A DNA stretch of 64,000 nucleotides, taken from the NCBI GenBank assembly GCA_041665945.1, contig JBAYHU010000001.1, forward strand, positions 31,863 to 95,862, given 5' to 3'. This DNA is from Candidatus Micrarchaeia archaeon (GTDB lineage: Archaea > Micrarchaeota > Micrarchaeia > Anstonellales > Anstonellaceae). Below are positions 1-64,000 of the stretch, piece by piece. The first letter of the stretch is position 1; each line of letters starts with the position of its first letter. The position numbers were made by a program, and so were the translations under genes. Below the pieces are notes generated by a model. That model saw nothing but the letters and a program-made list of their open reading frames with translations, was not told where the DNA came from and did no database searches.

Positions 1-2
1 TG

Positions 3-1307
3 TTGACAATGGTAAGCGTCGCCCACTCCGGCATTTTCACCGACATCGGGACATTGTTCGGGAATTCCAAGACGCTTGAGTGCACTGTCACCGAGTCCCC
101 GCTGGTCTGGATAGTGCTTGCGTGGATTTCGCTCGTTCTGGGCGTGTTTTTGAACGCAATCGTCACCATGCTCGGCGGCGTTTTGGGCGGGCAGAAATAC
201 AACCAGTTCCTCAAGGGCGGGCTCTGGGGCATAGTGGAAACCGCCGCCATACTCGCCATTTTCTCGGGCGCTTTTGCCGGCCTGCAGGAATACGGGACCG
301 CGAACCTCGACACCGCCAGGGCGTATTCCACGGTAATCAGAAACACGGTGATATTTGACTTCACGCTCATGATGGCGGGCAGCACCGCGCTCTCGTTCAT
401 ATCAAGGCAGGCGCCCAACGTCCGCATATCCGCGTTCAAGGCGTTCCCGCTTGGCTTCCAGTTCGCGCCCATGTTCCGCCCGCTGTTCGACGGGCTGGGG
501 ACGATGGTGCAGATGCTCGCGGCCGCGATTGCCGAGTGGGTGGCGCACGAATTCGTGCTGTGCTTCATCAAGACGAGCATGCTCTCGCTTCTCCTGCCAA
601 TAGGCATATTCCTGCGCGCGTTCGGGTTCAAAGGGGCAGGCAACGCGCTTATGGGGCTGGCAATCGCGCTTTACTTCATCTACCCCTTCCTGATGATACA
701 GGTCGGCGAGATGCTGAACAACTATTTCGCGCGGACGAACGAGCCTTGGGACCCGCTGGAAAGCTGGCCGTCATGCGCGGGCGCGGCCCCGATTTGCTGC
801 ACTACGACGAGCGGCAGCGTGATACCCGCGAACACAAGCGCGCTTTTCATCAAGAACGGGCCGAACTGGGAGAGCGACCTGAACCAGCGGCTGGATGCAA
901 TCGAGGTCGGAAGGGGGGACATATTCCTCTCGATTGACAAGCGCGTGCCGGTTGTCGGGACAGGGACGTTCTGCACCTACAACACCGGGATTTCGCGCTC
1001 GTATGGCAGCCTGCTTGACGGGCTTGGCGTGCTTGGCTTCTGGACGCTGCCGATAGGCGCGGGGCTTGTAGGGCTTGCCAACCTCGCCATACTCAAGTGG
1101 GTGAATCTGAGCTGGGTGGCGTTCTCGCTTGCGCCACTCATGATTGCGTTCCTGCTGAATTCGGCATATGACATCGTGTTCTTCGTTTTCATCGTGAGCA
1201 TAGTCCTGCCGCTGATGATGGTGTTCATAACGATTACCATGGCAAAGGAAATCGCGAAAGTTCTCGGGACCGAGATAGACTTGAGCGCGCTTGAGAAGCT
1301 GATATGA
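3..1307 (+). CDS. Polytopic membrane protein, paralog 1 of a tandem triplet (uncharacterised family). The 5' end may lie outside the window.
   Basis: ORF runs to the window edge. It has multiple hydrophobic segments. It shares the motif FLRAFGFKGAGNALMGLAIALYFIYPF and the C-terminal tail TEIDLSALEKLI with the two downstream ORFs. A Cys-rich, probably extracytoplasmic insert is present. Confidence 0.5.
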   Translation: MTMVSVAHSGIFTDIGTLFGNSKTLECTVTESPLVWIVLAWISLVLGVFLNAIVTMLGGVLGGQKYNQFLKGGLWGIVETAAILAIFSGAFAGLQEYGTANLDTARAYSTVIRNTVIFDFTLMMAGSTALSFISRQAPNVRISAFKAFPLGFQFAPMFRPLFDGLGTMVQMLAAAIAEWVAHEFVLCFIKTSMLSLLLPIGIFLRAFGFKGAGNALMGLAIALYFIYPFLMIQVGEMLNNYFARTNEPWDPLESWPSCAGAAPICCTTTSGSVIPANTSALFIKNGPNWESDLNQRLDAIEVGRGDIFLSIDKRVPVVGTGTFCTYNTGISRSYGSLLDGLGVLGFWTLPIGAGLVGLANLAILKWVNLSWVAFSLAPLMIAFLLNSAYDIVFFVFIVSIVLPLMMVFITITMAKEIAKVLGTEIDLSALEKLI

Positions 1308-1321
1308 TATCCGCAGGATGA

Positions 1322-2377
1322 TTGGAAGGTTTTGCAATGGTTTCGATGGCCGAGGAAGTGTGCGCCCCGATACTGGGGAACCCGCAGGGAGTGGTGGCTG
1401 GGTTCGGCATACTCGGCGACAACTGGGTGGTACTCACCTTCCTCGCGCTTTTCTGCTCCCTTCTTTCGCTCGCAGTACTTTACATGGTGGCGAACTTCCT
1501 GCGCAACCAGACGCTCCTTGCATGGATAAAGTTCGAGCTTTTCCAGATACTGGGAACCGCGACGGTATTCGCATTCGCCATACTCTGGGCGTCCGGCATG
1601 TGCACGTTCGACATGGGCTTCTTGAACGACCAGTACCTGCACAGGAACATGTACGATATCGTGGATGAATATTTCTCCTTCCTGCGAGGAGTGGGCAACG
1701 TGCTTTTCGGGTACATGATGTACATGTCCAAGATAATCACGCTTCTGCAAAAGGTTACCTATTTCTCAAGCCCGCTCGGGCTTGGAATGACCGACAATCC
1801 GCTTGACTCCATGGGGCAGCTCAATTCCATACTCTTCTTCGCCGTGGGCGGCTACATCACATCATACATGATGCTGGACTTGCAGTTCAAGATAATGGAA
1901 TACATGGCGTTCGCCACCATGCACTACCTCTTCCCGTTCGGGGTTTTCTTCAGGGCTTTTGAGCCCACTCGCGGGTTCGGCGGCGCTCTCATCGGGCTGT
2001 CGCTGTCATTTTTCCTGTTCTATCCCATGCTGGTCGTGTTCAACCATTATATCATATACAACAGCCTGGAGGAGTCCAGGACCGACCTTGAAGCCGAGAT
2101 GGGCAATGCAAACGCGCACGTGGTGAACGGAGAGGTGCCGGACGAGCAGGCGCTCAAGAACTCCATAGACGACCTCGCAAACGTGATGAACGTGCAGAAG
2201 ATGACCGAGGGCATGGGCTCGGCGACCGTGTTCCTGTTCAAGCCCCTTGCACTCTACCTCATAGCCGCCGTGGCGCTGCCGGTAATAAACTTCGTGGTGC
2301 TTGTTGAATTGACAAAAGGGCTCACCTCCTTCCTCGGCGACGAGGTCGACATCACCAACCTGACAAGGATGATTTGA
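1322..2377 (+). CDS. Polytopic membrane protein, paralog 2 of the tandem triplet.
   Basis: About 8 predicted TM segments. Contains FFRAFEPTRGFGGALIGLSLSFFLFYP and the C-terminal tail DEVDITNLTRMI. Lies 14 bp after paralog 1. Confidence 0.55.
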   Translation: MEGFAMVSMAEEVCAPILGNPQGVVAGFGILGDNWVVLTFLALFCSLLSLAVLYMVANFLRNQTLLAWIKFELFQILGTATVFAFAILWASGMCTFDMGFLNDQYLHRNMYDIVDEYFSFLRGVGNVLFGYMMYMSKIITLLQKVTYFSSPLGLGMTDNPLDSMGQLNSILFFAVGGYITSYMMLDLQFKIMEYMAFATMHYLFPFGVFFRAFEPTRGFGGALIGLSLSFFLFYPMLVVFNHYIIYNSLEESRTDLEAEMGNANAHVVNGEVPDEQALKNSIDDLANVMNVQKMTEGMGSATVFLFKPLALYLIAAVALPVINFVVLVELTKGLTSFLGDEVDITNLTRMI

Positions 2378-2435
2378 TGGATATGGCGCACGCATTTTCG
2401 GAAGGGAAGGCCGGCGCAAGCGCAGCAAGGATGAT

Positions 2436-3476
2436 TTGATGGACGTCAACGTGTCATTTCCGCTCGGATGGGAAAGCCTGTGCGTAATCTGCGCGCTCAT
2501 AGGATTCTTCATGGCAGTATTGGTCCACATGGCGGCAAAGGCGATGGGCTTGCAGAACCTCGACATGTGGGCGAAGTCCGAATACATGCAGGCAGGCGCG
2601 AGCTTCCTGATAATCCTCCTTGCGATAGGCATGGTGCAGGCAGGCGGCAGGATTGCCACGGAAATCACCTCGAAGCTCGCTGAGGCGAGCGACAATGTCG
2701 AGCTTCTCGGCGCGGCTGCAAACCCCGTGAATATCGGGGACCCGGTGCGCATCGCCAAGGCATATCTCACCGAAGGGCCGCTGAAATGCGAGGTAAACAT
2801 GTACAAGTGGGCAAGGAGGCTCAACACCTGGGCTGAATTCTGGAACGGGATAAGCATAAGCGTGGGCAATGTGGAGGGCACGGGCGGAGGGTTCTTCTAC
2901 GCAGGAAGGGTGAGCGTCACCCACTACGCCGCGCAGAGCATCACCTACCTCGCGCTGTTCCACTACATACAATACCATATGCTGAACTTCTCGCAGTACG
3001 TGATGCTCCAGATTTTCCTTCCAATCGGCATAATACTGAGGACATTCGCGCCAACGCGCGGCACGGGCGGGTTCATGATTGCATTCGCGCTGGGTTTCGC
3101 GTTCGTGTTCCCAATAAGCTATCTTTTCATAGTGGCGATGATGCCTTCCACCGCGATTGCCTGCAGCCAGATAGGCGTGCAGGCGGATTACATCTCAAAC
3201 GCGGGGAAGGCGGGGTTTGCCGAGGAATTCCTTGTGGACGACCCCTGCCCGAACAACGCGGGCGCGACAGTCATGAACATGATGAAGTCCGAGGGGGACA
3301 CCACCATGCAAAGCGAGCTTACCCGCCTCCAGCGCTCGGTCGGGCAGCTGTATTTGCAGGCAGTGTTCTACCCAATGGTCTGCCTCATAGTCACGTTCAC
3401 GTTCATCAGGCAGACATCCTCGCTGTTCGGCGCGGACCTTGCGGAAATAGGCAGGGGCTTGATAAAAATCATATAA
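2436..3476 (+). CDS. Polytopic membrane protein, paralog 3 of the tandem triplet.
   Basis: Contains ILRTFAPTRGTGGFMIAFALGFAFVFP and the C-terminal tail ADLAEIGRGLIKII. A GC hairpin gcggca-gccaa-tgccgc lies just after the stop at 3477-3493. Confidence 0.55.
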   Translation: MMDVNVSFPLGWESLCVICALIGFFMAVLVHMAAKAMGLQNLDMWAKSEYMQAGASFLIILLAIGMVQAGGRIATEITSKLAEASDNVELLGAAANPVNIGDPVRIAKAYLTEGPLKCEVNMYKWARRLNTWAEFWNGISISVGNVEGTGGGFFYAGRVSVTHYAAQSITYLALFHYIQYHMLNFSQYVMLQIFLPIGIILRTFAPTRGTGGFMIAFALGFAFVFPISYLFIVAMMPSTAIACSQIGVQADYISNAGKAGFAEEFLVDDPCPNNAGATVMNMMKSEGDTTMQSELTRLQRSVGQLYLQAVFYPMVCLIVTFTFIRQTSSLFGADLAEIGRGLIKII

Positions 3477-3614
3477 GCGGCAGCCAATGCCGCCCGAATC
3501 CCCCACTATATAGTATATAGCAGGGCGGCAGGGGGAAATAACGGGCTGGCGTTGGCAAAAAGTGTCTGCTTTAAAAATCATTCAGCATTAACTACCGATT
3601 CGTGGGAGATTCGC

Positions 3615-4772
3615 ATGTCGTTTGAAATACCCAACCCGTACAAGGGGAATTACAAGCTCCTTATCATAATCCCGCTGCTTTTGGTGGCGGTTTCGCTGTT
3701 TTTCATCCCAAGCATAAAGAAGGGGGTGGACTTCAAGGGCGGCACGCTCGTCACCATGCAGTCGGACGTGCCTGCGGACACGCAAAAGCTGGCGGAAGCG
3801 CTGGAAGCGAACGGATTCTCCGTTTCCTCGGCAAAATCCCTCCAGAACCCCAAGGGATACGAGATAGAAGTCGAAATTGAACGGGACGAGAACCTCACGC
3901 GCACGGACGAGCTCAAGAGCGAATTTTTCAACACTGTCGAGGAGGTCTCGCGCCTTGAAGCCGACGCCTCGACCGCCAACAACTCAAGCTCGGAAGCGCA
4001 GGTGAAATATGCAGACGCCAAGGCGAAAATAGACGTCATTTCAAACGGCATTTTCGCAATCGCGGGCATGCCGCAGGACGCGGAAAAAGCGAACAGCACC
4101 AACGCGCTCAAGGCGAGCGTGAATGGCGCATACAGGAAGATAATAGACGGCAACTCCGAGCGGCTCTCCGCGGTGCTGTCCAAGGAAGTGCCATATGAGA
4201 GCGCAAGTTTCAACGAAGTGTCGGCGTCCCTTTCGGCGAAATTCCTCGAAAAGGCGCTCAACGTCGTCATGTACTCCACCATACTCGTCTGCATAGTGGT
4301 TTTCCTGATTTTCAGAAGCATTGTCCCGAGCGCGGCGGTCATCGTGGGCGCAGTGTGCGACATAATAATCGCGCTTGGCGCAATGGGGATGTTCGGGATC
4401 CCGCTCACCCTCGCGTCCTTCGCGGCGCTTTTGATGCTCGTGGGCTTCTCGCTTGACACCGACGTCCTGCTTACAATGCGCGTGATTAAGCGCAAGGAGG
4501 GCGACGCGAGGACACGCGCATATGAGGCGATGAAGACCGGAATGACAATGAGCATGGCTCTCCTGCTTTCCTTCATTTGCCTGTTCATACTCGCATCACT
4601 GACGCACATCAACACGTATTACGAGATTTCAGCCGTGGCAATCGCGGGGCTTGTGGGCGACCTGTTCGCAACATGGCTCCTCAACGCGATAATCGTGCTG
4701 AACTACGCGGAGAAGCATGGGCACTCCGGCGAATCCGAGAGGGGCATAATCGCCTCGCTGTTCTCCAATTAG
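3615..4772 (+). CDS. secF: Protein-export membrane protein SecF.
   Basis: Has the GVDFKGGT motif after an N-terminal TM and a C-terminal TM bundle. ATG at 3615 chosen (ORF track begins at 3552). Confidence 0.8.
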   Translation: MSFEIPNPYKGNYKLLIIIPLLLVAVSLFFIPSIKKGVDFKGGTLVTMQSDVPADTQKLAEALEANGFSVSSAKSLQNPKGYEIEVEIERDENLTRTDELKSEFFNTVEEVSRLEADASTANNSSSEAQVKYADAKAKIDVISNGIFAIAGMPQDAEKANSTNALKASVNGAYRKIIDGNSERLSAVLSKEVPYESASFNEVSASLSAKFLEKALNVVMYSTILVCIVVFLIFRSIVPSAAVIVGAVCDIIIALGAMGMFGIPLTLASFAALLMLVGFSLDTDVLLTMRVIKRKEGDARTRAYEAMKTGMTMSMALLLSFICLFILASLTHINTYYEISAVAIAGLVGDLFATWLLNAIIVLNYAEKHGHSGESERGIIASLFSN

Positions 4773-4780
4773 GGATTTTT

Positions 4781-6487
4781 ATGATTTCAATAAACGAGCT
4801 TGTGAGGGGGGCGAAAAGCCGCGAGGTCATCGCAGTCTTCGCGTTCACGCTTTTCGCGTGCCTGCTGATGTACCTTGACAAGCCGATGGGCATCCCGATT
4901 TACATAGTCTCCATATTGCTTGTCGGCATCGCGTCGGTGTTTTTGCACAAGGACAGCCTGCGCGTAGCCGCGCTCCTTGCAATCGTGTTCCTGTCGGCGT
5001 TTTCCATCTGGTCCAACGGCGTCAAGTTCGGGATTGACTTTTCGGGAGGAGTGAGGATACCCATCCTTCTTGAGAAGTCCGTGGATTCCGTGACAATGGA
5101 GGAGATGGTCACCACCATCAAGACGCGCGCGGCGTCCTTCGGGCTTACCGAAGTGAAGGTCCGCCCCATCGGCGACTCGGAAATCTACGTGGAGCTTCCG
5201 CAGAGCAACCCCAAGCTCGTGAAGGACGTCGAGGACATCCTCTCCCAGCAGGGCATATACAACGGCATAGTGGACGGGAAAGTCGCGATAAGCGGGGATG
5301 AGATATATTCCGGCTCGATTTACCGCGTGCCCTCGCAATACCTGCAGGGCGCGGACTGGGGAGTCAGCTTCACCGTGACGCAGGCGGGCGCAAGCAACTT
5401 CGCGAAAGTGGCGAAGGGCAAGGCGAACTATCCGCTTTACATGTTCCTCGACCGCCCGCAGAACGCGATAATAATACTCAACGAAAGCGAGCTCATGTCC
5501 GACGCGAAGAAGCAGGGCGTGCCCATGTCCAAGTCAAAGGCGCTCGACCTTGCAACCTCTGCGATGAGGATGGCGGGCGACGACATACCGGTTTATCTCG
5601 AAGAGGACCTCGCGAAGAATTTCACGCTTGTCCCCAGGGACAACATGACCAAGGCGATTGTCAACAACGCAAGCCCGCTTGCCGAAAAGCTCGCGCAGGC
5701 GGGATTCGTGGTGGTCGGGAAGGCATCCGAGGACATGACGCCCCAATACGTGGTGTCCCCCTCCTCGCCCGCGTCGGACGCGGTGACGACGTGGAAAGCG
5801 GTCGGGCTCCTCTCGTCCCCGCGCCTCGTGGCGTCGGTAACGGAAGGCGTGCCCAATTACGCTTACACGATAAACGGCCCTGCGCAGGGCGATACCTCGA
5901 CTGCCAAGCTGCTTGACGCGCAGAAGAAGGAGCGCGAACTCGAGTCGCTTCTCAAGGGAGGCGCGCTTCCGGTGCACATAACAATCGGCTCGAAGACAAT
6001 CGTGCCCGCCCCGCTCGGCGAGGAGTTCCTGCGCCTGTCGCTTATCGGCGTGGCATTCGCGCTGGTTACGATTTCGCTCATGGTGGCAATCCGCTACAGG
6101 CACCTCAACATAGTCGTGCCCATGATGTTCATCAGCTTCTCGGAAATCCTGATACTGCTTGCGATATTGGGCGCATTCACAATCGACCTCGCCGGAATGG
6201 CGGGAATCCTCGCCGCAATCGGCGTGTCCGTGGACGCGCAGATTGTCGTGACGGACGAGCTTCTCAAGAAGGAGGAGGAGACCAAGAAGAGGATTGACAA
6301 GGCGTTCGCAATCATCACCACATCGGTAATGGTCGCCGTGGTCGCCATGCTGCCCCTGCTGCTTCTTTCCGGGCTTGTGGAAATCATCGGCTTTGCGACA
6401 TCGACGGTGCTGGGCTCGCTCCTCGGACTGTTCATCTCGCGCCCGGCATACGGCGCCATCGCTGAGAGGATGTTCGAGAACAGCTAG
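4781..6487 (+). CDS. secD: Protein-export membrane protein SecD.
   Basis: Has the GIDFSGG motif, a large periplasmic-type domain and a C-terminal TM bundle. ATG at 4781 lies directly after the secF stop; the upstream part of ORF 4577 overlaps secF and was discarded. Confidence 0.8.
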   Translation: MISINELVRGAKSREVIAVFAFTLFACLLMYLDKPMGIPIYIVSILLVGIASVFLHKDSLRVAALLAIVFLSAFSIWSNGVKFGIDFSGGVRIPILLEKSVDSVTMEEMVTTIKTRAASFGLTEVKVRPIGDSEIYVELPQSNPKLVKDVEDILSQQGIYNGIVDGKVAISGDEIYSGSIYRVPSQYLQGADWGVSFTVTQAGASNFAKVAKGKANYPLYMFLDRPQNAIIILNESELMSDAKKQGVPMSKSKALDLATSAMRMAGDDIPVYLEEDLAKNFTLVPRDNMTKAIVNNASPLAEKLAQAGFVVVGKASEDMTPQYVVSPSSPASDAVTTWKAVGLLSSPRLVASVTEGVPNYAYTINGPAQGDTSTAKLLDAQKKERELESLLKGGALPVHITIGSKTIVPAPLGEEFLRLSLIGVAFALVTISLMVAIRYRHLNIVVPMMFISFSEILILLAILGAFTIDLAGMAGILAAIGVSVDAQIVVTDELLKKEEETKKRIDKAFAIITTSVMVAVVAMLPLLLLSGLVEIIGFATSTVLGSLLGLFISRPAYGAIAERMFENS

Positions 6488-6493
6488 TTTCGT

Positions 6494-7129
6494 TCAGGGC
6501 TTTTTCTTTTTTCTTCCTTCTTTTCCCCATTCTCTTTTCTTCTGCTGCAAAAACGAGTAGAGCGAGTTGAGCATGGGCACGATGTAGAAGGGAAGCACGA
6601 CGCCGACGATTGCGCCTGTTATTTCGCGCAGAAGGTTGCTGCTCTCGCGCAAGCCGATTAGCTGCGTGCCCCCGTCAAGCGCGATTGGCACGGCTGCCGT
6701 GGCGATAATCCACTTGTTGGGCCAGCCCTCACCCTCGATTTTCTGGACAAAGGGCAGGATGAGCAGCCCGAGAAACATGGCGAGGTAGATGCCCATGTCG
6801 CGGGCGCAGACCGGGAATTTGTAGCCGGTTTCAGCGCCCCGCGTGATTGTTGTCGCGTGGGTGGATGAGAAAGAATCGGATTCCATGCAGTCTGCGATTG
6901 AAAGTTTGCCGTCGTTGGATTTGAAAAGGCATAGCGAGCGGGAAGTGAGCTGGTGGCACGTCGGCGCGAATGCGGTGTAGAGAAGGTCGCCTGTTCCCTT
7001 GTTGGCAAAAGCCGCGAAAGGCGTGAGGAAAATCAGCCCGTTGAGAAGCAGAAGCGCCACGAGGGCGAGGAGATAGGGAATCTTTGAGCCTGCCATGATG
7101 GGGTTGGCATGCCGCAGTCTTTTAAACAT
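6494..7129 (-). CDS. DUF2085-family membrane protein.
   Basis: Contains the CHQLTSRSLC motif typical of DUF2085, plus TM segments. Confidence 0.55.
   Translation of the reverse strand: MFKRLRHANPIMAGSKIPYLLALVALLLLNGLIFLTPFAAFANKGTGDLLYTAFAPTCHQLTSRSLCLFKSNDGKLSIADCMESDSFSSTHATTITRGAETGYKFPVCARDMGIYLAMFLGLLILPFVQKIEGEGWPNKWIIATAAVPIALDGGTQLIGLRESSNLLREITGAIVGVVLPFYIVPMLNSLYSFLQQKKREWGKEGRKKKKP
7121..7128 (+). promoter_or_regulatory. TATA-like box (tttaaaca) about 30 bp upstream of tRNA-Arg.
   Basis: AT-rich octamer at archaeal promoter spacing from the tRNA 5' end at 7154. Confidence 0.35.
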
Positions 7130-7153
7130 AATTCGCCGGAATTCCTCTAACGC

Positions 7154-7328
7154 GGGGCCGTAGCTCAGCTTGGATAGAGCGGCACTCTCCTACGACCCTT
7201 TTGCTCGCTCCAGATGGGGACGCTCGCAAAAGCGTCGACGGAAAAGCAAAAGGAGAAGGAAAGCGGTCTTTCATCCGTGATTGTGCGGAGAAAGGTGAAG
7301 GTCGTGAGTTCAAATCTCACCGGTCCCG
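7154..7328 (+). tRNA. tRNA-Arg(CCU) with a ~100-nt intron (7193-7292) at the canonical 37/38 position.
   Basis: Hand-folded. Acceptor GGGGCCG/CGGUCCC, discriminator G. D-arm GCUC/GAGC with GG and A20. Anticodon stem GCACU, loop CUCCUAC. 3' exon GGUGA-AGGUC. T-arm GUGAG-UUCAAAU-CUCAC. There is one mismatch at 27:43. Confidence 0.6.
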
Positions 7329-7385
7329 TTGTTTTTTTCAAAAACCCTTAGAAGAGTTTTTAACTTTCATCCCCGAAGTGTTGCC

Positions 7386-8219
7386 ATGGTTTCACGCTTA
7401 GCAGAATTGTTCGTCGAGGCGGTCAAGAACACCGCGCAGGGCGAAATCGCCATCCTTTATTCAGGGGGGCTCGACAGCACGGCGATTGCGACCGTGGCAA
7501 AGCAGTTCACCACAAAGCCGCTCCTTGTTACTGCCGGAATCGAAGGCAGCCAGGATTTGGAAGCCGCGCGCAAAATCGCGAAAGAGCTTGACCTGCCGCA
7601 CAAGGAAGTCGTGCTTACAGAGGAGGAAATCGTCAAGGTCTACAAGAAATGCTACAAGATAAGGAAAGGCGACCTTCTGAAAGTCGAGCTGATGGTTCCC
7701 GTCTTCTCGTGCTGCCGCGAAGCCGCGCGCGCGGGCAAGTGGAAAATACTCTCCGGCTCGGGCGCGGAGGAGCTTTTCATCGGCTATGACAGGTATTTCA
7801 AATACAAGGGCAAGAATCTGGAGAACCTTCTTCTCAAGGAGATACAGAAGCTCCCTACCGGCGACTGCGAGGCGCAGGAGCTTGTCGCGAAGAACTTCGG
7901 CATCCGCGCCACATTCCCGTTCCTCTACCAGCCTTTTGTCGCCGAAGTCCTTGCGCAGCCCCTTTCTGAGAGGCTGGGCACGCTTGAGCACAAGAAGCCG
8001 CTTCTCCGCAAAATCGCGTCCGAGCTTGGCGTTCCGCAGGATGCCATTGACCGCAAGAAAAAAGCCATGCAATACGGAAGCGGCGTGCACAAGATACTCC
8101 TCAAGAGGATAAAGGAAATCGAGGAGGAGCTCCAAATTAAGGAGGAGCTGCGGCAGAGGAAGCGCGAGCAGATGGCGAACGCTTCCTTCAGGAGAAAGAA
8201 GCGCGAAGGGCAGCACTGA
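7386..8219 (+). CDS. Asparagine-synthetase-like PP-loop ATP pyrophosphatase, synthetase domain only (no glutaminase domain).
   Basis: Has the ILYSGGLDS PP-loop. The C-terminal region resembles the AsnB tail (FPFLYQPFVAEVL...LLRKIASELGVP). ATG at 7386. Confidence 0.55.
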   Translation: MVSRLAELFVEAVKNTAQGEIAILYSGGLDSTAIATVAKQFTTKPLLVTAGIEGSQDLEAARKIAKELDLPHKEVVLTEEEIVKVYKKCYKIRKGDLLKVELMVPVFSCCREAARAGKWKILSGSGAEELFIGYDRYFKYKGKNLENLLLKEIQKLPTGDCEAQELVAKNFGIRATFPFLYQPFVAEVLAQPLSERLGTLEHKKPLLRKIASELGVPQDAIDRKKKAMQYGSGVHKILLKRIKEIEEELQIKEELRQRKREQMANASFRRKKREGQH

Positions 8220-8253
8220 GGATTGCTTCTTTTTGCAGGCAAAAACAGCCCCG

Positions 8254-8916
8254 TTACTTCTTCTTGCCGGCGATGAACAGGTGCTCCAGGTCGTATGGGG
8301 AAAGCTCGATTTGGTCGCTTACCTCGATTTCGGGACCCATCTGCGTGACGAACTCCTCGAAAACCTTCCTCGGCTGGCGCGTGACGTCTATTGACTGCGA
8401 CTTTATGGCAATCATGCCCCAGCCGCCGTCTTTCAGGAACATGCGGCTGTTTTTCAGGAAAATGTCCGCCTGGTCGGGCTGCGCGACGTCCTGGTAGATG
8501 ACGTCCACCTTGTCGGAGATCATCTCGGCGTATTCCTGCGGCTGGCGCGCGTCCCCCATTATGGGGAGCATGTTGCCGTGCCGCTCGCAGACGGTAATCA
8601 GGTCGCGCATGGAGCGCTGTGCGAATTCCACGCAATACACTCCGCCGTCCTTGCCGACTATGTCGGAGACGTGCGAGGGAGTGGTGCCTGTGGATGCGCC
8701 AAGATAAAGGACGATTGAACCGGGCTTGATGGGCATTTCCTTCAGGCCCTTGTGTATCGCCGCCGCGAGCTTGCTTCTGTACAAATCCCACAGGCGGTAT
8801 TCCACGCCGGCTTCCATCTCAAGTTTTTCGCCGTAGACGCGGTAGCCGGGGACGGAATTTATGGTGGCGAGCCTGCGGTTGAGAAGATACACGCCGGGGA
8901 ATTTTCCTTCAATCAT
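8254..8916 (-). CDS. flpA: Fibrillarin-like rRNA/tRNA 2'-O-methyltransferase.
   Basis: Contains LYLGASTGTTPSHVSDIVG and the overall fibrillarin fold signature. An archaeal/eukaryotic marker. Confidence 0.85.
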   Translation of the reverse strand: MIEGKFPGVYLLNRRLATINSVPGYRVYGEKLEMEAGVEYRLWDLYRSKLAAAIHKGLKEMPIKPGSIVLYLGASTGTTPSHVSDIVGKDGGVYCVEFAQRSMRDLITVCERHGNMLPIMGDARQPQEYAEMISDKVDVIYQDVAQPDQADIFLKNSRMFLKDGGWGMIAIKSQSIDVTRQPRKVFEEFVTQMGPEIEVSDQIELSPYDLEHLFIAGKKK

Positions 8917-8943
8917 ATGAACACGCCTTGGAATTTTAAAAAT

Positions 8944-8957
8944 AAAAACGGGCTCGG
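8944..8957. repeat. 14-bp direct repeat of the tRNA-Lys 3' end (aaaaacgggctcgg); second copy at 9034-9047.
   Basis: Exact 14-mer match about 90 bp from the tRNA 3' end. Confidence 0.4.
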
Positions 8958-9038
8958 TCCATAGGGGGCAACCTCTAACACTCTATCCCCCTAAGGATTC
9001 ACCCCTATCATGCAACACACGCCATTGAAATAAAAAAA

Positions 9039-9157
9039 CGGGCTCGGGGGGATTTGAACCCCCGGCTTTCTGGTTTCTTCAGCCATGCATCTGCTACAAA
9101 CAATTTCGTAGGAGTGTTAAAAGCCAGACACTCTAGGCCAAGCTGAGTTACGAGCCC
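9039..9157 (-). tRNA. tRNA-Lys(UUU) with a 43-nt intron after position 37.
   Basis: Hand-folded on the minus strand. Acceptor GGGCUCG/CGAGCCC. D-arm ACUC/GAGU. Anticodon stem UCUGG/CCAGA, loop CUUUUAA. T-arm GGGGG-UUCAAAU-CCCCC. Discriminator G, poly-U after it. Confidence 0.7.
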
Positions 9158-9257
9158 GCTATTGTTGGGATTTCGTGTTTCATAACCTTTTAATAGTTAT
9201 AGTGAGAGTTATGGAACGAGCTTTTTCAGGTTTGCATAAGCCAGTGGGGGTGCTATT

Positions 9258-11747
9258 GTGAAGAATATCATGTGGTTCTCGGAAATCAGGAAAGGCAACC
9301 TCGCCGAAGTCGGCGGGAAGGGCGCGAATCTCGGCGAGATGTCCGCAGTCGGGCTTCCCGTGCCGCAGGGGTTCGTGGTGACCGCCGGCGCGTATTTCTA
9401 CTTCATAAAGCAGAACAAGATAGAGGCGGCGATAAAGGAGATGACCGAGGACCTGAACGAGGAGAAAAACGACCAACTCACCCGCGCATCCGAAGTCATC
9501 AAGGGCAGGATACTCGGCGGGGAAATACCGTCCGACCTGAGGAACGAAATACTCGCCGCATACAAGAATATGATAAAGGACGGGCGCGAGCCGTTCGTGG
9601 CTGTCCGCTCGTCGGCAACGGCTGAAGACCTGCCCGAGGCGAGTTTCGCCGGGCAGCAGTCCACGTTCCTGAACATCAGGGGCGCGGAGGACTGCGTGCA
9701 GGCGGTCAAGGAGTGCTGGGCGTCGCTTTTCGAGCCGCGCTCCATTTACTACAGGACAACGAACCACTTCGACCACATGAAAGTCGGGCTCGCAGCCGTG
9801 GTGCAGACCATGGTGCAGTCCGAAAAGGCGGGAGTCATGTTCACGATAGACCCCGTGAGCCAGGACAGGAACAAAATCGCAATCGAGGGCGCATACGGGC
9901 TCGGCGAAATCGTGGTGTCAGGCTCGGTTACGCCCGACCGCTACATCGTGGACAAGAATTCGCTCACTATTGACCTGAAGGACGTGGCGAAGCAGACGTG
10001 GATGATTACGAAGGTGGAAGACCACAACGAGAACGTCAACATAAAGGAAGAGATGCAGGAGAGGCAGAAAATCACGGACCAGCAGGTAATAGAGCTTGCG
10101 AAGCTCGGCAAGAGAATCGAGCAGCACTACGGCAGGCCGCAGGACATAGAATGGGCGGTTGCCGAGGGGAATCTTTACATTGTCCAGTCGCGCCCGATAA
10201 CCACGCTGCGCCCCGAAGTGATGAAGGGCTCGGTGGAGGCGCTCGCTGCGGGGAAGCAATCCGCAAGCCAGCCGGCGCAGCAGCAGGAGCAGCCGAAGAT
10301 GATTGCAGAGCAGAAGCCGGCGATGGCGCTTGGCGGAACGGTTGAAAAGAAAACAGGAGGGGAGAAGATGGCAGGAGGCGAAACAAAAGCGGACACAGTT
10401 CTCGTGCGCGGGCTTGCGTCTTCACCCGGGATAGGGAAGGGCAAGGTCTGCATACTTTCAAGCCCCAAGGAAATGGGCAAGGTGCAGAAGGGCGACGTGC
10501 TTGTCACCGAGATGACCACGCCTGACTTCGTGCCTGCCATGAAAAAGTCGTGCGCAATAGTCACCAACTCCGGCGGGATGACCTGCCACGCGGCAATCGT
10601 TTCCCGCGAGATGGGGATACCCTGCATTGTCGGCACGAAGAACGCCACGACCGTCCTCAAGGACGGGCAGTTCGTGACAGTGGATGCCACGCGCGGCATG
10701 GTTTACGACGGCGACATCGCTTCACTTGGCAAGACCGAGACGCACGCCGACTCGCTGCAGCCCGGCGCGGTCACAGCATCCCCGACTTCGTTATCCGTGC
10801 CAGTCACCGGAACGAAGATTTACGTCAACCTCGCGGAAGTGGACCTCGCGGAAAAGGTTTCCAAGCTTCCCTGCGACGGCGTGGGATTGCTTCGCGCGGA
10901 ATTCATGATTGGAGACATCGGCGAGCACCCGAAGAAAATGCTCAAGGAGAACCGCGGGCAGGAATTCATCGACAAGCTCGCGGAGAAGCTGCGCGTTTTC
11001 GCAACCGCGTTCTACCCCCGCCCGGTCGTCTACCGCGCGACTGACTTCAAGACGAACGAATACCGCAACCTGAAGGGCGGAGAGGAATTCGAGCCGCAGG
11101 AGGCGAACCCCATGATGGGCTACCGCGGATGCGCGAGGTACATCATGGAGCCCGAAGTCTTCGCGCTTGAACTGAAGGCGATAAAGAAGGTGCGCGAGGA
11201 ATACGGGATGAAGAACCTCTGGCTCATGCTCCCGTTCGTGAGGAGAATCGGCGAAATCCGCGCAATCAAGGAAATGCTCAAGGAACACGGAATACACCGC
11301 ACGCGCGACTTCAAGCTGTGGATAATGGTGGAAGTGCCCTCGACTGTCTTCCTGATTGACGACTTCTGCAAGGAAGGCATAGACGGCGTGTCAATCGGCA
11401 CCAACGACCTCACCCAGCTCATACTGGGCATAGACCGCGACAACTCGACGCTTGCCGAAGGGTTCGACGAGCGCAACCACGCGGTGCTTCGCGCGCTTGA
11501 AACTGTCATCAAGTCCTGCGCGGAGAACCACGTGACTTGCTCGCTTTGCGGGCAGGCTCCGTCCGTGTACCCCGACTTTGCCGAGAAGCTGGTGGAGTTC
11601 GGGATAACCTCCATGTCCGTAAATCCGGACGCGGTGGAGAGGACGAGGCGCGTGGTCGCGTCAGCCGAGATGAAGGTCCTCCTCAAGAGGCTCTCCCAGC
11701 TCACTGGCGAGGCGAAATCCGAGCAGAAAAGCTCGCTTGAGGACTGA
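9258..11747 (+). CDS. ppsA: Phosphoenolpyruvate synthase (pyruvate, water dikinase).
   Basis: Has the N-terminal ATP-grasp region, central phospho-His domain (GGMTCHAAIVSREMGIPCIVG) and C-terminal PEP-utilising TIM barrel. GTG at 9258 or ATG at 9270. Confidence 0.85.
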   Translation: MKNIMWFSEIRKGNLAEVGGKGANLGEMSAVGLPVPQGFVVTAGAYFYFIKQNKIEAAIKEMTEDLNEEKNDQLTRASEVIKGRILGGEIPSDLRNEILAAYKNMIKDGREPFVAVRSSATAEDLPEASFAGQQSTFLNIRGAEDCVQAVKECWASLFEPRSIYYRTTNHFDHMKVGLAAVVQTMVQSEKAGVMFTIDPVSQDRNKIAIEGAYGLGEIVVSGSVTPDRYIVDKNSLTIDLKDVAKQTWMITKVEDHNENVNIKEEMQERQKITDQQVIELAKLGKRIEQHYGRPQDIEWAVAEGNLYIVQSRPITTLRPEVMKGSVEALAAGKQSASQPAQQQEQPKMIAEQKPAMALGGTVEKKTGGEKMAGGETKADTVLVRGLASSPGIGKGKVCILSSPKEMGKVQKGDVLVTEMTTPDFVPAMKKSCAIVTNSGGMTCHAAIVSREMGIPCIVGTKNATTVLKDGQFVTVDATRGMVYDGDIASLGKTETHADSLQPGAVTASPTSLSVPVTGTKIYVNLAEVDLAEKVSKLPCDGVGLLRAEFMIGDIGEHPKKMLKENRGQEFIDKLAEKLRVFATAFYPRPVVYRATDFKTNEYRNLKGGEEFEPQEANPMMGYRGCARYIMEPEVFALELKAIKKVREEYGMKNLWLMLPFVRRIGEIRAIKEMLKEHGIHRTRDFKLWIMVEVPSTVFLIDDFCKEGIDGVSIGTNDLTQLILGIDRDNSTLAEGFDERNHAVLRALETVIKSCAENHVTCSLCGQAPSVYPDFAEKLVEFGITSMSVNPDAVERTRRVVASAEMKVLLKRLSQLTGEAKSEQKSSLED

Positions 11748-11751
11748 GCGC

Positions 11752-12351
11752 ATGCGCACCGCACTGTTGATATTGCTTTCGCTCATAGTTCCAGCTTTGC
11801 TGCTGGGCTGTGCAGGAGGCGTGCAGCCGCAGGGGAACGATACCAATAATACAACTGGAGGAGACATCATGAAAAACCAGACAAACGGCACGCTTGTTGT
11901 TGCGAAAGGCGACACCGTGCAGGTGGACTACATAGGGAAACTCGAGAACGGCACGGTATTCGACACGAGCATCGCAGCCGAGGCGAAAAAGGCGGGCTTG
12001 CCCCTTCGCGAGAAATACGACCTGCTTGAATTCCAGGTCGGCGCTGGGCAGATGATAAAGGGATTCGACTCCGGCGTCCTTGGCATGAAGGAGGGCGAGG
12101 AGAAAATCGTCACAATCCCGCCCGCAGAGGCATACGGAAACAGGGACGAAGCAGCAGTCATTTCAATCCCGGTTGACCGCATAGGCAACTCGGAAAACAT
12201 CAAGGTAGGAGTGGAGCTTCAGGCGCAGAACGGCGCTGTCGGCAAGGTCGTTGCAATTGAGAACGGCACGGCGAAAATCGACTTCAACCACGAGCTTGCG
12301 GGCAAGACGCTCACCTTCACCATAAGGATGGCGAAGATAATCAAGAGGTAA
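11752..12351 (+). CDS. FKBP-type peptidyl-prolyl cis-trans isomerase, secreted lipoprotein.
   Basis: Lipobox LLLGC after a hydrophobic leader. N-glycosylation sequons present. FKBP core (VDYIGKLENGTVFDTS...FQVGAGQMIKGFDSGVLGM). Confidence 0.7.
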   Translation: MRTALLILLSLIVPALLLGCAGGVQPQGNDTNNTTGGDIMKNQTNGTLVVAKGDTVQVDYIGKLENGTVFDTSIAAEAKKAGLPLREKYDLLEFQVGAGQMIKGFDSGVLGMKEGEEKIVTIPPAEAYGNRDEAAVISIPVDRIGNSENIKVGVELQAQNGAVGKVVAIENGTAKIDFNHELAGKTLTFTIRMAKIIKR

Positions 12352-12363
12352 GGGCTGGTTGCG

Positions 12364-13278
12364 GTGCGGATAATTCTCCAGTTTCCCGAGGGGCTGAAAA
12401 CAAAGGCGCTGGAGGAAGCCGCAAAGCGCGAGTCCGGGGGGCACGAAGTGTTCGTGGCGTGCGCCCCGTGCTACGGGGCGTGCGACTTATGCCTTGACGA
12501 AGCAAGGCACGTGAAGGCGGAAAAGCTTATTCACTACGGGCACGCCGAATTCATGGTAGTGAAAAGCGACATTGAGATTGAGTATCGCCCCTACTTTTTG
12601 GATGTGGACTGGAAGGTTGTCGGAAAAGTGCTTGCGAAAACCGGAAAGCTCCTGAAGGACGCAGGCGCGAAGAGTGTGGCGCTTACTTTCCCTGTGCAGC
12701 ACCTTGAGAACTCCAAGAGAGTGAAAAAAGAGCTTGAAGCCCTTGGTTTCACCGTTGTTTTGGGAATGGGCGGCAAGCACATCAGGCACGCCGGGCAGGT
12801 TTTGGGCTGCGATTCCGAGTCTGTTGCGAACGCAGGCAGCGTGGATGCCGTTGTCTATTTCGGAGGAGGAAAATTCCACCCCACAGGCATTCCGTCTGGA
12901 AAGCCGATTATCTGCGCTGACCCGCACCTCGGGGATGCGTATGACATAACAGGCGAGATACTCCGCGTGGAAAAAAAGAGGAAGGGCTCTCTTCTTGCGG
13001 CGTCGCAGGCAAAGAAGTTCGGGATACTTGTTTCCACGAAAAATGGGCAAATCAACATGACGGGCGCGCGGCTTGCCAAGAAGCTTCTCGAAAAGAAAGG
13101 CAGGAAGGCGATGCTTCTTGTTGCAAATGAATTGGCTCCGATTTCGCTTGCGAACTTCATGACATTCGACGCTTACATCAACACGGCATGCCCGCGCATA
13201 AACGACGATACCGAGGCATACGGCAAGCCGATTGTGAATGTGGCGGACATGAAGCGGCTGCTTGAATTGATGGTCTAG
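12364..13278 (+). CDS. dph2: Diphthamide biosynthesis protein Dph2 (2-(3-amino-3-carboxypropyl)histidine synthase).
   Basis: N-terminal QFPEGL and conserved Cys. An archaeal/eukaryotic marker. GTG start. Confidence 0.7.
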   Translation: MRIILQFPEGLKTKALEEAAKRESGGHEVFVACAPCYGACDLCLDEARHVKAEKLIHYGHAEFMVVKSDIEIEYRPYFLDVDWKVVGKVLAKTGKLLKDAGAKSVALTFPVQHLENSKRVKKELEALGFTVVLGMGGKHIRHAGQVLGCDSESVANAGSVDAVVYFGGGKFHPTGIPSGKPIICADPHLGDAYDITGEILRVEKKRKGSLLAASQAKKFGILVSTKNGQINMTGARLAKKLLEKKGRKAMLLVANELAPISLANFMTFDAYINTACPRINDDTEAYGKPIVNVADMKRLLELMV

Positions 13279-13299
13279 CCCCGCAAGGCAAACTGGGAA

Positions 13300-13815
13300 T
13301 CAGAGCCGTTTTCTCTTGAGCATGCGCCTTCTCGGAAGCAGCTTCCCGCCGTCGGGCGAGAGGATAATTGAGAGTTCGCCCGAGCGCTCGAGATACGCCT
13401 TTTTCACGTGCGAGATATCCTCCAAGCCGCGCTCGGCAAGCATTTCCTCCAAGTCCTCGGCTGAAACGTCCTCGTAGTCGAGGTTTTTTTCGTTTATTTT
13501 CCCGTTTTCAATGAGAAGCGTGCGCTTGCCCTCGATGATGAACGCTATCTGGGGGTTCTTTTCGGTCAATTTGCCAAGCAGAATCTGGAGAAGCACTATT
13601 GTGCCGACGGCAAGCATGGCTATTTCAATCGGCACGACGTCCTGCGGATAGACCAGAACGTCGCCTACAGCGGAACCGAGCGCGATTATGATTATCAGGT
13701 CAGCGGGAGATAGGCTCGCGATTCTCCTCTTGCCGGCTATGCGGAGCATCACTATCGTGAAAACATACATGGCGACTATGCGCATGAATTGGGGGAATAG
13801 GCGTTCAAGTTCCAT
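13300..13815 (-). CDS. DUF421 (YetF-like) membrane protein.
   Basis: Two N-terminal TMs plus a C-terminal soluble domain typical of DUF421. Confidence 0.5.
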   Translation of the reverse strand: MELERLFPQFMRIVAMYVFTIVMLRIAGKRRIASLSPADLIIIIALGSAVGDVLVYPQDVVPIEIAMLAVGTIVLLQILLGKLTEKNPQIAFIIEGKRTLLIENGKINEKNLDYEDVSAEDLEEMLAERGLEDISHVKKAYLERSGELSIILSPDGGKLLPRRRMLKRKRL

Positions 13816-13889
13816 GGCAAATGGATGGACTGCTATCTATTTATTGCTTCTTTTGCACTTGAAAGCCGGTGTGGAAAAGGGGTGCGTTT

Positions 13890-14909
13890 ATGTCGATAAT
13901 CATAGGTCTTACTGGCGAAAACTGCGCGGGCAAGGGGACTGTTGCGGATTACCTTGTGAAAAAGGGCTTCTACTACTACTCGCTTTCGGACGTGATAAGG
14001 GAGGAGCTTGCCAACGAGGGCAAGGAAATTTCCCGCGAGGCGCTTATTGCCAAGGGCAACGAGCTTCGCAGAAATTTCGGATCTGACGTGCTTGCGAAAA
14101 GGACGATTGGCAAGCTGCAGGACGACAGGAATTACGTCATTGATTCGATTCGGAATCCCGCCGAGGCAAAGGCGCTTCTTGCGACGGGAAAAATGACGCT
14201 CATTTACGTCACCGCAACGCCTGAAAGAAGGTTTGAGCGGATGAAAGCACGCAGGCGCGAGGGAGACCCCCGCTCAATTGACTCCTTCAAGCTGATTGAC
14301 AAGGTGGAGTTGACCTCCAAGGACGAATTCGGGCAGAATCTGTCCGAAGTGTTTGCTCTTGCCACGAAGAAAATCGTGAACGAGGCGGAATTCCGCGAGC
14401 TTTACGAAGTCGTGGACGCGACTTTGGGCGAGCTTTCCGCGGAATTCGTGTCCAAGCGCCCGAACTGGGACGAATACTTCATGAACATCGCGAAAGTTGT
14501 GGCGAGCAGGAGCAACTGCGTGAAAAGGCACGTTGCCGCAGTGATTGTAAAGGACAAGCGGATTATTTCCACAGGTTACAACGGCACTCCTCGCGGCATC
14601 AGGAATTGCGATGAAGGCGGCTGCCCGCGCTGCAATTCGTTTACCGATTCAGGCACCAAGCTGGACGAGTGCGTGTGCTCGCACGGAGAGGAAAACGCAA
14701 TCGTTCAGGCATCCTACCACGGAATTTCAATCAAGGACGCGACGATTTACACGACCTTCTCTCCCTGCCTGATGTGCACGAAGATGATAATCAACTCGGG
14801 CATGAAGGAAGTCGTCTACAACTCGGCATACCCGATGGGGGAAATGCCCCTCCGCCTTCTGAAGGAAGCGGGAATAATCGTCAGGCAAATAAAACTGGAA
14901 AAAGAATAG
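13890..14909 (+). CDS. Fusion of a P-loop nucleotide kinase (CoaE/dNMP-kinase-like) to a dCMP/cytidine deaminase domain.
   Basis: N-terminus IIGLTGENCAGKGT (Walker A). C-terminus has the deaminase zinc motifs CSHGEENAI and SPCLMC. Confidence 0.6.
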   Translation: MSIIIGLTGENCAGKGTVADYLVKKGFYYYSLSDVIREELANEGKEISREALIAKGNELRRNFGSDVLAKRTIGKLQDDRNYVIDSIRNPAEAKALLATGKMTLIYVTATPERRFERMKARRREGDPRSIDSFKLIDKVELTSKDEFGQNLSEVFALATKKIVNEAEFRELYEVVDATLGELSAEFVSKRPNWDEYFMNIAKVVASRSNCVKRHVAAVIVKDKRIISTGYNGTPRGIRNCDEGGCPRCNSFTDSGTKLDECVCSHGEENAIVQASYHGISIKDATIYTTFSPCLMCTKMIINSGMKEVVYNSAYPMGEMPLRLLKEAGIIVRQIKLEKE

Positions 14910-14940
14910 AAAGAGATTACTATGACCACACTAGAATTAC

Positions 14941-15645
14941 TTAAGTAGAAGTTTGTGGTAATTTTATTCTATTATGAATCTCAAACAGTAATAACCACAA
15001 AGTGTCCCAAGCAATAGTAAAAAGGAAGAATTTTACTAAGAGACTCCACCATTCTGGTTTTGCGATTGTGGCAACTAGGGACATAGCTACACCGGTTGGT
15101 CTGCCTGAAGAAGCCTGCCAGATCAGATCTTTTTTTGAGGCAAACGCAGTAATGTTGTAGGTGGTTTTGTCGTCTTTTCTGATAGGAGTACAGACTTTTT
15201 CTTTGTAACTCACATTGAGAATTTTTTTCTCTCCACTTATACTTAGATTGACAATTTGATAATTAACAACGGGTGAAGCGTAATTCTCAAAGCAGAGATA
15301 GTACCAGTCGAACTCGAACGGCGTATTAAATATTTGTCTGATGACTTCTTCCAATGAAGGAGGGGGACTTGTTAAAACAAGATAAGTTCCGCTTTGTAAT
15401 TCTGCTTGAGTAGCCCAGACATATCCATCCCCAGACACGTCCATATTCGAATTAGCAGTTAAAGTGAACCGCGAATCTCCCTCAAACTTTCTAGGAACTT
15501 CGTATGTTGACGGGAACAACCAAAAAGCGATAATAAGGGGAATTATTACAAACAAAAAAATCATGCGCCATGAATATCTTTTTTGAAAATTTGTAATCTG
15601 TTGCTTGAGGGCATTTAGCATTTCTGCTATGGCATTCCAATTCAT
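14941..15645 (-). CDS. Hypothetical membrane protein in a markedly AT-rich islet.
   Basis: ORF has an N-terminal TM and C-terminal TMs. Its composition is clearly lower-GC than the flanks. Confidence 0.4.
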   Translation of the reverse strand: MNWNAIAEMLNALKQQITNFQKRYSWRMIFLFVIIPLIIAFWLFPSTYEVPRKFEGDSRFTLTANSNMDVSGDGYVWATQAELQSGTYLVLTSPPPSLEEVIRQIFNTPFEFDWYYLCFENYASPVVNYQIVNLSISGEKKILNVSYKEKVCTPIRKDDKTTYNITAFASKKDLIWQASSGRPTGVAMSLVATIAKPEWWSLLVKFFLFTIAWDTLWLLLFEIHNRIKLPQTST

Positions 15646-15755
15646 TGCATCAATTTAACTTACACCTGCACAGTTTTTAGTCTTTCGCAATCTTGTCGCC
15701 CAGTCTTTCGCCCTTTCGATTTTGCAGCCGTAAAATGAAAAAAATAAGAAAAGAG

Positions 15756-15977
15756 CTAAGTAGCCGCCATCATGCTTGACATGGCGATGCCTTCCTGCAA
15801 AACCATGCGCCCGCAATCGGGCTGCCCGATTGCCCCGATTTCATGGGGCAGGAAAGGGACAAGGGGCTGCTTGAAATCCGCAAGCTGCGCGAGGTAGCCC
15901 TGAATCTCGAAGAGCCACATCTCAAGCTCCAGAAGGATTCCCTCGATTTCCATCGGTTCTACTTCCATTTTTCCCAC
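15756..15977 (-). CDS. Small hypothetical protein.
   Basis: ORF only; no recognisable motif. Confidence 0.2.
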   Translation of the reverse strand: MGKMEVEPMEIEGILLELEMWLFEIQGYLAQLADFKQPLVPFLPHEIGAIGQPDCGRMVLQEGIAMSSMMAAT

Positions 15978-16103
15978 CCTCCCACACGAGTCTTTTATCG
16001 CGGGAGAGGTATTTAATCATATTTCCAAAAATATGGTTTATTTGCTCAATTTTAGGGTAGTTTTATAGATATTGTGGAATAAACACTCCATATTGGTGGT
16101 TCC

Positions 16104-16547
16104 ATGGCGGGAAAGCTCGACGAAAAGGACTTTGCGATAATAGACGAATTGAAGAAGGATTCCAAGCTGTCCGAGCAGAAGATTGCGAAGAGGACGGGAA
16201 TCCCCATGACCACGGTGCACAACCGAATCGTGAATTTGCGGAAAGAGGGCGTCATCGAGGGGTTCACAATCCGCCTGAATTACGCGAAGATTGGCAAGCC
16301 GATAACCGCGTTCGCGCTCCTCAAGGCGACAAACCAGGCGGACCAGAAAAAACTGCTGGAGCAGATATCGAAAATACCGGACGTTTACGAAGCTGCGATG
16401 GTCACCGGCGAATTCGACATCATATTCAAGGCAAGGGCGGGAAGCATGGACGAATTGAAGAATATCATCGTGGGCAACCTGAGGAAGCAGAAAAACGTCG
16501 GCGAAACTGAGACGATGGTGTGCTACGAGCTGGTTGAGAAACCCTGA
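16104..16547 (+). CDS. Lrp/AsnC-family transcriptional regulator.
   Basis: N-terminal HTH (LSEQKIAKRTGIPMTTVHNRI) plus a C-terminal RAM domain. Confidence 0.8.
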   Translation: MAGKLDEKDFAIIDELKKDSKLSEQKIAKRTGIPMTTVHNRIVNLRKEGVIEGFTIRLNYAKIGKPITAFALLKATNQADQKKLLEQISKIPDVYEAAMVTGEFDIIFKARAGSMDELKNIIVGNLRKQKNVGETETMVCYELVEKP

Positions 16548-16552
16548 GCTAT

Positions 16553-17020
16553 TCAGCCCTTTGCCAGCTTCTTTGCCCAAGCTTGCGCCTTTTCCATTTC
16601 ACCCTCAACAAGCGGTCCTTCTTTTCCCTTTACAAGAAAGCCTATTGCCTCGGCGCCTGCCACCGGCTTTCCGCCAAGAGCCTGAAGCTTGGAAAGGGCG
16701 CGGGGAGCGGCGTGCCCGAAGATGCCGACTGCGAGGCGCGTGAAGAAGCTCGGGCTGTCTTTTGTTATCCATGTGTCAAATGAAGCCACGCGGATTCCTG
16801 AAAGCGAGCCCTTGGGAAGGCTTTCGGAGAATTTCTGCATCGCAGGCGAGGGCATGCCGCCGTGCGTGGGCGTGCCGGTTATGAGAAGGTCGAGCCCCTT
16901 GATTGACGAGGAAGAGGCGAAACTGACGTGTATGGAGTCGCAGGCGAGTTCCTTGCCGATGGCTTTTGCAATCTTTTCGGTATTTCCGTAAACCGAGTCG
17001 TAAATGATCAGTGCTTTCAT
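16553..17020 (-). CDS. Flavodoxin.
   Basis: MKALIIYDSVYGNTEKIA FMN-binding N-terminus. Confidence 0.7.
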   Translation of the reverse strand: MKALIIYDSVYGNTEKIAKAIGKELACDSIHVSFASSSSIKGLDLLITGTPTHGGMPSPAMQKFSESLPKGSLSGIRVASFDTWITKDSPSFFTRLAVGIFGHAAPRALSKLQALGGKPVAGAEAIGFLVKGKEGPLVEGEMEKAQAWAKKLAKG

Positions 17021-17041
17021 GCCGACACCTGACAGGACGGA

Positions 17042-17719
17042 TTATTTTACGAGCGTGCCGCCGTGCGGCTTGCCGTCAATCGCCTTTCTCACATCAAGAA
17101 GGTTCCTGCCGTGGACAAAATGCGCCTCGATTTTGCTCCTTGCGATGAGCTTGCAGGCGAGGAAGTCGAATACGAAGTGCGTGCCAGCTTTTCGCAGGTC
17201 GTTTTTGCCCGCGAGGTCTATCAGTTGCGCGTAGCTCATCTTGTGGAATTTCTTCGCGTTGTGGTTGCGCACCGGGTTGTCCGAGTAAATGCCGTCGATG
17301 TTTGAAAGATTGAGGAGGCGCTTGCTGCCGAGGCACTCGGCAAGAAGCACGGCGTCGCTGTCGGTCGTTATGCCCGGGATTGTGCCGCCCATGACCACGA
17401 ATCGGTGCTTTTTCGACTGCTCGCGGGCGGAAACGAAGTCCTGGCACACCACGCGGTTGCAGTCCTTCTTGATTATGTCTATCACGAACTGGGCGTTTTT
17501 CTTGGTGGCGTCGATTGCCGCCTCGTCAGCCTCGAATTCAGACGCGCCTTTCTTGCGCGCGGCTTCGGCCCATTTCCTCGCGAGCTTGCCCCCGCCCACG
17601 ACTATCCCGAAATTGTATTTCGTGGAGCGCAGCATCTTCACGAGCGAAACGACGTATTGCGAGTCGGGCGTGCCCGGGTTCACGAGTGAGCCGCCCAAGG
17701 AGAGTACAACGGTTTGCAT
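17042..17719 (-). CDS. pyrH: UMP kinase (archaeal type).
   Basis: Contains SLGGS, VVGGG and GITTDSDA carbamate/amino-acid kinase motifs. Confidence 0.8.
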   Translation of the reverse strand: MQTVVLSLGGSLVNPGTPDSQYVVSLVKMLRSTKYNFGIVVGGGKLARKWAEAARKKGASEFEADEAAIDATKKNAQFVIDIIKKDCNRVVCQDFVSAREQSKKHRFVVMGGTIPGITTDSDAVLLAECLGSKRLLNLSNIDGIYSDNPVRNHNAKKFHKMSYAQLIDLAGKNDLRKAGTHFVFDFLACKLIARSKIEAHFVHGRNLLDVRKAIDGKPHGGTLVK

Positions 17720-17847
17720 GATGATGCTTTGCTATGCATGTTTTTATCCGTATTGGAACGCTCCGGCGTTCCAATATCTAAAAAATCACTACGGTGATTT
17801 TTTAAATGCTGTTTTGGGAGAATAAAACGTACCGTGGAGATGGTGAA

Positions 17848-18420
17848 ATGGCAAAAGGCAGGTTTTCAGCCAAAATAGGCGCGATTGTGTCGGTCCTTGA
17901 GAAGAGGGAGAAGGAGCAGGACGCGATATTGGGCTCGGTGAGGGAAATCATCCGCCACTGCGCGAACGGGATAAAGCTCATACATGCGGGAGACATAAAG
18001 GCGGCGAAGAAGGACATTGCGCAAGCGGAGAAGAAAATCGCTCCCTTTGCGAAAACAAAGCAGTTCGAATACCTTCTTTCGCAGCCATGGCAGGAGATAG
18101 CCGAGGCGCGATTGCTTCTCGCCGCTGTCGAGGGCAAGGAGCTTCCCAGCTGGGAGGAGCTTGGCATGCCATTCGAGCCATATCTTCTCGGCATCTGCGA
18201 CCTGTCGGGCGAGCTTCGCCGCGAAATGCTTGAAATGCTAAAGAAGGGCAAGAAGAAGGAGGCCGAGCGCTATTTCGAATTGATGAACGAGACTTACAAC
18301 GAGATGCTGCCAATCCGCTTCTCCAACTCGCTTTTGCCCAATTTCAGGAAAAAGCAGGACGTGGCGCGCTCGCAGACCGAGCAGGCGAGGTCCGAGCTTG
18401 TGCGGGCAAAGATGGGTTAG
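17848..18420 (+). CDS. Translin-family protein.
   Basis: ICDLSGELRREM matches the translin signature. Length about 190 aa. Confidence 0.45.
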   Translation: MAKGRFSAKIGAIVSVLEKREKEQDAILGSVREIIRHCANGIKLIHAGDIKAAKKDIAQAEKKIAPFAKTKQFEYLLSQPWQEIAEARLLLAAVEGKELPSWEELGMPFEPYLLGICDLSGELRREMLEMLKKGKKKEAERYFELMNETYNEMLPIRFSNSLLPNFRKKQDVARSQTEQARSELVRAKMG

Positions 18421-18430
18421 GGGTGGGATT

Positions 18431-18946
18431 GTGGAATTCTTCAAAACAGTGGAGACGCGCGTTTCAGTCAGGGGATACCTCCAAAGGCCCGTGAAGGAAG
18501 CCGACTTGCAAAAAATACTCCACTGCGCCTGCCTTGCCCCGAGCGCGGGGAACATACAATCGTACCGAGTTGTCATCGTGCGCAAGAAAAGCGACAGGGA
18601 GGCTCTCGCAAAAGCCTGCCACAGCCAGATGTTCATGGTGGATGCGCCTGTTTCAATCGCCTACCTTGCAGACAAGAGGCGCGACAGGGCGAAATACGGC
18701 GAGCGCGGCTCGGAATTGTTCTCCATACAAGATGCCACCATAGCCGCCGCCTTTTCGCAGCTCGCGGCGGCAGCCCTTGGGCTGGGAACGGTCTGGATTG
18801 GGGGATTTGACGAAAAAGCCGTCGCGAAAGTGCTCAAGGCGAAAAAGCACGAAAAGCCGGTTGTCATACTTCCGCTCGGCTATGCGGCGGAGAAGATGGA
18901 GGGGCATGAAAGAAGGAAGCTTTGCGACCTTGCCACCGAGCTTTGA
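18431..18946 (+). CDS. Nitroreductase-family protein.
   Basis: R-x-S-x-R-type N-terminus (TRVSVRGY), FMN-binding core and a glycine-rich C-terminus. GTG start assumed. Confidence 0.6.
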   Translation: MEFFKTVETRVSVRGYLQRPVKEADLQKILHCACLAPSAGNIQSYRVVIVRKKSDREALAKACHSQMFMVDAPVSIAYLADKRRDRAKYGERGSELFSIQDATIAAAFSQLAAAALGLGTVWIGGFDEKAVAKVLKAKKHEKPVVILPLGYAAEKMEGHERRKLCDLATEL

Positions 18947-18947
18947 A

Positions 18948-19451
18948 TCAAATTATGCTCACTTTTGTCACGCCCGGAATTTTCGAGAACTGCGATATCA
19001 GCGCGCCGGGAATGGGGCGCTCGGTGATTATCACCAGAGTCGGCACCTCGAAAAGCTCGGGATCCTTTGCGTAAATCTGGCGGATGCTTATCCTTTTTTC
19101 CGCAAGAAGCGCGGTCGCTGCCGAGATTATCGAGGGCTTTTTCGCGTCGGCTTCAAGCTCGACTGCGCCGAAGCCGAGGTCTTTTGCAATCCCTTTGAGA
19201 AGCGAGCCTGCGGGCTGGATGCCGGAAAAAAGCTTGTGCAGGTTCCTGTCCGAGAGTATCGAGGAAACCGTGGAAACGACAATCCGCCTGTCCACTCCCG
19301 CGGCTTTGGCAAGGCTTACCTCTTTTACTTCAACTTCGCCGCAGAGTATCCTGCCATCGTCATCGATGCGAAGCCCGAGTTCAATCATCTTCCGTGCGAC
19401 CGAGCGCTGCGCAGGAAGGCTTGCGAATATTTCGGATATGCGTCCCCACAT
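18948..19451 (-). CDS. ACT-domain regulatory protein with an N-terminal HTH.
   Basis: HTH-like N-terminus plus an ACT-like C-terminus. Divergent from trpB2. Confidence 0.45.
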
Positions 19452-19609
19452 GGATAAAACCTGCGGACAGGTTTTGTCCGCAGCGGAAGCCTACAGGATT
19501 CCGCTCCAAGGTACATTCCTGTGCAGCCAAAGCTTATAAGCTAATGTATTTTTTTGTGCAACTTAGTATTAAAAAGGACAGTCGACAGAAACGTGCCAAG
19601 GTGAAAAAA

Positions 19610-20923
19610 ATGGCTGAAGAAAGAGTGAAAATTTTGCTTGGGGAAAACGACGTTCCGAGGAATTTCTACAACATCGTGCCGGACTTGCCGCGCGCGCTTG
19701 ACCCGCCGCTGCATCCCGGCACAAAGGAGCCGGCTACCGCGGGAATGCTCGAGGCGATTTTCCCCAAAGAGGTCGTAAGGCAGGAAATGTCGCAGGAGAG
19801 ATACATTCCGATTCCCGCGGAAGTGAGAGATGCATTATTGCGCTCGGGAAGGCCAAGCCCGATGTTCAGGGCGACGAAGCTTGAGAAATACCTGAAAACG
19901 CCTGCGAGGATATACTTCAAGCACGAGGGATTGAACCCGTGCGGAAGCCACAAGCCAAATACCGCTATTGCGCAGACTTATTACAACATGAAGGAGGGAG
20001 TGGAGAACCTCGCCACCGAGACCGGCGCAGGGCAGTGGGGAACGGCGCTTGCGTACTCCACCATGCTATTCGGGCTGAAATGCGAAGTGTTCATGGTGAA
20101 GATATCATTCACGCAAAAGCCGTACAGGAAAGTGATGATGGAGACATACGGCGCGAAGGTGCATGCCTCGCCCTCCAATGCCACGTCGTTCGGAAGGAAG
20201 GTTCTTGAGTCAGACCCGGAGCACGGCGGAAGCTTGGGGATTGCGATTTCCGAGGCGATTGAGACCGTGGTCGGCGACAAGACGGGCAAGACGAAATATT
20301 CGCTCGGAAGCGTGCTCAACCACGTGCTCGCTCACCAGACAGTAATCGGGCAGGAGTCCATAAAGCAGCTTGAGATGGAGGACGTGAAGCCCGATTATGT
20401 AATCGCCTGTGTCGGCGGCGGGAGCAACTTCGGAGGCATGGTTTTCCCGTTCTACTACGAGAAGAAGAAGGGGAAGAACAACGCGGAATTCATCGCGGTC
20501 GAGCCCTCATCCTGCCCCTCGCTTACAAAAGGCGAGTACAGGTACGACTTCGGCGACACGGCGGGAATGACGCCGCTGATGAAAATGTACACGCTTGGCA
20601 AGGATTTCATGCCCTCGAAAATACACGCGGGCGGATTGAGGTACCACGCCATGGCGCCCACTGTCTCCGCGCTGATTGCGGAAAAGGAAGCCGTGCCGGT
20701 TGCCTACGCGCAGAAGGAGGTCTTCGACGCGGGAATGCTCTTCGCAAGGACGGAGGGAATAATCCCCGCGCCCGAGTCCTCGCACGCGATAAAGGCTGCG
20801 ATTGACAAGGCGCTTGAGTGCAAGAAATCCGGCGAGGCGAAGACAATACTCTTCAACCTGTCAGGGCACGGGCTACTCGACCTCGGCGGCTATCAGGCGT
20901 ACATGGAAGGCAAGCTTGACTGA
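19610..20923 (+). CDS. trpB2: Tryptophan synthase beta-chain paralog TrpB2.
   Basis: PLP-dependent fold with [13 protein letters not shown] (Lys), a GGGSN glycine loop and TrpB2-type insertions. ATG at 19610. Confidence 0.8.
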
Positions 20924-21201
20924 GCTTGTTTTTTGTTCTGGCACTTGTTTTTATTTTTATTATTTTTTCCCTGCACGGGCGGCAATAATATAAAGGTTGA
21001 TGGACAGAACCCGTCTGCACTGAGAAGTGTAAAATTGTGGTTCGAATGGCAATCGCGGAAAATCTGAAGAGCAACTATTTCGGTTTCGGCTTCTTCAGCT
21101 TTAGCTATTGCCTGTAGGAAACCCCGATTTTTCTGTTTTTATTCCGGGTTTTCCTGAGGCTTTGACTGATAGTGATAACTATAAAGGTTGGAAATGAATT
21201 G

Positions 21202-22035
21202 ATGGTTGGAACGGGGATGATTGAAGTGAAAAATATCAAACTGGCGGCGCTGAACGGCAGCGGGCGCACTGTTGTGCGCGTGGGCAAGGTAAAAGTCGGC
21301 GAGGGATTCACGATTATCGCAGGTCCCTGCGGCGTGGAGTCCGAGGAGCAGACTATTGAAACCGCGGTTGCAGTGAAGGAAATGGGAGCTGACATGCTGC
21401 GCGGCGGCGCGTTCAAGCCCCGCACTTCCCCGTACGCGTTTCAGGGGCTTGGCTTGAAGGGATTGAAGATACTCGCAAAGGCGCGCGACATCACAGGCTT
21501 GCCCATTGTCACGGAAGTGATTGACACGAGGGACGTGTCATGGGTGTGCGAATACGCCGACGTCCTTCAAATCGGCGCGAGGAACATGCAGAACTTCTCG
21601 CTTCTCAAGGAAGTGGGCAAGTCAAACAAGCCGGTTTTGCTCAAGCGCGGCATGTACTCCACAATCGAGGAGTGGATGAACTGCGCGGAATACATACTCA
21701 ACGACGGGAATCCGGACGTGATATTGTGCGAGCGCGGCATCAGGACGTTTGAGACATACACGAGAAACACGCTGGATTTGTCCTCCGTGCCCTCGGCAAA
21801 GGAGCTGACACACCTGCCCGTAATAGTTGACCCCAGCCACGCGGCGGGAAAAGTCAGCCTGATTGAGCCGTTGAGCCTTGCGGCTGCGGCTGTCGGGGCG
21901 GATGGATTGATTGTGGAGGCGCACAGGAATCCTGCCGAGGCGCTCTCGGACAAGGACCAGGCGCTCACGCCCAAGCAGTTCGGGGAGCTTGCCAAGAAAT
22001 CGAGGGCGGTTTCCAAGTTCGTGAAGGGATTGTGA
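21202..22035 (+). CDS. aroA(G): 3-deoxy-7-phosphoheptulonate (DAHP) synthase, class I-beta / KDO8PS-like.
   Basis: About 278 aa with the KPRTSP motif and [12 protein letters not shown]. Confidence 0.75.
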
Positions 22036-23078
22036 TTCGGATGAGAACAATAAAACTCAAGGCGCAGAGCGGAAGTTGCGATATTCTCGTTGGCGAGTCT
22101 ATTGCGAATCTTCAGGAGTACTGCAAGGAAGGGAAAGTGGCGATAATTACCGACGCGAATGTCCGCAGGCTGCACGGCGCGAAGTTTCCCAAAGCCCCAG
22201 TGATTGAAATCGGGCTTGGCGAGGGAAACAAGACGCTTGATACTGTGCAGGAGATTTACGGAAAGTTCCTTGAGATGGAGCTTGAGCGCAATTCGCTTGT
22301 AATCGGCATTGGCGGCGGGATTGTGTGCGATATCGCGGGATTCGCTGCGGCAACTTACGCAAGGGGAGCGCGCTGCGGCTTTGTGCCGACCACGCTCATT
22401 GCACAGGCGGATGCGGCAGTGGGAGGCAAGAACGGGGTGAATTTGCAGGGCTACAAAAACCTCGTTGGCACCATACGCCAGCCTGAGTTCGTGCTGTGCG
22501 ACTTCGAGCTTCTGAAAACCCTTCCTCCGCGCGAGTTTGTGTGCGGATTTGCGGAAGTGATAAAGCACGCGGCTATCGCGGATGCGGCGCTTTTCTCCTA
22601 CCTTGAGGGGCATCTGGCAGAGGCGCTGGCGTTCAAACGCCCTGTGATTGAGAAGGCGATACATGATTCGCTTCTGGTGAAAAAAGCCATTGTCGAGGCG
22701 GACGAGAAAGAAAGCAACAGCCGCATGAAGCTCAATTTCGGGCACACTGTGGGGCACGCGGTTGAAAAGTGCCTGAAGCTTCCGCACGGCGAGGCTGTTG
22801 CAATCGGCATGGTAGCTGAAGCCAACCTGTCCTGCGCAAAGGGCATGATAACTGCGAAGGATGCGGAACGCGTGGCAGCCCTGCTTAAGAAAGCGGGATT
22901 GCCGGTTGCGCTTCCCGAAGGGAAGGTGGATGCGGCTCTGCTTCTGGATGCTGTCAAGAAAGACAAGAAGCGAAAGGGAGAAAGCATCCGCATGTCGCTT
23001 TTGGCGGAAATCGGCAAGGCGGCGATTTGCGAAGTCGAAATAGGGGAAATTGAGGGTGTGTTGAATGATTTGTGTTAG
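22032..23078 (+). CDS. aroB: 3-dehydroquinate synthase.
   Basis: [13 protein letters not shown], metal-binding His and the DHQS fold. Overlaps the upstream stop. Confidence 0.8.
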
Positions 23079-23711
23079 CATAGCGGATTGCACTGCAACT
23101 GAATGCCTCAAGGCGTTAGTTGGCGTCAAGGCGGCTGAAATCAGGCTTGAGACCATTTCCAAGATAGACGAAACAGCCGTAAAATGGATTCTCGGCTCCA
23201 AGGCAAAAATTGTCGCGACCTGCAGGCCGGGCAAGATGCCTGACGAGAAGAGGAAAAAGCTTCTCTTGGCTGCGATTGCAGCTGGAGCGGCATATGTTGA
23301 TGTGGAAGTGGATGCTCCGGACGAGTACAAGCAGGAAATTGTGGAAGCCGCCAATGCAAAAGGTTGCGAAGTTATCGTTTCGTTCCACGACCACGAGAAA
23401 ACGCCTGTGCGCGAGGAATGGAGCAGACTATTGACTGGTGCTTCAATTCCGGCGCGGACATCGCAAAGATTGCCTGCAAGGTGAATTCCAAGGCGGAAGC
23501 CGCGAGGCTGCTTGGCTTGCTGGATGATGAGCGCGAGCTTATCATCGTTGGCATGGGAGACGAGGGGAAAATCGTGCGCATAGCCGCGCCATTGCTTGGA
23601 AGCAGGATTGCATATGTTTCGCAGGGCAAGGGGAAGGAGACTGCAAGCGGGCAGATGGCTGCCGAGGAGCTTGAGAGAAAGATGAAGGAGATTTCAAATG
23701 GCAAGGACTAG
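23065..23711 (+). pseudogene. aroD: 3-dehydroquinate dehydratase type I, interrupted by a single-nucleotide frameshift near 23415-23435.
   Basis: Frame 1 (23065-23484) encodes the N-terminal two-thirds ending HDHEKTP. Frame 3 (23364-23711) encodes the remainder, IDWCFNSGADIAKIA...IIVGMGDEGKIVRI. A 1-nt indel joins them. Confidence 0.6.
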
Positions 23712-25014
23712 GATATTCGCAAGCACGGGAAAGCCCATCATGCATAGCATAAGCCCGCAGATGCACAATGCCGCATTCCACGAGCTTGGCATGGATGCTG
23801 TTTACATCAGATTGGCGGCTGCGAACGCGGATGCCGCGCTTCTGGCTGCAAGGCAGATTGGAATGGACGGGCTGAATGTCACAACGCCATACAAGGAGGA
23901 GTTTGTGCGGCTGATGGATAACGTGGATGAAAGCGCTGCAAGCGTGGGCGCTGTGAATACCGTCAAATTGGAGAAAGGGAAGGCAACAGGATTCAATACG
24001 GATGGGAACGGAGTGTCGGGCGCGCTTATCGGCAATGGAATTGAGATAAGCGGGAAAAAGGCAGTGGTTCTTGGCGCGGGAGGCGCAGCAATGGCAGCAG
24101 TGAATGCGCTTTGCAGCAACGGGGCGGAAGTGATTGTGGCAAACAGGACACACCGGAAGGCAAAGGCATTGGCAGAAAGGTTCGGATGCGGTGCGTGTTC
24201 GCTTGAGGAAAAGGAGCTGGGGGCTGCACTTGATGGCGCGGACATTGTTGTTTCTGCTCTAAGCACGCACGAGCGGGTGGTTCCAAGGGGAATGCTTGGA
24301 AAAAACACGGTTGTGCTTGAAGCAATATACGCAAAGGGCACTGCACTTGCGGCGGATGCAAAGGAAAACGGCTGCCGCGTGCTTGAGGGAAGGGAATGGC
24401 TCTTGTGGCAGGGCGTGAAGGCATTTGAGATATTCACGGGAAGCAAGGCTCCGGAAAAAGCCATGCAGGCTGCGATTGCGAAAAAGGAGGCGCACAAGGG
24501 CAATATCGCGCTTGTCGGTTTTATGGGAAGCGGAAAGAGCCGCATTGCAAGGGAAATTTCCAAGCTTGCCGGCATGGAAAGGATTGACACTGACGAGAAA
24601 ATCAGGGAAATTGCCGGAAAGAGCATCAACGATATTTTCAAGCAGGATGGCGAGAGGGCATTCCGCGAGCTTGAAAGGCAGGCGATTGCCAATCTGCAAG
24701 GCGTTCACGGGAACGTGATTTCCTGCGGTGGCGGGGCGGTGCTTGACTCGCGCAATGTCGCTGTGCTGAAGGAAAATTGCACGATTGTCTGGCTTTGGGC
24801 AAGTGAGGAGGAGACGTGCCGCAGGCTGGAAGGGGAGAAAGGCAGGCCATTGCTTGATGCGAAAGACAGGAAGGAAAGGATTGGGGCGCTTCTGGCAGAG
24901 AGGATTCCTGCATACGCCACCTGCGCGGACTTGGTTGTCGGCACGGAAGGCATGAGTGCGAATGATGTTGCGAAGTTGATTATTGATGAAACAGGCATTG
25001 CCGGGAAAAATTAG
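23698..25014 (+). CDS. aroE-aroK: Fused shikimate dehydrogenase and bacterial-type (P-loop) shikimate kinase.
   Basis: N-terminal AroE motifs (NVTTPYK, GAGGAAMA). C-terminal AroK motifs (GFMGSGKS ... LID domain). Confidence 0.8.
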   Translation: MARTRIFASTGKPIMHSISPQMHNAAFHELGMDAVYIRLAAANADAALLAARQIGMDGLNVTTPYKEEFVRLMDNVDESAASVGAVNTVKLEKGKATGFNTDGNGVSGALIGNGIEISGKKAVVLGAGGAAMAAVNALCSNGAEVIVANRTHRKAKALAERFGCGACSLEEKELGAALDGADIVVSALSTHERVVPRGMLGKNTVVLEAIYAKGTALAADAKENGCRVLEGREWLLWQGVKAFEIFTGSKAPEKAMQAAIAKKEAHKGNIALVGFMGSGKSRIAREISKLAGMERIDTDEKIREIAGKSINDIFKQDGERAFRELERQAIANLQGVHGNVISCGGGAVLDSRNVAVLKENCTIVWLWASEEETCRRLEGEKGRPLLDAKDRKERIGALLAERIPAYATCADLVVGTEGMSANDVAKLIIDETGIAGKN

Positions 25015-27325
25015 GGGCAGCCTTCAGGCGCCTTCTTCAAAGAGCATGGCACAGCGCGCCGTGGCAGCCGCGGCAATGGCAGAAGGCATATCCGAGATAA
25101 GGAATTACCCTGATTGCGACGATGCGCTTGCGGCGATTGAGTGCGCAAGGGCGCTTGGGGCAGGAGTAAGCAGCGCGAATGGCAAGCTGATTGTCGCGGG
25201 CAACGGGAAGCCGGACGGCTCGGAGTTGCATTGCGGCGAGTCGGGGCTTTGCCTTCGCATGTTCACGCCGATTGCCGCGCTTTCGGATACGCAAACCGTG
25301 ATTACCGGCAAGGGCTCGCTTCTTTCCCGCCCTGTTGGCATGGCGCAGCAGCCGCTTGAGGCGCTTGGCGCTTCATGCGAGACGAACAGAGGCAAGCCGC
25401 CAATCACAGTCATTGGCCCGATTCACGGCGGAAAACTGGAGGTGGACGGCTCGGCAAGCTCGCAGTTCATAACGGGATTGCTGATGGCGCTTCCGCTGTG
25501 CAGGGAAAATTCCGTGATTAGTGTTTCAAACCCGAAAAGCAAGCCATACCTGCGGATGACTGTTTCGCTTCTGGAAAAATTCGGAGTAAATGTGGAATGC
25601 AATGCCTCGATGGACAAGTTCGTAATCAAAGGCGGGCAGAAATACAAGCCAACCGCCCATACCGTAGAGGGGGACTGGTCCGCTGCCGCGTTCCTGCTTG
25701 TTGCAGGCGCGATTGCAGGGAAAGTCCGCGTGCGCGGGCTTGGCATGGATTCGCTTCAGGCTGACCGCGCGATAGTGGATGCGCTGAAGCTTGCAGGAGC
25801 AAAAGTCAGGGTGAACGAGGATTGTGTGGGTGCCGAGAAGGCGGAATTGAAGTGTTTCGAGTTCGATGCCACGGACTGCCCAGACCTGTTCCCGCCGCTT
25901 GTGGCGCTTGCCTGCAATTGCAGGGGGAAGAGCAGGATTTCAGGCGCGCTTCGCCTGAAAGGCAAGGAGAGCGACAGGTCTGCGGTGCTTGTTTCCGAAT
26001 TCGCGAAGATTGGCGGCAAAGTCAGCATAAGCAATGGCGGCGACGTGATGGAAATTGAGGGCTGCGCGCTTTCCGGCGGGAAGGCGGACTCGCACAATGA
26101 CCACAGGATTGCCATGGCGCTTGCGATTGCGGCGCTGAATTCGCAGAAGGGCGTGAGCATAGAGGGGGCGGAGTGCGTTTCAAAATCATACCCCAAGTTT
26201 TTCGAGGACTTGGAAGCTTTGCAGGAAGGAGGGAGAAGCATGGACCCATTTTCATTCGGGAATAATTTCCGCATAACCGCATTCGGAAGCAGCCACGGGC
26301 CGCACGTGGGCGTGGAGATAGAGGGCTGCCCTGCCGGCGTTGAAGTGGGCGAGGCGGACGTGCAGATGTGGCTTGACAGGAGAAAGCCCGGCGCAAGCCC
26401 GCTTGCCTCTGCGCGCAAGGAAGAGGACCGCGTGATAGTGGAGAGCGGGATTGAGAACGGGAAGACCACGGGCGGGAAGATGCGGATGATTGTGAAGAAC
26501 ACAGATACGAAATCGAAGGATTACGAAAAGTTCGGCGAAGTTCCGCGCCCGGGGCACGCGGATTACCCGTCCATTGCCAAATACGGAAGCGCGCAGGCAG
26601 GCGGGGGTTTCTTCTCCGGAAGGATGACAGCGGCATTTGTCATGGCGGGGGCTGTTGCAAAGAAGCTCCTTGAGGCAAGGGGAGTGCAAACGCTTGCGTT
26701 CTCGCGGCAGATTGGAAAAGTGCGCGATGAAAAGGGCACCAAGGATGCGGACGTGCGGAAGAACGTTTACCAGAACGCTGTTCGGGCGGCTGACCTGTCG
26801 CTTGCGGAAGCGATGCAGAAGGAAATCGAATCCGCAAAAGCAGAGGGGGATTCTGTCGGCGGAGTGGTGGAGTGCCGCGTAATCGGGCTTCCGGCAGGGA
26901 AGGGGGAGCCGATGTTCCTGTCCATTGAGGGCAGGCTTTCGCAGGCAATGTTCGCAATTCCCGCGGTGAAGGGAGTGGAATTCGGCGCGGGGTTTGCCGC
27001 TGCGGGAATGCTGGGCTCGCAGAATAACGACCAGTTCGTTGCTTCCGGCGGGAAAATCGGCACGAAGACGAACAATGCGGGCGGGATACTGGGCGGGCTT
27101 TCGACCGGAATGCCGGTTGTGTTCAGGGTGGCGTTCAAGCCGACCTCCAGCATTTTCAAGCCGCAGGCGACTGCGAATTTGAAGACCATGAAGGAGGAGA
27201 AGCTCGTGATTGCGGGAAGGCACGACCCGTGCATTGCCATCCGGGCTGTACCCGTAGTGGAATGCGTGGCTGCTGTATGCGCCGCGGATTTGATGCTTGC
27301 AGAAGGGGAAGCAAAGGGGGAATGA
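24983..27325 (+). CDS. aroA-aroC: Fused EPSP synthase and chorismate synthase.
   Basis: N-terminal about 410 aa EPSPS (KSMAQRAVAAAAMAEG, LRLKGKESDR). C-terminal about 365 aa chorismate synthase (FGSSHGP, GGRSSARETA-like motifs). Confidence 0.8.
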   Translation: MMKQALPGKIRGSLQAPSSKSMAQRAVAAAAMAEGISEIRNYPDCDDALAAIECARALGAGVSSANGKLIVAGNGKPDGSELHCGESGLCLRMFTPIAALSDTQTVITGKGSLLSRPVGMAQQPLEALGASCETNRGKPPITVIGPIHGGKLEVDGSASSQFITGLLMALPLCRENSVISVSNPKSKPYLRMTVSLLEKFGVNVECNASMDKFVIKGGQKYKPTAHTVEGDWSAAAFLLVAGAIAGKVRVRGLGMDSLQADRAIVDALKLAGAKVRVNEDCVGAEKAELKCFEFDATDCPDLFPPLVALACNCRGKSRISGALRLKGKESDRSAVLVSEFAKIGGKVSISNGGDVMEIEGCALSGGKADSHNDHRIAMALAIAALNSQKGVSIEGAECVSKSYPKFFEDLEALQEGGRSMDPFSFGNNFRITAFGSSHGPHVGVEIEGCPAGVEVGEADVQMWLDRRKPGASPLASARKEEDRVIVESGIENGKTTGGKMRMIVKNTDTKSKDYEKFGEVPRPGHADYPSIAKYGSAQAGGGFFSGRMTAAFVMAGAVAKKLLEARGVQTLAFSRQIGKVRDEKGTKDADVRKNVYQNAVRAADLSLAEAMQKEIESAKAEGDSVGGVVECRVIGLPAGKGEPMFLSIEGRLSQAMFAIPAVKGVEFGAGFAAAGMLGSQNNDQFVASGGKIGTKTNNAGGILGGLSTGMPVVFRVAFKPTSSIFKPQATANLKTMKEEKLVIAGRHDPCIAIRAVPVVECVAAVCAADLMLAEGEAKGE

Positions 27326-27329
27326 GGAT

Positions 27330-28388
27330 ATGAAACTCGAGGAATTGCGCGGAAAGGTCGACCTGATAGATGCGGAAGTCATCAAGCTCCTTGCAGCGAG
27401 GATGGAACTCGCGCTTCGCACGAGGAAGCTCAAGGATGGCGTGGTGGACAGCGGGCGCGAGAAGGAGGTAATGGAGCGCGTGCGAAAGTCGTCCGTGGGG
27501 CTTGTGTCACCGGAATTCTCCGAAAAATTGTTCAGGGAGATAATCGCGGAATCGAAAAAGCTTCAGGATAAAAACCCCGTTCTTATCGGATTCCAGGGCG
27601 AACACGGGGCGTACGGCGAAATGGCTGTGCGGGCTTATTCCCATTCGGCGATACCCATTTCCTGCAAGGAGTTCACGGATGTTTTCTCGGCTGTTGAGAA
27701 GGGGCAGCTTGACTTCGGAATCGTGCCAGTGGAAAACTCGCTTGAGGGCGCGGTAACGCAGGTGAACGACCTTCTGGTCGAAACAACGCTCCAGATTGTC
27801 GGCGAACTTCGCGTGCCGGTGCACCACTGCCTGTTGTCATTGCCTGACGCGGATTACCATGACATACGCGTGGTGTATTCGCACCCGCAGGCGCTCGCGC
27901 AGTGCAGGGGTTTCATAGGCAGGAACAAGCTTGAGCCGCGCCCGTATTACGACACGGCAGGGGCTGCGGAGATGCTTGCCAACGAGCGGCCCAGGGCGGC
28001 TGCGGCGATAGCGTCGAAACTGTGCGCCGAGCTTTACGGCTTGGACGTGCTCAAGGAGAATATCGAAGACCACGAGTCCAACTCCACGAGGTTTGTGGTG
28101 CTTGCAAGGGAGAAGCCGGAAAAGAAGGGCAACAAGTGCTCGATAATCTTCTCCACCTCCCACAAGGCAGGCTCGCTGTTCTTGGTGCTCGGGGCGTTTT
28201 CTGAAGCCGAGATAAACCTCACCAGAATCGAATCCCGCCCTATTCGGAGCGAACCGAAGAAATACGCGTTTCTCCTCGACTTCCAGGGCGCGGATACCGA
28301 TTCCAAGGTGGTCGCTGCGATGAAGAAGGTGAAGGAGGAGACCTCGATGCTCAAGTTCTTGGGCTGCTACGATGAGGCGAAAGAATAG
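27330..28388 (+). CDS. pheA: Bifunctional chorismate mutase / prephenate dehydratase (P-protein).
   Basis: N-terminal CM helix-bundle, the PDT domain (ESRP motif region) and a C-terminal ACT domain. Confidence 0.75.
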   Translation: MKLEELRGKVDLIDAEVIKLLAARMELALRTRKLKDGVVDSGREKEVMERVRKSSVGLVSPEFSEKLFREIIAESKKLQDKNPVLIGFQGEHGAYGEMAVRAYSHSAIPISCKEFTDVFSAVEKGQLDFGIVPVENSLEGAVTQVNDLLVETTLQIVGELRVPVHHCLLSLPDADYHDIRVVYSHPQALAQCRGFIGRNKLEPRPYYDTAGAAEMLANERPRAAAAIASKLCAELYGLDVLKENIEDHESNSTRFVVLAREKPEKKGNKCSIIFSTSHKAGSLFLVLGAFSEAEINLTRIESRPIRSEPKKYAFLLDFQGADTDSKVVAAMKKVKEETSMLKFLGCYDEAKE

Positions 28389-28400
28389 GATGGATAGCGG

Positions 28401-29183
28401 GTGGATTGCATGAAAATAGCGATAATCGGCGCGGGAAAGATGGGATGCTGGCTGGCATCTGCGCTTGCAGAGGGCAACGAAGTCGCCCTCTATGACAAGA
28501 CGCCTGCCAAGGCGCAGAAGATTGCGGGAGTGAAGCCCCTGCAGTCCCTGCCCGAGCTTGCGGCTTTTGCGCCCGAGCTTCTGGTAAACGCGGCAAGCCT
28601 GCAAAATACCGTCGAGGCGTTTGAACAGTCTGTGCCTCACCTGCCAGAGGGCTGCGTGATTGCCGACGTTGCGTCCGTGAAGAACGGGCTTGCAGACTAC
28701 TACAAAAAAAGCGGGAGGAAATTCGCCTCCATGCATCCCATGTTCGGGCCGACGTTCGCGGATTTCGACTCGCTTCGGGAGGAGAACGCGGTAATCATAA
28801 GCGAATCCGAACCTGCGATTGCCGAATTCTTCATGAAATTCTTCGCGCGCCTTGGAGTGAAGACGTATGAGATGAGCTTCATGGAGCACGACAAGATGAT
28901 GGCATACTCGCTCACCACGCCATTCGTAAGCTCGCTTGTCTTCGCATCCTGCATAGACAGGACGGCTGTGCCCGGCGCGACGTTCGCAAGGCACATGAAG
29001 ATAGCCAAGGGGCTGCTGTCGGAAGACGACCATTTGCTCTGCGAGATATTGTTCAACGAGCAGTCCGTCCCGCAAATCGAGAAAATCTCCGCGAAGCTCC
29101 AGCACCTCAAGCACATAATCGCGGGCAGGGACAGGGAAGAGGCGAAGGAATTCCTGGACAAGCTGCGGGAAAAAATCGGGTGA
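28401..29183 (+). CDS. tyrA: Prephenate dehydrogenase.
   Basis: IIGAGKMG Rossmann motif and the TyrA core. Confidence 0.7.
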   Translation: MDCMKIAIIGAGKMGCWLASALAEGNEVALYDKTPAKAQKIAGVKPLQSLPELAAFAPELLVNAASLQNTVEAFEQSVPHLPEGCVIADVASVKNGLADYYKKSGRKFASMHPMFGPTFADFDSLREENAVIISESEPAIAEFFMKFFARLGVKTYEMSFMEHDKMMAYSLTTPFVSSLVFASCIDRTAVPGATFARHMKIAKGLLSEDDHLLCEILFNEQSVPQIEKISAKLQHLKHIIAGRDREEAKEFLDKLREKIG

Positions 29184-29187
29184 AGCC

Positions 29188-30228
29188 ATGTTCTACAAAA
29201 TCGCGGAAAAGGCGCTTGCGCTTGATGCAAAGGGGAAGAAAATCGTCCGGCTGAACGTGGGCGACACCAATCTTCCCACTCCGGAATGCGCGATTGAAGC
29301 CGCAGCCAAAAGCATGAAGGAGGGCAAGTCGGGGTACGTGCCAACGGCGGGCATGCCCAAGCTTCGCGAAGCGATAGCAGCGCGCGAGGGCTGCGGCGTG
29401 GAAAATGTCGTGGTGGGGCCGGGCTCAAAGCACCTGCTGTTCGGGCTTCTTTCTGTCCTTTGCAAAAAGGGAGGGAGTGTGGCGTTCCAGTCGCCGCATT
29501 ACCCCGCGTATGCGCTTGCCTGCGGGCAGCTGGGGCTGGGCGTAAAGCTTGCTGAAACGACGCTGGAGGGGAAATGGCAGATGGGCGGCGTGCCCGCCGC
29601 GGATGCGCTGGTCATTTGCAACCCTCTGAACCCGACAAGCACCATCTGCGAAAGCGTGAATGTTGCAAAGGCGATTGGCGATGCAAAAGCAAGGGGAATC
29701 CCCGTTATAGCGGATGAGGCATACCGGGGGATTGCGTTCGAAGATATTCCGGTGCCGGATGCGATACGCGTGCGCTCGTTCTCAAAGGAATTCAACATGG
29801 AATCCTGGCGGCTGGGCTATGCCGTCGCGCCCAAAGAGGTTGCCGGAAAATTGGTGGAATTCTTGCAGGCGACTTCCACCTGCGTCGCCCCGTTCGTGCA
29901 GGCTGCGGGAATAGCGTGCCTTGAAAACGAGGAAGAGCTTCTTGAAATCAACCGCGAGATTTGGAAGATGAGGATAGAGGCGGCGTCAAAAGCGATGGGC
30001 GCGGCTGGCTTCAGGTTCGCAGCACCGCAGGCAGGGATGTATGTTTTTGCCTCGCACGAGGGGATAGCTGACGCTGAAAAATATGCGATGAAGCTTCTTG
30101 AAAAAGGGGTTGCAGTCGCGCCGGGCAAGGCGTTTGGCAATTTCAAAAGTTTTGTCAGGATTTGCGCCAACCAGCCCGAGGATGTGCTGGAAGATGCAAT
30201 CGCGAAGATGGGCGAGGCGGCAAAGTAA
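29188..30228 (+). CDS. Class I/II PLP-dependent aminotransferase (probable aromatic/aspartate aminotransferase).
   Basis: SFSKEF Lys motif and the overall fold. Last gene of the aromatic cluster. Confidence 0.7.
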   Translation: MFYKIAEKALALDAKGKKIVRLNVGDTNLPTPECAIEAAAKSMKEGKSGYVPTAGMPKLREAIAAREGCGVENVVVGPGSKHLLFGLLSVLCKKGGSVAFQSPHYPAYALACGQLGLGVKLAETTLEGKWQMGGVPAADALVICNPLNPTSTICESVNVAKAIGDAKARGIPVIADEAYRGIAFEDIPVPDAIRVRSFSKEFNMESWRLGYAVAPKEVAGKLVEFLQATSTCVAPFVQAAGIACLENEEELLEINREIWKMRIEAASKAMGAAGFRFAAPQAGMYVFASHEGIADAEKYAMKLLEKGVAVAPGKAFGNFKSFVRICANQPEDVLEDAIAKMGEAAK

Positions 30229-30693
30229 TCAGACGGCCTCGAATCTCCACGTGGGCTTCACGACTTTCAATATGACCTGCGTGTTGGTGTGCTCCACGTG
30301 CGCGAGGTTGAGGAAGGATTTAATCAGAAGCGAGAAGCTCTCGCGCGTTTTCGCGGCGATTATGGCGACTGAATCGTATTCGCCCGTCACGTCATAGACC
30401 GCCACCACGCCCTGCATGCGGCTTATCTTCTCCTGCGTCTCAAGCAGCTTTCCCTTCGCTATTTTCACCTGCACCACGCCCATGAAGTCGTAGCCCAGCT
30501 TATTCAAGTCAAGATTCGCCCCGTAGCCCAGTATCACGCCTGATTTTTCCATCTTGGCGACGCGGGTGATGAGCGTGGTCGGGTGTATCTTCAGCCCGCG
30601 CGCTATTTCGCGGAAAGAGCCGCGCGAATTGCGCCGAAGCGCGGCGAGTATTTCCTCGTCAGTCTTGTCCAACATTTGTCCATCTTTTTTCAT
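30229..30693 (-). CDS. Lrp/AsnC-family transcriptional regulator, divergent from glnA.
   Basis: HTH plus RAM domain. Start taken at MKKDGQ. Confidence 0.75.
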   Translation of the reverse strand: MKKDGQMLDKTDEEILAALRRNSRGSFREIARGLKIHPTTLITRVAKMEKSGVILGYGANLDLNKLGYDFMGVVQVKIAKGKLLETQEKISRMQGVVAVYDVTGEYDSVAIIAAKTRESFSLLIKSFLNLAHVEHTNTQVILKVVKPTWRFEAV

Positions 30694-30824
30694 GGCATGA
30701 ACCCCCAGACTGGACATTTGAACAATAATATTAAAAATGATTTGTTTATTTGGCTATGAAAATGCCGGAGAACCATATATATAACATAGCCAGCAGCAAA
30801 GGAATATCGTTTCGGGGGGATGTT

Positions 30825-32177
30825 ATGTTGGGAGACGTCACAAAAGAGGAAATAGACCGGATAATCACGGACGCGAACTCGAAGGGAGTGCAATTCGTGG
30901 ATTTGGAATTCGTCGACGTGACGGGGACTCCGAAGATGTGCGAGATAACCGCCAAGCGCCTGGAGGACGTGCTGACCGACGGGACGTGGTTCGACGGCTC
31001 GTCAATCGAGGGCTTCGCGCGCATCGCCGAGTCGGACATGTTCTTGGTGCCGGACACCCGCACGTGGGCGACGCTTCCGTGGACGGGCAACAAGACAGCA
31101 AGGATAATCTGCGACGTTTATGTGGACGAGAAAACGCCTTTTTCCGGCGACCCGAGGAACATCCTTGTGCGCCAGCTGGCGCGCGCGAAGAAGATGGGCT
31201 TCGAATACAAGGTGGGCCCGGAGCTTGAGTTCTTCCTTTTCAAGGGAATGAACGGAGGGGGCGACCCCGCGGACGCGCAGGTGCACGACAATGCCGGCTA
31301 CTTCGACTTGGCGACCCGGGACGAGGCAGTGGAGCTTCGGCAGGAAATAGTGCCCGCGCTTGAGCAGATGGGCATGACAATCGAGCGTTCGCACCACGAG
31401 GTGGCACAGGGGCAGCACGAAATCGGCTTCAAGTACGGCGACGCATTGCAGATTGCAGACTCCGTCCTCACATACAAGACGACCGTGAAAACTCTTTCGA
31501 AAAAATACGGGCTTTACGCCAGCTTCATGCCAAAGCCCGTTTTCGGGATAAACGGCTCGGGCATGCACGTGCACCAGTCGCTTTGGGACGGGAGCAAGAA
31601 CCTGTTTTACGACGGGAACAACGAATACTGGCTTTCGAAGACCGGGCTTTCCTTCATCGCGGGAATAATGGAGCACGCGCGCGCTCTTGCCGCGATTACC
31701 AACCCCACAGTGAATTCCTACAAGAGGCTGGTGCCGGGCTACGAGGCGCCGGTCTACATCTGCTGGGGCAGGATAAACCGCTCGGCGCTCATCAGGATTC
31801 CGAGGAACCTTGTGGGCAAGGAGAAAGGCACGAGGATTGAGTGCCGCTTCCCCGACCCGTCGTGCAACCCGTATCTCGCGTTCGCGGCAATGCTCGCGGC
31901 GGGATTGGACGGCGTGGAGAGGAAGCTTGAGCCATCCAAGCCGATTGAGGAGCGCGTGTACGGCTACGAAGAGGAGAAGCGCAAGAACCTCGGAATCGGG
32001 ACGCTGCCCGGCTCGCTGATTGAAGCCAGCAAGGAATTCGCCGCGGACAAGGTAATCTGCGAGGCAATGGGTCCGCATATCACCGAGCGCCTGCTGGCAA
32101 TCCAGCGGCGCGACTGGGACGGCTACAAGACGCAGGTCACCCCGTGGGAAAAGGAGAGGTATTTCGGAGTGCTGTGA
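30825..32177 (+). CDS. glnA: Glutamine synthetase type I.
   Basis: GS beta-grasp and catalytic domains (KPVFGINGSGMHVHQS, NPYL). Confidence 0.85.
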   Translation: MLGDVTKEEIDRIITDANSKGVQFVDLEFVDVTGTPKMCEITAKRLEDVLTDGTWFDGSSIEGFARIAESDMFLVPDTRTWATLPWTGNKTARIICDVYVDEKTPFSGDPRNILVRQLARAKKMGFEYKVGPELEFFLFKGMNGGGDPADAQVHDNAGYFDLATRDEAVELRQEIVPALEQMGMTIERSHHEVAQGQHEIGFKYGDALQIADSVLTYKTTVKTLSKKYGLYASFMPKPVFGINGSGMHVHQSLWDGSKNLFYDGNNEYWLSKTGLSFIAGIMEHARALAAITNPTVNSYKRLVPGYEAPVYICWGRINRSALIRIPRNLVGKEKGTRIECRFPDPSCNPYLAFAAMLAAGLDGVERKLEPSKPIEERVYGYEEEKRKNLGIGTLPGSLIEASKEFAADKVICEAMGPHITERLLAIQRRDWDGYKTQVTPWEKERYFGVL

Positions 32178-32281
32178 AGGCGGGCGGCGCGGGCGGAAGA
32201 AAACGCCCGCCGCCGGTTTCCGGCCGGCTTTTTCCGCCGGAATTCAGAAACCAATTAAAATGCGGCATGTGAAATGGTGCC

Positions 32282-33337
32282 ATGAAACGCATTGCTGTTT
32301 TGCTTGCCGCATTGATTCTTCTTTTCGGGTGCGCGATGCCCATCGAACCGGTCGGTAACGCCAGCATAAAGCCCATCCCGAAGCTCCCGTCGCTTTTTCC
32401 GGAGAAGAACGCGACCAATGTTTCATCCGCCAAGCCGCTCAACGGGACGAACGGCAGCGGCACGGGCACGGACCATCCGCTTGAGCCGTCAATCGTGCCG
32501 CGCAACATATCCGACAGGATTGACGAGGGGCAGTTCGATTTGCCCGACCCGTCCGACTCCCCGCTCCTGCTGTACGCGATAAGCGCGGGGAATGCGGACG
32601 CGATACTCGTAAAGAAGGGCGAGTTCCACATGCTTATCGACAACGGGAACGCCGGGCTCGTGGATGCGAAGCTCAAGAACATGAGTATAAACCGGCTGGA
32701 TGTTGTTGTTGCGACAAAGGACAGCGCGGACGCCTTCTCGGGCATTTCGCAGTCGCTTGACGATTTTGCGGTGGGCGAGCTTTGGGACAACGGGAATGCC
32801 ATCGTGTCCGGCGAATACGCCGCAATGCGCGAAAAGGCGCGGGCGATGGGCGTGGTGATAAAGCACCCGAGGGCAGGGGACCACATGGAAATCGGCGGGC
32901 TGCGCGTGTACGTGCTCAACCCGCAGGGAGGGAAGCAGAATTCGAACCCTGACAACGACGCCATAGTCCTGAAGGTCCAGAACAAGGAATTCTGCATCAT
33001 GCTCCTCAACCCGATTGTGCAGGACTGGGAGAACGCGATAATAACCGCCGCCGGCAACGAGAGCATCAAATGCGGCGTGATGACGTACTTCAAGCACGGG
33101 GAGGGGCGCCCCGTCCCGCCGATTGCACCCGAGAAGATAGGACCGAAGGACGCCATCATTTCGGTCGGCAGCAACACCGACGGGCTGCCGTCCCCCACTA
33201 CGCTGGCCCGCCTGTCGCTGGCAGGCATTCGCGTGTGGAGGACCGACACGAACGGGACGATACAGGTCGCAAACTACGGGAGCCCGTCATACGAAGTAAT
33301 ACCGGAAATAGTGCAGAAAGAGACCGATAAAAGATAG
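32282..33337 (+). CDS. Secreted lipoprotein with a metallo-beta-lactamase-fold (ComEC C-terminal-like) domain.
   Basis: Lipobox LLFGC. N/S/T-rich linker with many N-x-S/T sequons. MBL-like core (DAILVKKGEFHMLIDNGN). Confidence 0.5.
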   Translation: MKRIAVLLAALILLFGCAMPIEPVGNASIKPIPKLPSLFPEKNATNVSSAKPLNGTNGSGTGTDHPLEPSIVPRNISDRIDEGQFDLPDPSDSPLLLYAISAGNADAILVKKGEFHMLIDNGNAGLVDAKLKNMSINRLDVVVATKDSADAFSGISQSLDDFAVGELWDNGNAIVSGEYAAMREKARAMGVVIKHPRAGDHMEIGGLRVYVLNPQGGKQNSNPDNDAIVLKVQNKEFCIMLLNPIVQDWENAIITAAGNESIKCGVMTYFKHGEGRPVPPIAPEKIGPKDAIISVGSNTDGLPSPTTLARLSLAGIRVWRTDTNGTIQVANYGSPSYEVIPEIVQKETDKR

Positions 33338-33383
33338 CTGCTTCCTTTTTTCGCGCTGCCGGTTAAGCCGCACAGAATGGGAT

Positions 33384-36300
33384 TTACTGCGGCACTTTCT
33401 TCGCCTTTGCCACCATTGCCGAGGAAGTAAGCTGCACGCCCACTATCTTTGAGCCGTCGTCCGTGCGCGTGACGCCAAGCGCGATGTCCGCGCTTGAAAG
33501 CACGGTGTCGTTGTGCGTGACCACGATGAACTGTGTCTTGCTCGAAAGCTGCTTTATCAGGTCCGCGAGCTTCTTGGAGTTTTCCTTGTCCAATGCCGCA
33601 TCAGCCTCGTCAAGTATGTAGAAAGGCGCAGCCTTGTACATCTGTATGGAGAAGATGAATATCAGCGCAAGCAGGGATTTTTCGCCTCCTGACATGGAGT
33701 CGAGGTACTTGTCGCGCCCGTTCTCCTCGCGCACCTTGACCAGCAAGCCGGACTCGAAGGGATTGGACGGCTGCTCAAGCAGGAGCGTTCCCTCGCCTTT
33801 CAGAACGTAGCCGAACAGGCGCTTGAAGTTGTCGTTCACCGACGAGAAGGTGGAGAGGAAGATAGCGCGCTTCTTGCCCTCAATCTCGTCCATCATGTAG
33901 AATACCGCCTTCTTTTCCGAGTCAAGCGAAGCGACGCGCCCCTTGATTTCGTCAATGTCGCGTTTCTTCTGCTCGTAAATCTCGGGCGCGCGCAAGTTGG
34001 GGTTGGGGATGGAATCCATCGCCGCGCGACTCTTGTTCTGCAGGTCCTCAAGTTCGGCTTTCGTGGCGTCTATTGTCGGGACGCCGGCGTACTGCTCGAG
34101 CGCGGCTTTCAGGTCGGCAAGCCTCTGCTCCGCGACTTCGCGGCGGGACTGCAGTTCCATCTGCTCGCGCGCCTTGCGGTCGTCCTCAGCCTTCAATTTG
34201 CCAAGCTGCCCCGCGACTTCAGTTATCTGCCCTTCAAGTTCGCGGAGCTTGTCGAGAAGTTTTTGCGACGCGGAACTTATTTCCGCGAGCTTCTTTTCCT
34301 TCTCCGCCTGCTGGACCGAACATTCCTCGATTTCCTTTTTGAGCGCGGATATTTCCTTCCTGCACTCGGACACCCTGCCCTCGCCCGCCGCAGCCTCGGC
34401 TTCCTTTTCGGAAAGCTCGCCTGCAAGGCGGGTAAGGTCGAAGTTCTTGGACTGCAATTGCGCCTCAAGCGAGGAGCGGCGGGATGAGAGCTCGCGCAGC
34501 TTCTTTTGCGACTCCTCGCCTGCCGCGCGCGCCTTCTCGTTCTCCGCCGCCTGCTTTTTCTTGAGCGATTCGTATTCGGAAACTGCGGAAGTTATCTGCG
34601 CCACAAGGGATTCCTGCTCCTTGCGGGACGAGGTTATTTCCTTGCCGATTGAAAGCATGTGCTCCTCGATTTCCCTGAGCGCCTCCTGCGCCTTTTTCGC
34701 GCCCTCCATCCTGTCCTTGTAGGCGTTGGACTCGATTTCAATCGCCTTGAGCTTGACTTCCACGCCCGCTTTTTCCTTCCTGCGCGCGGACATGTCCTCG
34801 CGGATTGAGTAGATTTGCGAAAGAAGCGTGTCGCGGTCGTTTTTCACCGCGTTCGCTTCGGACTCGACCTTCTCCAGGCTCGCGCGGGAAAGGAGCGAGC
34901 CTCGCTGCGCGCCGCCGGAAACTATTCCCGAGCGCTCGATAAGCTCGCCGTCAAGCGTAATCATGCGCACCTTGCCTATGCCCGCCTTCTTCGCGCTCTG
35001 CGCATTCTCGAACAGGAGCGTATCGGAGAAAACGTATTCCATTGCCGTGAGGTAGGCGTTTGAGAATTCCACGAAATCAAGAAGCGGGCCCATGCAGCCG
35101 TCCGTCACGTCCCAGTGCGGGCGTTCCGGCGATTTGACCGTATCAAGCGGGATGAACGTGCACCTGCCGGATTTCTGCGCTTTGAGCTTTTCAATGACCT
35201 TGAGGGCAGTGTTCATGCTGTCAACGACGACGTAGTTGAGCCTCTGCCCTGCCGCCGCCTCGACAGCGACGCTTGCTTTCGGCTCGCAGGAGATAAGCGA
35301 GGAGACTGCGCCGTAAATCCCCTTCATGCCGCCGGCTTTCAGTTCGTCGACCACGCGAAGCGCGAGGCTGGTTGCCGACGGGGAAAGCGTGGCGCGGAGA
35401 GTCGCCGCCTTGTCCTTGAGCGAGAACATCCTCTTTTCAAGCTCGGGTATTGCGCGGTTGATTTCCTTTTCGCGCTCGAAGAGTTCCGCGAGGGCGCTTT
35501 CGTGGACAAGAAGCTCCTTTTGAAGCGTGGAACGCTCGCCTGTGAGCTTTTCCTCCTTGGACGAGCCAAGCGTGGATGCGAGCCGCTCCTTTTCCTCGCG
35601 GCGCATCTGCAGCATTTTCTCGGCGTTCTGCGCCGCGGCATCGAGGGCCGCCTTGCGCTCCTTGAGGGAGATTATTTTCTGCGAGGAGAATTCCAGCTTG
35701 TCCGAAAGCTCGGCAGCCGCGCCTGGGCTTGCGCCGGTTTTCTTTTCAAGCTCGGCAATCTGCCTTGCAAGCGCGCGCTCCTCGCCTTCGATGGAACTTA
35801 TGGACTCGGAAACTTCCTTCTGCGATTTTCTCAGCGCTTCAAGCTGGGAGACGAATGATTTTTTGGATTTCTCGACCTGCTCAAGCTCGCGGGACCGCTC
35901 GGACATGGTCGCCTTGCCCGAGCCGATTTTCACTTTCAGCTCCTCGATTTCCTTCATGGCGTTCTCGCGGCTGGCCGAGGAGCCCATTTTCGCGACGACC
36001 TGCGCTTTTTGGGCGTTGAGTTCCGCTATGCGGGCGTTGAGGACGCCGACCTGTTTTGTAAGCTCCTCCTTTTCTTCAGTGATTGCGACATGCTTCTGGA
36101 CCAGGTCTGTGTGGGACTTGTTGAGGCGGGTGAATTCCGCGGTTGTGAGGGACGCCTGTGCGCGGTTGAAGTTCTCCTTTGCGGAGATGTAGGACAGCGC
36201 GTCGTTCTTTTCCTTTTCAAGCTCGGTGAGGTGCGCCTCGCGCTCGCCCAAAACGATTGTCGCCTCGGTGATTTTCTGCTCGACTTTGGCAAGCTCGCGC

Positions 36301-36791
36301 AATGCCTCCTCCTTCTTCGCGTCGAACTCGGAGATTCCCGCGACCTGGTCGATTATGCCCCTGCGCTCCTTGGCGCTCATCTCCACGATTTTCTGGACCT
36401 GCCCCTGCGCGATTATGTTGTGCCCGCCGGCTTCAAGCCCGTACTGGCGCATCTCTTCCATCACGAGGGTGCGCGTGGAGCGCTTGCCGTTTATCCTGTA
36501 AAGCGTCTTGCCTTCGGAGTTGATGGCGCGCTTGATTTCGTATTGTTTTTCGCCGTCGATGAAAAGAGTGACTTCCGCGTATTTGCAGGAGGTGTTGACA
36601 AGTTCGGCGACGCGGCGGGCGCGAAGCGCCTTTAATGAGCCTTCACCCAATGCGAAGCGGATGCCGTCGGTGACATTGCTTTTCCCCGAGCCGTTGGGGC
36701 CTGCTAAGCAGACGTAGCCGTTCTGGAAATTCGCCTCCGCCTTGCGGAAGGATTTGAAGCCCCTGAATTTCAAGCCCTTTATGTAAAGCAT
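33384..36791 (-). CDS. smc: Chromosome segregation protein SMC.
   Basis: Walker A GPNGSGKSN, long coiled coils, hinge and C-terminal signature/Walker B (LDEADAALD). Confidence 0.9.
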   Translation of the reverse strand: MLYIKGLKFRGFKSFRKAEANFQNGYVCLAGPNGSGKSNVTDGIRFALGEGSLKALRARRVAELVNTSCKYAEVTLFIDGEKQYEIKRAINSEGKTLYRINGKRSTRTLVMEEMRQYGLEAGGHNIIAQGQVQKIVEMSAKERRGIIDQVAGISEFDAKKEEALRELAKVEQKITEATIVLGEREAHLTELEKEKNDALSYISAKENFNRAQASLTTAEFTRLNKSHTDLVQKHVAITEEKEELTKQVGVLNARIAELNAQKAQVVAKMGSSASRENAMKEIEELKVKIGSGKATMSERSRELEQVEKSKKSFVSQLEALRKSQKEVSESISSIEGEERALARQIAELEKKTGASPGAAAELSDKLEFSSQKIISLKERKAALDAAAQNAEKMLQMRREEKERLASTLGSSKEEKLTGERSTLQKELLVHESALAELFEREKEINRAIPELEKRMFSLKDKAATLRATLSPSATSLALRVVDELKAGGMKGIYGAVSSLISCEPKASVAVEAAAGQRLNYVVVDSMNTALKVIEKLKAQKSGRCTFIPLDTVKSPERPHWDVTDGCMGPLLDFVEFSNAYLTAMEYVFSDTLLFENAQSAKKAGIGKVRMITLDGELIERSGIVSGGAQRGSLLSRASLEKVESEANAVKNDRDTLLSQIYSIREDMSARRKEKAGVEVKLKAIEIESNAYKDRMEGAKKAQEALREIEEHMLSIGKEITSSRKEQESLVAQITSAVSEYESLKKKQAAENEKARAAGEESQKKLRELSSRRSSLEAQLQSKNFDLTRLAGELSEKEAEAAAGEGRVSECRKEISALKKEIEECSVQQAEKEKKLAEISSASQKLLDKLRELEGQITEVAGQLGKLKAEDDRKAREQMELQSRREVAEQRLADLKAALEQYAGVPTIDATKAELEDLQNKSRAAMDSIPNPNLRAPEIYEQKKRDIDEIKGRVASLDSEKKAVFYMMDEIEGKKRAIFLSTFSSVNDNFKRLFGYVLKGEGTLLLEQPSNPFESGLLVKVREENGRDKYLDSMSGGEKSLLALIFIFSIQMYKAAPFYILDEADAALDKENSKKLADLIKQLSSKTQFIVVTHNDTVLSSADIALGVTRTDDGSKIVGVQLTSSAMVAKAKKVPQ

Positions 36792-36938
36792 CGCGCCCCT
36801 TCCTTTTGTCCCTGTTAATTGTCGAGCGGAAATTCCTGAATTTCCACTTCCGGAAAACTTCTGCTGAACTTTTCCGTCGCCTTGGGCAAAAGTACGGCGG
36901 CAATTTTTAAAAGACTTCGCAGGGGCGAAAAGAAGCTT

Positions 36939-37511
36939 TTACTGCCTGCGCTCGACCGTTGAGGAAATCCTGCCTGTCGTCACATAGGGGCCGGTGCAGT
37001 CCGCCGGCACTTTGCAGTTGTAATAAGTGAGCTTGACAAAGACCGTCTTGAAGTCCCGCTCCGAGGGCTGGCTTGAGCCGGTGACGTTGTATGAGAATGC
37101 CGCCGATTGACCCGACGCCAGATTTACCGGGCTTAGTGGGCCTTCGAAAACCGTCACGCCAGAGCCGCCCCAGCCGCTTGCCGAGTAGGACAGGTTCGTG
37201 ATATTTATCGGGAAGCCAAGCCCGTTTGAGATGTTGAACGCGATTACCGTCTGCAGGTCGCCTGTCGAGGGGTTGTTTTCCTTGTAGATGATGAACGAGG
37301 AGCAGGGGATGTCGGGCTGGAAGACGCACTCCTGCGAGGAGAAATTGTTCACCGAGAATGCGCCCGAGCCGATAAGAAGCGCGATTACGAAGAAAAGCGC
37401 GAGAAGTGCCCAGCCGTAGGTGACGAGGTATTCCATCGCAGCCTGCCCGCGCAGGCTGCGAGCAGTCGACGAAGTCGACTCAATCGCCGCTTGACTGTGT
37501 GCATTTCGCAT
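36939..37511 (-). CDS. Archaeal type IV pilin-like protein (class III signal peptide).
   Basis: RGQAAMEYLVTYGWALLALFFVIALL resembles a prepilin-peptidase site plus hydrophobic helix. The leader is unusually long if the ATG at 37511 is used. Confidence 0.5.
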   Translation of the reverse strand: MRNAHSQAAIESTSSTARSLRGQAAMEYLVTYGWALLALFFVIALLIGSGAFSVNNFSSQECVFQPDIPCSSFIIYKENNPSTGDLQTVIAFNISNGLGFPINITNLSYSASGWGGSGVTVFEGPLSPVNLASGQSAAFSYNVTGSSQPSERDFKTVFVKLTYYNCKVPADCTGPYVTTGRISSTVERRQ

Positions 37512-37542
37512 GAAACAATTACCCCGTTTGAATATTTAAGCC

Positions 37543-37869
37543 TCACTCTTTTTCCGGCTCGCCCTTCTTGCCGCACGCTTTTTTCAGGGTGATGAAGTGC
37601 GTGTCAGCCATGCCGAAGTGGAAGTAGTGCTTCTGCCCGGACTGGTCGTAGATGTCCATTTCCACGCCGATTTTGCCAAGCGGCAGGTCGCGGGACTTCT
37701 CAAGCATTGTTATGTAGCGGAATGGCACCTTGATTGTGTTGCCGTCCATGCGGACAATCACGCCGTCCTCGCAGAGGATTATGTCGCCGGACATGTCCAT
37801 GCCGTTTGCATAAACCGGAATCTTGCCCTTTATTTCGCCAAGTATTTCGTCAACGGGCTTTGATGCCAT
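37543..37869 (-). CDS. Small hypothetical protein.
   Basis: ORF only. Confidence 0.3.
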   Translation of the reverse strand: MASKPVDEILGEIKGKIPVYANGMDMSGDIILCEDGVIVRMDGNTIKVPFRYITMLEKSRDLPLGKIGVEMDIYDQSGQKHYFHFGMADTHFITLKKACGKKGEPEKE

Positions 37870-38010
37870 GAATATCACCCTTCTGGTTGAATTCGGGAAA
37901 TAAGCTTAAAAAACACCGATTTTAGGGGCTGATGCCACGCCTGAGGGGCGGTTCGGCGGGTTTCAGAGGGCTGAATCGGCTGCAGGGGGCGGTTTTGCCT
38001 GCCTGAGGTG

Positions 38011-38970
38011 CTATTCCACCGCTTTTGCAAGCGTTGTTTGCACTTCCCGTCCAGAGTCGTGCTTCGGGACAGCCGCAATTCCGAGCTTGCAGAAGTAGCT
38101 TGCAGCCTCCTCCTCACTCGCATTGGCGCAGATTACCTTTTTCGCGCCGGATTCATAGACATAGCGCATTGTTTGCTTGAAGTCCGCGTGGTCGGAAAGC
38201 GGGAACGCGGCATCCACCGGGAATCTGCTGATTGCCGCCCAGCCCGTTGCAACCGCGGTTTTCACCTCGTGCCCGAATGCTTCGGAAAGCTTGGAGCCGA
38301 AGCCGAAATTCACCATGTTTGAGGGCATTATCGCAACGAACGGGGAGCGCATCTGCTCCTCCGCCTCGTCCGTTCCTGCGGAGATGTAGTCAAGGGAGAG
38401 CCCGCATTTTTCGTAATAGGAGCAGATTTTCGCCGCTGGCTGGCTTACGACCGGGGCTACGCCGCATTCGACGTTTAAAAAGCGCACAAGCTCCTGCGTC
38501 TTGCCCTTCACATACGCGCCGAATACGATTATCGAGCGGTCGTTCTCGGAGACGAATTTGCTCATTTTTTCAAGGACAGCGCCGCGGGCTGGAAGATTGA
38601 GGTGCGGAAGCGCGTAGGTGGTGTCAATCATGAGCGTGTCGCACTGCTCAATTTTCGCCGCAGGCGAGGTATAGGAGTCGTGCAGGGCGAAGTCGCCGGT
38701 GTAGACGAACTTCCCGCCGTCGGTTTCCGCAATCAGCTGGCGCGCCCCGAGCATGTGCCCTGCGGGCGTGAGTTTTACCGAGGGGAAAGAGAGGGATTCG
38801 GGCTCCTTGCCCATTATGATGAATGTTTCGTCCGATGCCATGATTTTGCGGCGCTTGGAGAATGCCGCCGTGTGGTCGGAATGCGCGTGGGAGACGAAGC
38901 AAGTTTCGCTGCCCGCGTCGTCAAGCGCGAGGCGCACGCCGTCTATGTGAAGGGCATCTGAATGGAACAT
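38011..38970 (-). CDS. Metallo-beta-lactamase / beta-CASP family nuclease (small form).
   Basis: SHAHSDH, GHMLGA, TGDF, DTTYALP and SDHADF motifs. Confidence 0.65.
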   Translation of the reverse strand: MFHSDALHIDGVRLALDDAGSETCFVSHAHSDHTAAFSKRRKIMASDETFIIMGKEPESLSFPSVKLTPAGHMLGARQLIAETDGGKFVYTGDFALHDSYTSPAAKIEQCDTLMIDTTYALPHLNLPARGAVLEKMSKFVSENDRSIIVFGAYVKGKTQELVRFLNVECGVAPVVSQPAAKICSYYEKCGLSLDYISAGTDEAEEQMRSPFVAIMPSNMVNFGFGSKLSEAFGHEVKTAVATGWAAISRFPVDAAFPLSDHADFKQTMRYVYESGAKKVICANASEEEAASYFCKLGIAAVPKHDSGREVQTTLAKAVE

Positions 38971-39012
38971 CTGATCGCAGAAGAGGAACGGATGGAAAAA
39001 ATATAAGGGTAG

Positions 39013-39474
39013 TTATTCGCGCACAATCTGCCCGTTTTTCTTCCCGGACAATTCGGTTGCGATGTCGCGGATGCTGCGCAGACTGCTGTCGAGATTGTCG
39101 AACGGGTCGGTTTTCCTGTAGCGAAGCGAGCGGATTGCGCTTGAGGAGAGTATCTTTGAAAAGCCGTCCAGCATGCGCGAATTCTCGGTTTGAAGCTTCG
39201 CCTTTTCGGCGGAAAGCTCCTTGATGTCCTCGCTTGCGGTGAACATCTTCCAGCGGTAAAAGTCGCGCATCGCCCCGTTGCGGGTGGCGAATGGATGGAG
39301 GAGGCGGATTTTGAATGCCTTCAGGCGGGTTATCGAAGGGTCGGAGTATGCGAGGCGCGTCGCATTCCCATCGAGGAACTTCGGAAACTTAACTGCCATC
39401 CAATCAACCGCAGTGCTGGGGCTGGAAGTGCTTAAAAAAGAATGGTTGTGGAGTTGCACTTGCAGCCCGCACAA
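39013..39474 (-). CDS. Hypothetical protein.
   Basis: ORF only. Confidence 0.3.
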   Translation of the reverse strand: MCGLQVQLHNHSFLSTSSPSTAVDWMAVKFPKFLDGNATRLAYSDPSITRLKAFKIRLLHPFATRNGAMRDFYRWKMFTASEDIKELSAEKAKLQTENSRMLDGFSKILSSSAIRSLRYRKTDPFDNLDSSLRSIRDIATELSGKKNGQIVRE

Positions 39475-39486
39475 CAGGTGGGAGGT

Positions 39487-39981
39487 TTAGTCGTCGTCCG
39501 AGCGGTGCGAGGTAAGCTCCTTTTCGAGCTTGTCAAGCTGCCTGCTCACCCGCTCCATGGTCTGGCGGATGGATGCAACCTCGAACTTGATGCTCTGGAG
39601 ATAGACCTTGTCGAACACGACTGTGGGGCGCTGAAGCGCGACTTCCGTGATGGGCGCAGCCTCGATTACTTCCTCCTTTATCATGTTCACGCTGTCCTCG
39701 ACCTTCCGGGAAACAGGGTGGACTTCCGGCTCGCGGACAGGCTTTGCCGCTTCCTTCTCGTGCTTTGCGGGCTTTGCCTTGGGTGCTGCCTTTGCAGATT
39801 TCTTCATGTAGGAGCGCGCTGCCTTTATCCACTTCTTGACGTTGGAGAATGACGCCGACTTGTTCGTGCCGGTTGACTTGAACACCGCCTCGCGTATTTC
39901 AGAGAGCTGTTCCTGCTTTATCGGCTGCCCGTCGAACTTGTGCAGTTTGGAAGCTACCACTTTGATTATTTTTTCGTCCAT
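39487..39981 (-). CDS. Hypothetical Lys/Ala-rich coiled-coil protein.
   Basis: ORF only. Confidence 0.35.
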   Translation of the reverse strand: MDEKIIKVVASKLHKFDGQPIKQEQLSEIREAVFKSTGTNKSASFSNVKKWIKAARSYMKKSAKAAPKAKPAKHEKEAAKPVREPEVHPVSRKVEDSVNMIKEEVIEAAPITEVALQRPTVVFDKVYLQSIKFEVASIRQTMERVSRQLDKLEKELTSHRSDDD

Positions 39982-40094
39982 ATTATCACCATATAATTCC
40001 GCAAAACTAGCATAGCGGGCAAATTTATGGCGTTCTTCCTTATATTAGTGAGCGTTATTTGTCGTAAATAGTGTTGCTGGCTGTTGGAATTTAG

Positions 40095-40760
40095 CTATTC
40101 CTTGTCCTCGTTTTCCTTGTAGCGGCTGGAAATCGCGTGTCGGAGTTCCTTTGCCCGCTTATCGCCTATCTTCCCGACCTCCTGAAGCTCGGATTCCGGC
40201 GCAGTCATCACGTTTTCCACTGTCTGGAAGTATTTGAGAAGCTCACGGGCGAGTTTCGGGCCCACGTTGGGCAGGGATTCGACAATTCCCCGCTGCTGCT
40301 CGGCGAGATTCCGCGCCTTTCGCTTGGCATATACTGAAAGCGGCTGGTTTTTCGCCACCTGCTCGTGGCGAGCGAGCGCAAGGAGCATTTCCGCCGTGCC
40401 TGCCGGGGAGCGGGTGAAGAAAATCGCGCATCCGAAGTCGGAAATTATCGAGGAGTAGGCGCCAAGGAGCGCGGCGCGGTTGATGCGGGTTTCATAGTCA
40501 GAATCGCCCTCCACTATGAGGACTATGCGCGGCATTGCCTGCGCAAGGTCTGGCAGCTGAGAAAAGAGCCTGTTGTCCATTATTGAGGACTCGAAGTCGG
40601 AGCGCGTCTTTCTTTCCACAAGCAGGCGGTCGGAGAGCTGGTAGTCGCCTATCTCAAGCTGGCGAAGCTCAATTTCCGCGCCCATGCCCTCGAGGCAGTC
40701 GCACACCGATTCCGGCTCGCGGTTGTCGGCGATGATTCTCGGTTTTTTCGTTTCAGGCAT
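40095..40760 (-). CDS. Short XPF/ERCC4-family endonuclease (nuclease domain plus HhH2).
   Basis: ERCC4 motifs (DNREP, GDYQLSDRLLVERKTRSD) and a C-terminal helix-hairpin-helix pair. Confidence 0.65.
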   Translation of the reverse strand: MPETKKPRIIADNREPESVCDCLEGMGAEIELRQLEIGDYQLSDRLLVERKTRSDFESSIMDNRLFSQLPDLAQAMPRIVLIVEGDSDYETRINRAALLGAYSSIISDFGCAIFFTRSPAGTAEMLLALARHEQVAKNQPLSVYAKRKARNLAEQQRGIVESLPNVGPKLARELLKYFQTVENVMTAPESELQEVGKIGDKRAKELRHAISSRYKENEDKE

Positions 40761-40774
40761 GTGAACACTTTTCC

Positions 40775-41164
40775 CTAGGCGCGCTGCATTTTCTTCCAGA
40801 GGCTTTTCATCTGCCTGTCAAAAGTGAGTATTTCCTGCCTTGCATTCCTGCCGTGCAAAAGCACGGTTGCATCCGTGTAGGAGATGGGGGCGCCAAGCTC
40901 CTTTAGCAGGAGAACGACCTGCCCGGAAGGAAGCGGATCTGTTTCGTAATAAAGCGAATCCCCAAGAATTCCTTCAACAGCGGCAAGCGAGTCGTCAAGG
41001 CTGCTCTTATAGATCAGCACTGAGCAAAGTTCCATTACGACCTCGTGAGGCACGATAAGCGTTTCTTTTGCCCTCCTCATCTGCTCAAGAGCACGCACCG
41101 CTTCTTCGTGGTTTGGGTCGAACGCGGCATAGAAGGCAAAAAGAACAGACGTGTCGATTACCAT
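40775..41164 (-). CDS. vapC: PIN-domain toxin VapC.
   Basis: MVIDTSVL... acidic PIN residues. Overlaps the upstream antitoxin. Confidence 0.65.
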   Translation of the reverse strand: MVIDTSVLFAFYAAFDPNHEEAVRALEQMRRAKETLIVPHEVVMELCSVLIYKSSLDDSLAAVEGILGDSLYYETDPLPSGQVVLLLKELGAPISYTDATVLLHGRNARQEILTFDRQMKSLWKKMQRA

Positions 41165-41388
41165 CAGCGCACCTTCCCGTAAAGTATCTCGTCAATGTGC
41201 TCGCTGACGTTCTCTTTCTTCCTTCCAGCGTATTTTTTTTCAAGCTGCCGCATAACCGCGAAGGTGAGCTCCCCGGGCTTGGCGCGGCTTTTGAGCATTT
41301 CCTTTATCACGTCGTTGTAGCTGCGGCTGCCTTTGAGCTGCTGGAGAAGCGATGCTGTTTCCTCATCCACCCGTATTGTTTCAACCAT
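41164..41388 (-). CDS. vapB: VapB-type antitoxin.
   Basis: Small ORF (MVETIRVDEETASLL) overlapping the vapC start by 1 nt. Confidence 0.5.
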   Translation of the reverse strand: MVETIRVDEETASLLQQLKGSRSYNDVIKEMLKSRAKPGELTFAVMRQLEKKYAGRKKENVSEHIDEILYGKVR

Positions 41389-41460
41389 GTATACATGCAT
41401 GTATACAAGATTTATTAAAGCTTGCCCAGGCAGGTTGCCAGTGGGTTGCCCACCGAGGCA

Positions 41461-42153
41461 TCAGTTGCGTATGTGGTCCTCGACGTAGTCTTCCACTTCG
41501 CCCATGCCAACAGCGCAGCCCGCGTATTTGAGGCGGTAAAGCGACGCCTCGATTGCGTCCTGCTCCAACTCGCCGTATTCGCGGAAATACCCCTTTTCAT
41601 ACGCGAGCAGGAGGAGTTCGCTTGAGCGGAAAAAGCGCATGCCTTTTGTGAGGCGCGAGAATGCCGAGAGGTTTTTCTCATCAACTGTTATGGGGCGGGA
41701 AAGCTCGTCTTCGAGGTGCTTGCGCAGCGACTCCGGGTCCTCGCAAAGCATGCGGGTGGTGCGCTCGTCTATAAGCACGTTTGACACTCCGGTTTCGACC
41801 GCAAGCGCGAGCATGTCCGCTTCGCCGTCGTGGAGAAGGCGCAGCGGGGTTCCCGAGGCGTAGAAGATGTTGTTCGCAATCCACTTTATCTCGTTTGATT
41901 CGCGGGAGGAAGAGAGAGGGGAGAGGGTTATCGCGCCGTCGAGTATGGCGCGCTTGAGCCGGATTGCGTGAAGCGCGTGCATCTTCATCTGCATGGGGCG
42001 CTCCACGCACTCGTATTCCACGGAATCCGGGATGAGGAAACTGCCCTTGAACTTGCGCTTGAGGAAATAGAAGACGTGCACGAAGCAGGAATCTGTTATG
42101 GAGATGAGCGAGGACGAATCGCAGACCAGCGATTGCCCTGATAGCTTGGGCAT
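41461..42153 (-). CDS. PIN-like domain protein with a C-terminal extension.
   Basis: LVCDSSSLISI ... HDGEADMLALA acidic residues in PIN-like spacing. Confidence 0.35.
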   Translation of the reverse strand: MPKLSGQSLVCDSSSLISITDSCFVHVFYFLKRKFKGSFLIPDSVEYECVERPMQMKMHALHAIRLKRAILDGAITLSPLSSSRESNEIKWIANNIFYASGTPLRLLHDGEADMLALAVETGVSNVLIDERTTRMLCEDPESLRKHLEDELSRPITVDEKNLSAFSRLTKGMRFFRSSELLLLAYEKGYFREYGELEQDAIEASLYRLKYAGCAVGMGEVEDYVEDHIRN

Positions 42154-42184
42154 GCGGGATATTCGGAGCGCATGTTAAAATAGC

Positions 42185-43144
42185 TTAGTCGGATTCCAGA
42201 AGCGACCTGAACTCCCTGCTGTATTTCACGAAGCTGTCTAGGAAATTGCCCAGCCCAGAAAGCTCGGAAAAAAGCGTCTTGCCATTGCACCCGTCCTGCG
42301 CGAATTTGACCATCTTGCGGCATAAATCAGGAAAAGGGATGGCGAGTAGGAACTGCGAATCGTTGGACTGGTGCCGCTCGGCGTTGCCCCGAAGCGCGAT
42401 TGCGATGCACATTGCAAAAGAGCGCTGCGCGGCTTTTTTCTGCGTGCCGTTCGGGAGAGAGGAGATGTGTTCTGCCACAACTCCGAAATCCATGCTCTCC
42501 ACTTCGAAGAAAACAGGCTCGTTGTTCCGGACATGGAAGTTCCATTCCGGGGCGATTATTCCGATGCCCGCTTCCCTGACTGCGAAGACTCGCGAGCCGA
42601 AATTGCAGGCGCGCTCTGCGCGGGAAACCATTTCTTTTTCCTGCTGTTCACGGAGTTCCTTCAAAAGAACCGGGTTGGATTGGTAGGGTGCGATGTTTTT
42701 CCGAAATTCCGCCCTTTGCGATTCGATGTAGCCCACCATGCCGCAGGCGTCGGGGATGAATTCGAAGAACAAGGACGCGGTGCCGTGCTGGGACATCGGC
42801 TTGCCGTCAAGCTCGAAGCGGACTGCCACGGGCTTCGGGAAATTTTCGGGAAAGAGGATGTGCGCGAGGTTGGAGGTGTGGAAGCGGAGCATGTGCGCGC
42901 CTGGCTCGTAATTCGCAAACGAAATCTGCACCTCTCGGGAAGCGTGGAGATTCTGGTGGCACGGGTAGAACAGGACAGGCGTCCGCCTCTCCTCAATCAG
43001 GCAGCGGCGCTCGGCTTTCCTGTTGAAAAGAAAGTGCCTTGAGAAAATCTTGCGCACCGACGCCTCGTCCCCTTTTGAGATGTGCTTTCCCAGTATGACA
43101 ACCGGAAGCTTCGGGGAGTTGAATGAAACTGGGGCGGCAACCAT
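42185..43144 (-). CDS. Atypical protein-kinase-like fold protein.
   Basis: Gly-rich loop ILGKHISKGDEASVRKI, a catalytic-loop-like HTSNLAHILFPENFP and a DFG motif (SMDFGV). Confidence 0.35.
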   Translation of the reverse strand: MVAAPVSFNSPKLPVVILGKHISKGDEASVRKIFSRHFLFNRKAERRCLIEERRTPVLFYPCHQNLHASREVQISFANYEPGAHMLRFHTSNLAHILFPENFPKPVAVRFELDGKPMSQHGTASLFFEFIPDACGMVGYIESQRAEFRKNIAPYQSNPVLLKELREQQEKEMVSRAERACNFGSRVFAVREAGIGIIAPEWNFHVRNNEPVFFEVESMDFGVVAEHISSLPNGTQKKAAQRSFAMCIAIALRGNAERHQSNDSQFLLAIPFPDLCRKMVKFAQDGCNGKTLFSELSGLGNFLDSFVKYSREFRSLLESD

Positions 43145-43219
43145 AATGGCACCTAAGTGTTAAGTAGAATAAATGTGTGGGGAAACAAATAAAAAGAGAC
43201 AACAGAGCCGGACTCGGCG

Positions 43220-43243
43220 TCAGGAGAAGATTTCGCGCAAGTC
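43220..43243. repeat. Direct repeat, copy 1 (tcaggagaagatttcgcgcaagtc).
   Basis: 21 of 23 positions identical to copy 2 at 44876-44899. On the minus strand it would encode ...DLREIFS*, identical to the C-terminus of gene 44876-45427. Confidence 0.6.
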
Positions 43244-43293
43244 GGAGAACCGATATAAATTTTCATGTAGAAGATGGCTCGGGAAGAGGGAAA

Positions 43294-44823
43294 ATGCGCG
43301 CTCTTCCCGGAGATGGGCAAATGTTCCTGTTTCAGATTGGTTTTAAGACCGGCAAAACGACTGAAATGGTGGAGAACACCTTGGTCAAGGGAAAGACCGC
43401 GACTTCATACATCGGCGACAAGTTCAACTTCACGCTCAAACCCAACAGCGACGTCGTCGTCTCCGCAAGGGGGGAGACTTACTATAGCAATTCGCAGAAC
43501 GACAAGAACGTGGTTTCAAGGACGCAGATGTTCGGCATCGGCATTGAAGCGGACAGCAAAAAATTTGAGATTGCTGGGAACACGTGGAAGGTCATCGGCA
43601 CGAGCGACTTCCCGAAAAGCATGACGATAAAATCAGAAGGCGGGCAAACCGTAGTTCTGGAAGACGGCAAGAGGATAAACCTCGAGGCGGCAAACGGAAA
43701 GAACAAGGACTGGAAAGTGGCGTTCGCCAAAACCGACAACATATACGACGTTTACCAGAACAAGTCAAACGGGACAGAGGAGCGGGTGTGGGTATACCGC
43801 GATGGCAACAACGAGAAATGCCTGCCCGGCGACGGGCTGAACCTCCCCGCCTATTTCGGGGGGAAGTTCACATACGACGGGCTTGTAAACAACGAGAAAT
43901 ATCCGCTAACAGTAAAGGTGCTGAAGTCAGACACGTATGAACTGGAGTCCACCGCATCCCACCGATCTGTCACAGGACCCGCAATAGAATTCACCGCAGA
44001 GACGCCGGGCTACATTGATGGCTACAGTGGCATCGAAGGCAGCACTACCACTCATCGGGTACAAAAAGCATTGCTGGTTTTTGCTGAGGATGGCACAATC
44101 CCAGCCATATTCCTAAAAGATAATGCCGACAAATACAGCGAGGGTGGTTTTAATCCGGGAATGCTGTCTGGTTCGCTGGATTACATTAGCATTGGCTGGG
44201 GTAAATCCGAGGTCAGAATCCGTGAATTGGCAAGGCCCAGCACAAAAAACCAGGCAGGAAGCGAAGTGGCGTTAGATATCCCGATAAGTGAAATGCGCAA
44301 CAGTAACGGAACACGGGAACTGATACTCGCCGGGCCCAAATACACTGGTATTGGGCAGACACAGCCCTTTAATCTCGAAACAGGATTCATAACGGAGCGG
44401 GGAAGCGAAATTTCCTCCTGGGGCGAAAAATCCTGCAACATTTTCATAAACTGCGGCAGTGTAGGCGAAAAGTTCGGCATTGCCAAGACAAAGTGGACGC
44501 TGGAGGATGGCCCAACCACCACCGGCATCAAGGATATCGGAACGCCAGTGCCGACGGACTTCCAGCTGAAGCAGAACTACCCCAACCCGTTCAACCCGGC
44601 AACCACGATACCCTTCACGATGAAGAAGGACGGGAACGTGAAAATCAAGGTGTACAACACGCTCGGGCAGGAAATAGCCACGCTTGCCAACGAGCCGCAT
44701 GTTGCAGGGCAGCATTATGTCAGGTTTGACGGCAGCAACTTTGCCTCGGGCGTGTACCTTACCACGCTGGAAATTGACGGACAGCTGGTCGGCAAGGGAA
44801 TAAAGATGAACCTCGTGAAGTAG
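43294..44823 (+). CDS. Protein with a C-terminal bacterial T9SS type-A sorting domain (Por_Secre_tail-like).
   Basis: C-terminus QNYPNPFNPATTIPF...VKIKVYNTLGQEIATL...GVYLTTLEIDGQLVGKGIKMNLVK. No N-terminal signal peptide was evident. ATG at 43294 follows a TATA-like gatataaatttt. Confidence 0.6.
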   Translation: MRALPGDGQMFLFQIGFKTGKTTEMVENTLVKGKTATSYIGDKFNFTLKPNSDVVVSARGETYYSNSQNDKNVVSRTQMFGIGIEADSKKFEIAGNTWKVIGTSDFPKSMTIKSEGGQTVVLEDGKRINLEAANGKNKDWKVAFAKTDNIYDVYQNKSNGTEERVWVYRDGNNEKCLPGDGLNLPAYFGGKFTYDGLVNNEKYPLTVKVLKSDTYELESTASHRSVTGPAIEFTAETPGYIDGYSGIEGSTTTHRVQKALLVFAEDGTIPAIFLKDNADKYSEGGFNPGMLSGSLDYISIGWGKSEVRIRELARPSTKNQAGSEVALDIPISEMRNSNGTRELILAGPKYTGIGQTQPFNLETGFITERGSEISSWGEKSCNIFINCGSVGEKFGIAKTKWTLEDGPTTTGIKDIGTPVPTDFQLKQNYPNPFNPATTIPFTMKKDGNVKIKVYNTLGQEIATLANEPHVAGQHYVRFDGSNFASGVYLTTLEIDGQLVGKGIKMNLVK

Positions 44824-44875
44824 GCGGCTTTTGGATTTCGGGCGTCCTAAAGCCCGACCTTTTCTTTTTTCTTTT

Positions 44876-44899
44876 TCATGAGAAGATTTCGCGCAAATC
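44876..44899. repeat. Direct repeat, copy 2 (tcatgagaagatttcgcgcaaatc). Overlaps the stop codon of gene 44876-45427.
   Basis: See copy 1. Confidence 0.6.
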
Positions 44900-45427
44900 C
44901 TTCATCCTCTCCTCGATGCCCTTCTTTTCCTTCAGGCGGTCGAACATCATCGTCTGCCCCGCGTAGAGGAGAAGCTCGCGCTTGTCTATTCCGGCAATCT
45001 CCGCGGCGTTGCCAAGCGAGATTCCCTGCGCGTAAAGCGTTGCCGCGATTTTTATCCTGCCCTTCTGGAGAATGCCTTTCACGAACCTGCGGTCCTTCTC
45101 GTCCATCTTCTCGATTTCGGCGATGACCTTGTTCTGGCATTTTTCGAGGCTCGAGTAATTCGCCGACTTGGCGTGCGTCTCGCAAAGCTTGAGGTCCGCG
45201 AGTATTTTCGCGACTGATGCCTTGGATTTTTCCTGCGTGAAGTAGCGCGGCTTGGAGATTATCTTCGAGAGTATGTAGGTGATGAGCGCGAAGAGGTAGG
45301 TGTTTGTCCCGAACTTTATCGCGGTCTCCTCGATGCAGCGGTCGTTTATCCTGCGCATGGCGCGCACGTCGTGGTTGCGGAGAGCGTCGGCTATGAGATA
45401 CGAGGTTTCTGCGAGGGACAATGGCAT
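44876..45427 (-). CDS. Hypothetical protein with a C-terminal HTH-like segment.
   Basis: ORF. ISLGNAAEIAGIDKRELL is HTH-like. Confidence 0.35.
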   Translation of the reverse strand: MPLSLAETSYLIADALRNHDVRAMRRINDRCIEETAIKFGTNTYLFALITYILSKIISKPRYFTQEKSKASVAKILADLKLCETHAKSANYSSLEKCQNKVIAEIEKMDEKDRRFVKGILQKGRIKIAATLYAQGISLGNAAEIAGIDKRELLLYAGQTMMFDRLKEKKGIEERMKDLREIFS

Positions 45428-45531
45428 GATTGCACCGCGATTTGGCAGGAATTTCTGGAAGAGAAAGTGAATTAACGTGTTTGATTTTTGTAAAGTTGCA
45501 ACGTCGGACGAACCTACGCCTTTTTATATAT

Positions 45532-45552
45532 TATCATGACAACGTCATGATA
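45532..45552. promoter_or_regulatory. Perfect 9-bp inverted repeat (tatcatgac-aac-gtcatgata) between a TATA-like box and the GTG start of the wHTH gene.
   Basis: Palindrome 17 bp upstream of 45569; preceded by tttttatatatt. Confidence 0.5.
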
Positions 45553-45568
45553 ACAGATTGACAGGTTC

Positions 45569-46099
45569 GTGACACCAACACAGCAAACGATTGAGAAAAT
45601 GAAACGCAACGAACCATATAAACCTATCGAGCAGGGATCCGGGAAGGACGCGATTGACGAAGTGAGGCACGAAATCCTCTCCCCGCTTGAGAATGACATT
45701 GCGAAGCTGCGGGACCCGGTGGTCCTGGCGGCTCTCATGCACACTGCGGCGACCGAGCGGGAAAACACCAATCGGCTGCTCAAGACGCTGATAGAGCGGC
45801 TTGACACGAGGTTCGCAGAAGTGGAATCCAGGCTTGCGGCCATGGAGCGCGCAGGCGCGCCCGCCGCTGCTGTGCATGAGGCGGGATTGGAAGGGGAAAT
45901 CCTTCTCCCATCCGTTGACGAGGAGATGCTGAAGTTCGTGAAGGAAAGGAGGCATGTGAACGCGGAAGAGGTCCGCATGAAGTTCGGATACAAGGGGAAA
46001 AACGCGGCAAGTTCGCGCCTGAACCATCTCTACGAGATGGGGCTTCTGGGAAAGAAGCAGGTCGGGCGGGTCGTGATGTTTTTCGCCAAACAACCATGA
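45569..46099 (+). CDS. Hypothetical protein with a C-terminal winged-helix DNA-binding domain.
   Basis: SSRLNHLYEMGLLGKKQVGR is wHTH-like. GTG start. Confidence 0.4.
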   Translation: MTPTQQTIEKMKRNEPYKPIEQGSGKDAIDEVRHEILSPLENDIAKLRDPVVLAALMHTAATERENTNRLLKTLIERLDTRFAEVESRLAAMERAGAPAAAVHEAGLEGEILLPSVDEEMLKFVKERRHVNAEEVRMKFGYKGKNAASSRLNHLYEMGLLGKKQVGRVVMFFAKQP

Positions 46100-46351
46100 A
46101 TCATGAAGGAATCACAACTCACTCTTGCATAGCTGCTGATGAAACGAGGCGGCATTGACGCAAGGCGACCAACAAACAGAGTATGACACTTTTGGGGAAC
46201 ACGAGGGGGCGTTAATTATTCACCTCCCACACCCTTCTTTTAGTGCGCCTCCCGTTCCCCAAAGATTGTCACCCGTCTTTTCTCCCGAAATGCTCCCTGA
46301 GCGCGCGCGTTTCTGCGCGGGATATAAATCCTTTCGGAGAGTATGTGTGCC

Positions 46352-46978
46352 ATGGGCAACTGCGTGAAGTGCGGGGCACAGCTTGCGGAATATTCGGGCG
46401 AGCTGTGCGCCAATTGCCAGTCGTCGCACGCGGGAAGCGGGGCGGCAGGGGATGTCCCGTGCCAGCGCTGCGGAATATACCTCCCTTCATACGAGCTTCA
46501 GATGATGAACTCGCGGCTCTATTGCGCTTATTGCAGGATGGACATCCAGGATGAGGAAGACAGGCACAAAAAATACGCCGAGAAGCGCGAGCCTGCGAGG
46601 GCGCCGGAAGTTCCGCGCGGCACTGGCGGCGCGGGAATGGGCGGAGCTGGCGCGGGCGCCGATGGCGCTTCGCCTGAATTCGGCAAAGGCACTGGCGGCA
46701 TTTGCGAGCGGTGCGGGAAGGAGTCAGGGCACTTGTATTCCATTTCAGGAAGGCGCCTGTGTGAGCAATGCTTTACCGAGGAGAGCGGGAAGGCGCCGCC
46801 CGAAGTGGGGCCGACCATGTTCGCGCAGATTGTAGGCAGGGCAAAGCAGGCGCTCGGGATGGGAAAGCCGCGCGTGCTTGTAGCCCAAAGCGTGAAAGGC
46901 AGGGGGCTGGTCTTCGACGTGGAAACAAGAAGGATGGTCGAGAGGAAAATCAAGCCTGCCGAGAAAAAGAAATCCTGA
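46352..46978 (+). CDS. Triple zinc-ribbon protein (three CxxC...CxxC modules).
   Basis: CVKCG...CANC, CQRCG...CAYC and CERCG...CEQC separated by a Gly-rich linker. Confidence 0.45.
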   Translation: MGNCVKCGAQLAEYSGELCANCQSSHAGSGAAGDVPCQRCGIYLPSYELQMMNSRLYCAYCRMDIQDEEDRHKKYAEKREPARAPEVPRGTGGAGMGGAGAGADGASPEFGKGTGGICERCGKESGHLYSISGRRLCEQCFTEESGKAPPEVGPTMFAQIVGRAKQALGMGKPRVLVAQSVKGRGLVFDVETRRMVERKIKPAEKKKS

Positions 46979-46984
46979 TTTTAT

Positions 46985-47296
46985 TTACACTCGCTTGACG
47001 CTTCCGCTCGTGGAAAGCGGCTCGAGGCGCGCGGGAAGATTGCGCCATTTTGACAGGCAGGCCATGCAGAAAATGGTTTCCTCCACGCGGCTTCTTTCGC
47101 AGCGGAGAATGCCCCTGCCTGTTTTCCCATCGTATTTGACGAGCTTGAATGCGAGAGAGGAGATTCCGAACTCGCCGAACATGGAGAGGAAGTGCCCGTG
47201 TATTATGGAGCGCGCCTCGGACGGATTGGGGGCGGCGCTGTTCGCGCTAAGCGCGAAGGAAACATACCTTTTCTTGAATCTTTCAGTGGGCTTCAT
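46985..47296 (-). CDS. rnp2: RNase P protein subunit Pop5 (Rnp2).
   Basis: FKKRYVSFAL N-terminal motif and a length of about 100 aa. Confidence 0.55.
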   Translation of the reverse strand: MKPTERFKKRYVSFALSANSAAPNPSEARSIIHGHFLSMFGEFGISSLAFKLVKYDGKTGRGILRCERSRVEETIFCMACLSKWRNLPARLEPLSTSGSVKRV

Positions 47297-47778
47297 TTGC
47301 TCCCCTTTGCTTTTGCGTTATTCTTCACGCCTGCGAGGCGGGCAAGCGTCCTGTCGCAAAACTCCTGCTCGTGCCGGTTCATTCCAAGGATGGACTTGAA
47401 CGACTCGAGCTCGTGCGCGTTTCTCGCCTCTGACGCGTCTTTTGCAAGAGTGCAGACCACGAAGCCGCAGCCGCTTTTCCTGCACTGCGCGAGTGCCATG
47501 CGCATTTTCGAAATCACGATTGCGCGGCGGAATCCGGACTCGCGGAGGATGTCCGAGAATGAAAAGACAAGCGCGCCGCCGGACTTGAAAAGCTCCTTGC
47601 ACGCCCCGTCGTCAAGCTCGTAGCTCTCCGAGTAAAGGAGGACGTTTTTCATCCGGGCAACCGAGGTGGATTCCGAAGCGGCGCGGATTTGCCTGAAATT
47701 GGGAAGCGAGGAAACAGGCAAGGCATTATTTACGCCCCTGCTTTTGCCGCTGTTTTCCCCTGCAACCAAGTCAAGCAT
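47293..47778 (-). CDS. rnp3: RNase P protein subunit Rpp30 (Rnp3), apparently short.
   Basis: C-terminal GCGFVVCTLAKDASEARNAHEL...ILGMN resembles Rpp30. Overlaps pop5 by 4 nt. Confidence 0.4.
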   Translation of the reverse strand: MLDLVAGENSGKSRGVNNALPVSSLPNFRQIRAASESTSVARMKNVLLYSESYELDDGACKELFKSGGALVFSFSDILRESGFRRAIVISKMRMALAQCRKSGCGFVVCTLAKDASEARNAHELESFKSILGMNRHEQEFCDRTLARLAGVKNNAKAKGSK

Positions 47779-47799
47779 TTCCAGACCTTGCTGTCCCGA

Positions 47800-48294
47800 T
47801 TAAACCTTGTGGAAGGTTATGGACTGCCTGCTCTTCTTGCCGGCAGACGTCAGTCCGCGGAATGCCCTTCCCTTCGCCTGCCCCGGGGCAAGCTTGCGGT
47901 CGACGAGGATGACTTCGAAGAATTTCTTCGTGCCGTCCTGCCCGACCCAGTAGGAATTGAGGACTTCGAGGTTCCTAAAAACGCGGGCTGCCTTCTCCTC
48001 GGCGGTGCGCTGGAGCGCCTTGCCGGGCGAGAGGTATGCCATGTTCTTCGCGGGCTTGCGGCCTCCCCACGGGTGGGGGCGTTTGCGCGAGCCTCTTCCG
48101 ATGATGACGCGCGCCATGAAGTAGCCGTCTTTTGCCTTGAAGCCGAGCGAGCGTGCGCGTGCGAGGTTGGTCGGGCGGTCAATCCTTGCGACCGTGCCGA
48201 GCTTCCGCCATGCGGTTATGCGATTGCGATGAATCGCGCTTCTTTCCTTGTATTCTTCCTGGAAAGATTTCTGTATGTACTTGTACATTCCCAC
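47800..48294 (-). CDS. rpl15e: Ribosomal protein L15e.
   Basis: [19 protein letters not shown]... canonical L15e. Confidence 0.85.
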
Positions 48295-48403
48295 ATTATC
48301 ACCGTTGTATTTTTTCTGTGCTTTATGCCTCGTTCAGGTAACGAACCCCACATTCGAAGCAGACGATTGTTGCTCAAAAGGATTAAAAACACACCTCTGA
48401 CGC

Positions 48404-49399
48404 TCAGTAGGTCCTTGACGCCGAGGGATTGCGGTCGATTTCGCCCACAAGCTCCTCGAGCAGGTCCTCAAGCGTCACCACGCCCGCGAAATCGCCCTTC
48501 TCGTTGACCACGATTGCGATGTTCCTGCCCAGCCGCTGCAGGCGGGAAAACGCGTCGGACGCCTTGGTGTTCTCCCGTATCTTCACGGGCTGCCAGACTA
48601 TCTTGAAAAGGTGCCAGTCCGGGTGCTGGTAAAGCGCGCGCCCGAGTATCTTGACGCTCACCGTGCCGATGACCTTGCCGTCCATCATGACCGGGAAGCG
48701 CGAATACATGGAATTCTCAATCGCCTTCCTGTGGGCGACGGATACCAGCATGTTGCCGTCGAGCGCGACCACGCGGCTTTTGGGCGTCATCGCCTTGCTC
48801 ACCGGGCGGTCGTTGAATTCGAGCACGTTCTCGATGAGCTTGCGCTCGTTCTCGCTGATGCTGTTGTGCTTGACGCCGAGCTTGACCGCGGAGCGGACTT
48901 CCTCCTCGGAGAACTGCTCCACGCCCGTTGCGCGCGAATACACGCCGGGTATGAGCTTGTTGAGGAAATCGAACACGAGCACGAGAGGGTAGGTGCAGAA
49001 ATAGAACACCTCGATTGCCGGAGCGAAGAAGAGCATGAAAAGCTCGCCGTTGGACGTTGCGAAGCTCTTCGGGGCGATGTCGCCGAAGGTGAGGATGAGG
49101 AACGACATCACGCCCACGGCTATCCCAAGCCCGCTCTCGCCCCAAATTGAAAGCGCGACCGAGGTTGCGAGTGCCGATGCCGCGATGTTGACTATGTTGT
49201 TGCCTATGAGAAGCGAGATGATTACCTTGTGGCGGCTGTTGCGCAGGCGGTAGAGGCTTGCCGAGCCGGGCGTTTTCTTCTCAAGAAGCGAGTGCATGCG
49301 CACGGATGAGATTGAGAGGAAGGAAACCTCGGCTGCCGCGAAGAACGCGGAAAACGCGAGAAGCACCATGAGGACGAGCCCGTCAACTACTACTTCCAT
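48404..49399 (-). CDS. CNNM/CorC-family transporter (DUF21 plus a CBS pair).
   Basis: N-terminal DUF21 TM domain followed by a CBS pair. Confidence 0.7.
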   Translation of the reverse strand: MEVVVDGLVLMVLLAFSAFFAAAEVSFLSISSVRMHSLLEKKTPGSASLYRLRNSRHKVIISLLIGNNIVNIAASALATSVALSIWGESGLGIAVGVMSFLILTFGDIAPKSFATSNGELFMLFFAPAIEVFYFCTYPLVLVFDFLNKLIPGVYSRATGVEQFSEEEVRSAVKLGVKHNSISENERKLIENVLEFNDRPVSKAMTPKSRVVALDGNMLVSVAHRKAIENSMYSRFPVMMDGKVIGTVSVKILGRALYQHPDWHLFKIVWQPVKIRENTKASDAFSRLQRLGRNIAIVVNEKGDFAGVVTLEDLLEELVGEIDRNPSASRTY

Positions 49400-49546
49400 G
49401 ATATCACTATGCGAAATGGCTGTTTAAATCCTTTGGCTTGCGGCAGGCGGGCTTGCGCCATCGGCGTTTCCACCGGCATTGCACTTTGCCCCGATTTTTA
49501 AACGCCGAAGAGGCAGGTTTTCCGGCGGGAAGATAACCTTATATAT

Positions 49547-49569
49547 GACATATGATGAATACATATGTC
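49547..49569. promoter_or_regulatory. 8-bp inverted repeat (gacatatg-N7-catatgtc) overlapping the start codon of the small ORF.
   Basis: Palindrome includes the ATG at 49565. AT-rich upstream region. Confidence 0.4.
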
Positions 49570-49876
49570 TCCAAGGGTGTTGGAGATGCGAATAATCAAA
49601 AAGCATGAATACTGGCTGCCGAATAGGGACAGGGTAATTGTCGAGGTGCTGGATGTCGGCAATCCGTTGTACAAGGACGGGATTATGTACACGTTCAGGT
49701 GCATGGATGATGCAGGGCTGCAGCTCTTTGCCATAGAAAACTCGCATGGGCAACCGCACGTTCATCGCGGGGCAAAGAAGGAGATTGTGGACTACGGCTG
49801 GAAAACTGCAATTATGGAGTTTGATAATATGGTAAAGGCACACAGGGAGAAAATCACGAGGGGAATGATATGGTAA
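49565..49876 (+). CDS. Small protein, first gene of a two-gene module (toxin-like partner of a wHTH protein).
   Basis: 103-aa ORF overlapped by 7 nt with the downstream wHTH gene. Low-GC context. Confidence 0.4.
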   Translation: MSPRVLEMRIIKKHEYWLPNRDRVIVEVLDVGNPLYKDGIMYTFRCMDDAGLQLFAIENSHGQPHVHRGAKKEIVDYGWKTAIMEFDNMVKAHREKITRGMIW

Positions 49877-50226
49877 AAATTGTCATAGCGGATTGGGACA
49901 GCGTTATGCGAGACACAATTCGCGCAGTTGAGCGCAGGGAGTACCAGAAGGAGGACAACATAATCTACATCGAGAGCCTTGAGGTAGCGCGGAAAATACT
50001 GACCCCCCAGCGCCTGAAGATGCTTGGCATCATCAAAAGGAACAAGCCCGCTTCCCTTTACGCGCTTGCCAAGCTGATGGGCAAGGATTTCAGGGCAATC
50101 CACCGGGACGTGGGGATAATGAGCAATTTCGGGCTCATCCAGAAGGAAAGCAAAAAGACAGGAAAGAGGGGAAGGACGCAGCTCGGCGTCAAGGCGAAGG
50201 AAATAACGCTGACGGTTCCGATTTGA
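49870..50226 (+). CDS. Winged-helix transcriptional regulator (MarR/TrmB-like).
   Basis: PQRLKMLGII...LYALAKLMGKDFRAIHRDVGIMSNFGLI is an HTH. Confidence 0.5.
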   Translation: MVKIVIADWDSVMRDTIRAVERREYQKEDNIIYIESLEVARKILTPQRLKMLGIIKRNKPASLYALAKLMGKDFRAIHRDVGIMSNFGLIQKESKKTGKRGRTQLGVKAKEITLTVPI

Positions 50227-50245
50227 AGAAAAGCTAGATATAGTC

Positions 50246-50458
50246 TTAGCTTAGCCAGTTGCCAAAGCGTGGAACCACAAGATAAAGGACGAGCGCCACG
50301 AAAAGACTATATATTGCAATAAGAACGCCCGTAATTATCGGATTATTTGGATTCCAAACCAAATCCAATACTTTTGAAATAAGCGCGCCAGCTACGCTCG
50401 AACCCGCAATCAGCATCGCACTTTTTGCATTTTTACTCAATCCTTTCTTCTTCACCAT
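50246..50458 (-). CDS. Small two-TM membrane protein.
   Basis: ORF with two hydrophobic helices. Confidence 0.3.
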   Translation of the reverse strand: MVKKKGLSKNAKSAMLIAGSSVAGALISKVLDLVWNPNNPIITGVLIAIYSLFVALVLYLVVPRFGNWLS

Positions 50459-50467
50459 ATTTTCACA

Positions 50468-53400
50468 TTAAGAGCATCCGGTGGTTTCCCCGCAATCGAC
50501 ACATACTTGGCACGAGCCGTTCTGCTTGACTTTCATGGAGCCGCATGCCGAGCACTGCGCGCCTGTGAAGCCCTGCGCCTTTGCGGACTTCGCCTTGTGC
50601 TCGTACTCGTCGGTTTCCCGCTCCTCCTCGGAAATCTCCTGCCGCTCGGGCTCGATGAGCTTCACCTGCGATTTCTGCTCTTCCACATGGGGGACGGGTG
50701 CGGGGCCGTGCGAGTCCCCGTTCACAGTTTTCACGTGAACGAAGTCCTGCCTGCCAAGGTACTCGTAGCCAAGCACGCGGAACACGTAGTCGATTATCGA
50801 GGTCGCGTTCTTTATCGCCTCATGCCCTGTCACAACTCCCGCGGGCTCGAAGCGCGTGAAGGTGAACGTGTCCACGAATTCATCCAGCGGCACGCCGTAC
50901 TGCAGTCCCTTGCTTACCGCAATGGCAAAGCAGTTGAGAAGCGAGCGGTAGCCCGCGCCCTCCTTGTACATGTCGATGAATATTTCGCCGATTGTGCCGT
51001 CCGGGTATTCGCCGGTCTTGAGATAGACCTTGTGCCCGCCCACGCGCGCCTCCTGTATGAAACCCTTGCGGCGGGTGGGAAGCTTCTTGCGCGAGAGCCT
51101 GCCGACAATCTTGGACTGCAATTGCGCGGGGCCGAAGGACTCGTCGATTTCCTCGCCCAAGCCGAGAAGCTGGGCAAGCTCGTCCTCGTCCACGTCCGCA
51201 GTCGCGTTGAGCGGCTGGGAAAGTTTGCTGCCGTCGCGGTAAAGCGCGTTGCTCTTCAGCATGTGCTTCCACGAGAGCATGTATGCCTCCTTGATGTCCT
51301 CGATTGACGCGTCGGAGGGCATGTTTATCGTCTTTGAAATAGAGCCTGTGATGAACGGCTGCGCGGCAGCCATCATCTTTATGTGCCCGAGGTAAGAGAT
51401 GAAGCGCGTGCCTTTCTTGCCGCACTTGCTCGCGCAGTCGAAGACCGCGTAGTGCTCGGGCGAAAGGTGAGGGGCGCCTTCGAGCGTCATGCTCCCGCAG
51501 ACGTATTCATTCGCCTCCTCTATCTGCTGTTTCGTGAAGCCGAGCTTGGAGAGCAGGTCGAACTTGGGATTATCCATCTCCGCGTCGGTGAATCCGAGAC
51601 GGCGCAGGAAGTCATCGCCAAGCGAGTACTTGTTGAACGCGAAGCGGATGTCGAACGCCTTGGGAAGCCCTGCTTCAGCCTTCGCAATCTTGTCTGCGGG
51701 GAAGCCCTTTGCCCCAAGCGACGCGGCGTTTATGTGCGGGCAGCCAGTGAGCGTGCCGTGCCCCATTGCGTAAAGCTCGATTTCCCGCACCTGCGAGGAG
51801 TTGTAGCCGAGCTTGACAAGCGCCTTTTTCACCGAGGCGTTGACTATCTTGAAGTAGCCGCCGCCTGCGAGCTTCTTGAATTTCACTATCGCGAAGTCGG
51901 GCTCGATTCCCGTTGTGTCGCAGTCCATCTGAAGCCCGATTGTGCCTGTGGGCGCGATTACTGTTACCTGCGCATTGCGGTAGCCGTATTTCTCGCCAAG
52001 CGAGTAGGCGCGGTCCCAACTCTCCCTTGCCGCCTGCGTGAGGTAGCCGGGGCAGTATTTCTCTTCTATGCCCACGGGCTTTGCAGTCAGCCCCTCATAC
52101 TCGTTTGCAGCCGTATTGTACGCCGCGCGGCGGTGGTTGCGTATCACCCGGAGCATGTGCTCACGGTTGCGCTCGTATGCTAAGAAGGGCGAAAGCTCCC
52201 GCGCCATTTCCGCGGAAGTCGCGTAGGACTCGCCGCACATTATGGAGGTGAGCGCGCCGCAGATTGCCATCCCTTCCGGGCTTTCGTACGGGACGCCCAG
52301 CATCATGAGCACCGTGCCCATGTTGGCGTAACCCAATCCGAGCGTGCGGAATTCGAAGCTTTTTTTGGCGATTTCCTTTGCAGGGAACTGCGCCATGAGG
52401 ACGGAGATTTCAAGCACGACCGTCCAGAGGCGGGTTGCGTGCCGGTATGCCTCGATGTTGAACGCGCCAGTGGATTCGTCGAGGAATTTGGCGAGGTTGA
52501 TGCTGGCGAGGTTGCATGCCGTGTCGTCGAGGAACATGTATTCCGAGCAGGGGTTGGACGCGTTGATGCGCCCGTCAACAGGGCAGGTGTGCCACTCGTT
52601 GATGGTGTCGTCGTACTGCACGCCCGGGTCGGCGCACGACCACGCGGCATAGGCGATTTCGTCCCACAGGTCGCGGGCTTTCATCTTGCGCATGACGCGC
52701 CCGTCCGTCCTTGCAAGAAGGCTCCATTCCGCGTCGTTCTCCACTGCCCAGATGAAGCGGTTGGAGATGCGCACGGTGTTGTTGCCGTTCTGCCCGGATA
52801 CCGTGACGTATGCCTCGGACTCGTAGTGCGTGTCGAATACGGGAAAATCGATTTTTTCCTTGCCCTGCTTGGCAAGCGAGAGCGCGCGGAACACGTAGTT
52901 GAGCGGCACTTCCTTGGCAAGAGCCTGCACGACCGCGAGCTTTATCCTCTCGTTTTTCAGGTCAGTGGATTGCTCCTCGCGGGCGACTTTCATTATCTTG
53001 TTGAGGTGCTTTCCGCAGGATTTGCTCCCCGCCACCATTGCCGCGACTTTCATCTCCTCGCGCATCTTCCAGTTCACGAACTGCTCGATGTCAGGGTGGT
53101 CGACGTCGACTATGACCATTTTCGCGGCCCGGCGCGTCGTCCCGCCGGATTTTATCGCGCCTGCCGCGCGGTCGTTTATCTTGAGGAATGACATCAGCCC
53201 CGAGGAGATTCCGCCGCCTGAGAGCCGCTCGCCTGCGCCGCGGAGCGCGGAGAAGTTCGTGCCCGTGCCCGAGCCGTACTTGAACAATCGCGCCTCGCGC
53301 GTAACCAGGTCGAATATGCCTCCGCTGTTCACCAAGTCGTCGCGGACGGACTGGATGAAGCAGGCATGGGGCTGTGGGTGGGTGTATGCGTCCTCGGACA

Positions 53401-53953
53401 CCTTGATTTCGCCTGACTGCGGGTCGGCGTAATAGTGCCCCTGCGCGCTGCCCTTTATGCCGTATGAGTATGCGAGCCCGGTGTTGAACCACTGCGGGGA
53501 GTTGGGAGATGCCATCTGGTGGAGGAGCATGTAGGAGATTTCGGCTTCGAATGACTCGGCGTCGGCTTTGGACGCGAAGTATCCGTATTTCTCCCCCCAG
53601 TGCCGCCAGCAGCCTGCCATGCGCCGCACGACCTGCCGCACGGACTTCTCGCTTCCGGTCATGGGCTTGCCGTGCATGTCCTTCATGGGGCTGCCGTTGC
53701 GGTCGTAGAGGGGCACGCCCGCCTTCCTGAAGTATTTCTGCGCGAGTATGTCGGTTGCGACCTGTGACCAGGAGCGGGGCACTTCCACGTCGGTCATTTC
53801 AAAGACGACAGAGCCGTCGGAATTGCGGATTATGGAGGGGCGGAATTCGTATTCGGCTGCGTCGAGCGGGTCAGTGCCTTCGGTAGTGAATAGGCGTTTT
53901 ACCTGCAAGCCGCCTTGGCGGCTCTTCTGCTCCGACACAGTCGCTACTTCCAT
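50468..53953 (-). CDS. nrdJ: Class II (adenosylcobalamin-dependent) ribonucleotide reductase.
   Basis: RNR barrel motifs (NPCSEY, active-site Cys) and a C-terminal zinc ribbon CSACG...CVDCG. Start moved to MEVATV (53953). Confidence 0.85.
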
Positions 53954-54049
53954 ACCCACACCCCTTGTTAATTGGAAGCAAGACGGACAGGGAGCGGGAT
54001 TGTGTGCGAAAATGGGCGGAAACACGCACATTTCCACATTCCTTGAAAC

Positions 54050-54082
54050 CAGCCAAAACCACAATATATGGTGTTTTGGCTG
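54050..54082. promoter_or_regulatory. Imperfect 13-bp inverted repeat with an AATATAT spacer about 100 bp upstream of nrdJ. The core ccacaatatatggtgt resembles a bacterial NrdR box.
   Basis: cagccaaaaccac-aatatat-ggtgttttggctg. Confidence 0.4.
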
Positions 54083-54295
54083 CCCTCCAACCACAACCTG
54101 TAGGGCTTGCATACTTTATCGCACATTCAGGTTTATATAGGTTTTTTCGCGCGGAAAAATCCTCTTCGTGGCTGTTTTTTATGGAACAAACACGCGAAAA
54201 ATCTCCGGCGGAAGAGGGGTGCTGCCGGCAGTGCGATTTTACAAACCTTCTTTAAGCTAACGCTCGCTAACAAAAATAATCAGGAGGTTGTTTTC

Positions 54296-55207
54296 TTGAA
54301 GAACGCCGAGGTTGCAAAATCATCTTCATCCACAGGAACATACGCCGTGAAAGCCGGCCTTGCGCAGATGCTCAAAGGCGGCGTGATAATGGACGTCGTC
54401 AACGCGGAGCACGCGAAAATCGCCGAGGAATCAGGCGCTGTCGCCGTGATGGCGCTTGAAGCCGTGCCATCCGACATAAGGAGGCTCGGCGGCGTGGCGA
54501 GGATGTCCGACCCGAAAATAATAAAGGAAATACGGGCGGCTGTTTCCATCCCTGTCATGGCAAAATGCAGGATAGGGCACTTTGTCGAGGCGCAGGTTTT
54601 GGAGGCGCTTGAAGTGGATTATATTGACGAGTCAGAAGTGCTTACTCCTGCGGACGCGGAGCATCACATTGACAAGTGGCAGTTTTCAGTCCCGTTCGTT
54701 TGCGGCGGGCGCGACTTGGGAGAGGCGCTCCGCAGGATTTCCGAGGGCGCGGCGATGATTCGCACCAAAGGCGAAGCCGGCACTGGCAACGTCGTCGAGG
54801 CGGTCCGGCACATCCGCGCCATGAACTCGGGCATCGCGGAACTGAAGGGCAAGGGCAAAAAAGAGCTTGCCGAGGCGGCGGCTGAAATGCGCGTGCCTGC
54901 GCAGCTTGTGGAGAAAGTCGCGGAGCTGGGACGGCTGCCTGTCGTGAATTTCGCCGCGGGCGGGATTGCCACGCCAGCGGATGCCGCGCTTTGCATGCAG
55001 CTTGGCTGCGACGGCGTGTTTGTCGGAAGCGGGATATTCAAGTCGTCCTCGCCTGAGAAAAGGGCGGTTGCGATCGTGGATGCTGTCGCGCACTTCAACG
55101 ATGCGAAGAAAATCGCGAAGGCGTCCGAAGGGCTGGGAAAGCCCATGGACAGCATTGACGTGAACAAGCTCATGCCTGAGGAAAAGCTCTCAAGAAGGGG
55201 CATCTGA
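54296..55207 (+). CDS. pdxS: Pyridoxal 5'-phosphate synthase subunit PdxS.
   Basis: [24 protein letters not shown]... Uses a TTG start after an aggagg RBS-like motif. Confidence 0.85.
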
Positions 55208-55217
55208 GGACAATTGC

Positions 55218-55796
55218 ATGATGAAAAGGATTGGCGTATTGGCGCTGCAGGGCGGAGTGGAGGAGCACATCAGCGCACTCCTGTCCGCTTCCGAAAAATG
55301 CGGAGAGCCTGTTTCCGTAGTGGAAGTGCGCGCTCCCGAGGACTGCGAGGGGCTGGACGGGATAATACTTCCCGGCGGGGAATCCACCGCGATTTCGCGC
55401 CTCATGACAAGGGCGGGCATTTTCGAGAAAGTCTACAACATGCGCAAAATAATGGGCACGTGCGCTGGCGCGATAATGCTTGCCAAGAAGGTGGACGGGG
55501 CGACGCCCGAGCAGAAATTCCTTTCGCTGATGGATGTGTCGATTTCAAGGAACGCGTACGGCTCGCAGCTTTCCTCCTTCGAAGCCGAGCTTGACACGGT
55601 TTTTGGCAAGGTGAAGGGAGTTTTCATACGCGCCCCGAAGATGACCATTGTCGGCAAGGAGGCGCGCCCCATGGCTTTCCACGGAGATGACGTGGTTGCC
55701 GCGTATCAGTCAAAGGGAGACAAGCACTATCTTGCGCTCACATTCCATCCCGAGCTTACAACTACGAGATTCCACGAATTCTTCCTGAAGCTGTGA
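55218..55796 (+). CDS. pdxT: Pyridoxal 5'-phosphate synthase glutaminase subunit PdxT.
   Basis: Class I amidotransferase with GTCAG and HPE motifs. Confidence 0.85.
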   Translation: MMKRIGVLALQGGVEEHISALLSASEKCGEPVSVVEVRAPEDCEGLDGIILPGGESTAISRLMTRAGIFEKVYNMRKIMGTCAGAIMLAKKVDGATPEQKFLSLMDVSISRNAYGSQLSSFEAELDTVFGKVKGVFIRAPKMTIVGKEARPMAFHGDDVVAAYQSKGDKHYLALTFHPELTTTRFHEFFLKL

Positions 55797-55799
55797 AAA

Positions 55800-56246
55800 T
55801 CAGTCTTCCTCTGCACTCCTGTTCTGGGCACCTGCTTTCGCCTTCTGTGCTTGCTCAAGAATATCTGCAGGAAGCTCCATTGGCGGTTCGAGAAGGCAGC
55901 GCGCGGGGGAATTCGCATCCTCGCCTCCCTTCCAGAATTCGCATTCCGGATTGTTGCACCAGATGCGCAACTTGAGGTCTCTTGGGTCAGCGAAGCAGGA
56001 AATAGTCACGCTGTCGCAGGAGATGGTTATCCCATTGCGCCCATTCTTCCTTGAGGGCAAGACTTCCCCCGTTTTTTTCTCTGTCATGCGCGTTGCCGTA
56101 AAAAGAGGTTCGTCGTAAAGCATATTTTCAATGAACTTGCGGGCGCTGCTCTTTATGCTAGCCGTAGCTTCGGAATAAAGTCGCTTCGCGTGCTCGCTGC
56201 GCATGCCGATTTTGCCGCCTTCGTATTGGCAATTCTGGACTCCCAT
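55800..56246 (-). CDS. Hypothetical protein.
   Basis: ORF only. Confidence 0.3.
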   Translation of the reverse strand: MGVQNCQYEGGKIGMRSEHAKRLYSEATASIKSSARKFIENMLYDEPLFTATRMTEKKTGEVLPSRKNGRNGITISCDSVTISCFADPRDLKLRIWCNNPECEFWKGGEDANSPARCLLEPPMELPADILEQAQKAKAGAQNRSAEED

Positions 56247-56298
56247 GCAGTCCTTCTTCTGGCAACGTAATAAAAAATAGTGCTCAGTCCGGCACCCG

Positions 56299-56412
56299 TT
56301 ATTCCTTGCCCCTTGCGCACGGAGAGGGGCGTTTTGTTACACACGGATATAAGCCAGCGGGAGCAGAAACAGCGCATGCAATCCATTGCTTTCGCTGCAA
56401 CACTGTCTTCAT
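56299..56412 (-). CDS. Small ORF (37 aa, MKTVLQRKQWIACAVSAPAGLYPCVTKRPSPCARGKE), possibly a degraded paralog of the 45-aa Cys-rich protein.
   Basis: Shares its terminal 20 nt (tgcgcaaggggcaaggaata) and the ...CARGKE* ending with ORF 57474-57611. Confidence 0.25.
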   Translation of the reverse strand: MKTVLQRKQWIACAVSAPAGLYPCVTKRPSPCARGKE

Positions 56413-56594
56413 TTTCTGGCAGCGAAAGCTTCCCCCCTCTGCCCGGGCTGGCCGCCCAACTACTTTCCTAGCCCAGAACAACAGAAAATCCGATTTTTCT
56501 TTTTGTCAAATAGAATAACGCAAGTAATCAATAGATAGGGGTGGAAATATGAAACAGGTGGAAAGGGGTCTGCTTCCTGGATAACCGGGCAGGC

Positions 56595-57434
56595 GTGAAA
56601 AACAGGATTGGCGCAAGAGTGGCAATTTTAGGTGCGGGAAGCATGGGCACCGTCCTTGCCGAAGGGATAATCAGGAAGGGCGTGTTTGATGCGAAGGATG
56701 TGAGTGTCACAGGGCGCGGCAAAACCGAAAATCTCGCGAAATTGCACTCGCTTGGGGCAGAGGTGGAGCAGGGCAATTGCTCGGCTGTTGAAAAAAGCGG
56801 CATAGTCATCCTCTGCGTGAAGCCCAAGGACATGGGAAGCCTTCTCAACGAGCTTGGAGATGCCTGCCGTGGCAAGCTGGTGGTATCCATAGCCGCAGGC
56901 GTGTCCATCGGCACGATAAGCAGGCGGCTGGCTGGAGCGCGGGTGGTGCGGACAATGCTGAACGTCTGCGTGGAGGCTGGAAAATCGGCAACCGCAATCT
57001 GCTACGGGGGCAAGGCGCGGGCGGAAGACAGGCTTGAAACCGAGAGGATATTTTCGGGCTTCGGCATGGTGCTTGGGGCAACGCAAAAGCAGATGGCGGC
57101 TTTCACCGCGCTTGCGGGGTGCATGCCCGCGCTTCTCTTCGAGCTGATGGGACGACTGGAAAAATTCGCCTCCGAGCGGGGCTTTTCAGCCGAAGTTTCG
57201 CGCGAGCTTGCAGCGCAGGTGTTCGAAGGCTCGTCGCAGGTATTCCGCGCAAGCAAGAAGGGAAGCACGGAGCTTGTGCGGTCGGTGATGTCCAAACGGG
57301 GAGCCACGGAAAGGATGTTCGAGTCGCTTGATGGCGCGGGATTTTTCGAAGCTTTCACGCCTGCGCTTGCGGAAGCTGAAACAAGGACGGAAGAGCTTGG
57401 CAGGGAAATAAACGGGGTGATGAAAAAGGAGTAG
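56595..57434 (+). CDS. proC: Pyrroline-5-carboxylate reductase.
   Basis: ILGAGSMG Rossmann motif and the P5CR C-terminal domain. Confidence 0.75.
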   Translation: MKNRIGARVAILGAGSMGTVLAEGIIRKGVFDAKDVSVTGRGKTENLAKLHSLGAEVEQGNCSAVEKSGIVILCVKPKDMGSLLNELGDACRGKLVVSIAAGVSIGTISRRLAGARVVRTMLNVCVEAGKSATAICYGGKARAEDRLETERIFSGFGMVLGATQKQMAAFTALAGCMPALLFELMGRLEKFASERGFSAEVSRELAAQVFEGSSQVFRASKKGSTELVRSVMSKRGATERMFESLDGAGFFEAFTPALAEAETRTEELGREINGVMKKE

Positions 57435-57473
57435 GGTGGGAAGCTGGATGGCTTCCCTTTTTTCTTTTCAGGG

Positions 57474-57611
57474 CTATTCCTTGCCCCTTGCGCAGTGCGC
57501 GCAGACAAACCCGACCTTGCACTGGGCGCGCCCGCAGTTGCCCCTGCCGCACATCTTGCAGCTCTCGGTGGCGGTACGCCCGCAAACAGCGCATAATCCG
57601 GCAATATTCAT
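57474..57611 (-). CDS. Small Cys-rich protein (45 aa, 8 Cys in four pairs; zinc-ribbon or rubredoxin-like).
   Basis: MNIAGLCAVCGRTATESCKMCGRGNCGRAQCKVGFVCAHCARGKE. Not in the ORF track because it is under 60 aa. Confidence 0.4.
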   Translation of the reverse strand: MNIAGLCAVCGRTATESCKMCGRGNCGRAQCKVGFVCAHCARGKE

Positions 57612-57672
57612 AGGAACCACTGCATGGAGAAACGGGGGCTAGATTTAAAATCCGTGCCACGGAAGTGCAGAT

Positions 57673-58059
57673 ATGGCGAAGCTTGGCTTGAAGCCCGAAG
57701 CAAAGGATGGCAGATATTACTACGGGACGTTCCCTGAAACTTCGCTTATGGCGCTTGCCGGCTATGTGAAATATTTCGTCGCAATTGTGAAGGAAAAGGA
57801 GGGCATAACTGCGGTTTTTTCCGAGGATATAAGGGAGAACATGGGATTGTATTCCCAAAAGAAAATTGAGGGCCCGTTCTGCCTGATAACGTTCGAAGCA
57901 AAGACAAGCCTCGGGGCGGTCGGGATAACCGCAGCCGCATCATCCGCGCTTGCGAAAGAGAAAATCCCCGCAAACATGGTTGCGGGGTATTTCCACGACC
58001 ACGTGCTTGTGCCTTTTGAAAAGAAGGATGCGGCGATTGCCTGCCTGGCGAAACTTTAG
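57673..58059 (+). CDS. ACT-domain protein (ACT_7-like).
   Basis: About 128 aa. The GAVGITAAASSALAKEKIPANMVAGYFHDHVLVP pattern is typical of uncharacterised ACT proteins. Confidence 0.45.
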   Translation: MAKLGLKPEAKDGRYYYGTFPETSLMALAGYVKYFVAIVKEKEGITAVFSEDIRENMGLYSQKKIEGPFCLITFEAKTSLGAVGITAAASSALAKEKIPANMVAGYFHDHVLVPFEKKDAAIACLAKL

Positions 58060-58081
58060 AATTCAGTTTAATCAGTGCAGG

Positions 58082-58495
58082 CTAGCGGGATTCTATTTTT
58101 TTCGACACCGAGTCTAGCCAGCGATAAACTGCGCTTACTGATTTACTGCCTTCTGCGACGTCTTTTATCAATTTTGCCATTTCGCCCTGCTTATCTTCAC
58201 TGACAAAAACCCCCCATGAGTTCATGTTCAGAAAGATAGTTGTGCTAATCAGCGCTGTTCGCTTGTTCCCATCGGCAAAGGCGTGGCAGTTGTACGCCAA
58301 GTGATAAAGCAGAAATGCCGCCTTCTTGAAAAGACGCTCTTTTTCATCCATTATATTTTCGCCGTAATGCTGCACCGCTTCAAGGTAGTATTCGAGATTT
58401 GCCTCTGCGTTGACTACCGAGGGTTGTGAATACCTAGAAGTAACCATTCTGTTTATCCGTATCACAATGTTTTTTTCGAGATAAATGATTTGCAT
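58082..58495 (-). CDS. doc: Fic/Doc-family toxin (death-on-curing).
   Basis: HAFADGNKRTAL Fic motif. Low-GC context. Confidence 0.7.
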   Translation of the reverse strand: MQIIYLEKNIVIRINRMVTSRYSQPSVVNAEANLEYYLEAVQHYGENIMDEKERLFKKAAFLLYHLAYNCHAFADGNKRTALISTTIFLNMNSWGVFVSEDKQGEMAKLIKDVAEGSKSVSAVYRWLDSVSKKIESR

Positions 58496-58497
58496 CG

Positions 58498-58605
58498 CTA
58501 CTGTTTCGAAAGTATGTCCATTGCCCGTTTGTTATCCCGCATGAACTTTTTGACAATGACGTCAACTCTCTTGATGTCGTTGCCGGGGCTTATTTTTGAA
58601 GTCAT
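58498..58605 (-). CDS. Candidate small antitoxin partner of Doc (35 aa).
   Basis: Tiny ORF ending 2 nt before the doc start. Purely positional. Confidence 0.2.
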   Translation of the reverse strand: MTSKISPGNDIKRVDVIVKKFMRDNKRAMDILSKQ

Positions 58606-58668
58606 GAAACCAACTAAATCGATATGGCTTTCGCTCTATTTAAAGATTTGTTCACGCGGCGTTGGATT

Positions 58669-59874
58669 TTACTTGAGTATGCCGAAGCCCGACAGGCGCC
58701 ATCTCTGCCCGAGGCGGCGAGTCATTGCCACCTTGCTCTTTTTCTCGGCGCAAATCGGGCGCTTGAGCTTGATTGAGACGACCGTGCCCTTGAGTTTCAC
58801 GATTGCGCCGACGGATGTCGCCGTGCCTGCGGAAACCACTATGGGCTCGCCCATGCGAAGCGCGGGGTTGTCGAATCCCTCGCGCGTGAGAAGCTTGTAG
58901 TCCAAGTCGATGTCCGAGAGGACAGGGGGAAGCGTGCCTTTCTTGCCGATAAGATTGCCGGTAAGGTGGTCAGACTTCGTGACCGACGGGTCGAGCTTCG
59001 TGCCGATTCCGATGAGCCCGCCGGGCTTCGCCTCGTCCGAGGGCGTGTTGCCCGCCATGAGCGCCTCTACTTTCAGGACAACCGGCTCGATTGTCTCCTT
59101 GTCCTTTGTCTTTTTCGTGATGCCGGGGAGCATTTCTATTTCGTCCCCGACCTTGAGCGTGCCTTGTATGAGCGAGCCGCCGATTACGCCGCCCTTGAGC
59201 TTGGATATGTCCGAGCCGGGCTTGTTCACGTCGAAGCTGCGGGCTACGTACATCCTTGCCGGAAGCGTGGCGTCGCGCTTTGGAGTGGGAATCGCCTTTT
59301 CAATCGCTTCGACCAATGTGTCGATGTTCGCGTTGTAATTGGCTGAAATGGGAATTATGGGCGCTTTTTCTGCCGTGGAGCCTTTGAGGAATTTCTTTAT
59401 CTGGTTGTAATTCTCAATCGCCTTTTCCTTTGTGACAAGGTCGATTTTGTTCTGCACGACCACGACGTTTTTTATTCCGAGGATGTCGAGGACCTGCAGG
59501 TGCTCCTCGGTCTGCGGCTGCGGGCATTCCTCGTTCGCCGCAATCACCAGAAGCGCGCCGTCAAGTATGGATGAGGCTGAGATGGTAGTCGTCATCAGGG
59601 TTTCGTGCCCCGGGGCGTCGAGGAACGAGACGTGGCGGGAAACCTCCCACTTGTCCTTGTCCTTCGCACCTACGGTTTCCACCGCGTAGCCGCTTCCGTC
59701 CTTTGCCTTATAAAAAGTCGTGTCAGCGTAGCCTATCTTGATTGTGATTCCGCGCTTGAGCTCTTCCGAGTGGGTGTCGGTCCATTTGCCGGTTATTGCC
59801 TTGGTAAGGGACGTCTTCCCGTGGTCGACGTGCCCGACCATTCCTATGTTGACTTCTGCCTGCAAATGTTTCAC
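58669..59874 (-). CDS. eif2g: Translation initiation factor aIF2 gamma subunit.
   Basis: GHVDHGKTS, DAPGH and NKID G-motifs plus the zinc knuckle region. Confidence 0.85.
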   Translation of the reverse strand: MKHLQAEVNIGMVGHVDHGKTSLTKAITGKWTDTHSEELKRGITIKIGYADTTFYKAKDGSGYAVETVGAKDKDKWEVSRHVSFLDAPGHETLMTTTISASSILDGALLVIAANEECPQPQTEEHLQVLDILGIKNVVVVQNKIDLVTKEKAIENYNQIKKFLKGSTAEKAPIIPISANYNANIDTLVEAIEKAIPTPKRDATLPARMYVARSFDVNKPGSDISKLKGGVIGGSLIQGTLKVGDEIEMLPGITKKTKDKETIEPVVLKVEALMAGNTPSDEAKPGGLIGIGTKLDPSVTKSDHLTGNLIGKKGTLPPVLSDIDLDYKLLTREGFDNPALRMGEPIVVSAGTATSVGAIVKLKGTVVSIKLKRPICAEKKSKVAMTRRLGQRWRLSGFGILK

Positions 59875-59891
59875 CGTCGTTTAGAATGTGC

Positions 59892-60296
59892 TTACTTCTT
59901 CTTTTCGTCCTTCTTCTCGCCCGCAGCCTTGGGGAAAAGCTCGTCAAGCGGCTTTGCGCCGGCTGTTGCGACTTTCGCGTTCACCTGCACGATTTGGTCG
60001 GAGATGATGTTGCCGCGGACTATGCGCGCCTCGCGCCTTCCCTTCGCCGTCTTGCGGTAGCCCGTGCCGTCCGTGAGGACGACTTTTGCCCTGCGCGGGC
60101 CGGTAACGTCGCGGCGCATGGGGAATCCCGAGAGGTCGCTGCCGCCGGTAATCTGAAGCTCGTAGCCTTCAGCCCCGATGGCGCCGCCCTCGATTTTCTC
60201 GCCGAGCTTCTTACCGATGAGCTGGGACTCCTTGTCCTTTGGCAACTCAAGCCCAAAGCTTTTGCCGGTTTTGGTATCTGATATGACGATTTTCAT
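59892..60296 (-). CDS. rps6e: Ribosomal protein S6e.
   Basis: MKIVISDTKTGKSF...GFPMRRDV. Start taken at the second Met. Confidence 0.8.
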   Translation of the reverse strand: MKIVISDTKTGKSFGLELPKDKESQLIGKKLGEKIEGGAIGAEGYELQITGGSDLSGFPMRRDVTGPRRAKVVLTDGTGYRKTAKGRREARIVRGNIISDQIVQVNAKVATAGAKPLDELFPKAAGEKKDEKKK

Positions 60297-60443
60297 TTGA
60301 TCACTCTCTTTGGAGAAGAACACGTCTTCGAGTGAGGGTTATTCGTCCATTCTGTTAAAAAAGCTTTCGAGAGGCACCAGAAGGGCAGGCGCCCTCGATG
60401 CAGGGGATAAGGATATAAATAGTGTGTTATATAATAGTAAATA

Positions 60444-61298
60444 GTGGTATATATGATGATGGTTGAGCCCAACGGAAATAGGGAAAAGCGCCAGCCAGGC
60501 GCATTCAAATCCGCATTCCGCGCCTTCTCGCCAAAGAGTGAAACCCGCCTTGCGGGGCTGGATGGGCTTTCATCGAAATTCAGCCAGTGGGAAAAATACC
60601 TGCAGGACAGGTACGGGCTTTCCGAAGGGAAGGAGGGCATGCTTTCGGCAACTGCCAGAAGGACGCTCAACATAGCGGCGGCAAAAGCTGAATTCGCGGA
60701 AGGGAAGATTCGTCTGGCAATGGGGCGCAAATCCGAGAAATCGAATGATTATGTCAAGGCGACCGAAGAGTACAGCTTGGCACATTCGCACTTTTCCAAG
60801 GCAGGAGACCTGCGCATCGACGCTGGTTTGGAGAGGGAAATCGAACACGGGATGGCATCGTATTCGCTGACAAGGCACATGATGTCTGGAAAGCTGCTCG
60901 GAATCGGCGACATTGTGGAAATACTCAAGACCACGCCGGATGGCGCGGTGCGGTTCGTGAGCGACGCCGTGGCGGAATTGGCGGCAGATTACGCGACACA
61001 GTCTCTTGAAAGCTTCCTTTACGCGGAAAAAATCGGGCGCAAAATCACGGGGCTTCCGGTTGCGGAAGCAGGGCTTGAGGCAGGGCGCCTGTATGAGCAT
61101 CTGGAGGAAAAGGAGAAGGCTTCCGAAATTTACATGAAAACCGGCGACTGGTGCGCAAGGGAAGAGAAATACAGCGACGCAGCCAGCGCGTACAAGAAGG
61201 CGGCGGCAATAAATCCGCTGATGGCGAAAAATTATCTGGAACTCGCAAAGCAGATGGAAGCCCTGTCGCGCGTGGCGGGAAGAATCAAAAGCGTCTAA
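60444..61298 (+). CDS. Hypothetical protein.
   Basis: ORF only; helical repeat-like. Confidence 0.3.
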   Translation: MVYMMMVEPNGNREKRQPGAFKSAFRAFSPKSETRLAGLDGLSSKFSQWEKYLQDRYGLSEGKEGMLSATARRTLNIAAAKAEFAEGKIRLAMGRKSEKSNDYVKATEEYSLAHSHFSKAGDLRIDAGLEREIEHGMASYSLTRHMMSGKLLGIGDIVEILKTTPDGAVRFVSDAVAELAADYATQSLESFLYAEKIGRKITGLPVAEAGLEAGRLYEHLEEKEKASEIYMKTGDWCAREEKYSDAASAYKKAAAINPLMAKNYLELAKQMEALSRVAGRIKSV

Positions 61299-62311
61299 AG
61301 TTTTTTCCAGCCCTTCTTCGTGCAGACGACCATTTCCTCGTAGCGCACGCCATAGTCCTTGAAGTAGGCGGCTGGCTCGATTGCAAGCACAGTGCCGACG
61401 CCGAGATAATCTTCGGACATTCTTCCGAGATGGGGGTATTCGTGGACTTCCAAGCCGATGCCGTGCCCGATTGAGTGTATCAAGGCAGGCAGCCCGCGCT
61501 GCTTGAAAAGCATTGCAGAAAGAAGCGCAATGTCCTTGCCCTGCTTGCACTCAGGCAGCCCTTCGAGTATTTCCGCGAAAATTTCCTGGCATTTGTCGTA
61601 CGTTTCAAGTTCCCTGCCTTGTTTCCTGAAGTAGCAGCGCGTGAAGTCCGAGCAATAGCCCTTGTAGCGCACGCCGAAATCCACAAGCACGCTGTCCCCG
61701 AGAGTTTTGCCAGTTGCGTTGTGGTGCGGGAAAGAAGTGTTCTTCCCAGTCGCCACAATGGGCTCGAATGAAATGTCCGCCCCTGCCTCAAGCGCCATTA
61801 TTTTCAGGCGAGAAAGAAGCTCAAGTTCTGTTTTGCACTCCCACGGGTCAAGCGTGTTGAGTATTTCCCTCGCGATTTCCGCGGACTGCGAAAGCATGAA
61901 GATTTCGTTTTGGCTTTTTGCGCCCCTTGCCCTGAATGCGGAACTGTCCGCCTCGACGAGATTGAGTTTCGCTTTTTTCCGAAGCGCGAGGAAGCGGGAG
62001 GCGGATGCCTCGCCCAGCACGAAGCCGACTTTCCCCTTGCCGCACGCGCGGCGGATGTCGCCTGCCCTGTCCTTGCCAAGAAGCTGCACAGGGTAGCGTG
62101 AGACAGATTTTGCAGCGCCGAAATTCATTTCGTGCGTGAGCAGCCGCCCGCCGCTTGGCTTGAGGAGAAGGTAGCTTGAGTCCACGTTGCAGCCGGAGAA
62201 ATATCGGAAAGACGGGTTGGGATTGCCGGCGTCATCCCCGCTGTAAAGCAGCGCCGCCCTGAATGGCGCGCCTGCGAAGAATTTTTTGCGGCGCGCGGAA
62301 AGCTCATCCAT
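61295..62311 (-). CDS. M24-family Xaa-Pro aminopeptidase/dipeptidase.
   Basis: HSIGHGIGLEVHE pita-bread metal-binding motif. Confidence 0.75.
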   Translation of the reverse strand: MDELSARRKKFFAGAPFRAALLYSGDDAGNPNPSFRYFSGCNVDSSYLLLKPSGGRLLTHEMNFGAAKSVSRYPVQLLGKDRAGDIRRACGKGKVGFVLGEASASRFLALRKKAKLNLVEADSSAFRARGAKSQNEIFMLSQSAEIAREILNTLDPWECKTELELLSRLKIMALEAGADISFEPIVATGKNTSFPHHNATGKTLGDSVLVDFGVRYKGYCSDFTRCYFRKQGRELETYDKCQEIFAEILEGLPECKQGKDIALLSAMLFKQRGLPALIHSIGHGIGLEVHEYPHLGRMSEDYLGVGTVLAIEPAAYFKDYGVRYEEMVVCTKKGWKKL

Positions 62312-62346
62312 GCAAAGACATCCTATCCGGAATTTTTAACCCTTCC

Positions 62347-63561
62347 TCAGTCAAGCGGGAGGCAGGCAAGCGCCGTGTCGAATTTTTTGAGGAGAGCCAA
62401 TGCAACAAGGGATTGCTTTTTCGAGAGGGGAAGCCTGTTGCAGGCGAAAACAAACTTTTCGATTGCTGCAACCGCCTTAGGGGCGTTGAGGTCGGAATCC
62501 ATCGCCAGCAGGAAATCCTTTTCTGCGCGGGCAAGGAGTTTTTCGAATCGTGGGCTTCCGTTTCCGTCCGCCTTCTTGAGCAGCAATATCCCTTTTGCGA
62601 GCTTCGAGTATCTTTCCTTCATCTTCTTGGCATACGCCCATGTGAAATCCAGCATGCGCCTGTAGTGCACGGAGAGAAGTATGAAGCGGGTGAGCGCTGG
62701 AGAGTAGCCCCTGCGTTCCATGTCCGGAAGAAGGACGACGTTGCCCTTGCGCTTGCTCATCTTTTTCCCGTTTATTATCAGGTGGCGGATGTGCATCCAG
62801 TATTTCGAGTACTCCTTTCCTGAAAGCGCGCCCGCGATTGCGCGCGTGTTCTCGTGGTGGTTGAACAGGTTGTCGTAGCCGCCCATGGCGATGTCTATTT
62901 GCCCGCCGAGCGCGTTTGTCGACATTGCCGCGCACTGGATATTCCACGGGGGCTGCGCAGTGCCGGACTCTGATTCGCAGCAGCGGCATCCGCGCATTTT
63001 TTCGCCCGGCTGCCAGATGAGGAAGTCGCCTGCTTTCCGCGGCTTGTATTCCTCCCAAGTAACTTTGCCTTTCGCGCCCGAGAGCTTCTTTCCGGCGAGT
63101 TTCCCGTAAGAGGGGAATTTGGAGATGTCGAAGAAAACCCTGCCAGACTCATCGGGGTATGCCGCCTTTTTCGCCAGCAACCGCTTGACGACGGATGCCA
63201 TCTCCTTTGCATGCATGCTTACGTGCGGGTATTTTTCCGCGGGAATCGCGCGTAGCTTGTCGAGGTCCTGCCTGAAGAACCGCTCGTTTTCCGAAGTCAT
63301 CTTTTCGCGCGGGACGCCGGTTTTTTTCACCGCGCGGATAATTGTGTTGTCAAAGTCCGTTACGTTCATGACATGGCGCACGCGGTAGCCCTTGGAGAGG
63401 AGATAGCGCTTGAGCGTATCCTCCCAAATATAGGTGCGGTAGTTGCCGAGGTGCGGGCGGGAATACACGGTCGGTCCGCAGGTGTAGAGTTTTACTTCCT
63501 TTGCCGCGAGGGGCGAAAAGGTTTCCACTCGCTTGTTGAGGCTGTTGTAGATTTTCAGCAT
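62347..63561 (-). CDS. cysS: Cysteinyl-tRNA synthetase.
   Basis: HLGN (HIGH-type) and KMSKR motifs. Confidence 0.85.
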   Translation of the reverse strand: MLKIYNSLNKRVETFSPLAAKEVKLYTCGPTVYSRPHLGNYRTYIWEDTLKRYLLSKGYRVRHVMNVTDFDNTIIRAVKKTGVPREKMTSENERFFRQDLDKLRAIPAEKYPHVSMHAKEMASVVKRLLAKKAAYPDESGRVFFDISKFPSYGKLAGKKLSGAKGKVTWEEYKPRKAGDFLIWQPGEKMRGCRCCESESGTAQPPWNIQCAAMSTNALGGQIDIAMGGYDNLFNHHENTRAIAGALSGKEYSKYWMHIRHLIINGKKMSKRKGNVVLLPDMERRGYSPALTRFILLSVHYRRMLDFTWAYAKKMKERYSKLAKGILLLKKADGNGSPRFEKLLARAEKDFLLAMDSDLNAPKAVAAIEKFVFACNRLPLSKKQSLVALALLKKFDTALACLPLD

Positions 63562-63571
63562 GGAATTGCCT

Positions 63572-64000
63572 TCAGACCTGCATCTTTTCGAAGCTCTTTG
63601 TCCCGATGATTATGAAAACGATTGTGGAGAGGATAAGCGCGGCGATATCCGCCAGAAGCCCGAAAGAGGTGCTGCCGAGTATTATGTAGCGCATCAAATC
63701 CACGCCGTAAGTCAGGGGGTTGAGCTGGATGAGGAAGCCGAGGTAAGCAGGGATGTTGTCAATCGGGAAAAGCGCGCCTGAGAGCATGAACATGGGCCAC
63801 ATGACAAAGCTCATGACGAGGTTGAAGCCCTCCGGGCTTTTCATGTTCGCGCCGATTATCAGCCCGAGCGAAGTGATGCAGATTGCAATCAGAAGCGCGC
63901 CTGCCAAAGCGAGCATGGCTGTTGAGGCGCTTGGCACCATGCCAAGCAATAGCCCGATGAGAAGCAGCGCCCCTGCCTGTATGAGAACGTCGGTTGCGCC
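63572..64000 (-). CDS. ABC-2 type transporter permease, C-terminal part. The N-terminus probably lies beyond the window end.
   Basis: Hydrophobic C-terminal half of an ABC-2 permease. Confidence 0.45.
   Translation of the reverse strand, partial: GATDVLIQAGALLLIGLLLGMVPSASTAMLALAGALLIAICITSLGLIIGANMKSPEGFNLVMSFVMWPMFMLSGALFPIDNIPAYLGFLIQLNPLTYGVDLMRYIILGSTSFGLLADIAALILSTIVFIIIGTKSFEKMQV

Follow-up and report, generated by a model that had tools for sequence, protein, structure and literature searches.

Background

In type IV secretion systems (T4SS), VirB6 provides the protochannel subunit, or "stalk base", of the inner membrane. In A. tumefaciens it has its N-terminus outside, a large external loop after the second transmembrane (TM) helix, and a cytoplasmic C-terminus. 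The Ced and Ted systems, which import DNA in archaea, consist of a VirB6-like channel (CedA/TedA), a VirB4-like ATPase (CedB/TedB) and a pilin (CedA1/TedC). The DPANN archaea, to which the tiny Micrarchaeota belong, occur in abundance; their genomes are tiny, and they often rely on other cells. To our knowledge the molecular machines of DPANN envelopes are almost undescribed.

The layout of VirB6 has been described as TMI/TMII followed by HH1-5, and DotA of the Dot/Icm system is a VirB6-like pentamer (10.1101/2025.06.23.660953). The Ced and Ted components are T4SS homologs without sequence similarity to each other, too divergent for ordinary searches to connect (PMC9905601). In Rickettsia, VirB6 exists as five paralogs in tandem (PMC2653234). 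This work concerns an operon of six paralogous membrane proteins in the Micrarchaeota, which we tentatively compare with these systems. In the literature searched we found no prior description of such an operon and no publication linking Micrarchaeota with VirB6.

The operon and its paralogs

The DNA we analyzed, called the window here, is a 64,000-nt stretch of one strand from Candidatus Micrarchaeia archaeon (GCA_041665945.1 JBAYHU010000001.1:31863-95862). A sequence-only reading of the window had described three tandem ORFs of 434, 351 and 346 aa with secF and secD directly 3' of them, and the ORF call on the window finds all of these in place:

1-1307, plus strand: position-4 paralog (ORF 3-1307, 434 aa in the window), from the ORF call and position orthology
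594-641, plus strand: signature motif LPIGIFLRAFGFKGAG of the position-4 paralog, end of TM3 and cytoplasmic turn, by motif location
1257-1304, plus strand: conserved cytoplasmic C-terminal tail KVLGTEIDLSALEKLI of the position-4 paralog
1337-2377, plus strand: position-5 paralog, 346 aa, NCBI WCT52_00125; the ATG start at 1337 agrees exactly with NCBI
1931-1981, plus strand: signature motif FPFGVFFRAFEPTRGFG of the position-5 paralog, placed by hhalign on the VirB6 GPxFI..T..F motif
2327-2374, plus strand: conserved cytoplasmic C-terminal tail SFLGDEVDITNLTRMI of the position-5 paralog
2439-3476, plus strand: position-6 paralog, 345 aa, NCBI WCT52_00130, with an ATG start at 2439
3018-3068, plus strand: signature motif LPIGIILRTFAPTRGTG of the position-6 paralog, by motif location
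3426-3473, plus strand: conserved cytoplasmic C-terminal tail FGADLAEIGRGLIKII of the position-6 paralog
3615-4772, plus strand: secF, operon neighbor
4781-6487, plus strand: secD, operon neighbor

The lengths of 351 and 346 aa belong to the longest ORFs, which run from a TTG at 1322 to 2377 for position 5 and from 2436 to 3476 for position 6. The gaps of 14 and 58 bp that had been reported between genes 4 and 5 and between genes 5 and 6 hold for these longest-ORF starts but become 29 and 61 bp when the called ATG starts are used. The position-4 gene is truncated by the start of the window, and 16 of its 5' codons, including the signal peptide, fall outside; the complete 450-aa protein, signal peptide included, is encoded at L001 8619-9971.

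The idea of a triplicated set has to be given up. A tight, co-oriented operon of six paralogs, about 7 kb long and with genes that overlap or are closely spaced, holds the three ORFs as its genes 4, 5 and 6. Genes 1-3 sit just upstream, outside the window, as does a divergent 2169-aa gene, so it is the edge of the window that makes the paralogs look like three.

The mutual homology claimed for the three ORFs is confirmed by pairwise BLASTP (E 2e-10, 7e-10 and 9e-6). The first and second ORFs, like the second and third, share 23-24% identity, and the first and third share 38% over a 45-residue core; judged by these alignments, their paralogy is beyond chance. Exactly six copies are present in 48 of 48 complete loci (59 distinct loci in all), no locus exceeds six, and the orthologous order of the copies is identical across the 48. 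Across the Micrarchaeota chromosomes that were sampled, the six-gene operon is a constant element. It is important to realize that the loci come from Micrarchaeota genomes picked by ORF2-type patterns, so the sample is biased and a lack of the operon elsewhere cannot be read from it. The wider family contains 3053 clusters at 50% identity (E<=1e-3), and all of its named sources are Micrarchaeota or carry a close label; two profile searches for homologous proteins were filled by close relatives and brought neither new taxa nor names.

The protein at a given position finds its best match at the same position of other genomes in 1800-2222 of about 2256 comparisons. Therefore the duplications are older than the radiation and no copy is dispensable. 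Obligate hetero-oligomers built from paralogs are familiar from MCM2-7 and Rpt1-6, in which we would expect each paralog to be kept as its own orthologous group, and this is what the 48 complete loci have throughout. Since every paralog is retained without exception, a hetero-oligomeric membrane complex is the natural reading of the operon.

Topology and conserved motifs

Hydropathy and AlphaFold2 helices give each paralog five TM helices, an N-terminus outside the membrane and a cytoplasmic C-terminus. The outside N-terminus is supported by positions 3 and 4, which carry a signal peptide or lipobox, and it fits the family members P0204, P0166 and P0198, in which a signal peptide and Cys-repeat ectodomains are fused ahead of TM1. 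Together with the large external loop after TM2 this is the topology of VirB6. AlphaFold2 models the position-5 paralog with pLDDT 83.8 and pTM 0.77 and the position-6 paralog with pLDDT 84.3 and pTM 0.78; long helices are predicted to prolong the TM segments into an extracellular helical bundle.

The cytoplasmic face is conserved in an AWxKxE loop, the LPxGxxLRxFxPTRGxGG turn and the C-terminal tail. The shared motif and the acidic, amphipathic tail that the sequence-only reading had noticed are located in each of the three window ORFs. The tail, with the consensus (L/I)Gx(E/D)x(D/E)hxxhx(K/R)hh, is cytoplasmic and occurs at five of the six positions. Position 2 is the untailed subunit. The extracellular loops are variable and often Cys-rich or carry inserts; the Cys-rich extracytoplasmic insert noticed earlier in the first copy lies in the TM4-TM5 loop.

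Resemblance to VirB6

The family was said to be impossible to place, and database searches agree: the paralogs have no match in Pfam, in NCBIfam with its curated Ced models, in PHROGs, or, by single-protein search, among PDB sequences. None of the three window ORFs matches Pfam. None of 116 diverse family members matches the Pfam TrbL/VirB6 model (PF04610), even at E<=1, and the Pfam scan of these members returns scattered noise only, including two weak T4SS_pilin matches at E 0.005. The family profile does not find TrwI among PDB sequences, and hhalign of the family against TrwI alone gives no signal.

Structure comparison by Foldseek against the PDB is not significant; for the VirB6-class structures of TrwI (7o3v/8rt9) and DotA (9ngy) it gives E 0.63-1.8 and TM-scores 0.29-0.46. 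These two match repeatedly, and the highest TM-scores, 0.39 and 0.46, are to TrwI.

Profile comparison points the same way. When the family profile is compared by hhalign with an 11-sequence VirB6 profile, the family signature (residues 186-228 of 346) falls on the most conserved VirB6 motif (TrwI 168-209 of 342) with a score of 24.2, P 0.022 and a probability of only 2.2%. None of 150 composition-preserving shuffles reaches that score (mean 15.1, SD 2.7, maximum 22.9). The same motif pairing is the top hhalign match for the sub-profiles of positions 2, 5 and 6, and it is not reproduced with those of positions 1, 3 and 4. The Pro, Ile/Phe and Thr positions of the VirB6 GPiFI..T..fF..W motif have counterparts in the family, and the family column paired with the invariant Trp (W199 in TrwI) holds other residues. 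The motif has the same setting in the two families: a large external loop comes before the TM helix that contains it, and a short turn leads from that helix to the next TM. The paralogs weakly but repeatedly resemble the VirB6 channel subunit, and homology would be our tentative explanation of that resemblance. This weak convergent likeness is to VirB6 of type IV secretion and not to Sec components.

Genomic neighbors

The sequence-only reading had also linked the genes to the translocon through their place beside secF and secD, and had asked for conservation in relatives. The family itself is strongly conserved, with six genes in fixed order, but the adjacency is limited to one clade: secF lies within 2.5 kb downstream of the operon in 14 of the 43 loci with enough downstream sequence, all of them from the window's own clade. 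Other clades have LeuRS/Trm5, PIN and RNA-ligase genes, or a VirB4/CedB-like ATPase beside the operon. The Sec link is unsupported because secDF follows the operon in just those 14 informative loci, and secF and secD are probably clade-limited neighbors that stand outside the system.

The ATPase belongs to the Fermentimicrarchaeum clade. In its six loci with a downstream region, the operon goes on, without change of strand, with genes for two 2-TM proteins and for the ATPase, which matches CedD (5e-19), CedB (5e-18), the VirB4-like CD1110 (3e-15), AAA_10 and the TraG P-loop; its 65-68 bits against the CedD and CedB models are far under the equivalog cut-offs of 600-700. This ATPase is found in one clade only; the 64-kb window, L001 and the loci of other clades yielded no VirB4-like ATPase. 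The 271-, 260- and 811-aa proteins of the Fermentimicrarchaeum clade were considered as R388 VirB2, B3, B5, B8, B9 or B10 and rejected for lack of any hhalign signal. Comparison of the accessory proteins with R388 components by hhalign detected no counterpart of VirB2, VirB3, VirB5 or VirB8.

A family of giant proteins adjoins the operon in three different arrangements. In the giant neighbor, a single TM helix joins a small glycosylated ectodomain to a cytoplasmic part of more than 1400 residues rich in K, E and A. No ATPase motif is present, and searches of Pfam and PDB found nothing for this protein. We considered it as a surface adhesin and rejected this, since its topology puts those residues in the cytoplasm; it also has no Walker A motif. 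Taking all large neighboring ORFs as members of the system was rejected as well, since many are LeuRS, PPDK, SMC or carbamoyl-phosphate synthase. The organism of the window encodes aromatic amino acid biosynthesis and its operon is surrounded by housekeeping genes, so a host-exploiting role is not implied.

What the six paralogs may form

We believe the best explanation is that the six paralogs form a hetero-oligomeric envelope channel or platform of the VirB6 type, and we would put its probability at roughly 0.45. The six different subunits would assemble into one such structure in the cytoplasmic membrane. Docking of a cytoplasmic partner would fall to its conserved inner face. For the Fermentimicrarchaeum clade we propose the co-operonic VirB4/CedB-like ATPase as this partner; for the window's clade the giant membrane-anchored neighbor is a candidate. 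The variable outer side would extend into the envelope, and the whole would serve to pass macromolecules through the membrane or to build a structure on the cell surface. The parallels we propose are the five VirB6 paralogs of Rickettsia and, in Crenarchaeota, the domesticated Ced and Ted systems.

A bolder version, which we consider doubtful at best, makes the complex a conduit derived from a T4SS and fixed in the chromosomes of the whole phylum. Its membrane core would be a ring of six different VirB6-like subunits, of which five would dock an ATPase through their tails while the sixth has no tail. Where cells are bridged, this would be the complex in the envelope of the DPANN partner, and then the route by which these reduced archaea trade macromolecules with other cells. 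The 21-nm barrel of Micrarchaeon ARM-1 that docks host nanotubes (PMC11329633) is offered as an example of such a bridge complex.

The paralogs could instead build a lineage-specific structural complex of the envelope with no kinship to type IV secretion and no role in transport. It might anchor the S-layer or pseudo-periplasm or act as its spacer, or, with the giant protein, form a scaffold for cell shape or division. This is unlikely in our opinion, but the arguments for it are several. The extracellular helical bundle, the variable Cys-rich or Ig-like outer parts, the housekeeping context and the build of the giant neighbor would all suit it, and a PMT-type glycosyltransferase lies upstream of the operon in the Fermentimicrarchaeum clade. 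Every similarity to VirB6 is below threshold, and S-layer anchoring in Micrarchaeum harzensis is explicitly unsolved (PMC8975820). However, the best conserved parts of the paralogs point to the cytoplasm and not to the envelope, an ATPase of the VirB4/CedB kind is co-operonic in one clade, the TrwI and DotA matches recur, and the alignment of motif on motif beats its shuffled controls.

It is very unlikely that the six are independent channels or transporters for different substrates that stay together merely through a history of tandem duplication. The proteins are polytopic with divergent external loops, and DPANN archaea need many imports. But substrate-diversified families do not show such strict one-to-one retention in fixed order, with no gains or losses in 48 of 48 complete loci; no transporter family is similar, and five TM helices with long extramembrane helices are atypical of a transporter fold. 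Least probable of all, and by our estimate hardly credible, is an accessory of the Sec translocon that would work alongside SecDF when proteins are exported or membrane proteins made. The operon's place directly 5' of secF-secD in the window, an arrangement shared by 14 of 43 informative loci, speaks for it, but the same six genes have other neighbors elsewhere, the 138-bp gap between gene 6 and secF is wider than the spacing inside the operon, and the paralogs have no similarity to SecY/E/G, YidC or SecDF.

An operon of about 7 kb with six non-redundant membrane paralogs, in the same order in all complete loci, likely encodes a central machine of the envelope. If it is a VirB6-type channel, then the known archaeal reach of the relatives of type IV secretion would go past Ced and Ted, this would be the first VirB6 core of six paralogs, and it would supply candidate proteins for the complexes seen by cryo-ET at contacts between Micrarchaeota and their hosts. 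If it is not related to VirB6, then a large, conserved and wholly uncharacterized family of membrane proteins defines a phylum.

Comparison with known systems

The closest comparison is with VirB6/TrbL, represented by TrwI of R388, and with the VirB6-like DotA of Dot/Icm. TrwI has 342 aa and the paralogs about 346; both have an N-terminal TM pair, a large external region and then long hydrophobic helices, and in each a TM helix holds a conserved Pro-containing motif, after which comes a short turn that contains a conserved Thr. An ATPase of the VirB4 class accompanies the paralogs in one clade. The differences are that the paralogs have no Pfam TrbL match and do not keep the invariant VirB6 Trp, that they are six distinct proteins whereas VirB6 forms a homopentamer, that they are chromosomal and core rather than carried on a mobile element, and that no VirB2, VirB3, VirB5 or VirB8-11 was detected near them.

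Ced and Ted are likewise archaeal, chromosomally domesticated, minimal derivatives of T4SS, and the best scores of the Fermentimicrarchaeum-clade ATPase are to the CedD and CedB models. However, they have one CedA or TedA where the Micrarchaeota have six paralogs, no pilin gene is recognized at the Micrarchaeota operon, the ATPase reaches 68 bits against a cut-off of 600, and in most Micrarchaeota clades, the window's included, it is missing from the operon.

The third comparison is with the rvh T4SS of the Rickettsiales and its four to five tandem VirB6 paralogs, RvhB6a-e. The rickettsial copies have a recognizable TrbL/VirB6 domain and sit amid a full set of other Vir genes, whereas the Micrarchaeota copies are short (300-500 aa), number six and are not recognized by Pfam. 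What the two share is an array of divergent VirB6-type paralogs in tandem, vertically inherited in a reduced genome, and an association with very large proteins or extensions, such as the giant extensions of Anaplasma VirB6-4 (PMC2653234, PMC7648143).

The six-gene operon

The sequence-only reading described three tandem, homologous membrane-protein genes at 3-3493, beside secF and secD. The genes are there and the coordinates were reproduced. They are indeed tandem paralogs, but their number becomes six once the edge of the window is passed.

3-1307: ORF1, 434 aa
1322-2377 from a TTG start: ORF2; 346 aa from the ATG at 1337
2436-3476: ORF3; 345 aa from the ATG at 2439
3615-4772: secF, downstream of the operon
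4781-6487: secD, downstream of secF
4577-4780, plus strand: extension in the longest secD ORF, which begins at 4577 and so runs over roughly the last 200 nt of secF; the called start is 4781, and the longer ORF is an artefact of which start is chosen
6494-7096, minus strand: DUF2085 membrane-protein gene, convergent to secD, an arrangement kept in 16 loci of the window's clade

Pairwise BLASTP establishes the paralogy: ORF1/ORF2 and ORF2/ORF3 share 23-24% identity (E = 2e-10 and 7e-10) and ORF1/ORF3 share 38% across a 45-residue core (E = 9e-6). The common motif (LPxGxxLRxFxPTRGxGG) and C-terminal tail claimed from sequence were located in all three ORFs. The 346-aa form of ORF2 is identical to NCBI protein WCT52_00125, from a MAG named 'Candidatus Micrarchaeia archaeon'. 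In L001, the same genome's contig segment around ORF2, full-length ORF1 is 450 aa with a signal peptide, and three more co-oriented genes (511, 316 and 437 aa) lie upstream. All six are paralogs with a common motif and architecture, ORF1 to ORF3 being positions 4 to 6. Adjacent genes overlap or lie at most 61 bp apart, and 138 bp separate the operon from secF. Upstream is a divergently oriented gene for a 2169-aa protein.

Conservation across genomes

ORF2-type patterns, run against one genome per GTDB species, found 56 loci, a pattern-biased sample. With few exceptions their labels are Micrarchaeota, Micrarchaeia, Anstonellaceae, Burarchaeum or Fermentimicrarchaeum; the exceptions read 'ainarchaeum', 'Woesearchaeota' or plain 'archaeon'. 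When a family HMM was applied to all loci, exactly six tandem members were found in 48/48 loci uninterrupted by a contig end, and none had more. Each position best matches the same position in other genomes (1800-2222 of about 2256 comparisons per position). The six-fold duplication is therefore older than the divergence of these lineages, since when neither gene order nor copy number has changed. Searched exhaustively with a profile, 1.84 billion representative proteins yielded 3053 clusters at E<=1e-3, or 2164 at the stricter E<=1e-10.

Architecture of the proteins

Hydropathy, alignments and two AlphaFold2 models (ORF2, pLDDT 83.8, pTM 0.77; ORF3, pLDDT 84.3, pTM 0.78) concur on five TM helices. 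The N-terminus is outside, so the C-terminus is cytoplasmic. Positions 3 and 4 have a lipobox or signal peptide, and in some relatives a signal peptide and over 300 aa of repeats containing Cys are fused ahead of TM1. On the outer face of the models, TM helices are prolonged as 50-residue helices into an extracellular bundle, and the loop joining TM4 to TM5 varies and is often rich in Cys. Conservation is highest on the cytoplasmic side, in an AWxKxE loop that follows TM1, in the LPxGxxLRxF-PTRGxGG turn that links TM3 to TM4, and in the C-terminal tail. This tail, (L/I)Gx(E/D)x(D/E)hxxhx(K/R)hh-COOH, is found at positions 1, 3, 4, 5 and 6; position 2 lacks it in every genome.

In one divergent lineage (L006/L007, 6573-12052, plus strand; proteins P0204, P0166 and P0198) the position-3 and position-4 paralogs are enlarged to 1143 and 683 aa, having gained a signal peptide and repeated Cys-containing extracellular modules before TM1. 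Two giant genes follow, of 1307 aa (6% Cys, lipobox) and 2469 aa.

Genomic neighbourhoods

The operon has three classes of neighbourhood. Class A, the window's clade, has the giant gene upstream and secF, secD and DUF2085 downstream. Class B, a large second clade, has purely housekeeping neighbours, Trm5 and LeuRS upstream and PIN, RNA ligase and methyltransferase genes downstream. In class C, the Fermentimicrarchaeum clade (L030, which is CP058998, L036, L042, L044, L051 and L054; L046 and L053 end ahead of the downstream region), the six genes run straight into further genes on the same strand:

two paralogous proteins of about 271 aa, each a 2-TM hairpin with a cytoplasmic domain
a 512-aa P-loop ATPase
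a small zinc-ribbon membrane protein
a coiled-coil protein
an 811-aa bitopic protein

For this VirB4/CedB-like ATPase, Pfam gives matches to AAA_10, HerA/DUF87 and TraG P-loop, and NCBIfam to CedD (5e-19), CedB (5e-18) and VirB4-like CD1110 (3e-15), the NCBIfam matches all lying far under the equivalog cut-offs. In L036 (13574-16717, plus strand) it holds an intein with a LAGLIDADG homing endonuclease and reaches 1047 aa, against about 510 aa in relatives.

The giant protein of class A matches nothing in Pfam or the PDB and lacks a Walker A motif. It consists of a signal peptide, a sequon-rich ectodomain of about 170 aa, a single TM helix and over 1400 K/E/A-rich residues, necessarily cytoplasmic. 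Its homologs adjoin the operon in three arrangements (upstream divergent in class A, downstream convergent in L005, downstream co-directional in L006), which points to a functional link in these lineages. The giant protein is present in only 18/59 loci.

Other features of the window

23698-25014, plus strand: shikimate dehydrogenase-shikimate kinase fusion, 438 aa
24983-27325, plus strand: EPSP synthase-chorismate synthase fusion, 780 aa
27297-28388: chorismate mutase-prephenate dehydratase
9039-9157, minus strand: Rfam tRNA (53.7 bits, 119 nt span against a 71-position model), probably an intron-containing archaeal tRNA; ARAGORN found no tRNA anywhere in the window
43177-44823, plus strand: 548-aa protein whose C-terminus matches Por_Secre_tail, the sorting domain of type IX secretion (E 1.8e-8), unexpected in an archaeon
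50468-54112, minus strand: class II ribonucleotide reductase of 1214 aa; the match to its barrel domain falls in two separate stretches, which may reflect an insertion or intein

Judging by the first three entries, this DPANN lineage appears to make aromatic amino acids. Since the window's organism encodes shikimate and aromatic amino acid biosynthesis and other anabolic genes, the six-paralog system is not confined to strongly host-dependent lineages.

Comparison with VirB6

The family was said to be unknown, and searches agree. Pfam, NCBIfam and PHROG have no match for any of the six paralogs, no Pfam family recurs across 116 diverse members, and sequence searches of the PDB found nothing. 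Foldseek gave no significant structural match; its top TM-scores, 0.39 and 0.46, are to TrwI, the VirB6 of R388. We compared the family by hhalign with a VirB6 profile assembled from eleven plasmid proteins. In the single local alignment (score 24.2, P 0.022, probability 2.2%), the family signature (residues 186-228 of 346) falls on GPiFI..T..fF..W (TrwI 168-209 of 342), the best-conserved block of VirB6. This score exceeds that of all 150 shuffled VirB6 alignments, in which local composition was kept (mean 15.1, SD 2.7, maximum 22.9); reversing the alignment gives 16.1. The same pairing recurs with sub-profiles of positions 2, 5 and 6 and not with those of positions 1, 3 and 4. We judge homology to VirB6 plausible and only slightly more likely than not.

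Two of 116 aligned members (alignment A7) have weak matches to Pfam T4SS_pilin (PF18895; best E 0.005). These may be meaningful, since the N-termini of VirB6 and CedA reportedly resemble their pilins (PMC9905601).

A proposed membrane core for an envelope machine

We believe a divergent six-paralog VirB6-type membrane core is the best-supported identity. The evidence is convergent, with each line below threshold. The six subunits would form one hetero-oligomeric channel or platform, whose conserved cytoplasmic loop and tails would recruit the ATPase or the giant protein as a partner in the cytoplasm. Outside, the helical bundle and the variable loops would extend into the envelope, and the assembled machine would move macromolecules or build a surface structure. 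We put this full proposal at roughly 0.45. VirB6 ancestry is slightly favoured, and a hetero-oligomeric envelope complex, which the sequence-only reading reasonably suggested, is probable given the frozen order and copy number.

A structural envelope complex without transport, such as an S-layer anchor or scaffold, is the strongest rival, though an unlikely one. That the paralogs are independent transporters is very improbable; frozen order and copy number are the signature of an obligate hetero-oligomer, not of redundant or substrate-diversified copies. The least credible idea is a Sec accessory: the operon does sit beside secDF in the window's clade, but classes B and C have other neighbours and just 14/43 informative loci have secF within 2.5 kb downstream, so the secDF adjacency is clade-specific and the proposed translocon link is not supported.

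The literature searched does not mention Micrarchaeota together with VirB6, and the Micrarchaeota genomic and cultivation papers examined do not describe the operon. Cryo-ET of Micrarchaeon ARM-1 revealed a 21-nm envelope barrel docking host nanotubes (PMC11329633); a relationship to the six-paralog complex is pure speculation.

The VirB6-type core has parallels among known systems. Ced and Ted are domesticated archaeal type IV secretion systems whose parts lack detectable mutual sequence similarity (PMC9905601). Rickettsia has VirB6 paralogs, five in tandem (PMC2653234), and Anaplasma VirB6-4 has giant extensions (PMC7648143). In VirB6 and the Micrarchaeota family alike, the motif lies within a TM helix that comes after the large external loop, with a short turn and a further TM helix behind it. 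The invariant VirB6 Trp is not conserved in the Micrarchaeota family.

Follow-up and report, generated by a model that had tools for sequence, protein, structure and literature searches.

In the window, by which we mean the whole 64-kb stretch of Micrarchaeota DNA that was analysed, a segment with a single gene lies between two short direct repeats, one of which is the 3' end of the conserved gene p183. The features of this locus and its surroundings are the following.

40095-40760, minus strand: ERCC4/Hef-like nuclease gene, the left synteny anchor
40775-41400, minus strand: VapB/VapC-like pair, another insertion specific to this lineage, lying between the ERCC4 gene and p230
41461-42153, minus strand: p230, putative toxin with a DUF3368 (PIN-like) domain, conserved partner of p183 by synteny
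42185-43144, minus strand: p319 (319 aa), an extra gene inside the old p183-p230 spacer
43220-43243: DR1, first repeat copy, TCAGGAGAAGATTTCGCGCAAGTC, relic of the p183 stop codon and last 7 codons
43244-44875, plus strand: inserted segment, 1632 bp, a single transcription unit from promoter to terminator with repeats at both ends
43252-43261, plus strand: TATA-like box GATATAAATT, read from the sequence, 8 nt past DR1
43280-43309, plus strand: leader hairpin with a 9-bp stem, CGGGAAGAG / CTCTTCCCG, directly before the start codon
43321-44823, plus strand: cassette gene, encoding a 500-aa beta-rich protein without signal peptide, of a 7-member archaeal family
44578-44820, plus strand: Por_Secre_tail / T9SS type A CTD-like beta-sandwich (aa 420-500)
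44838-44875, plus strand: terminator-like hairpin and T-rich tract, whose final 12 nt, CTTTTTTCTTTT, abut DR2
44876-44899: DR2, second repeat copy, TCATGAGAAGATTTCGCGCAAATC, functional stop and final 7 codons of p183
44876-45427, minus strand: p183 (183 aa), UPF0175-like putative antitoxin, intact and conserved in Micrarchaeota
45599-46099, plus strand: p176/166-aa winged-helix-like gene with a palindromic promoter element, the right synteny anchor

The two repeats, noticed in an initial annotation of this DNA, are real: DR1 and DR2 are identical at 22 of 24 nucleotides, including an exact core of 17 nt, and because both read DLREIFS-stop on the minus strand, both mismatches are synonymous. 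As that annotation had it, the downstream copy is the true 3' end of p183 (...LREIFS*), and the upstream copy is an orphan duplicate of the same gene end; DR1 still adjoins the original spacer that once lay downstream of p183, and the sequence beyond it is similar to the p183-downstream spacers of the related loci L010 and L138. The 17-nt core occurs twice in the whole window, and in Markov simulations an exact 17-mer repeat within 3 kb appeared in 2 of 100 runs (mean 0.02 per simulation). For each of the 802 ORFs with 45 aa or more, the final 24 nt were compared with the 5 kb downstream; the outliers were the DR pair (22/24) and one other pair (21/24), the maximum in the reverse-complement control being 18/24. 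Metagenome contigs gave at least 119 matches to the core, each single-copy among the matches listed, and none of the contigs fetched was related to the window; the repeat is thus not a common motif.

Comparison with relatives defines the unoccupied state of the site. Ten related Micrarchaeota loci (L003-L007, L009, L013, L136, L138 and the P0122 contig) lack the inserted segment and have a single repeat copy at the end of p183, with p230 next downstream across a gap of 11-102 bp; in the sister lineage L136, TCAGGAGAAGATTTCCCGCAATTC is followed by p230 after 42 bp. Homology to these relatives runs leftwards from DR1 and rightwards from DR2. The idea of a site-specific insertion that regenerates the terminus of p183, put forward from the sequence at the outset, is therefore supported: a 1.63-kb promoter-to-terminator unit entered p183 within its final 24 bp, and the duplication of this stretch left an intact p183 at DR2 and the old gene end at DR1. 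It could be objected that the repeats are short and that most of the compared sequences are metagenome assemblies, so that the repeat might be coincidental or an assembly artefact and the gene vertically inherited in place. This is extremely improbable in light of the repeat statistics, the correspondence of the repeat to exactly the stop and seven codons, the way in which homology continues outwards from the two copies and the ten empty sites. In addition, the arrangement is identical in three same-species assemblies and hence is not an assembly artefact; one of these is a k141 assembly, in which a 24-nt repeat should be unable to cause a false join. All three contigs with the exact p183 protein have the cassette, no same-species empty allele being found among them, and no circular form of the cassette was found.

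The genes around the insertion show that this locus has changed more than once. p183 scores 22 bits against UPF0175 (cut-off 27.9) and has 91 homologs, mostly of 183 aa, and p230 has a weak precomputed match to PF11848, its orthologs matching DUF3368 at E <= 1e-5. UPF0175 has been reported only adjoining COG2405 (PMC5499597). Like UPF0175/COG2405 (DUF3368 PIN) toxin-antitoxin pairs, p183 and p230 are adjacent and co-directional in ten relatives; unlike these pairs, both proteins are much longer than the domains, and both genes are fixed at one position beside the ERCC4 gene across the group. Because of this fixed chromosomal position, p183 and p230 behave more like core genes than like mobile toxin-antitoxin modules, and their toxin-antitoxin activity is putative. 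In the window they are now 2.7 kb apart, with p319 and the repeat-flanked cassette between them. p319 is missing in L003-L007, L009, L013, L136 and L138, and L010 has a distant homolog of it (26% identity, E 3e-17) directly after p183; halves of the old p183-p230 spacer are recognisable on each side of p319, and no direct repeat flanks it. The VapB/VapC-like pair, recognised by a PF01850 PIN match and a faint PF02697 match on the gene calls of L016, is absent in L136 and other relatives. No repeats of 11 nt or more flank VapBC, p319, the low-GC gene or the Fic gene, and the p183/p230 locus is also unstable in L008 and in the P0218 contig.

The inserted segment itself contains one gene and no pseudogene debris. 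Its own TATA-like box, already noted in the first reading together with the single gene, aligns with GAATATAACC upstream of the homolog in L001 and may serve as the promoter. The leader hairpin was considered as a conserved RNA element and rejected: folding z-scores were -1.0 to -1.8, and the hairpin is not significant on its own because its z-score is only -1.8; L001 has a different 8-bp stem at the corresponding place. The terminator-like hairpin has a 6-bp stem. No inverted repeats pairing the two ends of the segment were found, and a search for an integrase, transposase, recombinase or Cas1 returned none in the segment or among the window's 57 larger ORFs (E <= 1e-5). ARAGORN found no tRNA, and Rfam gave one intron-containing tRNA, far from the insertion locus.

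A second segment of the window has a similar layout.

56298-56319: orphan copy, the stop and last 6 codons (CARGKE*) of a 45-aa Zn-ribbon ORF, 51 nt before the start of the gene at 55800-56246 (minus strand)
56320-57472, plus strand: TATA-like box, proC (P5C reductase), hairpin and the 12-mer CTTTTTTCTTTT at 57457-57468
57473-57494: functional copy, 3' terminus of the Cys-rich 45-aa ORF at 57474-57611 (minus strand)

The two copies, of 22 nt each, are identical at 21 positions; no database record of the 45-aa ORF was found. The proC and p183 cassettes have repeats of similar length (22 and 24 nt), the same convergent orientation and a common rare 12-mer at the right end, of which the window has exactly these two exact copies and which is absent from 137 other loci compared; the 12-mer could simply be a terminator. 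Within this window, the proC case hints at a recurrent mechanism.

Several known systems share some of these properties. Elements integrated by tyrosine recombinases leave a classic att signature, namely a repeat by which the target gene regains its 3' end. The segment resembles such 3'-end integrative elements (genomic islands, prophages and archaeal elements of the SSV/pNOB8 type) in its bounding direct repeats with a regenerated target end, its intact target gene, the unoccupied single-copy sites in relatives and the occupation of the same locus in a second lineage. It differs from them in having no encoded integrase or recombinase in the insert or in the 64-kb window, a length of 1.6 kb with one gene, and a target that is protein-coding rather than a tRNA. 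One explanation of this mixture is that the segment is the stump of a larger plasmid or virus that integrated at an att site and later lost its integrase and further genes, one cargo gene remaining between attL and attR; the 24-bp repeat is what such an origin would leave, and the locus has gathered other accessory genes, namely VapBC and p319. We consider this unlikely, given that the segment is a tidy single transcription unit free of debris, that the N-terminal domain of its protein has no match in phage or plasmid records, IMG/VR contigs or PHROGs, and that the proC case has the same minimal one-gene layout.

Casposons, which use a Cas1-casposase, target the 3' termini of genes for tRNAs or for proteins (aEF-2, for example) and make target-site duplications of fixed length, 14-15 bp in those studied. 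The 3' end of a protein-coding gene as target and the similar, apparently fixed duplications (24 and 22 nt) recall casposons; however, the segment has no Cas1, PolB or terminal inverted repeats, its duplication is longer and its size is one tenth of theirs, and a casposon was rejected. Integron gene cassettes, which have been reported from archaeal MAGs too, are likewise single-gene units at a specific site without their own recombinase; the segment differs in its own TATA-type box, the flanking target duplication, the lack of intI in the window and the short 6-bp-stem terminator hairpin in place of an attC-like imperfect palindrome, and this assignment was rejected as well. A transposon, IS or MITE was likewise rejected, there being no terminal inverted repeats, a duplication of 24 nt and no transposase in the window. 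We propose that the machinery was supplied in trans and acted on a site of about 22-24 bp, either as a recombinase or integrase making a staggered cut or through one crossover that joined a circular cassette, bearing a single copy of the site, to the chromosome. The segment with proC at 56.3-57.5 kb would be a product of the same process.

The start of the cassette gene is ATG 43321 (MFLFQI...), which is common to the homolog P0002 and was also chosen in the gene annotation of a second assembly; an NCBI entry with 100% identity, 'T9SS type A sorting domain-containing protein [Candidatus Micrarchaeia archaeon]', begins at a later Met. The recognition of a T9SS type A sorting domain in the first reading holds, since hmmsearch with PF18962 (35-35.2 bits, cut-off 27) and TIGR04183 (28.2 bits, cut-off 23) passes both curated cut-offs at the C-terminus; PF18962 matches 6 of the 7 family members. 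Like the cargo of the T9SS in Bacteroidota and the FCB group, the protein has this domain of about 80 aa at its extreme C-terminus, with a predicted Ig-like sandwich fold matching FlgD, PorU and PorZ, and has the NxPNPF, GxY and terminal K-x-x-x-K-type motifs (KQNYPNPFNP, SGVY and KMNLVK). It differs from such cargo in its archaeal host, in a passenger domain confined to archaea and in the lack of a Sec signal peptide: none of the seven family members has a hydrophobic N-terminal stretch, and in the first 70 residues of the cassette protein the maximum 15-residue hydropathy is 0.44, in agreement with the initial remark that no obvious signal peptide is present. In addition, no T9SS component (PorV, SprA, PorU/Z, PorKLMN and others) was found among the 57 larger ORFs of the window at E <= 1e-5. 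Micrarchaeota are not known to have an outer membrane, and a single-membrane archaeon should have no T9SS. For this reason, and because a signal peptide is lacking, the tail is most likely an Ig-like binding or assembly module and not a secretion signal, and the host organism most likely cannot use it as a secretion tag; the protein has the T9SS CTD domain but should not be classed as a T9SS substrate. Phage proteins named for a T9SS-type CTD are listed in BFVD, in which proteins the tail seems to act as an Ig-like binding or assembly module. We found nothing specific in the literature on T9SS or Por_Secre_tail in archaea.

The rest of the protein is confined to a very small family. Of 1.84 billion representatives, no more than 7 proteins contain the N-terminal 420 aa, matches outside this family cover only the tail, and the five members with readable contigs all lie in archaeal contexts, which include an ERCC4 nuclease, PolD DP1/DP2, UPF0147 and HAD genes. 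Searches with the family profile or the N-terminal domain gave no PDB match, no Pfam family beyond those of the CTD type, no PHROG or PADLOC family, no phage or plasmid record and no IMG/VR contig, and a pattern scan of JGI metagenome contigs gave nothing. The structural model of the cassette protein is of moderate quality (pLDDT 68.8), and its N-terminal part matched no known fold; an AlphaFold model from 3 sequences was unusable (pLDDT 42).

These data bear on the initial proposal of a horizontally acquired bacterial cassette. A recent transfer of the complete cassette from a Bacteroidota-like donor would account for the tail, whose identity to the CTDs of bacteria such as Ignavibacteria, Bacteroidota and Marinimicrobia is 50-64%, and for the low GC that had been noted; this latter observation stands only in so far as GC (0.521) is slightly below the window mean, the difference being marginal (z = -1.0), with GC3 at 0.662 (z = -0.56) and a codon-usage distance that is average for the window. 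However, the N-terminal domain has no bacterial homolog among the 1.84 billion representatives, every member with a readable contig is in an archaeal context, the promoter is of the TATA type and common to L001, and CTDs within the family match one another as closely as they match any bacterial CTD, which makes a bacterial donor of the whole cassette very unlikely. Judging by sequence, the inserted gene is not bacterial and belongs to a tiny DPANN/Micrarchaeota family with the canonical T9SS type A CTD fold as its sole recognisable module. Since L001 has a copy with 38% identity at this very locus, the gene has circulated within this archaeal group rather than being a recent arrival from a bacterium.

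A neighbor-joining tree of five flanking proteins (1095 columns) has the topology ((window,L136),L138),L001 with about 100% bootstrap at each node, and L001 is thus outside the clade formed by the window, L136 and L138. Its homolog is oriented as in the window, is flanked by the ERCC4 gene and p176, and has promoter and leader features in common with the window cassette; just upstream of the TATA box there is a possible decayed DR1 (12/24, including TTCGCGC), and downstream of the homolog a possible relic of the p183 start codon. In L001 and L002, the CTD genes have no direct repeats on their flanks. The L001 copy suggests either that site-directed insertion happened repeatedly or that the cassette was gained once and then precisely lost. 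Because L001 has a family member at this locus, the insertion could be a single older one that predates the divergence of the window, L136, L138 and L001 lineages; L136 and L138 would then have lost the cassette precisely by recombination between the repeats, and L001 would have lost p183 and p230. Besides the L001 homolog with its shared features and possible relics, the ability of repeat-mediated excision to yield exactly the empty sites found and the evident instability of the locus (L008 and the P0218 contig) favor such a history, which we nevertheless regard as rather doubtful. It requires one gain and two precise losses, against two gains, and further events as well because p319 sits between DR1 and p230; moreover, the non-coding DR1 would have to have kept its 22/24 identity across a divergence that left the flanking proteins about 70% identical and the L001 relic at 12/24, and DR1 is no more diverged from the alleles of relatives than the coding copy. 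The p183 end of L136 differs from DR1 by 2 mismatches and from DR2 by 3, and that of L138 by 4 and 6, respectively. DR1 is therefore closer than the coding DR2 to both alleles, and so well-preserved a neutral relic argues for a young insertion, the dating being based on a handful of nucleotide differences.

Together, we favor an insertion specific to the lineage of the window, which would have occurred after its split from the L136 lineage, was driven by machinery acting in trans, has its mechanism in common with the proC case and delivered an archaeal CTD protein; to this reading as a whole we assign a probability of about 60%. The locus then offers a clean and datable gene gain in a reduced DPANN genome, in which a full transcription unit was added and a conserved gene was left undamaged, and in which a putative toxin-antitoxin-like pair was split. 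If the proC segment arose by the same process, the two cases would point to an insertion mechanism of these archaea that has gone unrecognised, with a signature that could be searched for, namely the last 22-24 nt or so of a gene duplicated 1-2 kb downstream. A small, fast-evolving archaeal protein family has been defined, and the annotation 'T9SS sorting domain' in archaea is no evidence for secretion or for a recent bacterial origin of the whole gene. As to the function of the cassette protein in an episymbiont, an obvious conjecture would be that it interacts with the host at the cell surface.

A bolder and improbable reading is that the segments represent an undescribed class of Micrarchaeota elements: integrase-less single-gene cassettes, complete from promoter to terminator, that insert convergently into the last 6-7 codons of genes with a fixed duplication of about 22-24 bp, end on the right in the T-rich CTTTTTTCTTTT and move between related genomes, one of them spreading the CTD family that lacks signal peptides. 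If such a class existed, the retention of a canonical T9SS domain without a signal peptide in organisms without a T9SS would imply a T9SS-independent role for this domain. Its examples would be both window cassettes together with the divergent CTD cassette that L001 has at the locus corresponding to that of p183.

Two nearly identical direct repeats, DR1 and DR2, enclose a segment (43244-44875) that carries a gene with a T9SS-type C-terminal tail (the CTD gene).

Features around the CTD gene, in window coordinates
40095-40760, minus strand, ERCC4 nuclease gene
40775-41400, VapB/VapC-like pair (PIN and VAPB_antitox) between p230 and ERCC4, absent in the sister lineage L136 and in other relatives
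41461-42153, minus strand, p230
42185-43144, minus strand, p319, a 319-aa gene inside the old p183-p230 spacer
43220-43243, DR1, orphan copy, TCAGGAGAAGATTTCGCGCAAGTC
43321-44823, plus strand, CTD gene, 500 aa
44876-44899, DR2, functional copy, TCATGAGAAGATTTCGCGCAAATC
44876-45427, minus strand, p183, 183 aa
45599-46099, plus strand, p176

The initial annotation had described the repeats as the end of p183 and an orphan duplicate of it, and this description proved accurate: the copies agree at 22 of 24 positions around an exact core of 17 nt, DR2 is the stop and final seven codons of p183, and DR1 likewise encodes DLREIFS-stop, so that both differences are synonymous. The core has only two copies in the 64-kb window, and an exact 17-mer recurring less than 3 kb apart was seen in 2 of 100 Markov simulations. 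In a dedicated scan of the final 24 nt of each of 802 ORFs (at least 45 aa) against the 5 kb downstream of that ORF, the pair scored 22/24, and the maximum of the reverse-complement control was 18/24.

We reached orthologous loci in three ways, via the 176-aa neighbour gene, via p183 homologs and via closer p176 homologs. The order p176(+), p183(-), p230(-), ERCC4(-) occurs in ten relatives (L003-L007, L009, L013, L136, L138 and the P0122 contig), with a gap of just 11-102 bp between the stop of p183 and the start of p230; these empty sites support the earlier proposal of a site-specific insertion that regenerates the terminus of its target gene. Relative to them, the p176-ERCC4 stretch of the window has three extra blocks, namely the VapBC-like pair, for which no flanking repeat was found, p319 and the repeat-flanked CTD gene. 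The site is single-copy in L136 (TCAGGAGAAGATTTCCCGCAATTC); one of its sides adjoins CTTCATCCTCTCC, just as DR2 does, and the other adjoins a 42-bp spacer and then p230. Similarity to the relatives runs from the p183 body into DR2 and from DR1 out into the spacer, exactly as predicted by a 24-bp target duplication, and the arrangement is identical in three same-species assemblies and is therefore not an assembly artefact. These comparisons argue firmly that the cassette is an insertion. The novelty is modest but real: in a DPANN archaeon, a single-gene insertion that has no integrase has restored the end of its target gene and separated the members of a conserved UPF0175/DUF3368-like pair. DUF3368, a PIN-like family, is matched by p230 and its orthologs, and p183 has a sub-threshold match to UPF0175, a family reported only beside COG2405/DUF3368, with which it is predicted to form a toxin-antitoxin pair (PMC5499597).

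The locus varies in other ways among the relatives. Loss of the p183/p230 pair has recurred: L008 (9650-10000) has just a truncated remnant of the p183 N-terminus, ERCC4 directly adjoins p176 on the P0218 contig, and the CTD gene stands in place of the pair in L001. Two small ORFs between p183 and p176, in L004 only (9250-9990), resemble in sequence an RHH-like antitoxin and a toxin of RelE/ParE-like type, a further accessory insertion at this locus. A p319 homolog (26% identity) directly follows p183 in L010 (1284-2342), and a TPR-like gene, not p230, comes next. L136 has beside ERCC4 a 1381-aa gene (1527-5672) with no Pfam hit and no counterpart in the window. A TATA box and then a conserved palindrome, TCATGACAACGTCATGA, at 45520-45565 precede the winged-helix-like p176 gene; the two also lie upstream of the p176 homolog in all relatives examined (L001, L003-L008 and L010), and the palindrome looks like a candidate autoregulatory operator.

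Neighbour joining on five flanking proteins (1095 columns) gave the tree ((window,L136),L138),L001, in which every node has bootstrap support of about 100%. The L136 and L138 sites are empty. In L001, p183 and p230 are missing, and the interval from ERCC4 to p176 holds a family member that is oriented as in the window and is 38% identical. The L001 and window cassettes share the TATA-box position and the first codons of the gene, both have a leader hairpin, with differing arms, and L001 retains a possible decayed DR1 (12/24, including TTCGCGC) and a possible relic of the p183 start downstream. Two histories remain: the cassette entered the same site twice, in the window lineage and in L001, or it entered once and was then precisely lost twice through recombination between the repeats. 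DR1, which is non-coding, still matches DR2 at 22 of 24 positions, and its mismatches to the L136 and L138 alleles (2 and 4) do not outnumber those of the coding copy (3 and 6); the flanking proteins of the window and L001, by contrast, are only about 70% identical. The few sites of the repeat favour a young, lineage-specific event for the window cassette.

The segment reads as a tidy transcription unit, with a TATA-like box 8 nt past DR1, a leader hairpin, the ORF, and a hairpin and T-tract ending exactly at DR2. It contains no recombinase gene or terminal inverted repeats, and a check of the window's 57 larger ORFs found no integrase, transposase, Cas1 or T9SS component, which suggests that the insertion would have been made by machinery acting in trans. 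A second repeat-flanked segment lies 12 kb away:

The proC locus, in window coordinates
56298-57494, proC segment including repeats, proC convergent with the 45-aa ORF
57474-57611, minus strand, 45-aa Cys-rich ORF, end duplicated

Here 57473-57494 (22 nt) is the stop and final six codons (CARGKE*) of the Cys-rich ORF, and an orphan copy (56298-56319, 21/22 match) is located 51 nt ahead of where the next minus-strand gene starts. Between the copies are a TATA-like box, proC, a hairpin and the 12-mer CTTTTTTCTTTT, which has exactly two copies in the window, each marking the right end of one of the repeat-flanked segments, and is absent from 137 other loci searched; the window is poor in long T-rich tracts. 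The two cases share the repeat length (22 and 24 nt), the stop codon within the repeat, the convergent inserted gene and the right-end motif, and these four features suggest that both segments may stem from a single process that recurs and whose cut spacing or site length is fixed. As a second insertion, the proC segment is suggestive only, and it adds to the modest novelty as a probable further example.

The protein itself has a counterpart of 100% identity in NCBI, encoded on a 224-kb contig and entered as 'T9SS type A sorting domain-containing protein [Candidatus Micrarchaeia archaeon]'. Its start is placed at ATG 43321 (MFLFQI...) because the homolog P0002 has the same N-terminus and an independent gene call in a second assembly gives 500 aa. 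The T9SS domain first noticed by eye is borne out by scores above the curated cut-offs for PF18962 (35 bits against 27) and TIGR04183 (28.2 bits against 23). In a collection of 5.8 billion sequences, full-length matches were limited to two other proteins (38% and 35% identity). The remaining matches, about 1,400, are restricted to the final 13-25% of the query, and those with names belong to Ignavibacteria, Bacteroidota, Marinimicrobia and similar bacteria. When 1.84 billion representatives were searched exhaustively by HMMER, the N-terminal 410 aa gave eight matches, seven of them real. All seven family members (450-530 aa) end in the same tail, truncated in P0214, and none has a hydrophobic N-terminus, in keeping with the lack of a signal peptide noted initially. 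Members with readable contigs have archaeal neighbours (ERCC4 in L001, PolD DP1/DP2 and UPF0147 in L014, HAD and GlmS in L015), and the passenger domain is therefore archaeal, with bacterial affinities limited to the tail. The tail is also better conserved within the family (up to 65% identity, versus 22-37% for the N-terminal part), and is equally close to bacterial CTDs and to those of its own family.

The view of the cassette as bacterial is thus not supported, since only the tail has bacterial affinity and composition is unremarkable. The lower GC reported initially is only slight (0.521, z = -1.0), GC3 is 0.662 (z = -0.56) and the codon-usage distance is average; the gene does not look freshly acquired from a donor of different composition. 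In gene content the window is an ordinary piece of archaeal chromosome (fibrillarin, Dph2, aIF2-gamma, L15e, S6e, SMC, class II RNR and an intron-containing tRNA). Export as T9SS cargo depends on a Sec signal peptide and on a translocon in the outer membrane; all members lack the former and the host is an archaeon, so a role of the tail as a T9SS signal is unlikely. Also modest but real as a novelty is a rare archaeal protein family that has kept a canonical T9SS tail it lacks the means to use. Phage proteins in BFVD are named for the same domain, so that use of this fold outside secretion is not unprecedented, and an AlphaFold model from the seven sequences is all-beta (pLDDT 68.8). Our working guess is a fast-evolving protein whose tail is a binding or assembly module.

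The window's clearest candidate for recently acquired foreign DNA lies elsewhere, in a 234-aa ORF (14941-15645, minus strand; GC 0.38, GC3 0.36, z about -4.5) that has no match in Pfam or PADLOC and is bordered by T-rich tracts at 14899-14912 and 15737-15754. A gene of the Fic/DOC family (58082-58495, minus strand), low in GC (0.44), is likely a further accessory gene. Two gene fusions of the shikimate pathway (23698-27325) join shikimate dehydrogenase to shikimate kinase (438 aa) and EPSP synthase to chorismate synthase (779 aa); for a DPANN archaeon, both the biosynthetic capacity and the architecture of these genes are unusual. A 119-nt tRNA (9039-9157, minus strand; Rfam, 53.7 bits), missed by ARAGORN in default mode, must contain an intron. 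Finally, a 19-nt direct repeat (18/19; 50772-50790 and 52881-52899, 2.1 kb apart) lies within the 1214-aa class II ribonucleotide reductase gene, whose Pfam barrel domain is matched in two stretches; the repeat may be tied to an intervening element or be due to chance.

Follow-up and report, generated by a model that had tools for sequence, protein, structure and literature searches.

We found that the class II ribonucleotide reductase gene nrdJ of a Candidatus Micrarchaeia archaeon is preceded by a tandem site which, judged from its sequence and from its counterparts in relatives, is quite likely to be a functional two-box NrdR operator controlling this gene in a DPANN archaeon (Micrarchaeota/Micrarchaeia). 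The window, i.e. the whole stretch of DNA that was analysed, is 64 kb long, and coordinates given without a locus name refer to it. The two boxes are situated between a conserved BRE/TATA element and the start codon of nrdJ. The original prediction had pointed to a single NrdR-box-like palindrome upstream of nrdJ. This palindrome was confirmed at 54050–54082, with its centre ∼113 bp upstream of the ATG; its description as a single site did not hold, since a second box 32 bp away makes it part of a predicted two-box NrdR operator, of which the palindrome is the promoter-distal half.

The nrdJ gene (50468–53953, minus strand, ATG at 53953) encodes a class II (B12-dependent) ribonucleotide reductase (RNR) of 1161 aa, identical in sequence to the NCBI protein MFA6489122.1 (Candidatus Micrarchaeia archaeon). 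The protein has the Pfam domains PF08471, PF02867 and PF12637 (Ribonuc_red_2_N, barrel and TSCPD) and scores 1840.7 bits against the NCBIfam model NF005736 (cut-off 1737); the domain search of NrdJ detected neither an ATP-cone nor an intein. Many Micrarchaeota/DPANN homologues of NrdJ among the matches listed are 1500–1890 aa long with intein or LAGLIDADG Pfam domains, and in nrdJ of locus L158 (3330–7904) ∼1080 nt are inserted in frame behind residue ∼197. Archaeal genes (fibrillarin, Pop5, Rpp30, aIF2-gamma, PCNA and others) are present in the window and its 10-kb flanks. A 119-nt tRNA reported by Rfam (53.7 bits; 9039–9157, minus strand) and missed by ARAGORN is consistent with an archaeal intron-containing tRNA.

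Adjoining nrdJ we observed an HVO_A0114-family gene (PF25212, 49870–50226); the 103-aa ORF upstream of it was called in locus L081. A DUF7718/HVO_A0114 gene pair adjoins nrdR in locus L085 (5037–5707), and this pair may represent a mobile two-gene module inserting near RNR loci. On the opposite side of the intergenic region upstream of nrdJ (53954–54295), which is common to both directions, the divergent gene pdxS (54296–55207) is followed by pdxT. The region, with its 342 bp, is indeed large for this window, as the ∼340 bp stated earlier implied, but it is not unique in this.

On the plus strand the palindrome reads CAGCCAAAACCACAATATATGGTGTTTTGGCTG and is centred on ATATAT. In this extended 33-nt palindrome, to which no strand is assigned, the 10-nt outer arms CAGCCAAAAC and GTTTTGGCTG are perfect (54050–54059/54073–54082), while a 14-nt inner palindrome is imperfect (54056–54077; 86% complementary). 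Enclosed in it is the proximal NrdR box, the one nearer to nrdJ (54059–54074, minus strand, ACACCATATATTGTGG). When the 64-kb window was scanned with the NrdR consensus ACACWATATATWGTGT (acaCwAtATaTwGtgt), allowing up to three mismatches, this box, with two mismatches, was the sole match; 0.12 matches were expected, and one or more were seen in 10 of 100 shuffled sequences. The agreement with the consensus had been put at ∼14 of 16 positions, and exactly 14 of 16 were counted. Mutational work has defined C4, A6, A8, T9, T11 and G13 as the critical positions of the NrdR box (PMC13584703); all six are present in the proximal box.

The distal box (54091–54106, minus strand, GCCCTACAGGTTGTGG) is on the promoter side, 32 bp from the proximal box. 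It is weak by itself: it has five of the six critical positions and 10 of the 16 consensus positions (six mismatches), it is only half-palindromic, and its centre is CAGG, with the central dinucleotide AG, not AT. The second box of E. coli nrdAB likewise has a central AG (PMC13584703). In three relatives (L004, L095 and L108) a better distal box is found at the same place, e.g. CCACCATATATTGTGG. On the nrdJ strand the order is GCCCTACAGGTTGTGG-TTGGAGGGCAGCCAAA-ACACCATATATTGTGG, i.e. box, 16-bp linker (54075–54090, minus strand) and box; the linker is constant in length and variable in sequence. With a linker of 16 bp between boxes of 16 bp, the box centres are three helical turns apart.

Published NrdR sites consist of two 16-bp boxes with a linker of 15–16 bp that is constrained in length only, the box centres being about three helical turns apart (PMC13584703, PMC9110341, PMC12051234). 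We observed the same features here: consensus boxes with the critical positions (6/6 in the proximal box and 5/6 in the distal one), and a linker of 16 bp in the window and in all close relatives. NrdR operators are situated in promoter regions of RNR operons and overlap the binding site of the polymerase or the transcription start; the present site is upstream of nrdJ, and it would overlap the start if the predicted BRE/TATA is the promoter. As a criterion for a tandem site we used at least 11 of 12 critical positions at a spacing of 31–32 bp. A single site of this kind was detected in the 64-kb window (54059–54106), with a mean of 0.17 per window in mononucleotide shuffles. When the fetched loci (1.7 Mb) were scanned in this way, the sites found were almost exclusively directly upstream of nrdJ or nrdR, and textbook bacterial operators, e.g. 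ACACTATATTTAGTGT-15-ATACAATATTTAGTTA, were recovered.

Two further 16-mers (50231–50246 and 50304–50319) with 6/6 critical positions and four mismatches each are located 73 bp apart shortly after the 3′ end of nrdJ, in the area of a hydrophobic ORF of 70 aa that had not been called (50246–50458, minus strand). These 16-mers are not conserved in L158, and their likeness to NrdR sites is probably due to chance.

Orthologous loci were collected by scanning genome and metagenome collections with the N-terminus of NrdJ. The Micrarchaeota loci (L001–L004, L088–L093, L095, L108 and L158) have NrdJ identities of 70–93%; more distant homologues were from Ignavibacteria, Kapaibacteria, Bacteroidota, Woesearchaeota and others. 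The gene order pdxT-pdxS/nrdJ-CNNM is kept in most of the Micrarchaeota loci. The tandem boxes, with a spacing of 32 bp and 90–140 bp upstream of the ATG, are kept in all ∼13 Micrarchaeota loci recovered, and the expectation that the site would be found in nrdJ promoters of relatives was thus borne out. Ten close relatives were compared without gaps, and the mean identity per column was 0.96 in the distal box (the most conserved segment), 0.94 in the proximal box, 0.87 in the BRE/TATA-like element, 0.66 in the linker and 0.62–0.67 in the flanks; within the proximal box, CAC and GTG are as conserved as the AT core that they flank. Selection on both boxes and on their spacing has left a clear footprint here.

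One could ask whether the boxes are a relic, namely a bacterial NrdR operator carried in with a horizontally transferred nrdJ and now non-functional. RNR genes are often transferred horizontally (PMC3019208), and this type of nrdJ is common to many bacteria at 63–67% identity among the matches listed. Still, we find this scarcely credible, as upstream boxes are absent from the closest bacterial homologues of nrdJ (Ignavibacteria, Kapaibacteria and Bacteroidota); also, across relatives with NrdJ 77–93% identical the boxes are conserved at 0.94–0.96 versus 0.62–0.67 for neighbouring non-coding sequence, and the position of the boxes is fixed relative to an archaeal BRE/TATA element.

This element was read from the sequence as a putative TATA box of archaeal type for nrdJ, TATATAAA (54132–54139, minus strand), with a predicted A-rich BRE, CGCGAAAAAACC (54140–54151, minus strand), directly upstream of it. 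Together (CGCGAAAAAACC-TATATAAA, 54132–54151) they precede the distal box by 25 nt in the window. In relatives the TATA box reads TTATAAA or TATATAAA, and its distance to the distal box, which follows it, is fixed. The element persists in L091 and L004, although the preceding gene there has the same orientation as nrdJ; thus, the element belongs to nrdJ and not to pdxS. Given what is generally known of archaeal promoters, the BRE on its minus-strand side would orientate the promoter towards nrdJ.

The usual distance from the centre of an archaeal TATA box to the transcription start is ∼26 nt. With this distance the start is predicted in the region 54107–54111 (minus strand), close to 54108–54110, in a conserved TGCAAG just before the distal box. 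The distal box would then occupy approximately +2 to +19 and the proximal box approximately +34 to +49, with a predicted nrdJ leader of ∼155 nt. A Shine–Dalgarno-like GGGGTG (53959–53964, minus strand), also read from the sequence, is found 5 nt before the ATG of nrdJ; it suggests a leadered transcript, in keeping with a distant promoter. A second palindrome, TTTTTTCGCGCGGAAAAA (54142–54159), overlaps the BRE predicted for nrdJ. This palindrome is kept in L001, L088, L089, L091 and L158, the closest relatives, and not in L002 and L003, and could be an additional regulatory site or just the BRE.

The promoter assignment bears on another explanation, in which the ATATAT core is nothing but the TATA box of nrdJ and its symmetric flanks are incidental. 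Archaeal TATA boxes are AT-rich and roughly symmetric, and here we have an AT-rich hexamer 113 bp before the ATG in a genome with 55% GC. We consider this explanation extremely improbable. A better BRE and TATA (CGAAAAAACC-TATATAAA) is conserved 57 bp further upstream and stays with nrdJ where the divergent gene is absent; the CAC/GTG flanks are conserved equally with the AT core; and the second box, whose CAGG centre is incompatible with a TATA box, is conserved more than any other segment.

The symmetry of the palindrome extends beyond the NrdR box. Folded as an RNA hairpin, 54050–54082 has an energy of −21.4 kcal/mol with its real flanks versus −10.9 kcal/mol with shuffled flanks (z = −3.5). 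In 14 out of 14 loci tested, the sequences flanking the proximal box were more complementary than shuffled ones (with p < 0.05 in eight of the loci), and in relatives these flanks pair via different sequences: CAGCC/GGCTG, CCTCT/AGAGG, CCCCT/AGGGG and TCCGA/TCGGA. In the outer helix 13 cells were changed on both sides, against 5.4 in shuffles, and the observed covariation score was not reached in any of 500 shuffles. The RNAalifold consensus of the hairpin is weak (−3.0 kcal/mol). The outer stem is absent in the closest relative, L158, in Micrarchaeota nrdR promoters, and in bacterial and CPR sites. As regards conservation of the palindrome in relatives, the 16-bp box is the invariant part, while the outer stem is lost in L158 and shows partial covariation elsewhere.

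These data may be taken to mean that a hairpin of RNA or single-stranded DNA is the functional element, with a role in stability, pausing or attenuation, and that the likeness to an NrdR box is secondary, or else that the hairpin is an extra layer. The complementarity of flanks at every locus tested and the excess of two-sided changes agree with this explanation, as does the location of the boxes within the predicted transcribed leader. Its chances seem slim to us nonetheless. The invariant part is the 16-bp box rather than the stem, the consensus fold is weak, and the stem is missing in L158, at Micrarchaeota nrdR promoters and at bacterial sites. A hairpin would leave unexplained the conserved, half-palindromic distal box and the fixed spacing of 32 bp. 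Rfam gave no match to a cobalamin or other riboswitch in 53900–54350 even at E ≤ 1, and at the gathering threshold it gave in the whole window only one tRNA and no riboswitch. Template-switch correction of quasi-palindromes, in addition, could produce covariation without selection.

The 10-nt outer arms fall outside the 16-bp NrdR box, and their covariation in relatives is partial. The outer stem could be a leader hairpin or a by-product of quasi-palindrome mutation. If it is the former, the two-box NrdR operator would be situated in an archaeal leader with its proximal box also embedded in a longer stem-loop that covaries. These 33 nt would in that case have two roles, one as duplex DNA in repression by NrdR at the transcription start, the other as a hairpin, either of RNA or extruded, with effects for example on leader stability, pausing or access of NrdR. 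We regard such a dual use as unlikely; if true, archaea would have elaborated the NrdR system in a way that is undescribed in bacteria.

A functional NrdR operator implies a regulator. We searched the window for nrdR by tblastn with E. coli NrdR and six DPANN NrdR proteins as queries. Neither the window nor the 10 kb on either side of it (∼83 kb of the contig; the extensions are loci L171 and L172) contained nrdR, nor was there another tandem box in the extensions. In close relatives, nrdR was not found within 5–6 kb of nrdJ in any case. We looked for genomes with both genes by accession series and by NrdR contigs: no Micrarchaeota genome with nrdR and this type of nrdJ was found among the best 120 of 8000 matches per search, a selection that is uninformative on absence.

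The view that NrdR is essentially bacterial, expressed in the original prediction, is outdated: NrdR was reported for 22% of archaeal genomes, compared with 77% of bacterial ones (PMC13584703), and this makes an NrdR site in an archaeon less surprising. Haloarchaeal nrdR-nrdAB operons were present in an earlier listing (PMC3019208). In protein searches seeded with NrdR of the Woesearchaeota locus L048 we observed, among the matches listed, many proteins named NrdR by NCBI from Candidatus Micrarchaeota, Micrarchaeia, Norongarragalinales and Burarchaeum. The Micrarchaeota proteins that were tested scored 185–190 bits on the equivalog model TIGR00244 (cut-off 124.65). The alignment of five of them has invariant four zinc cysteines, D15, R17 and the RRRR motif; residue roles in NrdR, including those of the base-contacting D15 and R17, have been described (PMC9110341).

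The genomic context of these genes is variable. In L048 nrdR is directly followed by two class II RNR genes, of which one is of the present nrdJ type, and a box-like site is found in front of nrdR. In four loci (L082, L083, L085 and L168) nrdR precedes an RNR gene whose product has its own ATP-cone. In three Micrarchaeota MAGs (L170, L174 and L175) there is no RNR gene adjacent to nrdR, and one would expect, therefore, that NrdR regulates a distant RNR gene in trans, as it would have to do for the nrdJ of the window. The promoters of nrdR in L083, L085, L168, L170 and L174 have a TATA box followed by tandem boxes 31–32 bp apart. The proposal of bacterial-type NrdR regulation of an RNR gene in this archaeon is thus supported by the tandem box, its 16-bp linker, the critical positions of the proximal box and conservation in orthologues, as well as by the existence of Micrarchaeota NrdR proteins and of the motif before their genes.

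The absence of nrdR from the ∼83 kb of the contig is, on the other hand, what one would see if the operator were convergent, i.e. if an unrelated archaeal dimeric factor read CAC-N-ATATAT-N-GTG upstream of nrdJ in a lineage without NrdR; that the position of nrdR in other Micrarchaeota is held here by another gene points the same way. Such convergence seems very unlikely. It would need chance copying of the six critical positions, of the 16-bp linker and of the target gene; NrdR is common in the phylum and the motif is also present at Micrarchaeota nrdR promoters; and 83 kb is less than a tenth of a typical DPANN genome.

Several observations concern the neighbourhood of nrdR. The gene at 45569–46099 in the window (176 aa) has ∼44% identity to the gene preceding nrdR in several Micrarchaeota MAGs. 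It is followed in the window, in the place of nrdR, by a gene for a 211-aa protein (46343–46978) with three CxxC...CxxC zinc ribbons. As a substitute regulator this protein was rejected, having only a weak double-zinc-ribbon match and no ATP-cone. In other loci a conserved non-coding element of ∼100 nt is located upstream of nrdR and downstream of a 150-aa gene (L083:5486–5587, L082:5466–5559 and L085:4424–4526); in L082, L083 and L174 it is directly between the two genes. It consists of an invariant core CCGACGGTTCAACCCACA, a GC-rich hairpin and a T-run; the core was also found in L168, L170 and L174. Rfam gave no match to the element, and no copy of it was detected in the window. A DUF4430 gene is always 3′ of the nrdR(-RNR) unit (L082, L083, L085, L168, L170 and L174), even where the RNR gene is missing; its homologue was not found in the window.

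Among the matches listed, the nearest non-archaeal relatives of Micrarchaeota NrdR were from CPR/Patescibacteria, and the present type of nrdJ was common to DPANN archaea, CPR bacteria and the Bacteroidota/Ignavibacteria group. This suggests that both the regulator and the enzyme may have been exchanged across domains.

In the two-box NrdR operator that we propose, regulation could proceed by analogy with the systems of S. coelicolor and E. coli, where the mechanism of NrdR loaded with dATP and ATP has been studied (PMC9110341, PMC12176259). An NrdR tetramer (zinc ribbon plus ATP-cone), presumably encoded elsewhere in the genome, would bind both boxes when loaded with dATP and ATP and would kink the DNA at their AT centres. 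As the boxes cover the predicted start and approximately the first 50 transcribed bases, bound NrdR would stop recruitment of RNA polymerase, or its escape, at a promoter dependent on TBP and TFB. With dATP low and ATP dominant, NrdR would oligomerize off the DNA, the ATP-only form making higher oligomers that would not bind, and nrdJ would be transcribed. Since NrdJ itself lacks an ATP-cone, dATP feedback would be provided by NrdR at the level of transcription.

The bacterial NrdR system (nrdRJ and nrdAB in S. coelicolor; nrdAB, nrdHIEF and nrdDG in E. coli) has the same two-box design, linker and critical positions, its sites are located over the start of the RNR transcription unit, as predicted here, and the targets of NrdR in S. 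coelicolor include a class II nrdJ, as we propose here (PMC9110341, PMC13584703). There are also differences. Bacterial boxes overlap the −35/−10 hexamers of sigma-70 promoters, while in this DPANN host they would be downstream of a BRE/TATA. In S. coelicolor nrdR and nrdJ form the nrdRJ operon, whereas here nrdR is not adjacent to nrdJ and binding to the site is a prediction.

The haloarchaeal operons nrdR-nrdB-nrdA and nrdR-nrdA-nrdB likewise tie an archaeal NrdR to RNR genes. Archaeal nrdR was probably acquired along with RNR genes by horizontal transfer (PMC3019208, PMC13584703). Those earlier archaeal reports concern presence of the gene, mostly beside class I RNR genes in Halobacteria; in contrast, our evidence is the predicted operator, which belongs to a class II gene of Micrarchaeota and whose regulator is presumed to be encoded elsewhere. 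The nearest parallel in phylum or superphylum is given by the nrdR-RNR operons of L082, L083, L085, L168 and L048, with the same TATA box and tandem boxes (31–32 bp apart) and, in L048, with a direct link of nrdR to the present nrdJ type. In these Micrarchaeota and Woesearchaeota operons the boxes precede nrdR, which would make it autoregulated, and the adjacent RNR has its own ATP-cone; the nrdJ of the window, unlike them, has neither an ATP-cone nor an adjacent nrdR.

Repression from such a position has precedents in archaea. The repressors MDR1, LrpA and Phr bind at the TATA box or shortly after it and prevent recruitment of RNA polymerase. The predicted operator resembles theirs in that it would be over the start and downstream of the BRE/TATA, so that TBP and TFB could bind while the polymerase would be excluded. 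The proteins themselves differ, MDR1, LrpA and Phr being of winged-helix or Lrp type, whereas NrdR is a tetramer with zinc ribbon and ATP-cone that bends DNA sharply over ∼50 bp.

In the literature that was searched we found no paper linking NrdR with DPANN and no binding or expression data for any archaeal NrdR; an archaeal NrdR operator appears to have had no experimental test. Experiments on NrdR have so far been confined to bacteria, and the archaeal literature holds little beyond gene presence. The finding leaves the understanding of NrdR unchanged, and its value is in confirmation and in a modest extension of range. The locus and its relatives offer a conserved example of a predicted two-box NrdR operator on an archaeal BRE/TATA promoter, and they raise the question of whether a DNA-bending repressor with zinc ribbon and ATP-cone can block transcription dependent on TBP, TFB and archaeal RNA polymerase. 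They also suggest that the very small genomes of DPANN archaea may keep nucleotide-sensing transcriptional control of RNR, which would act here on an enzyme that has no ATP-cone.
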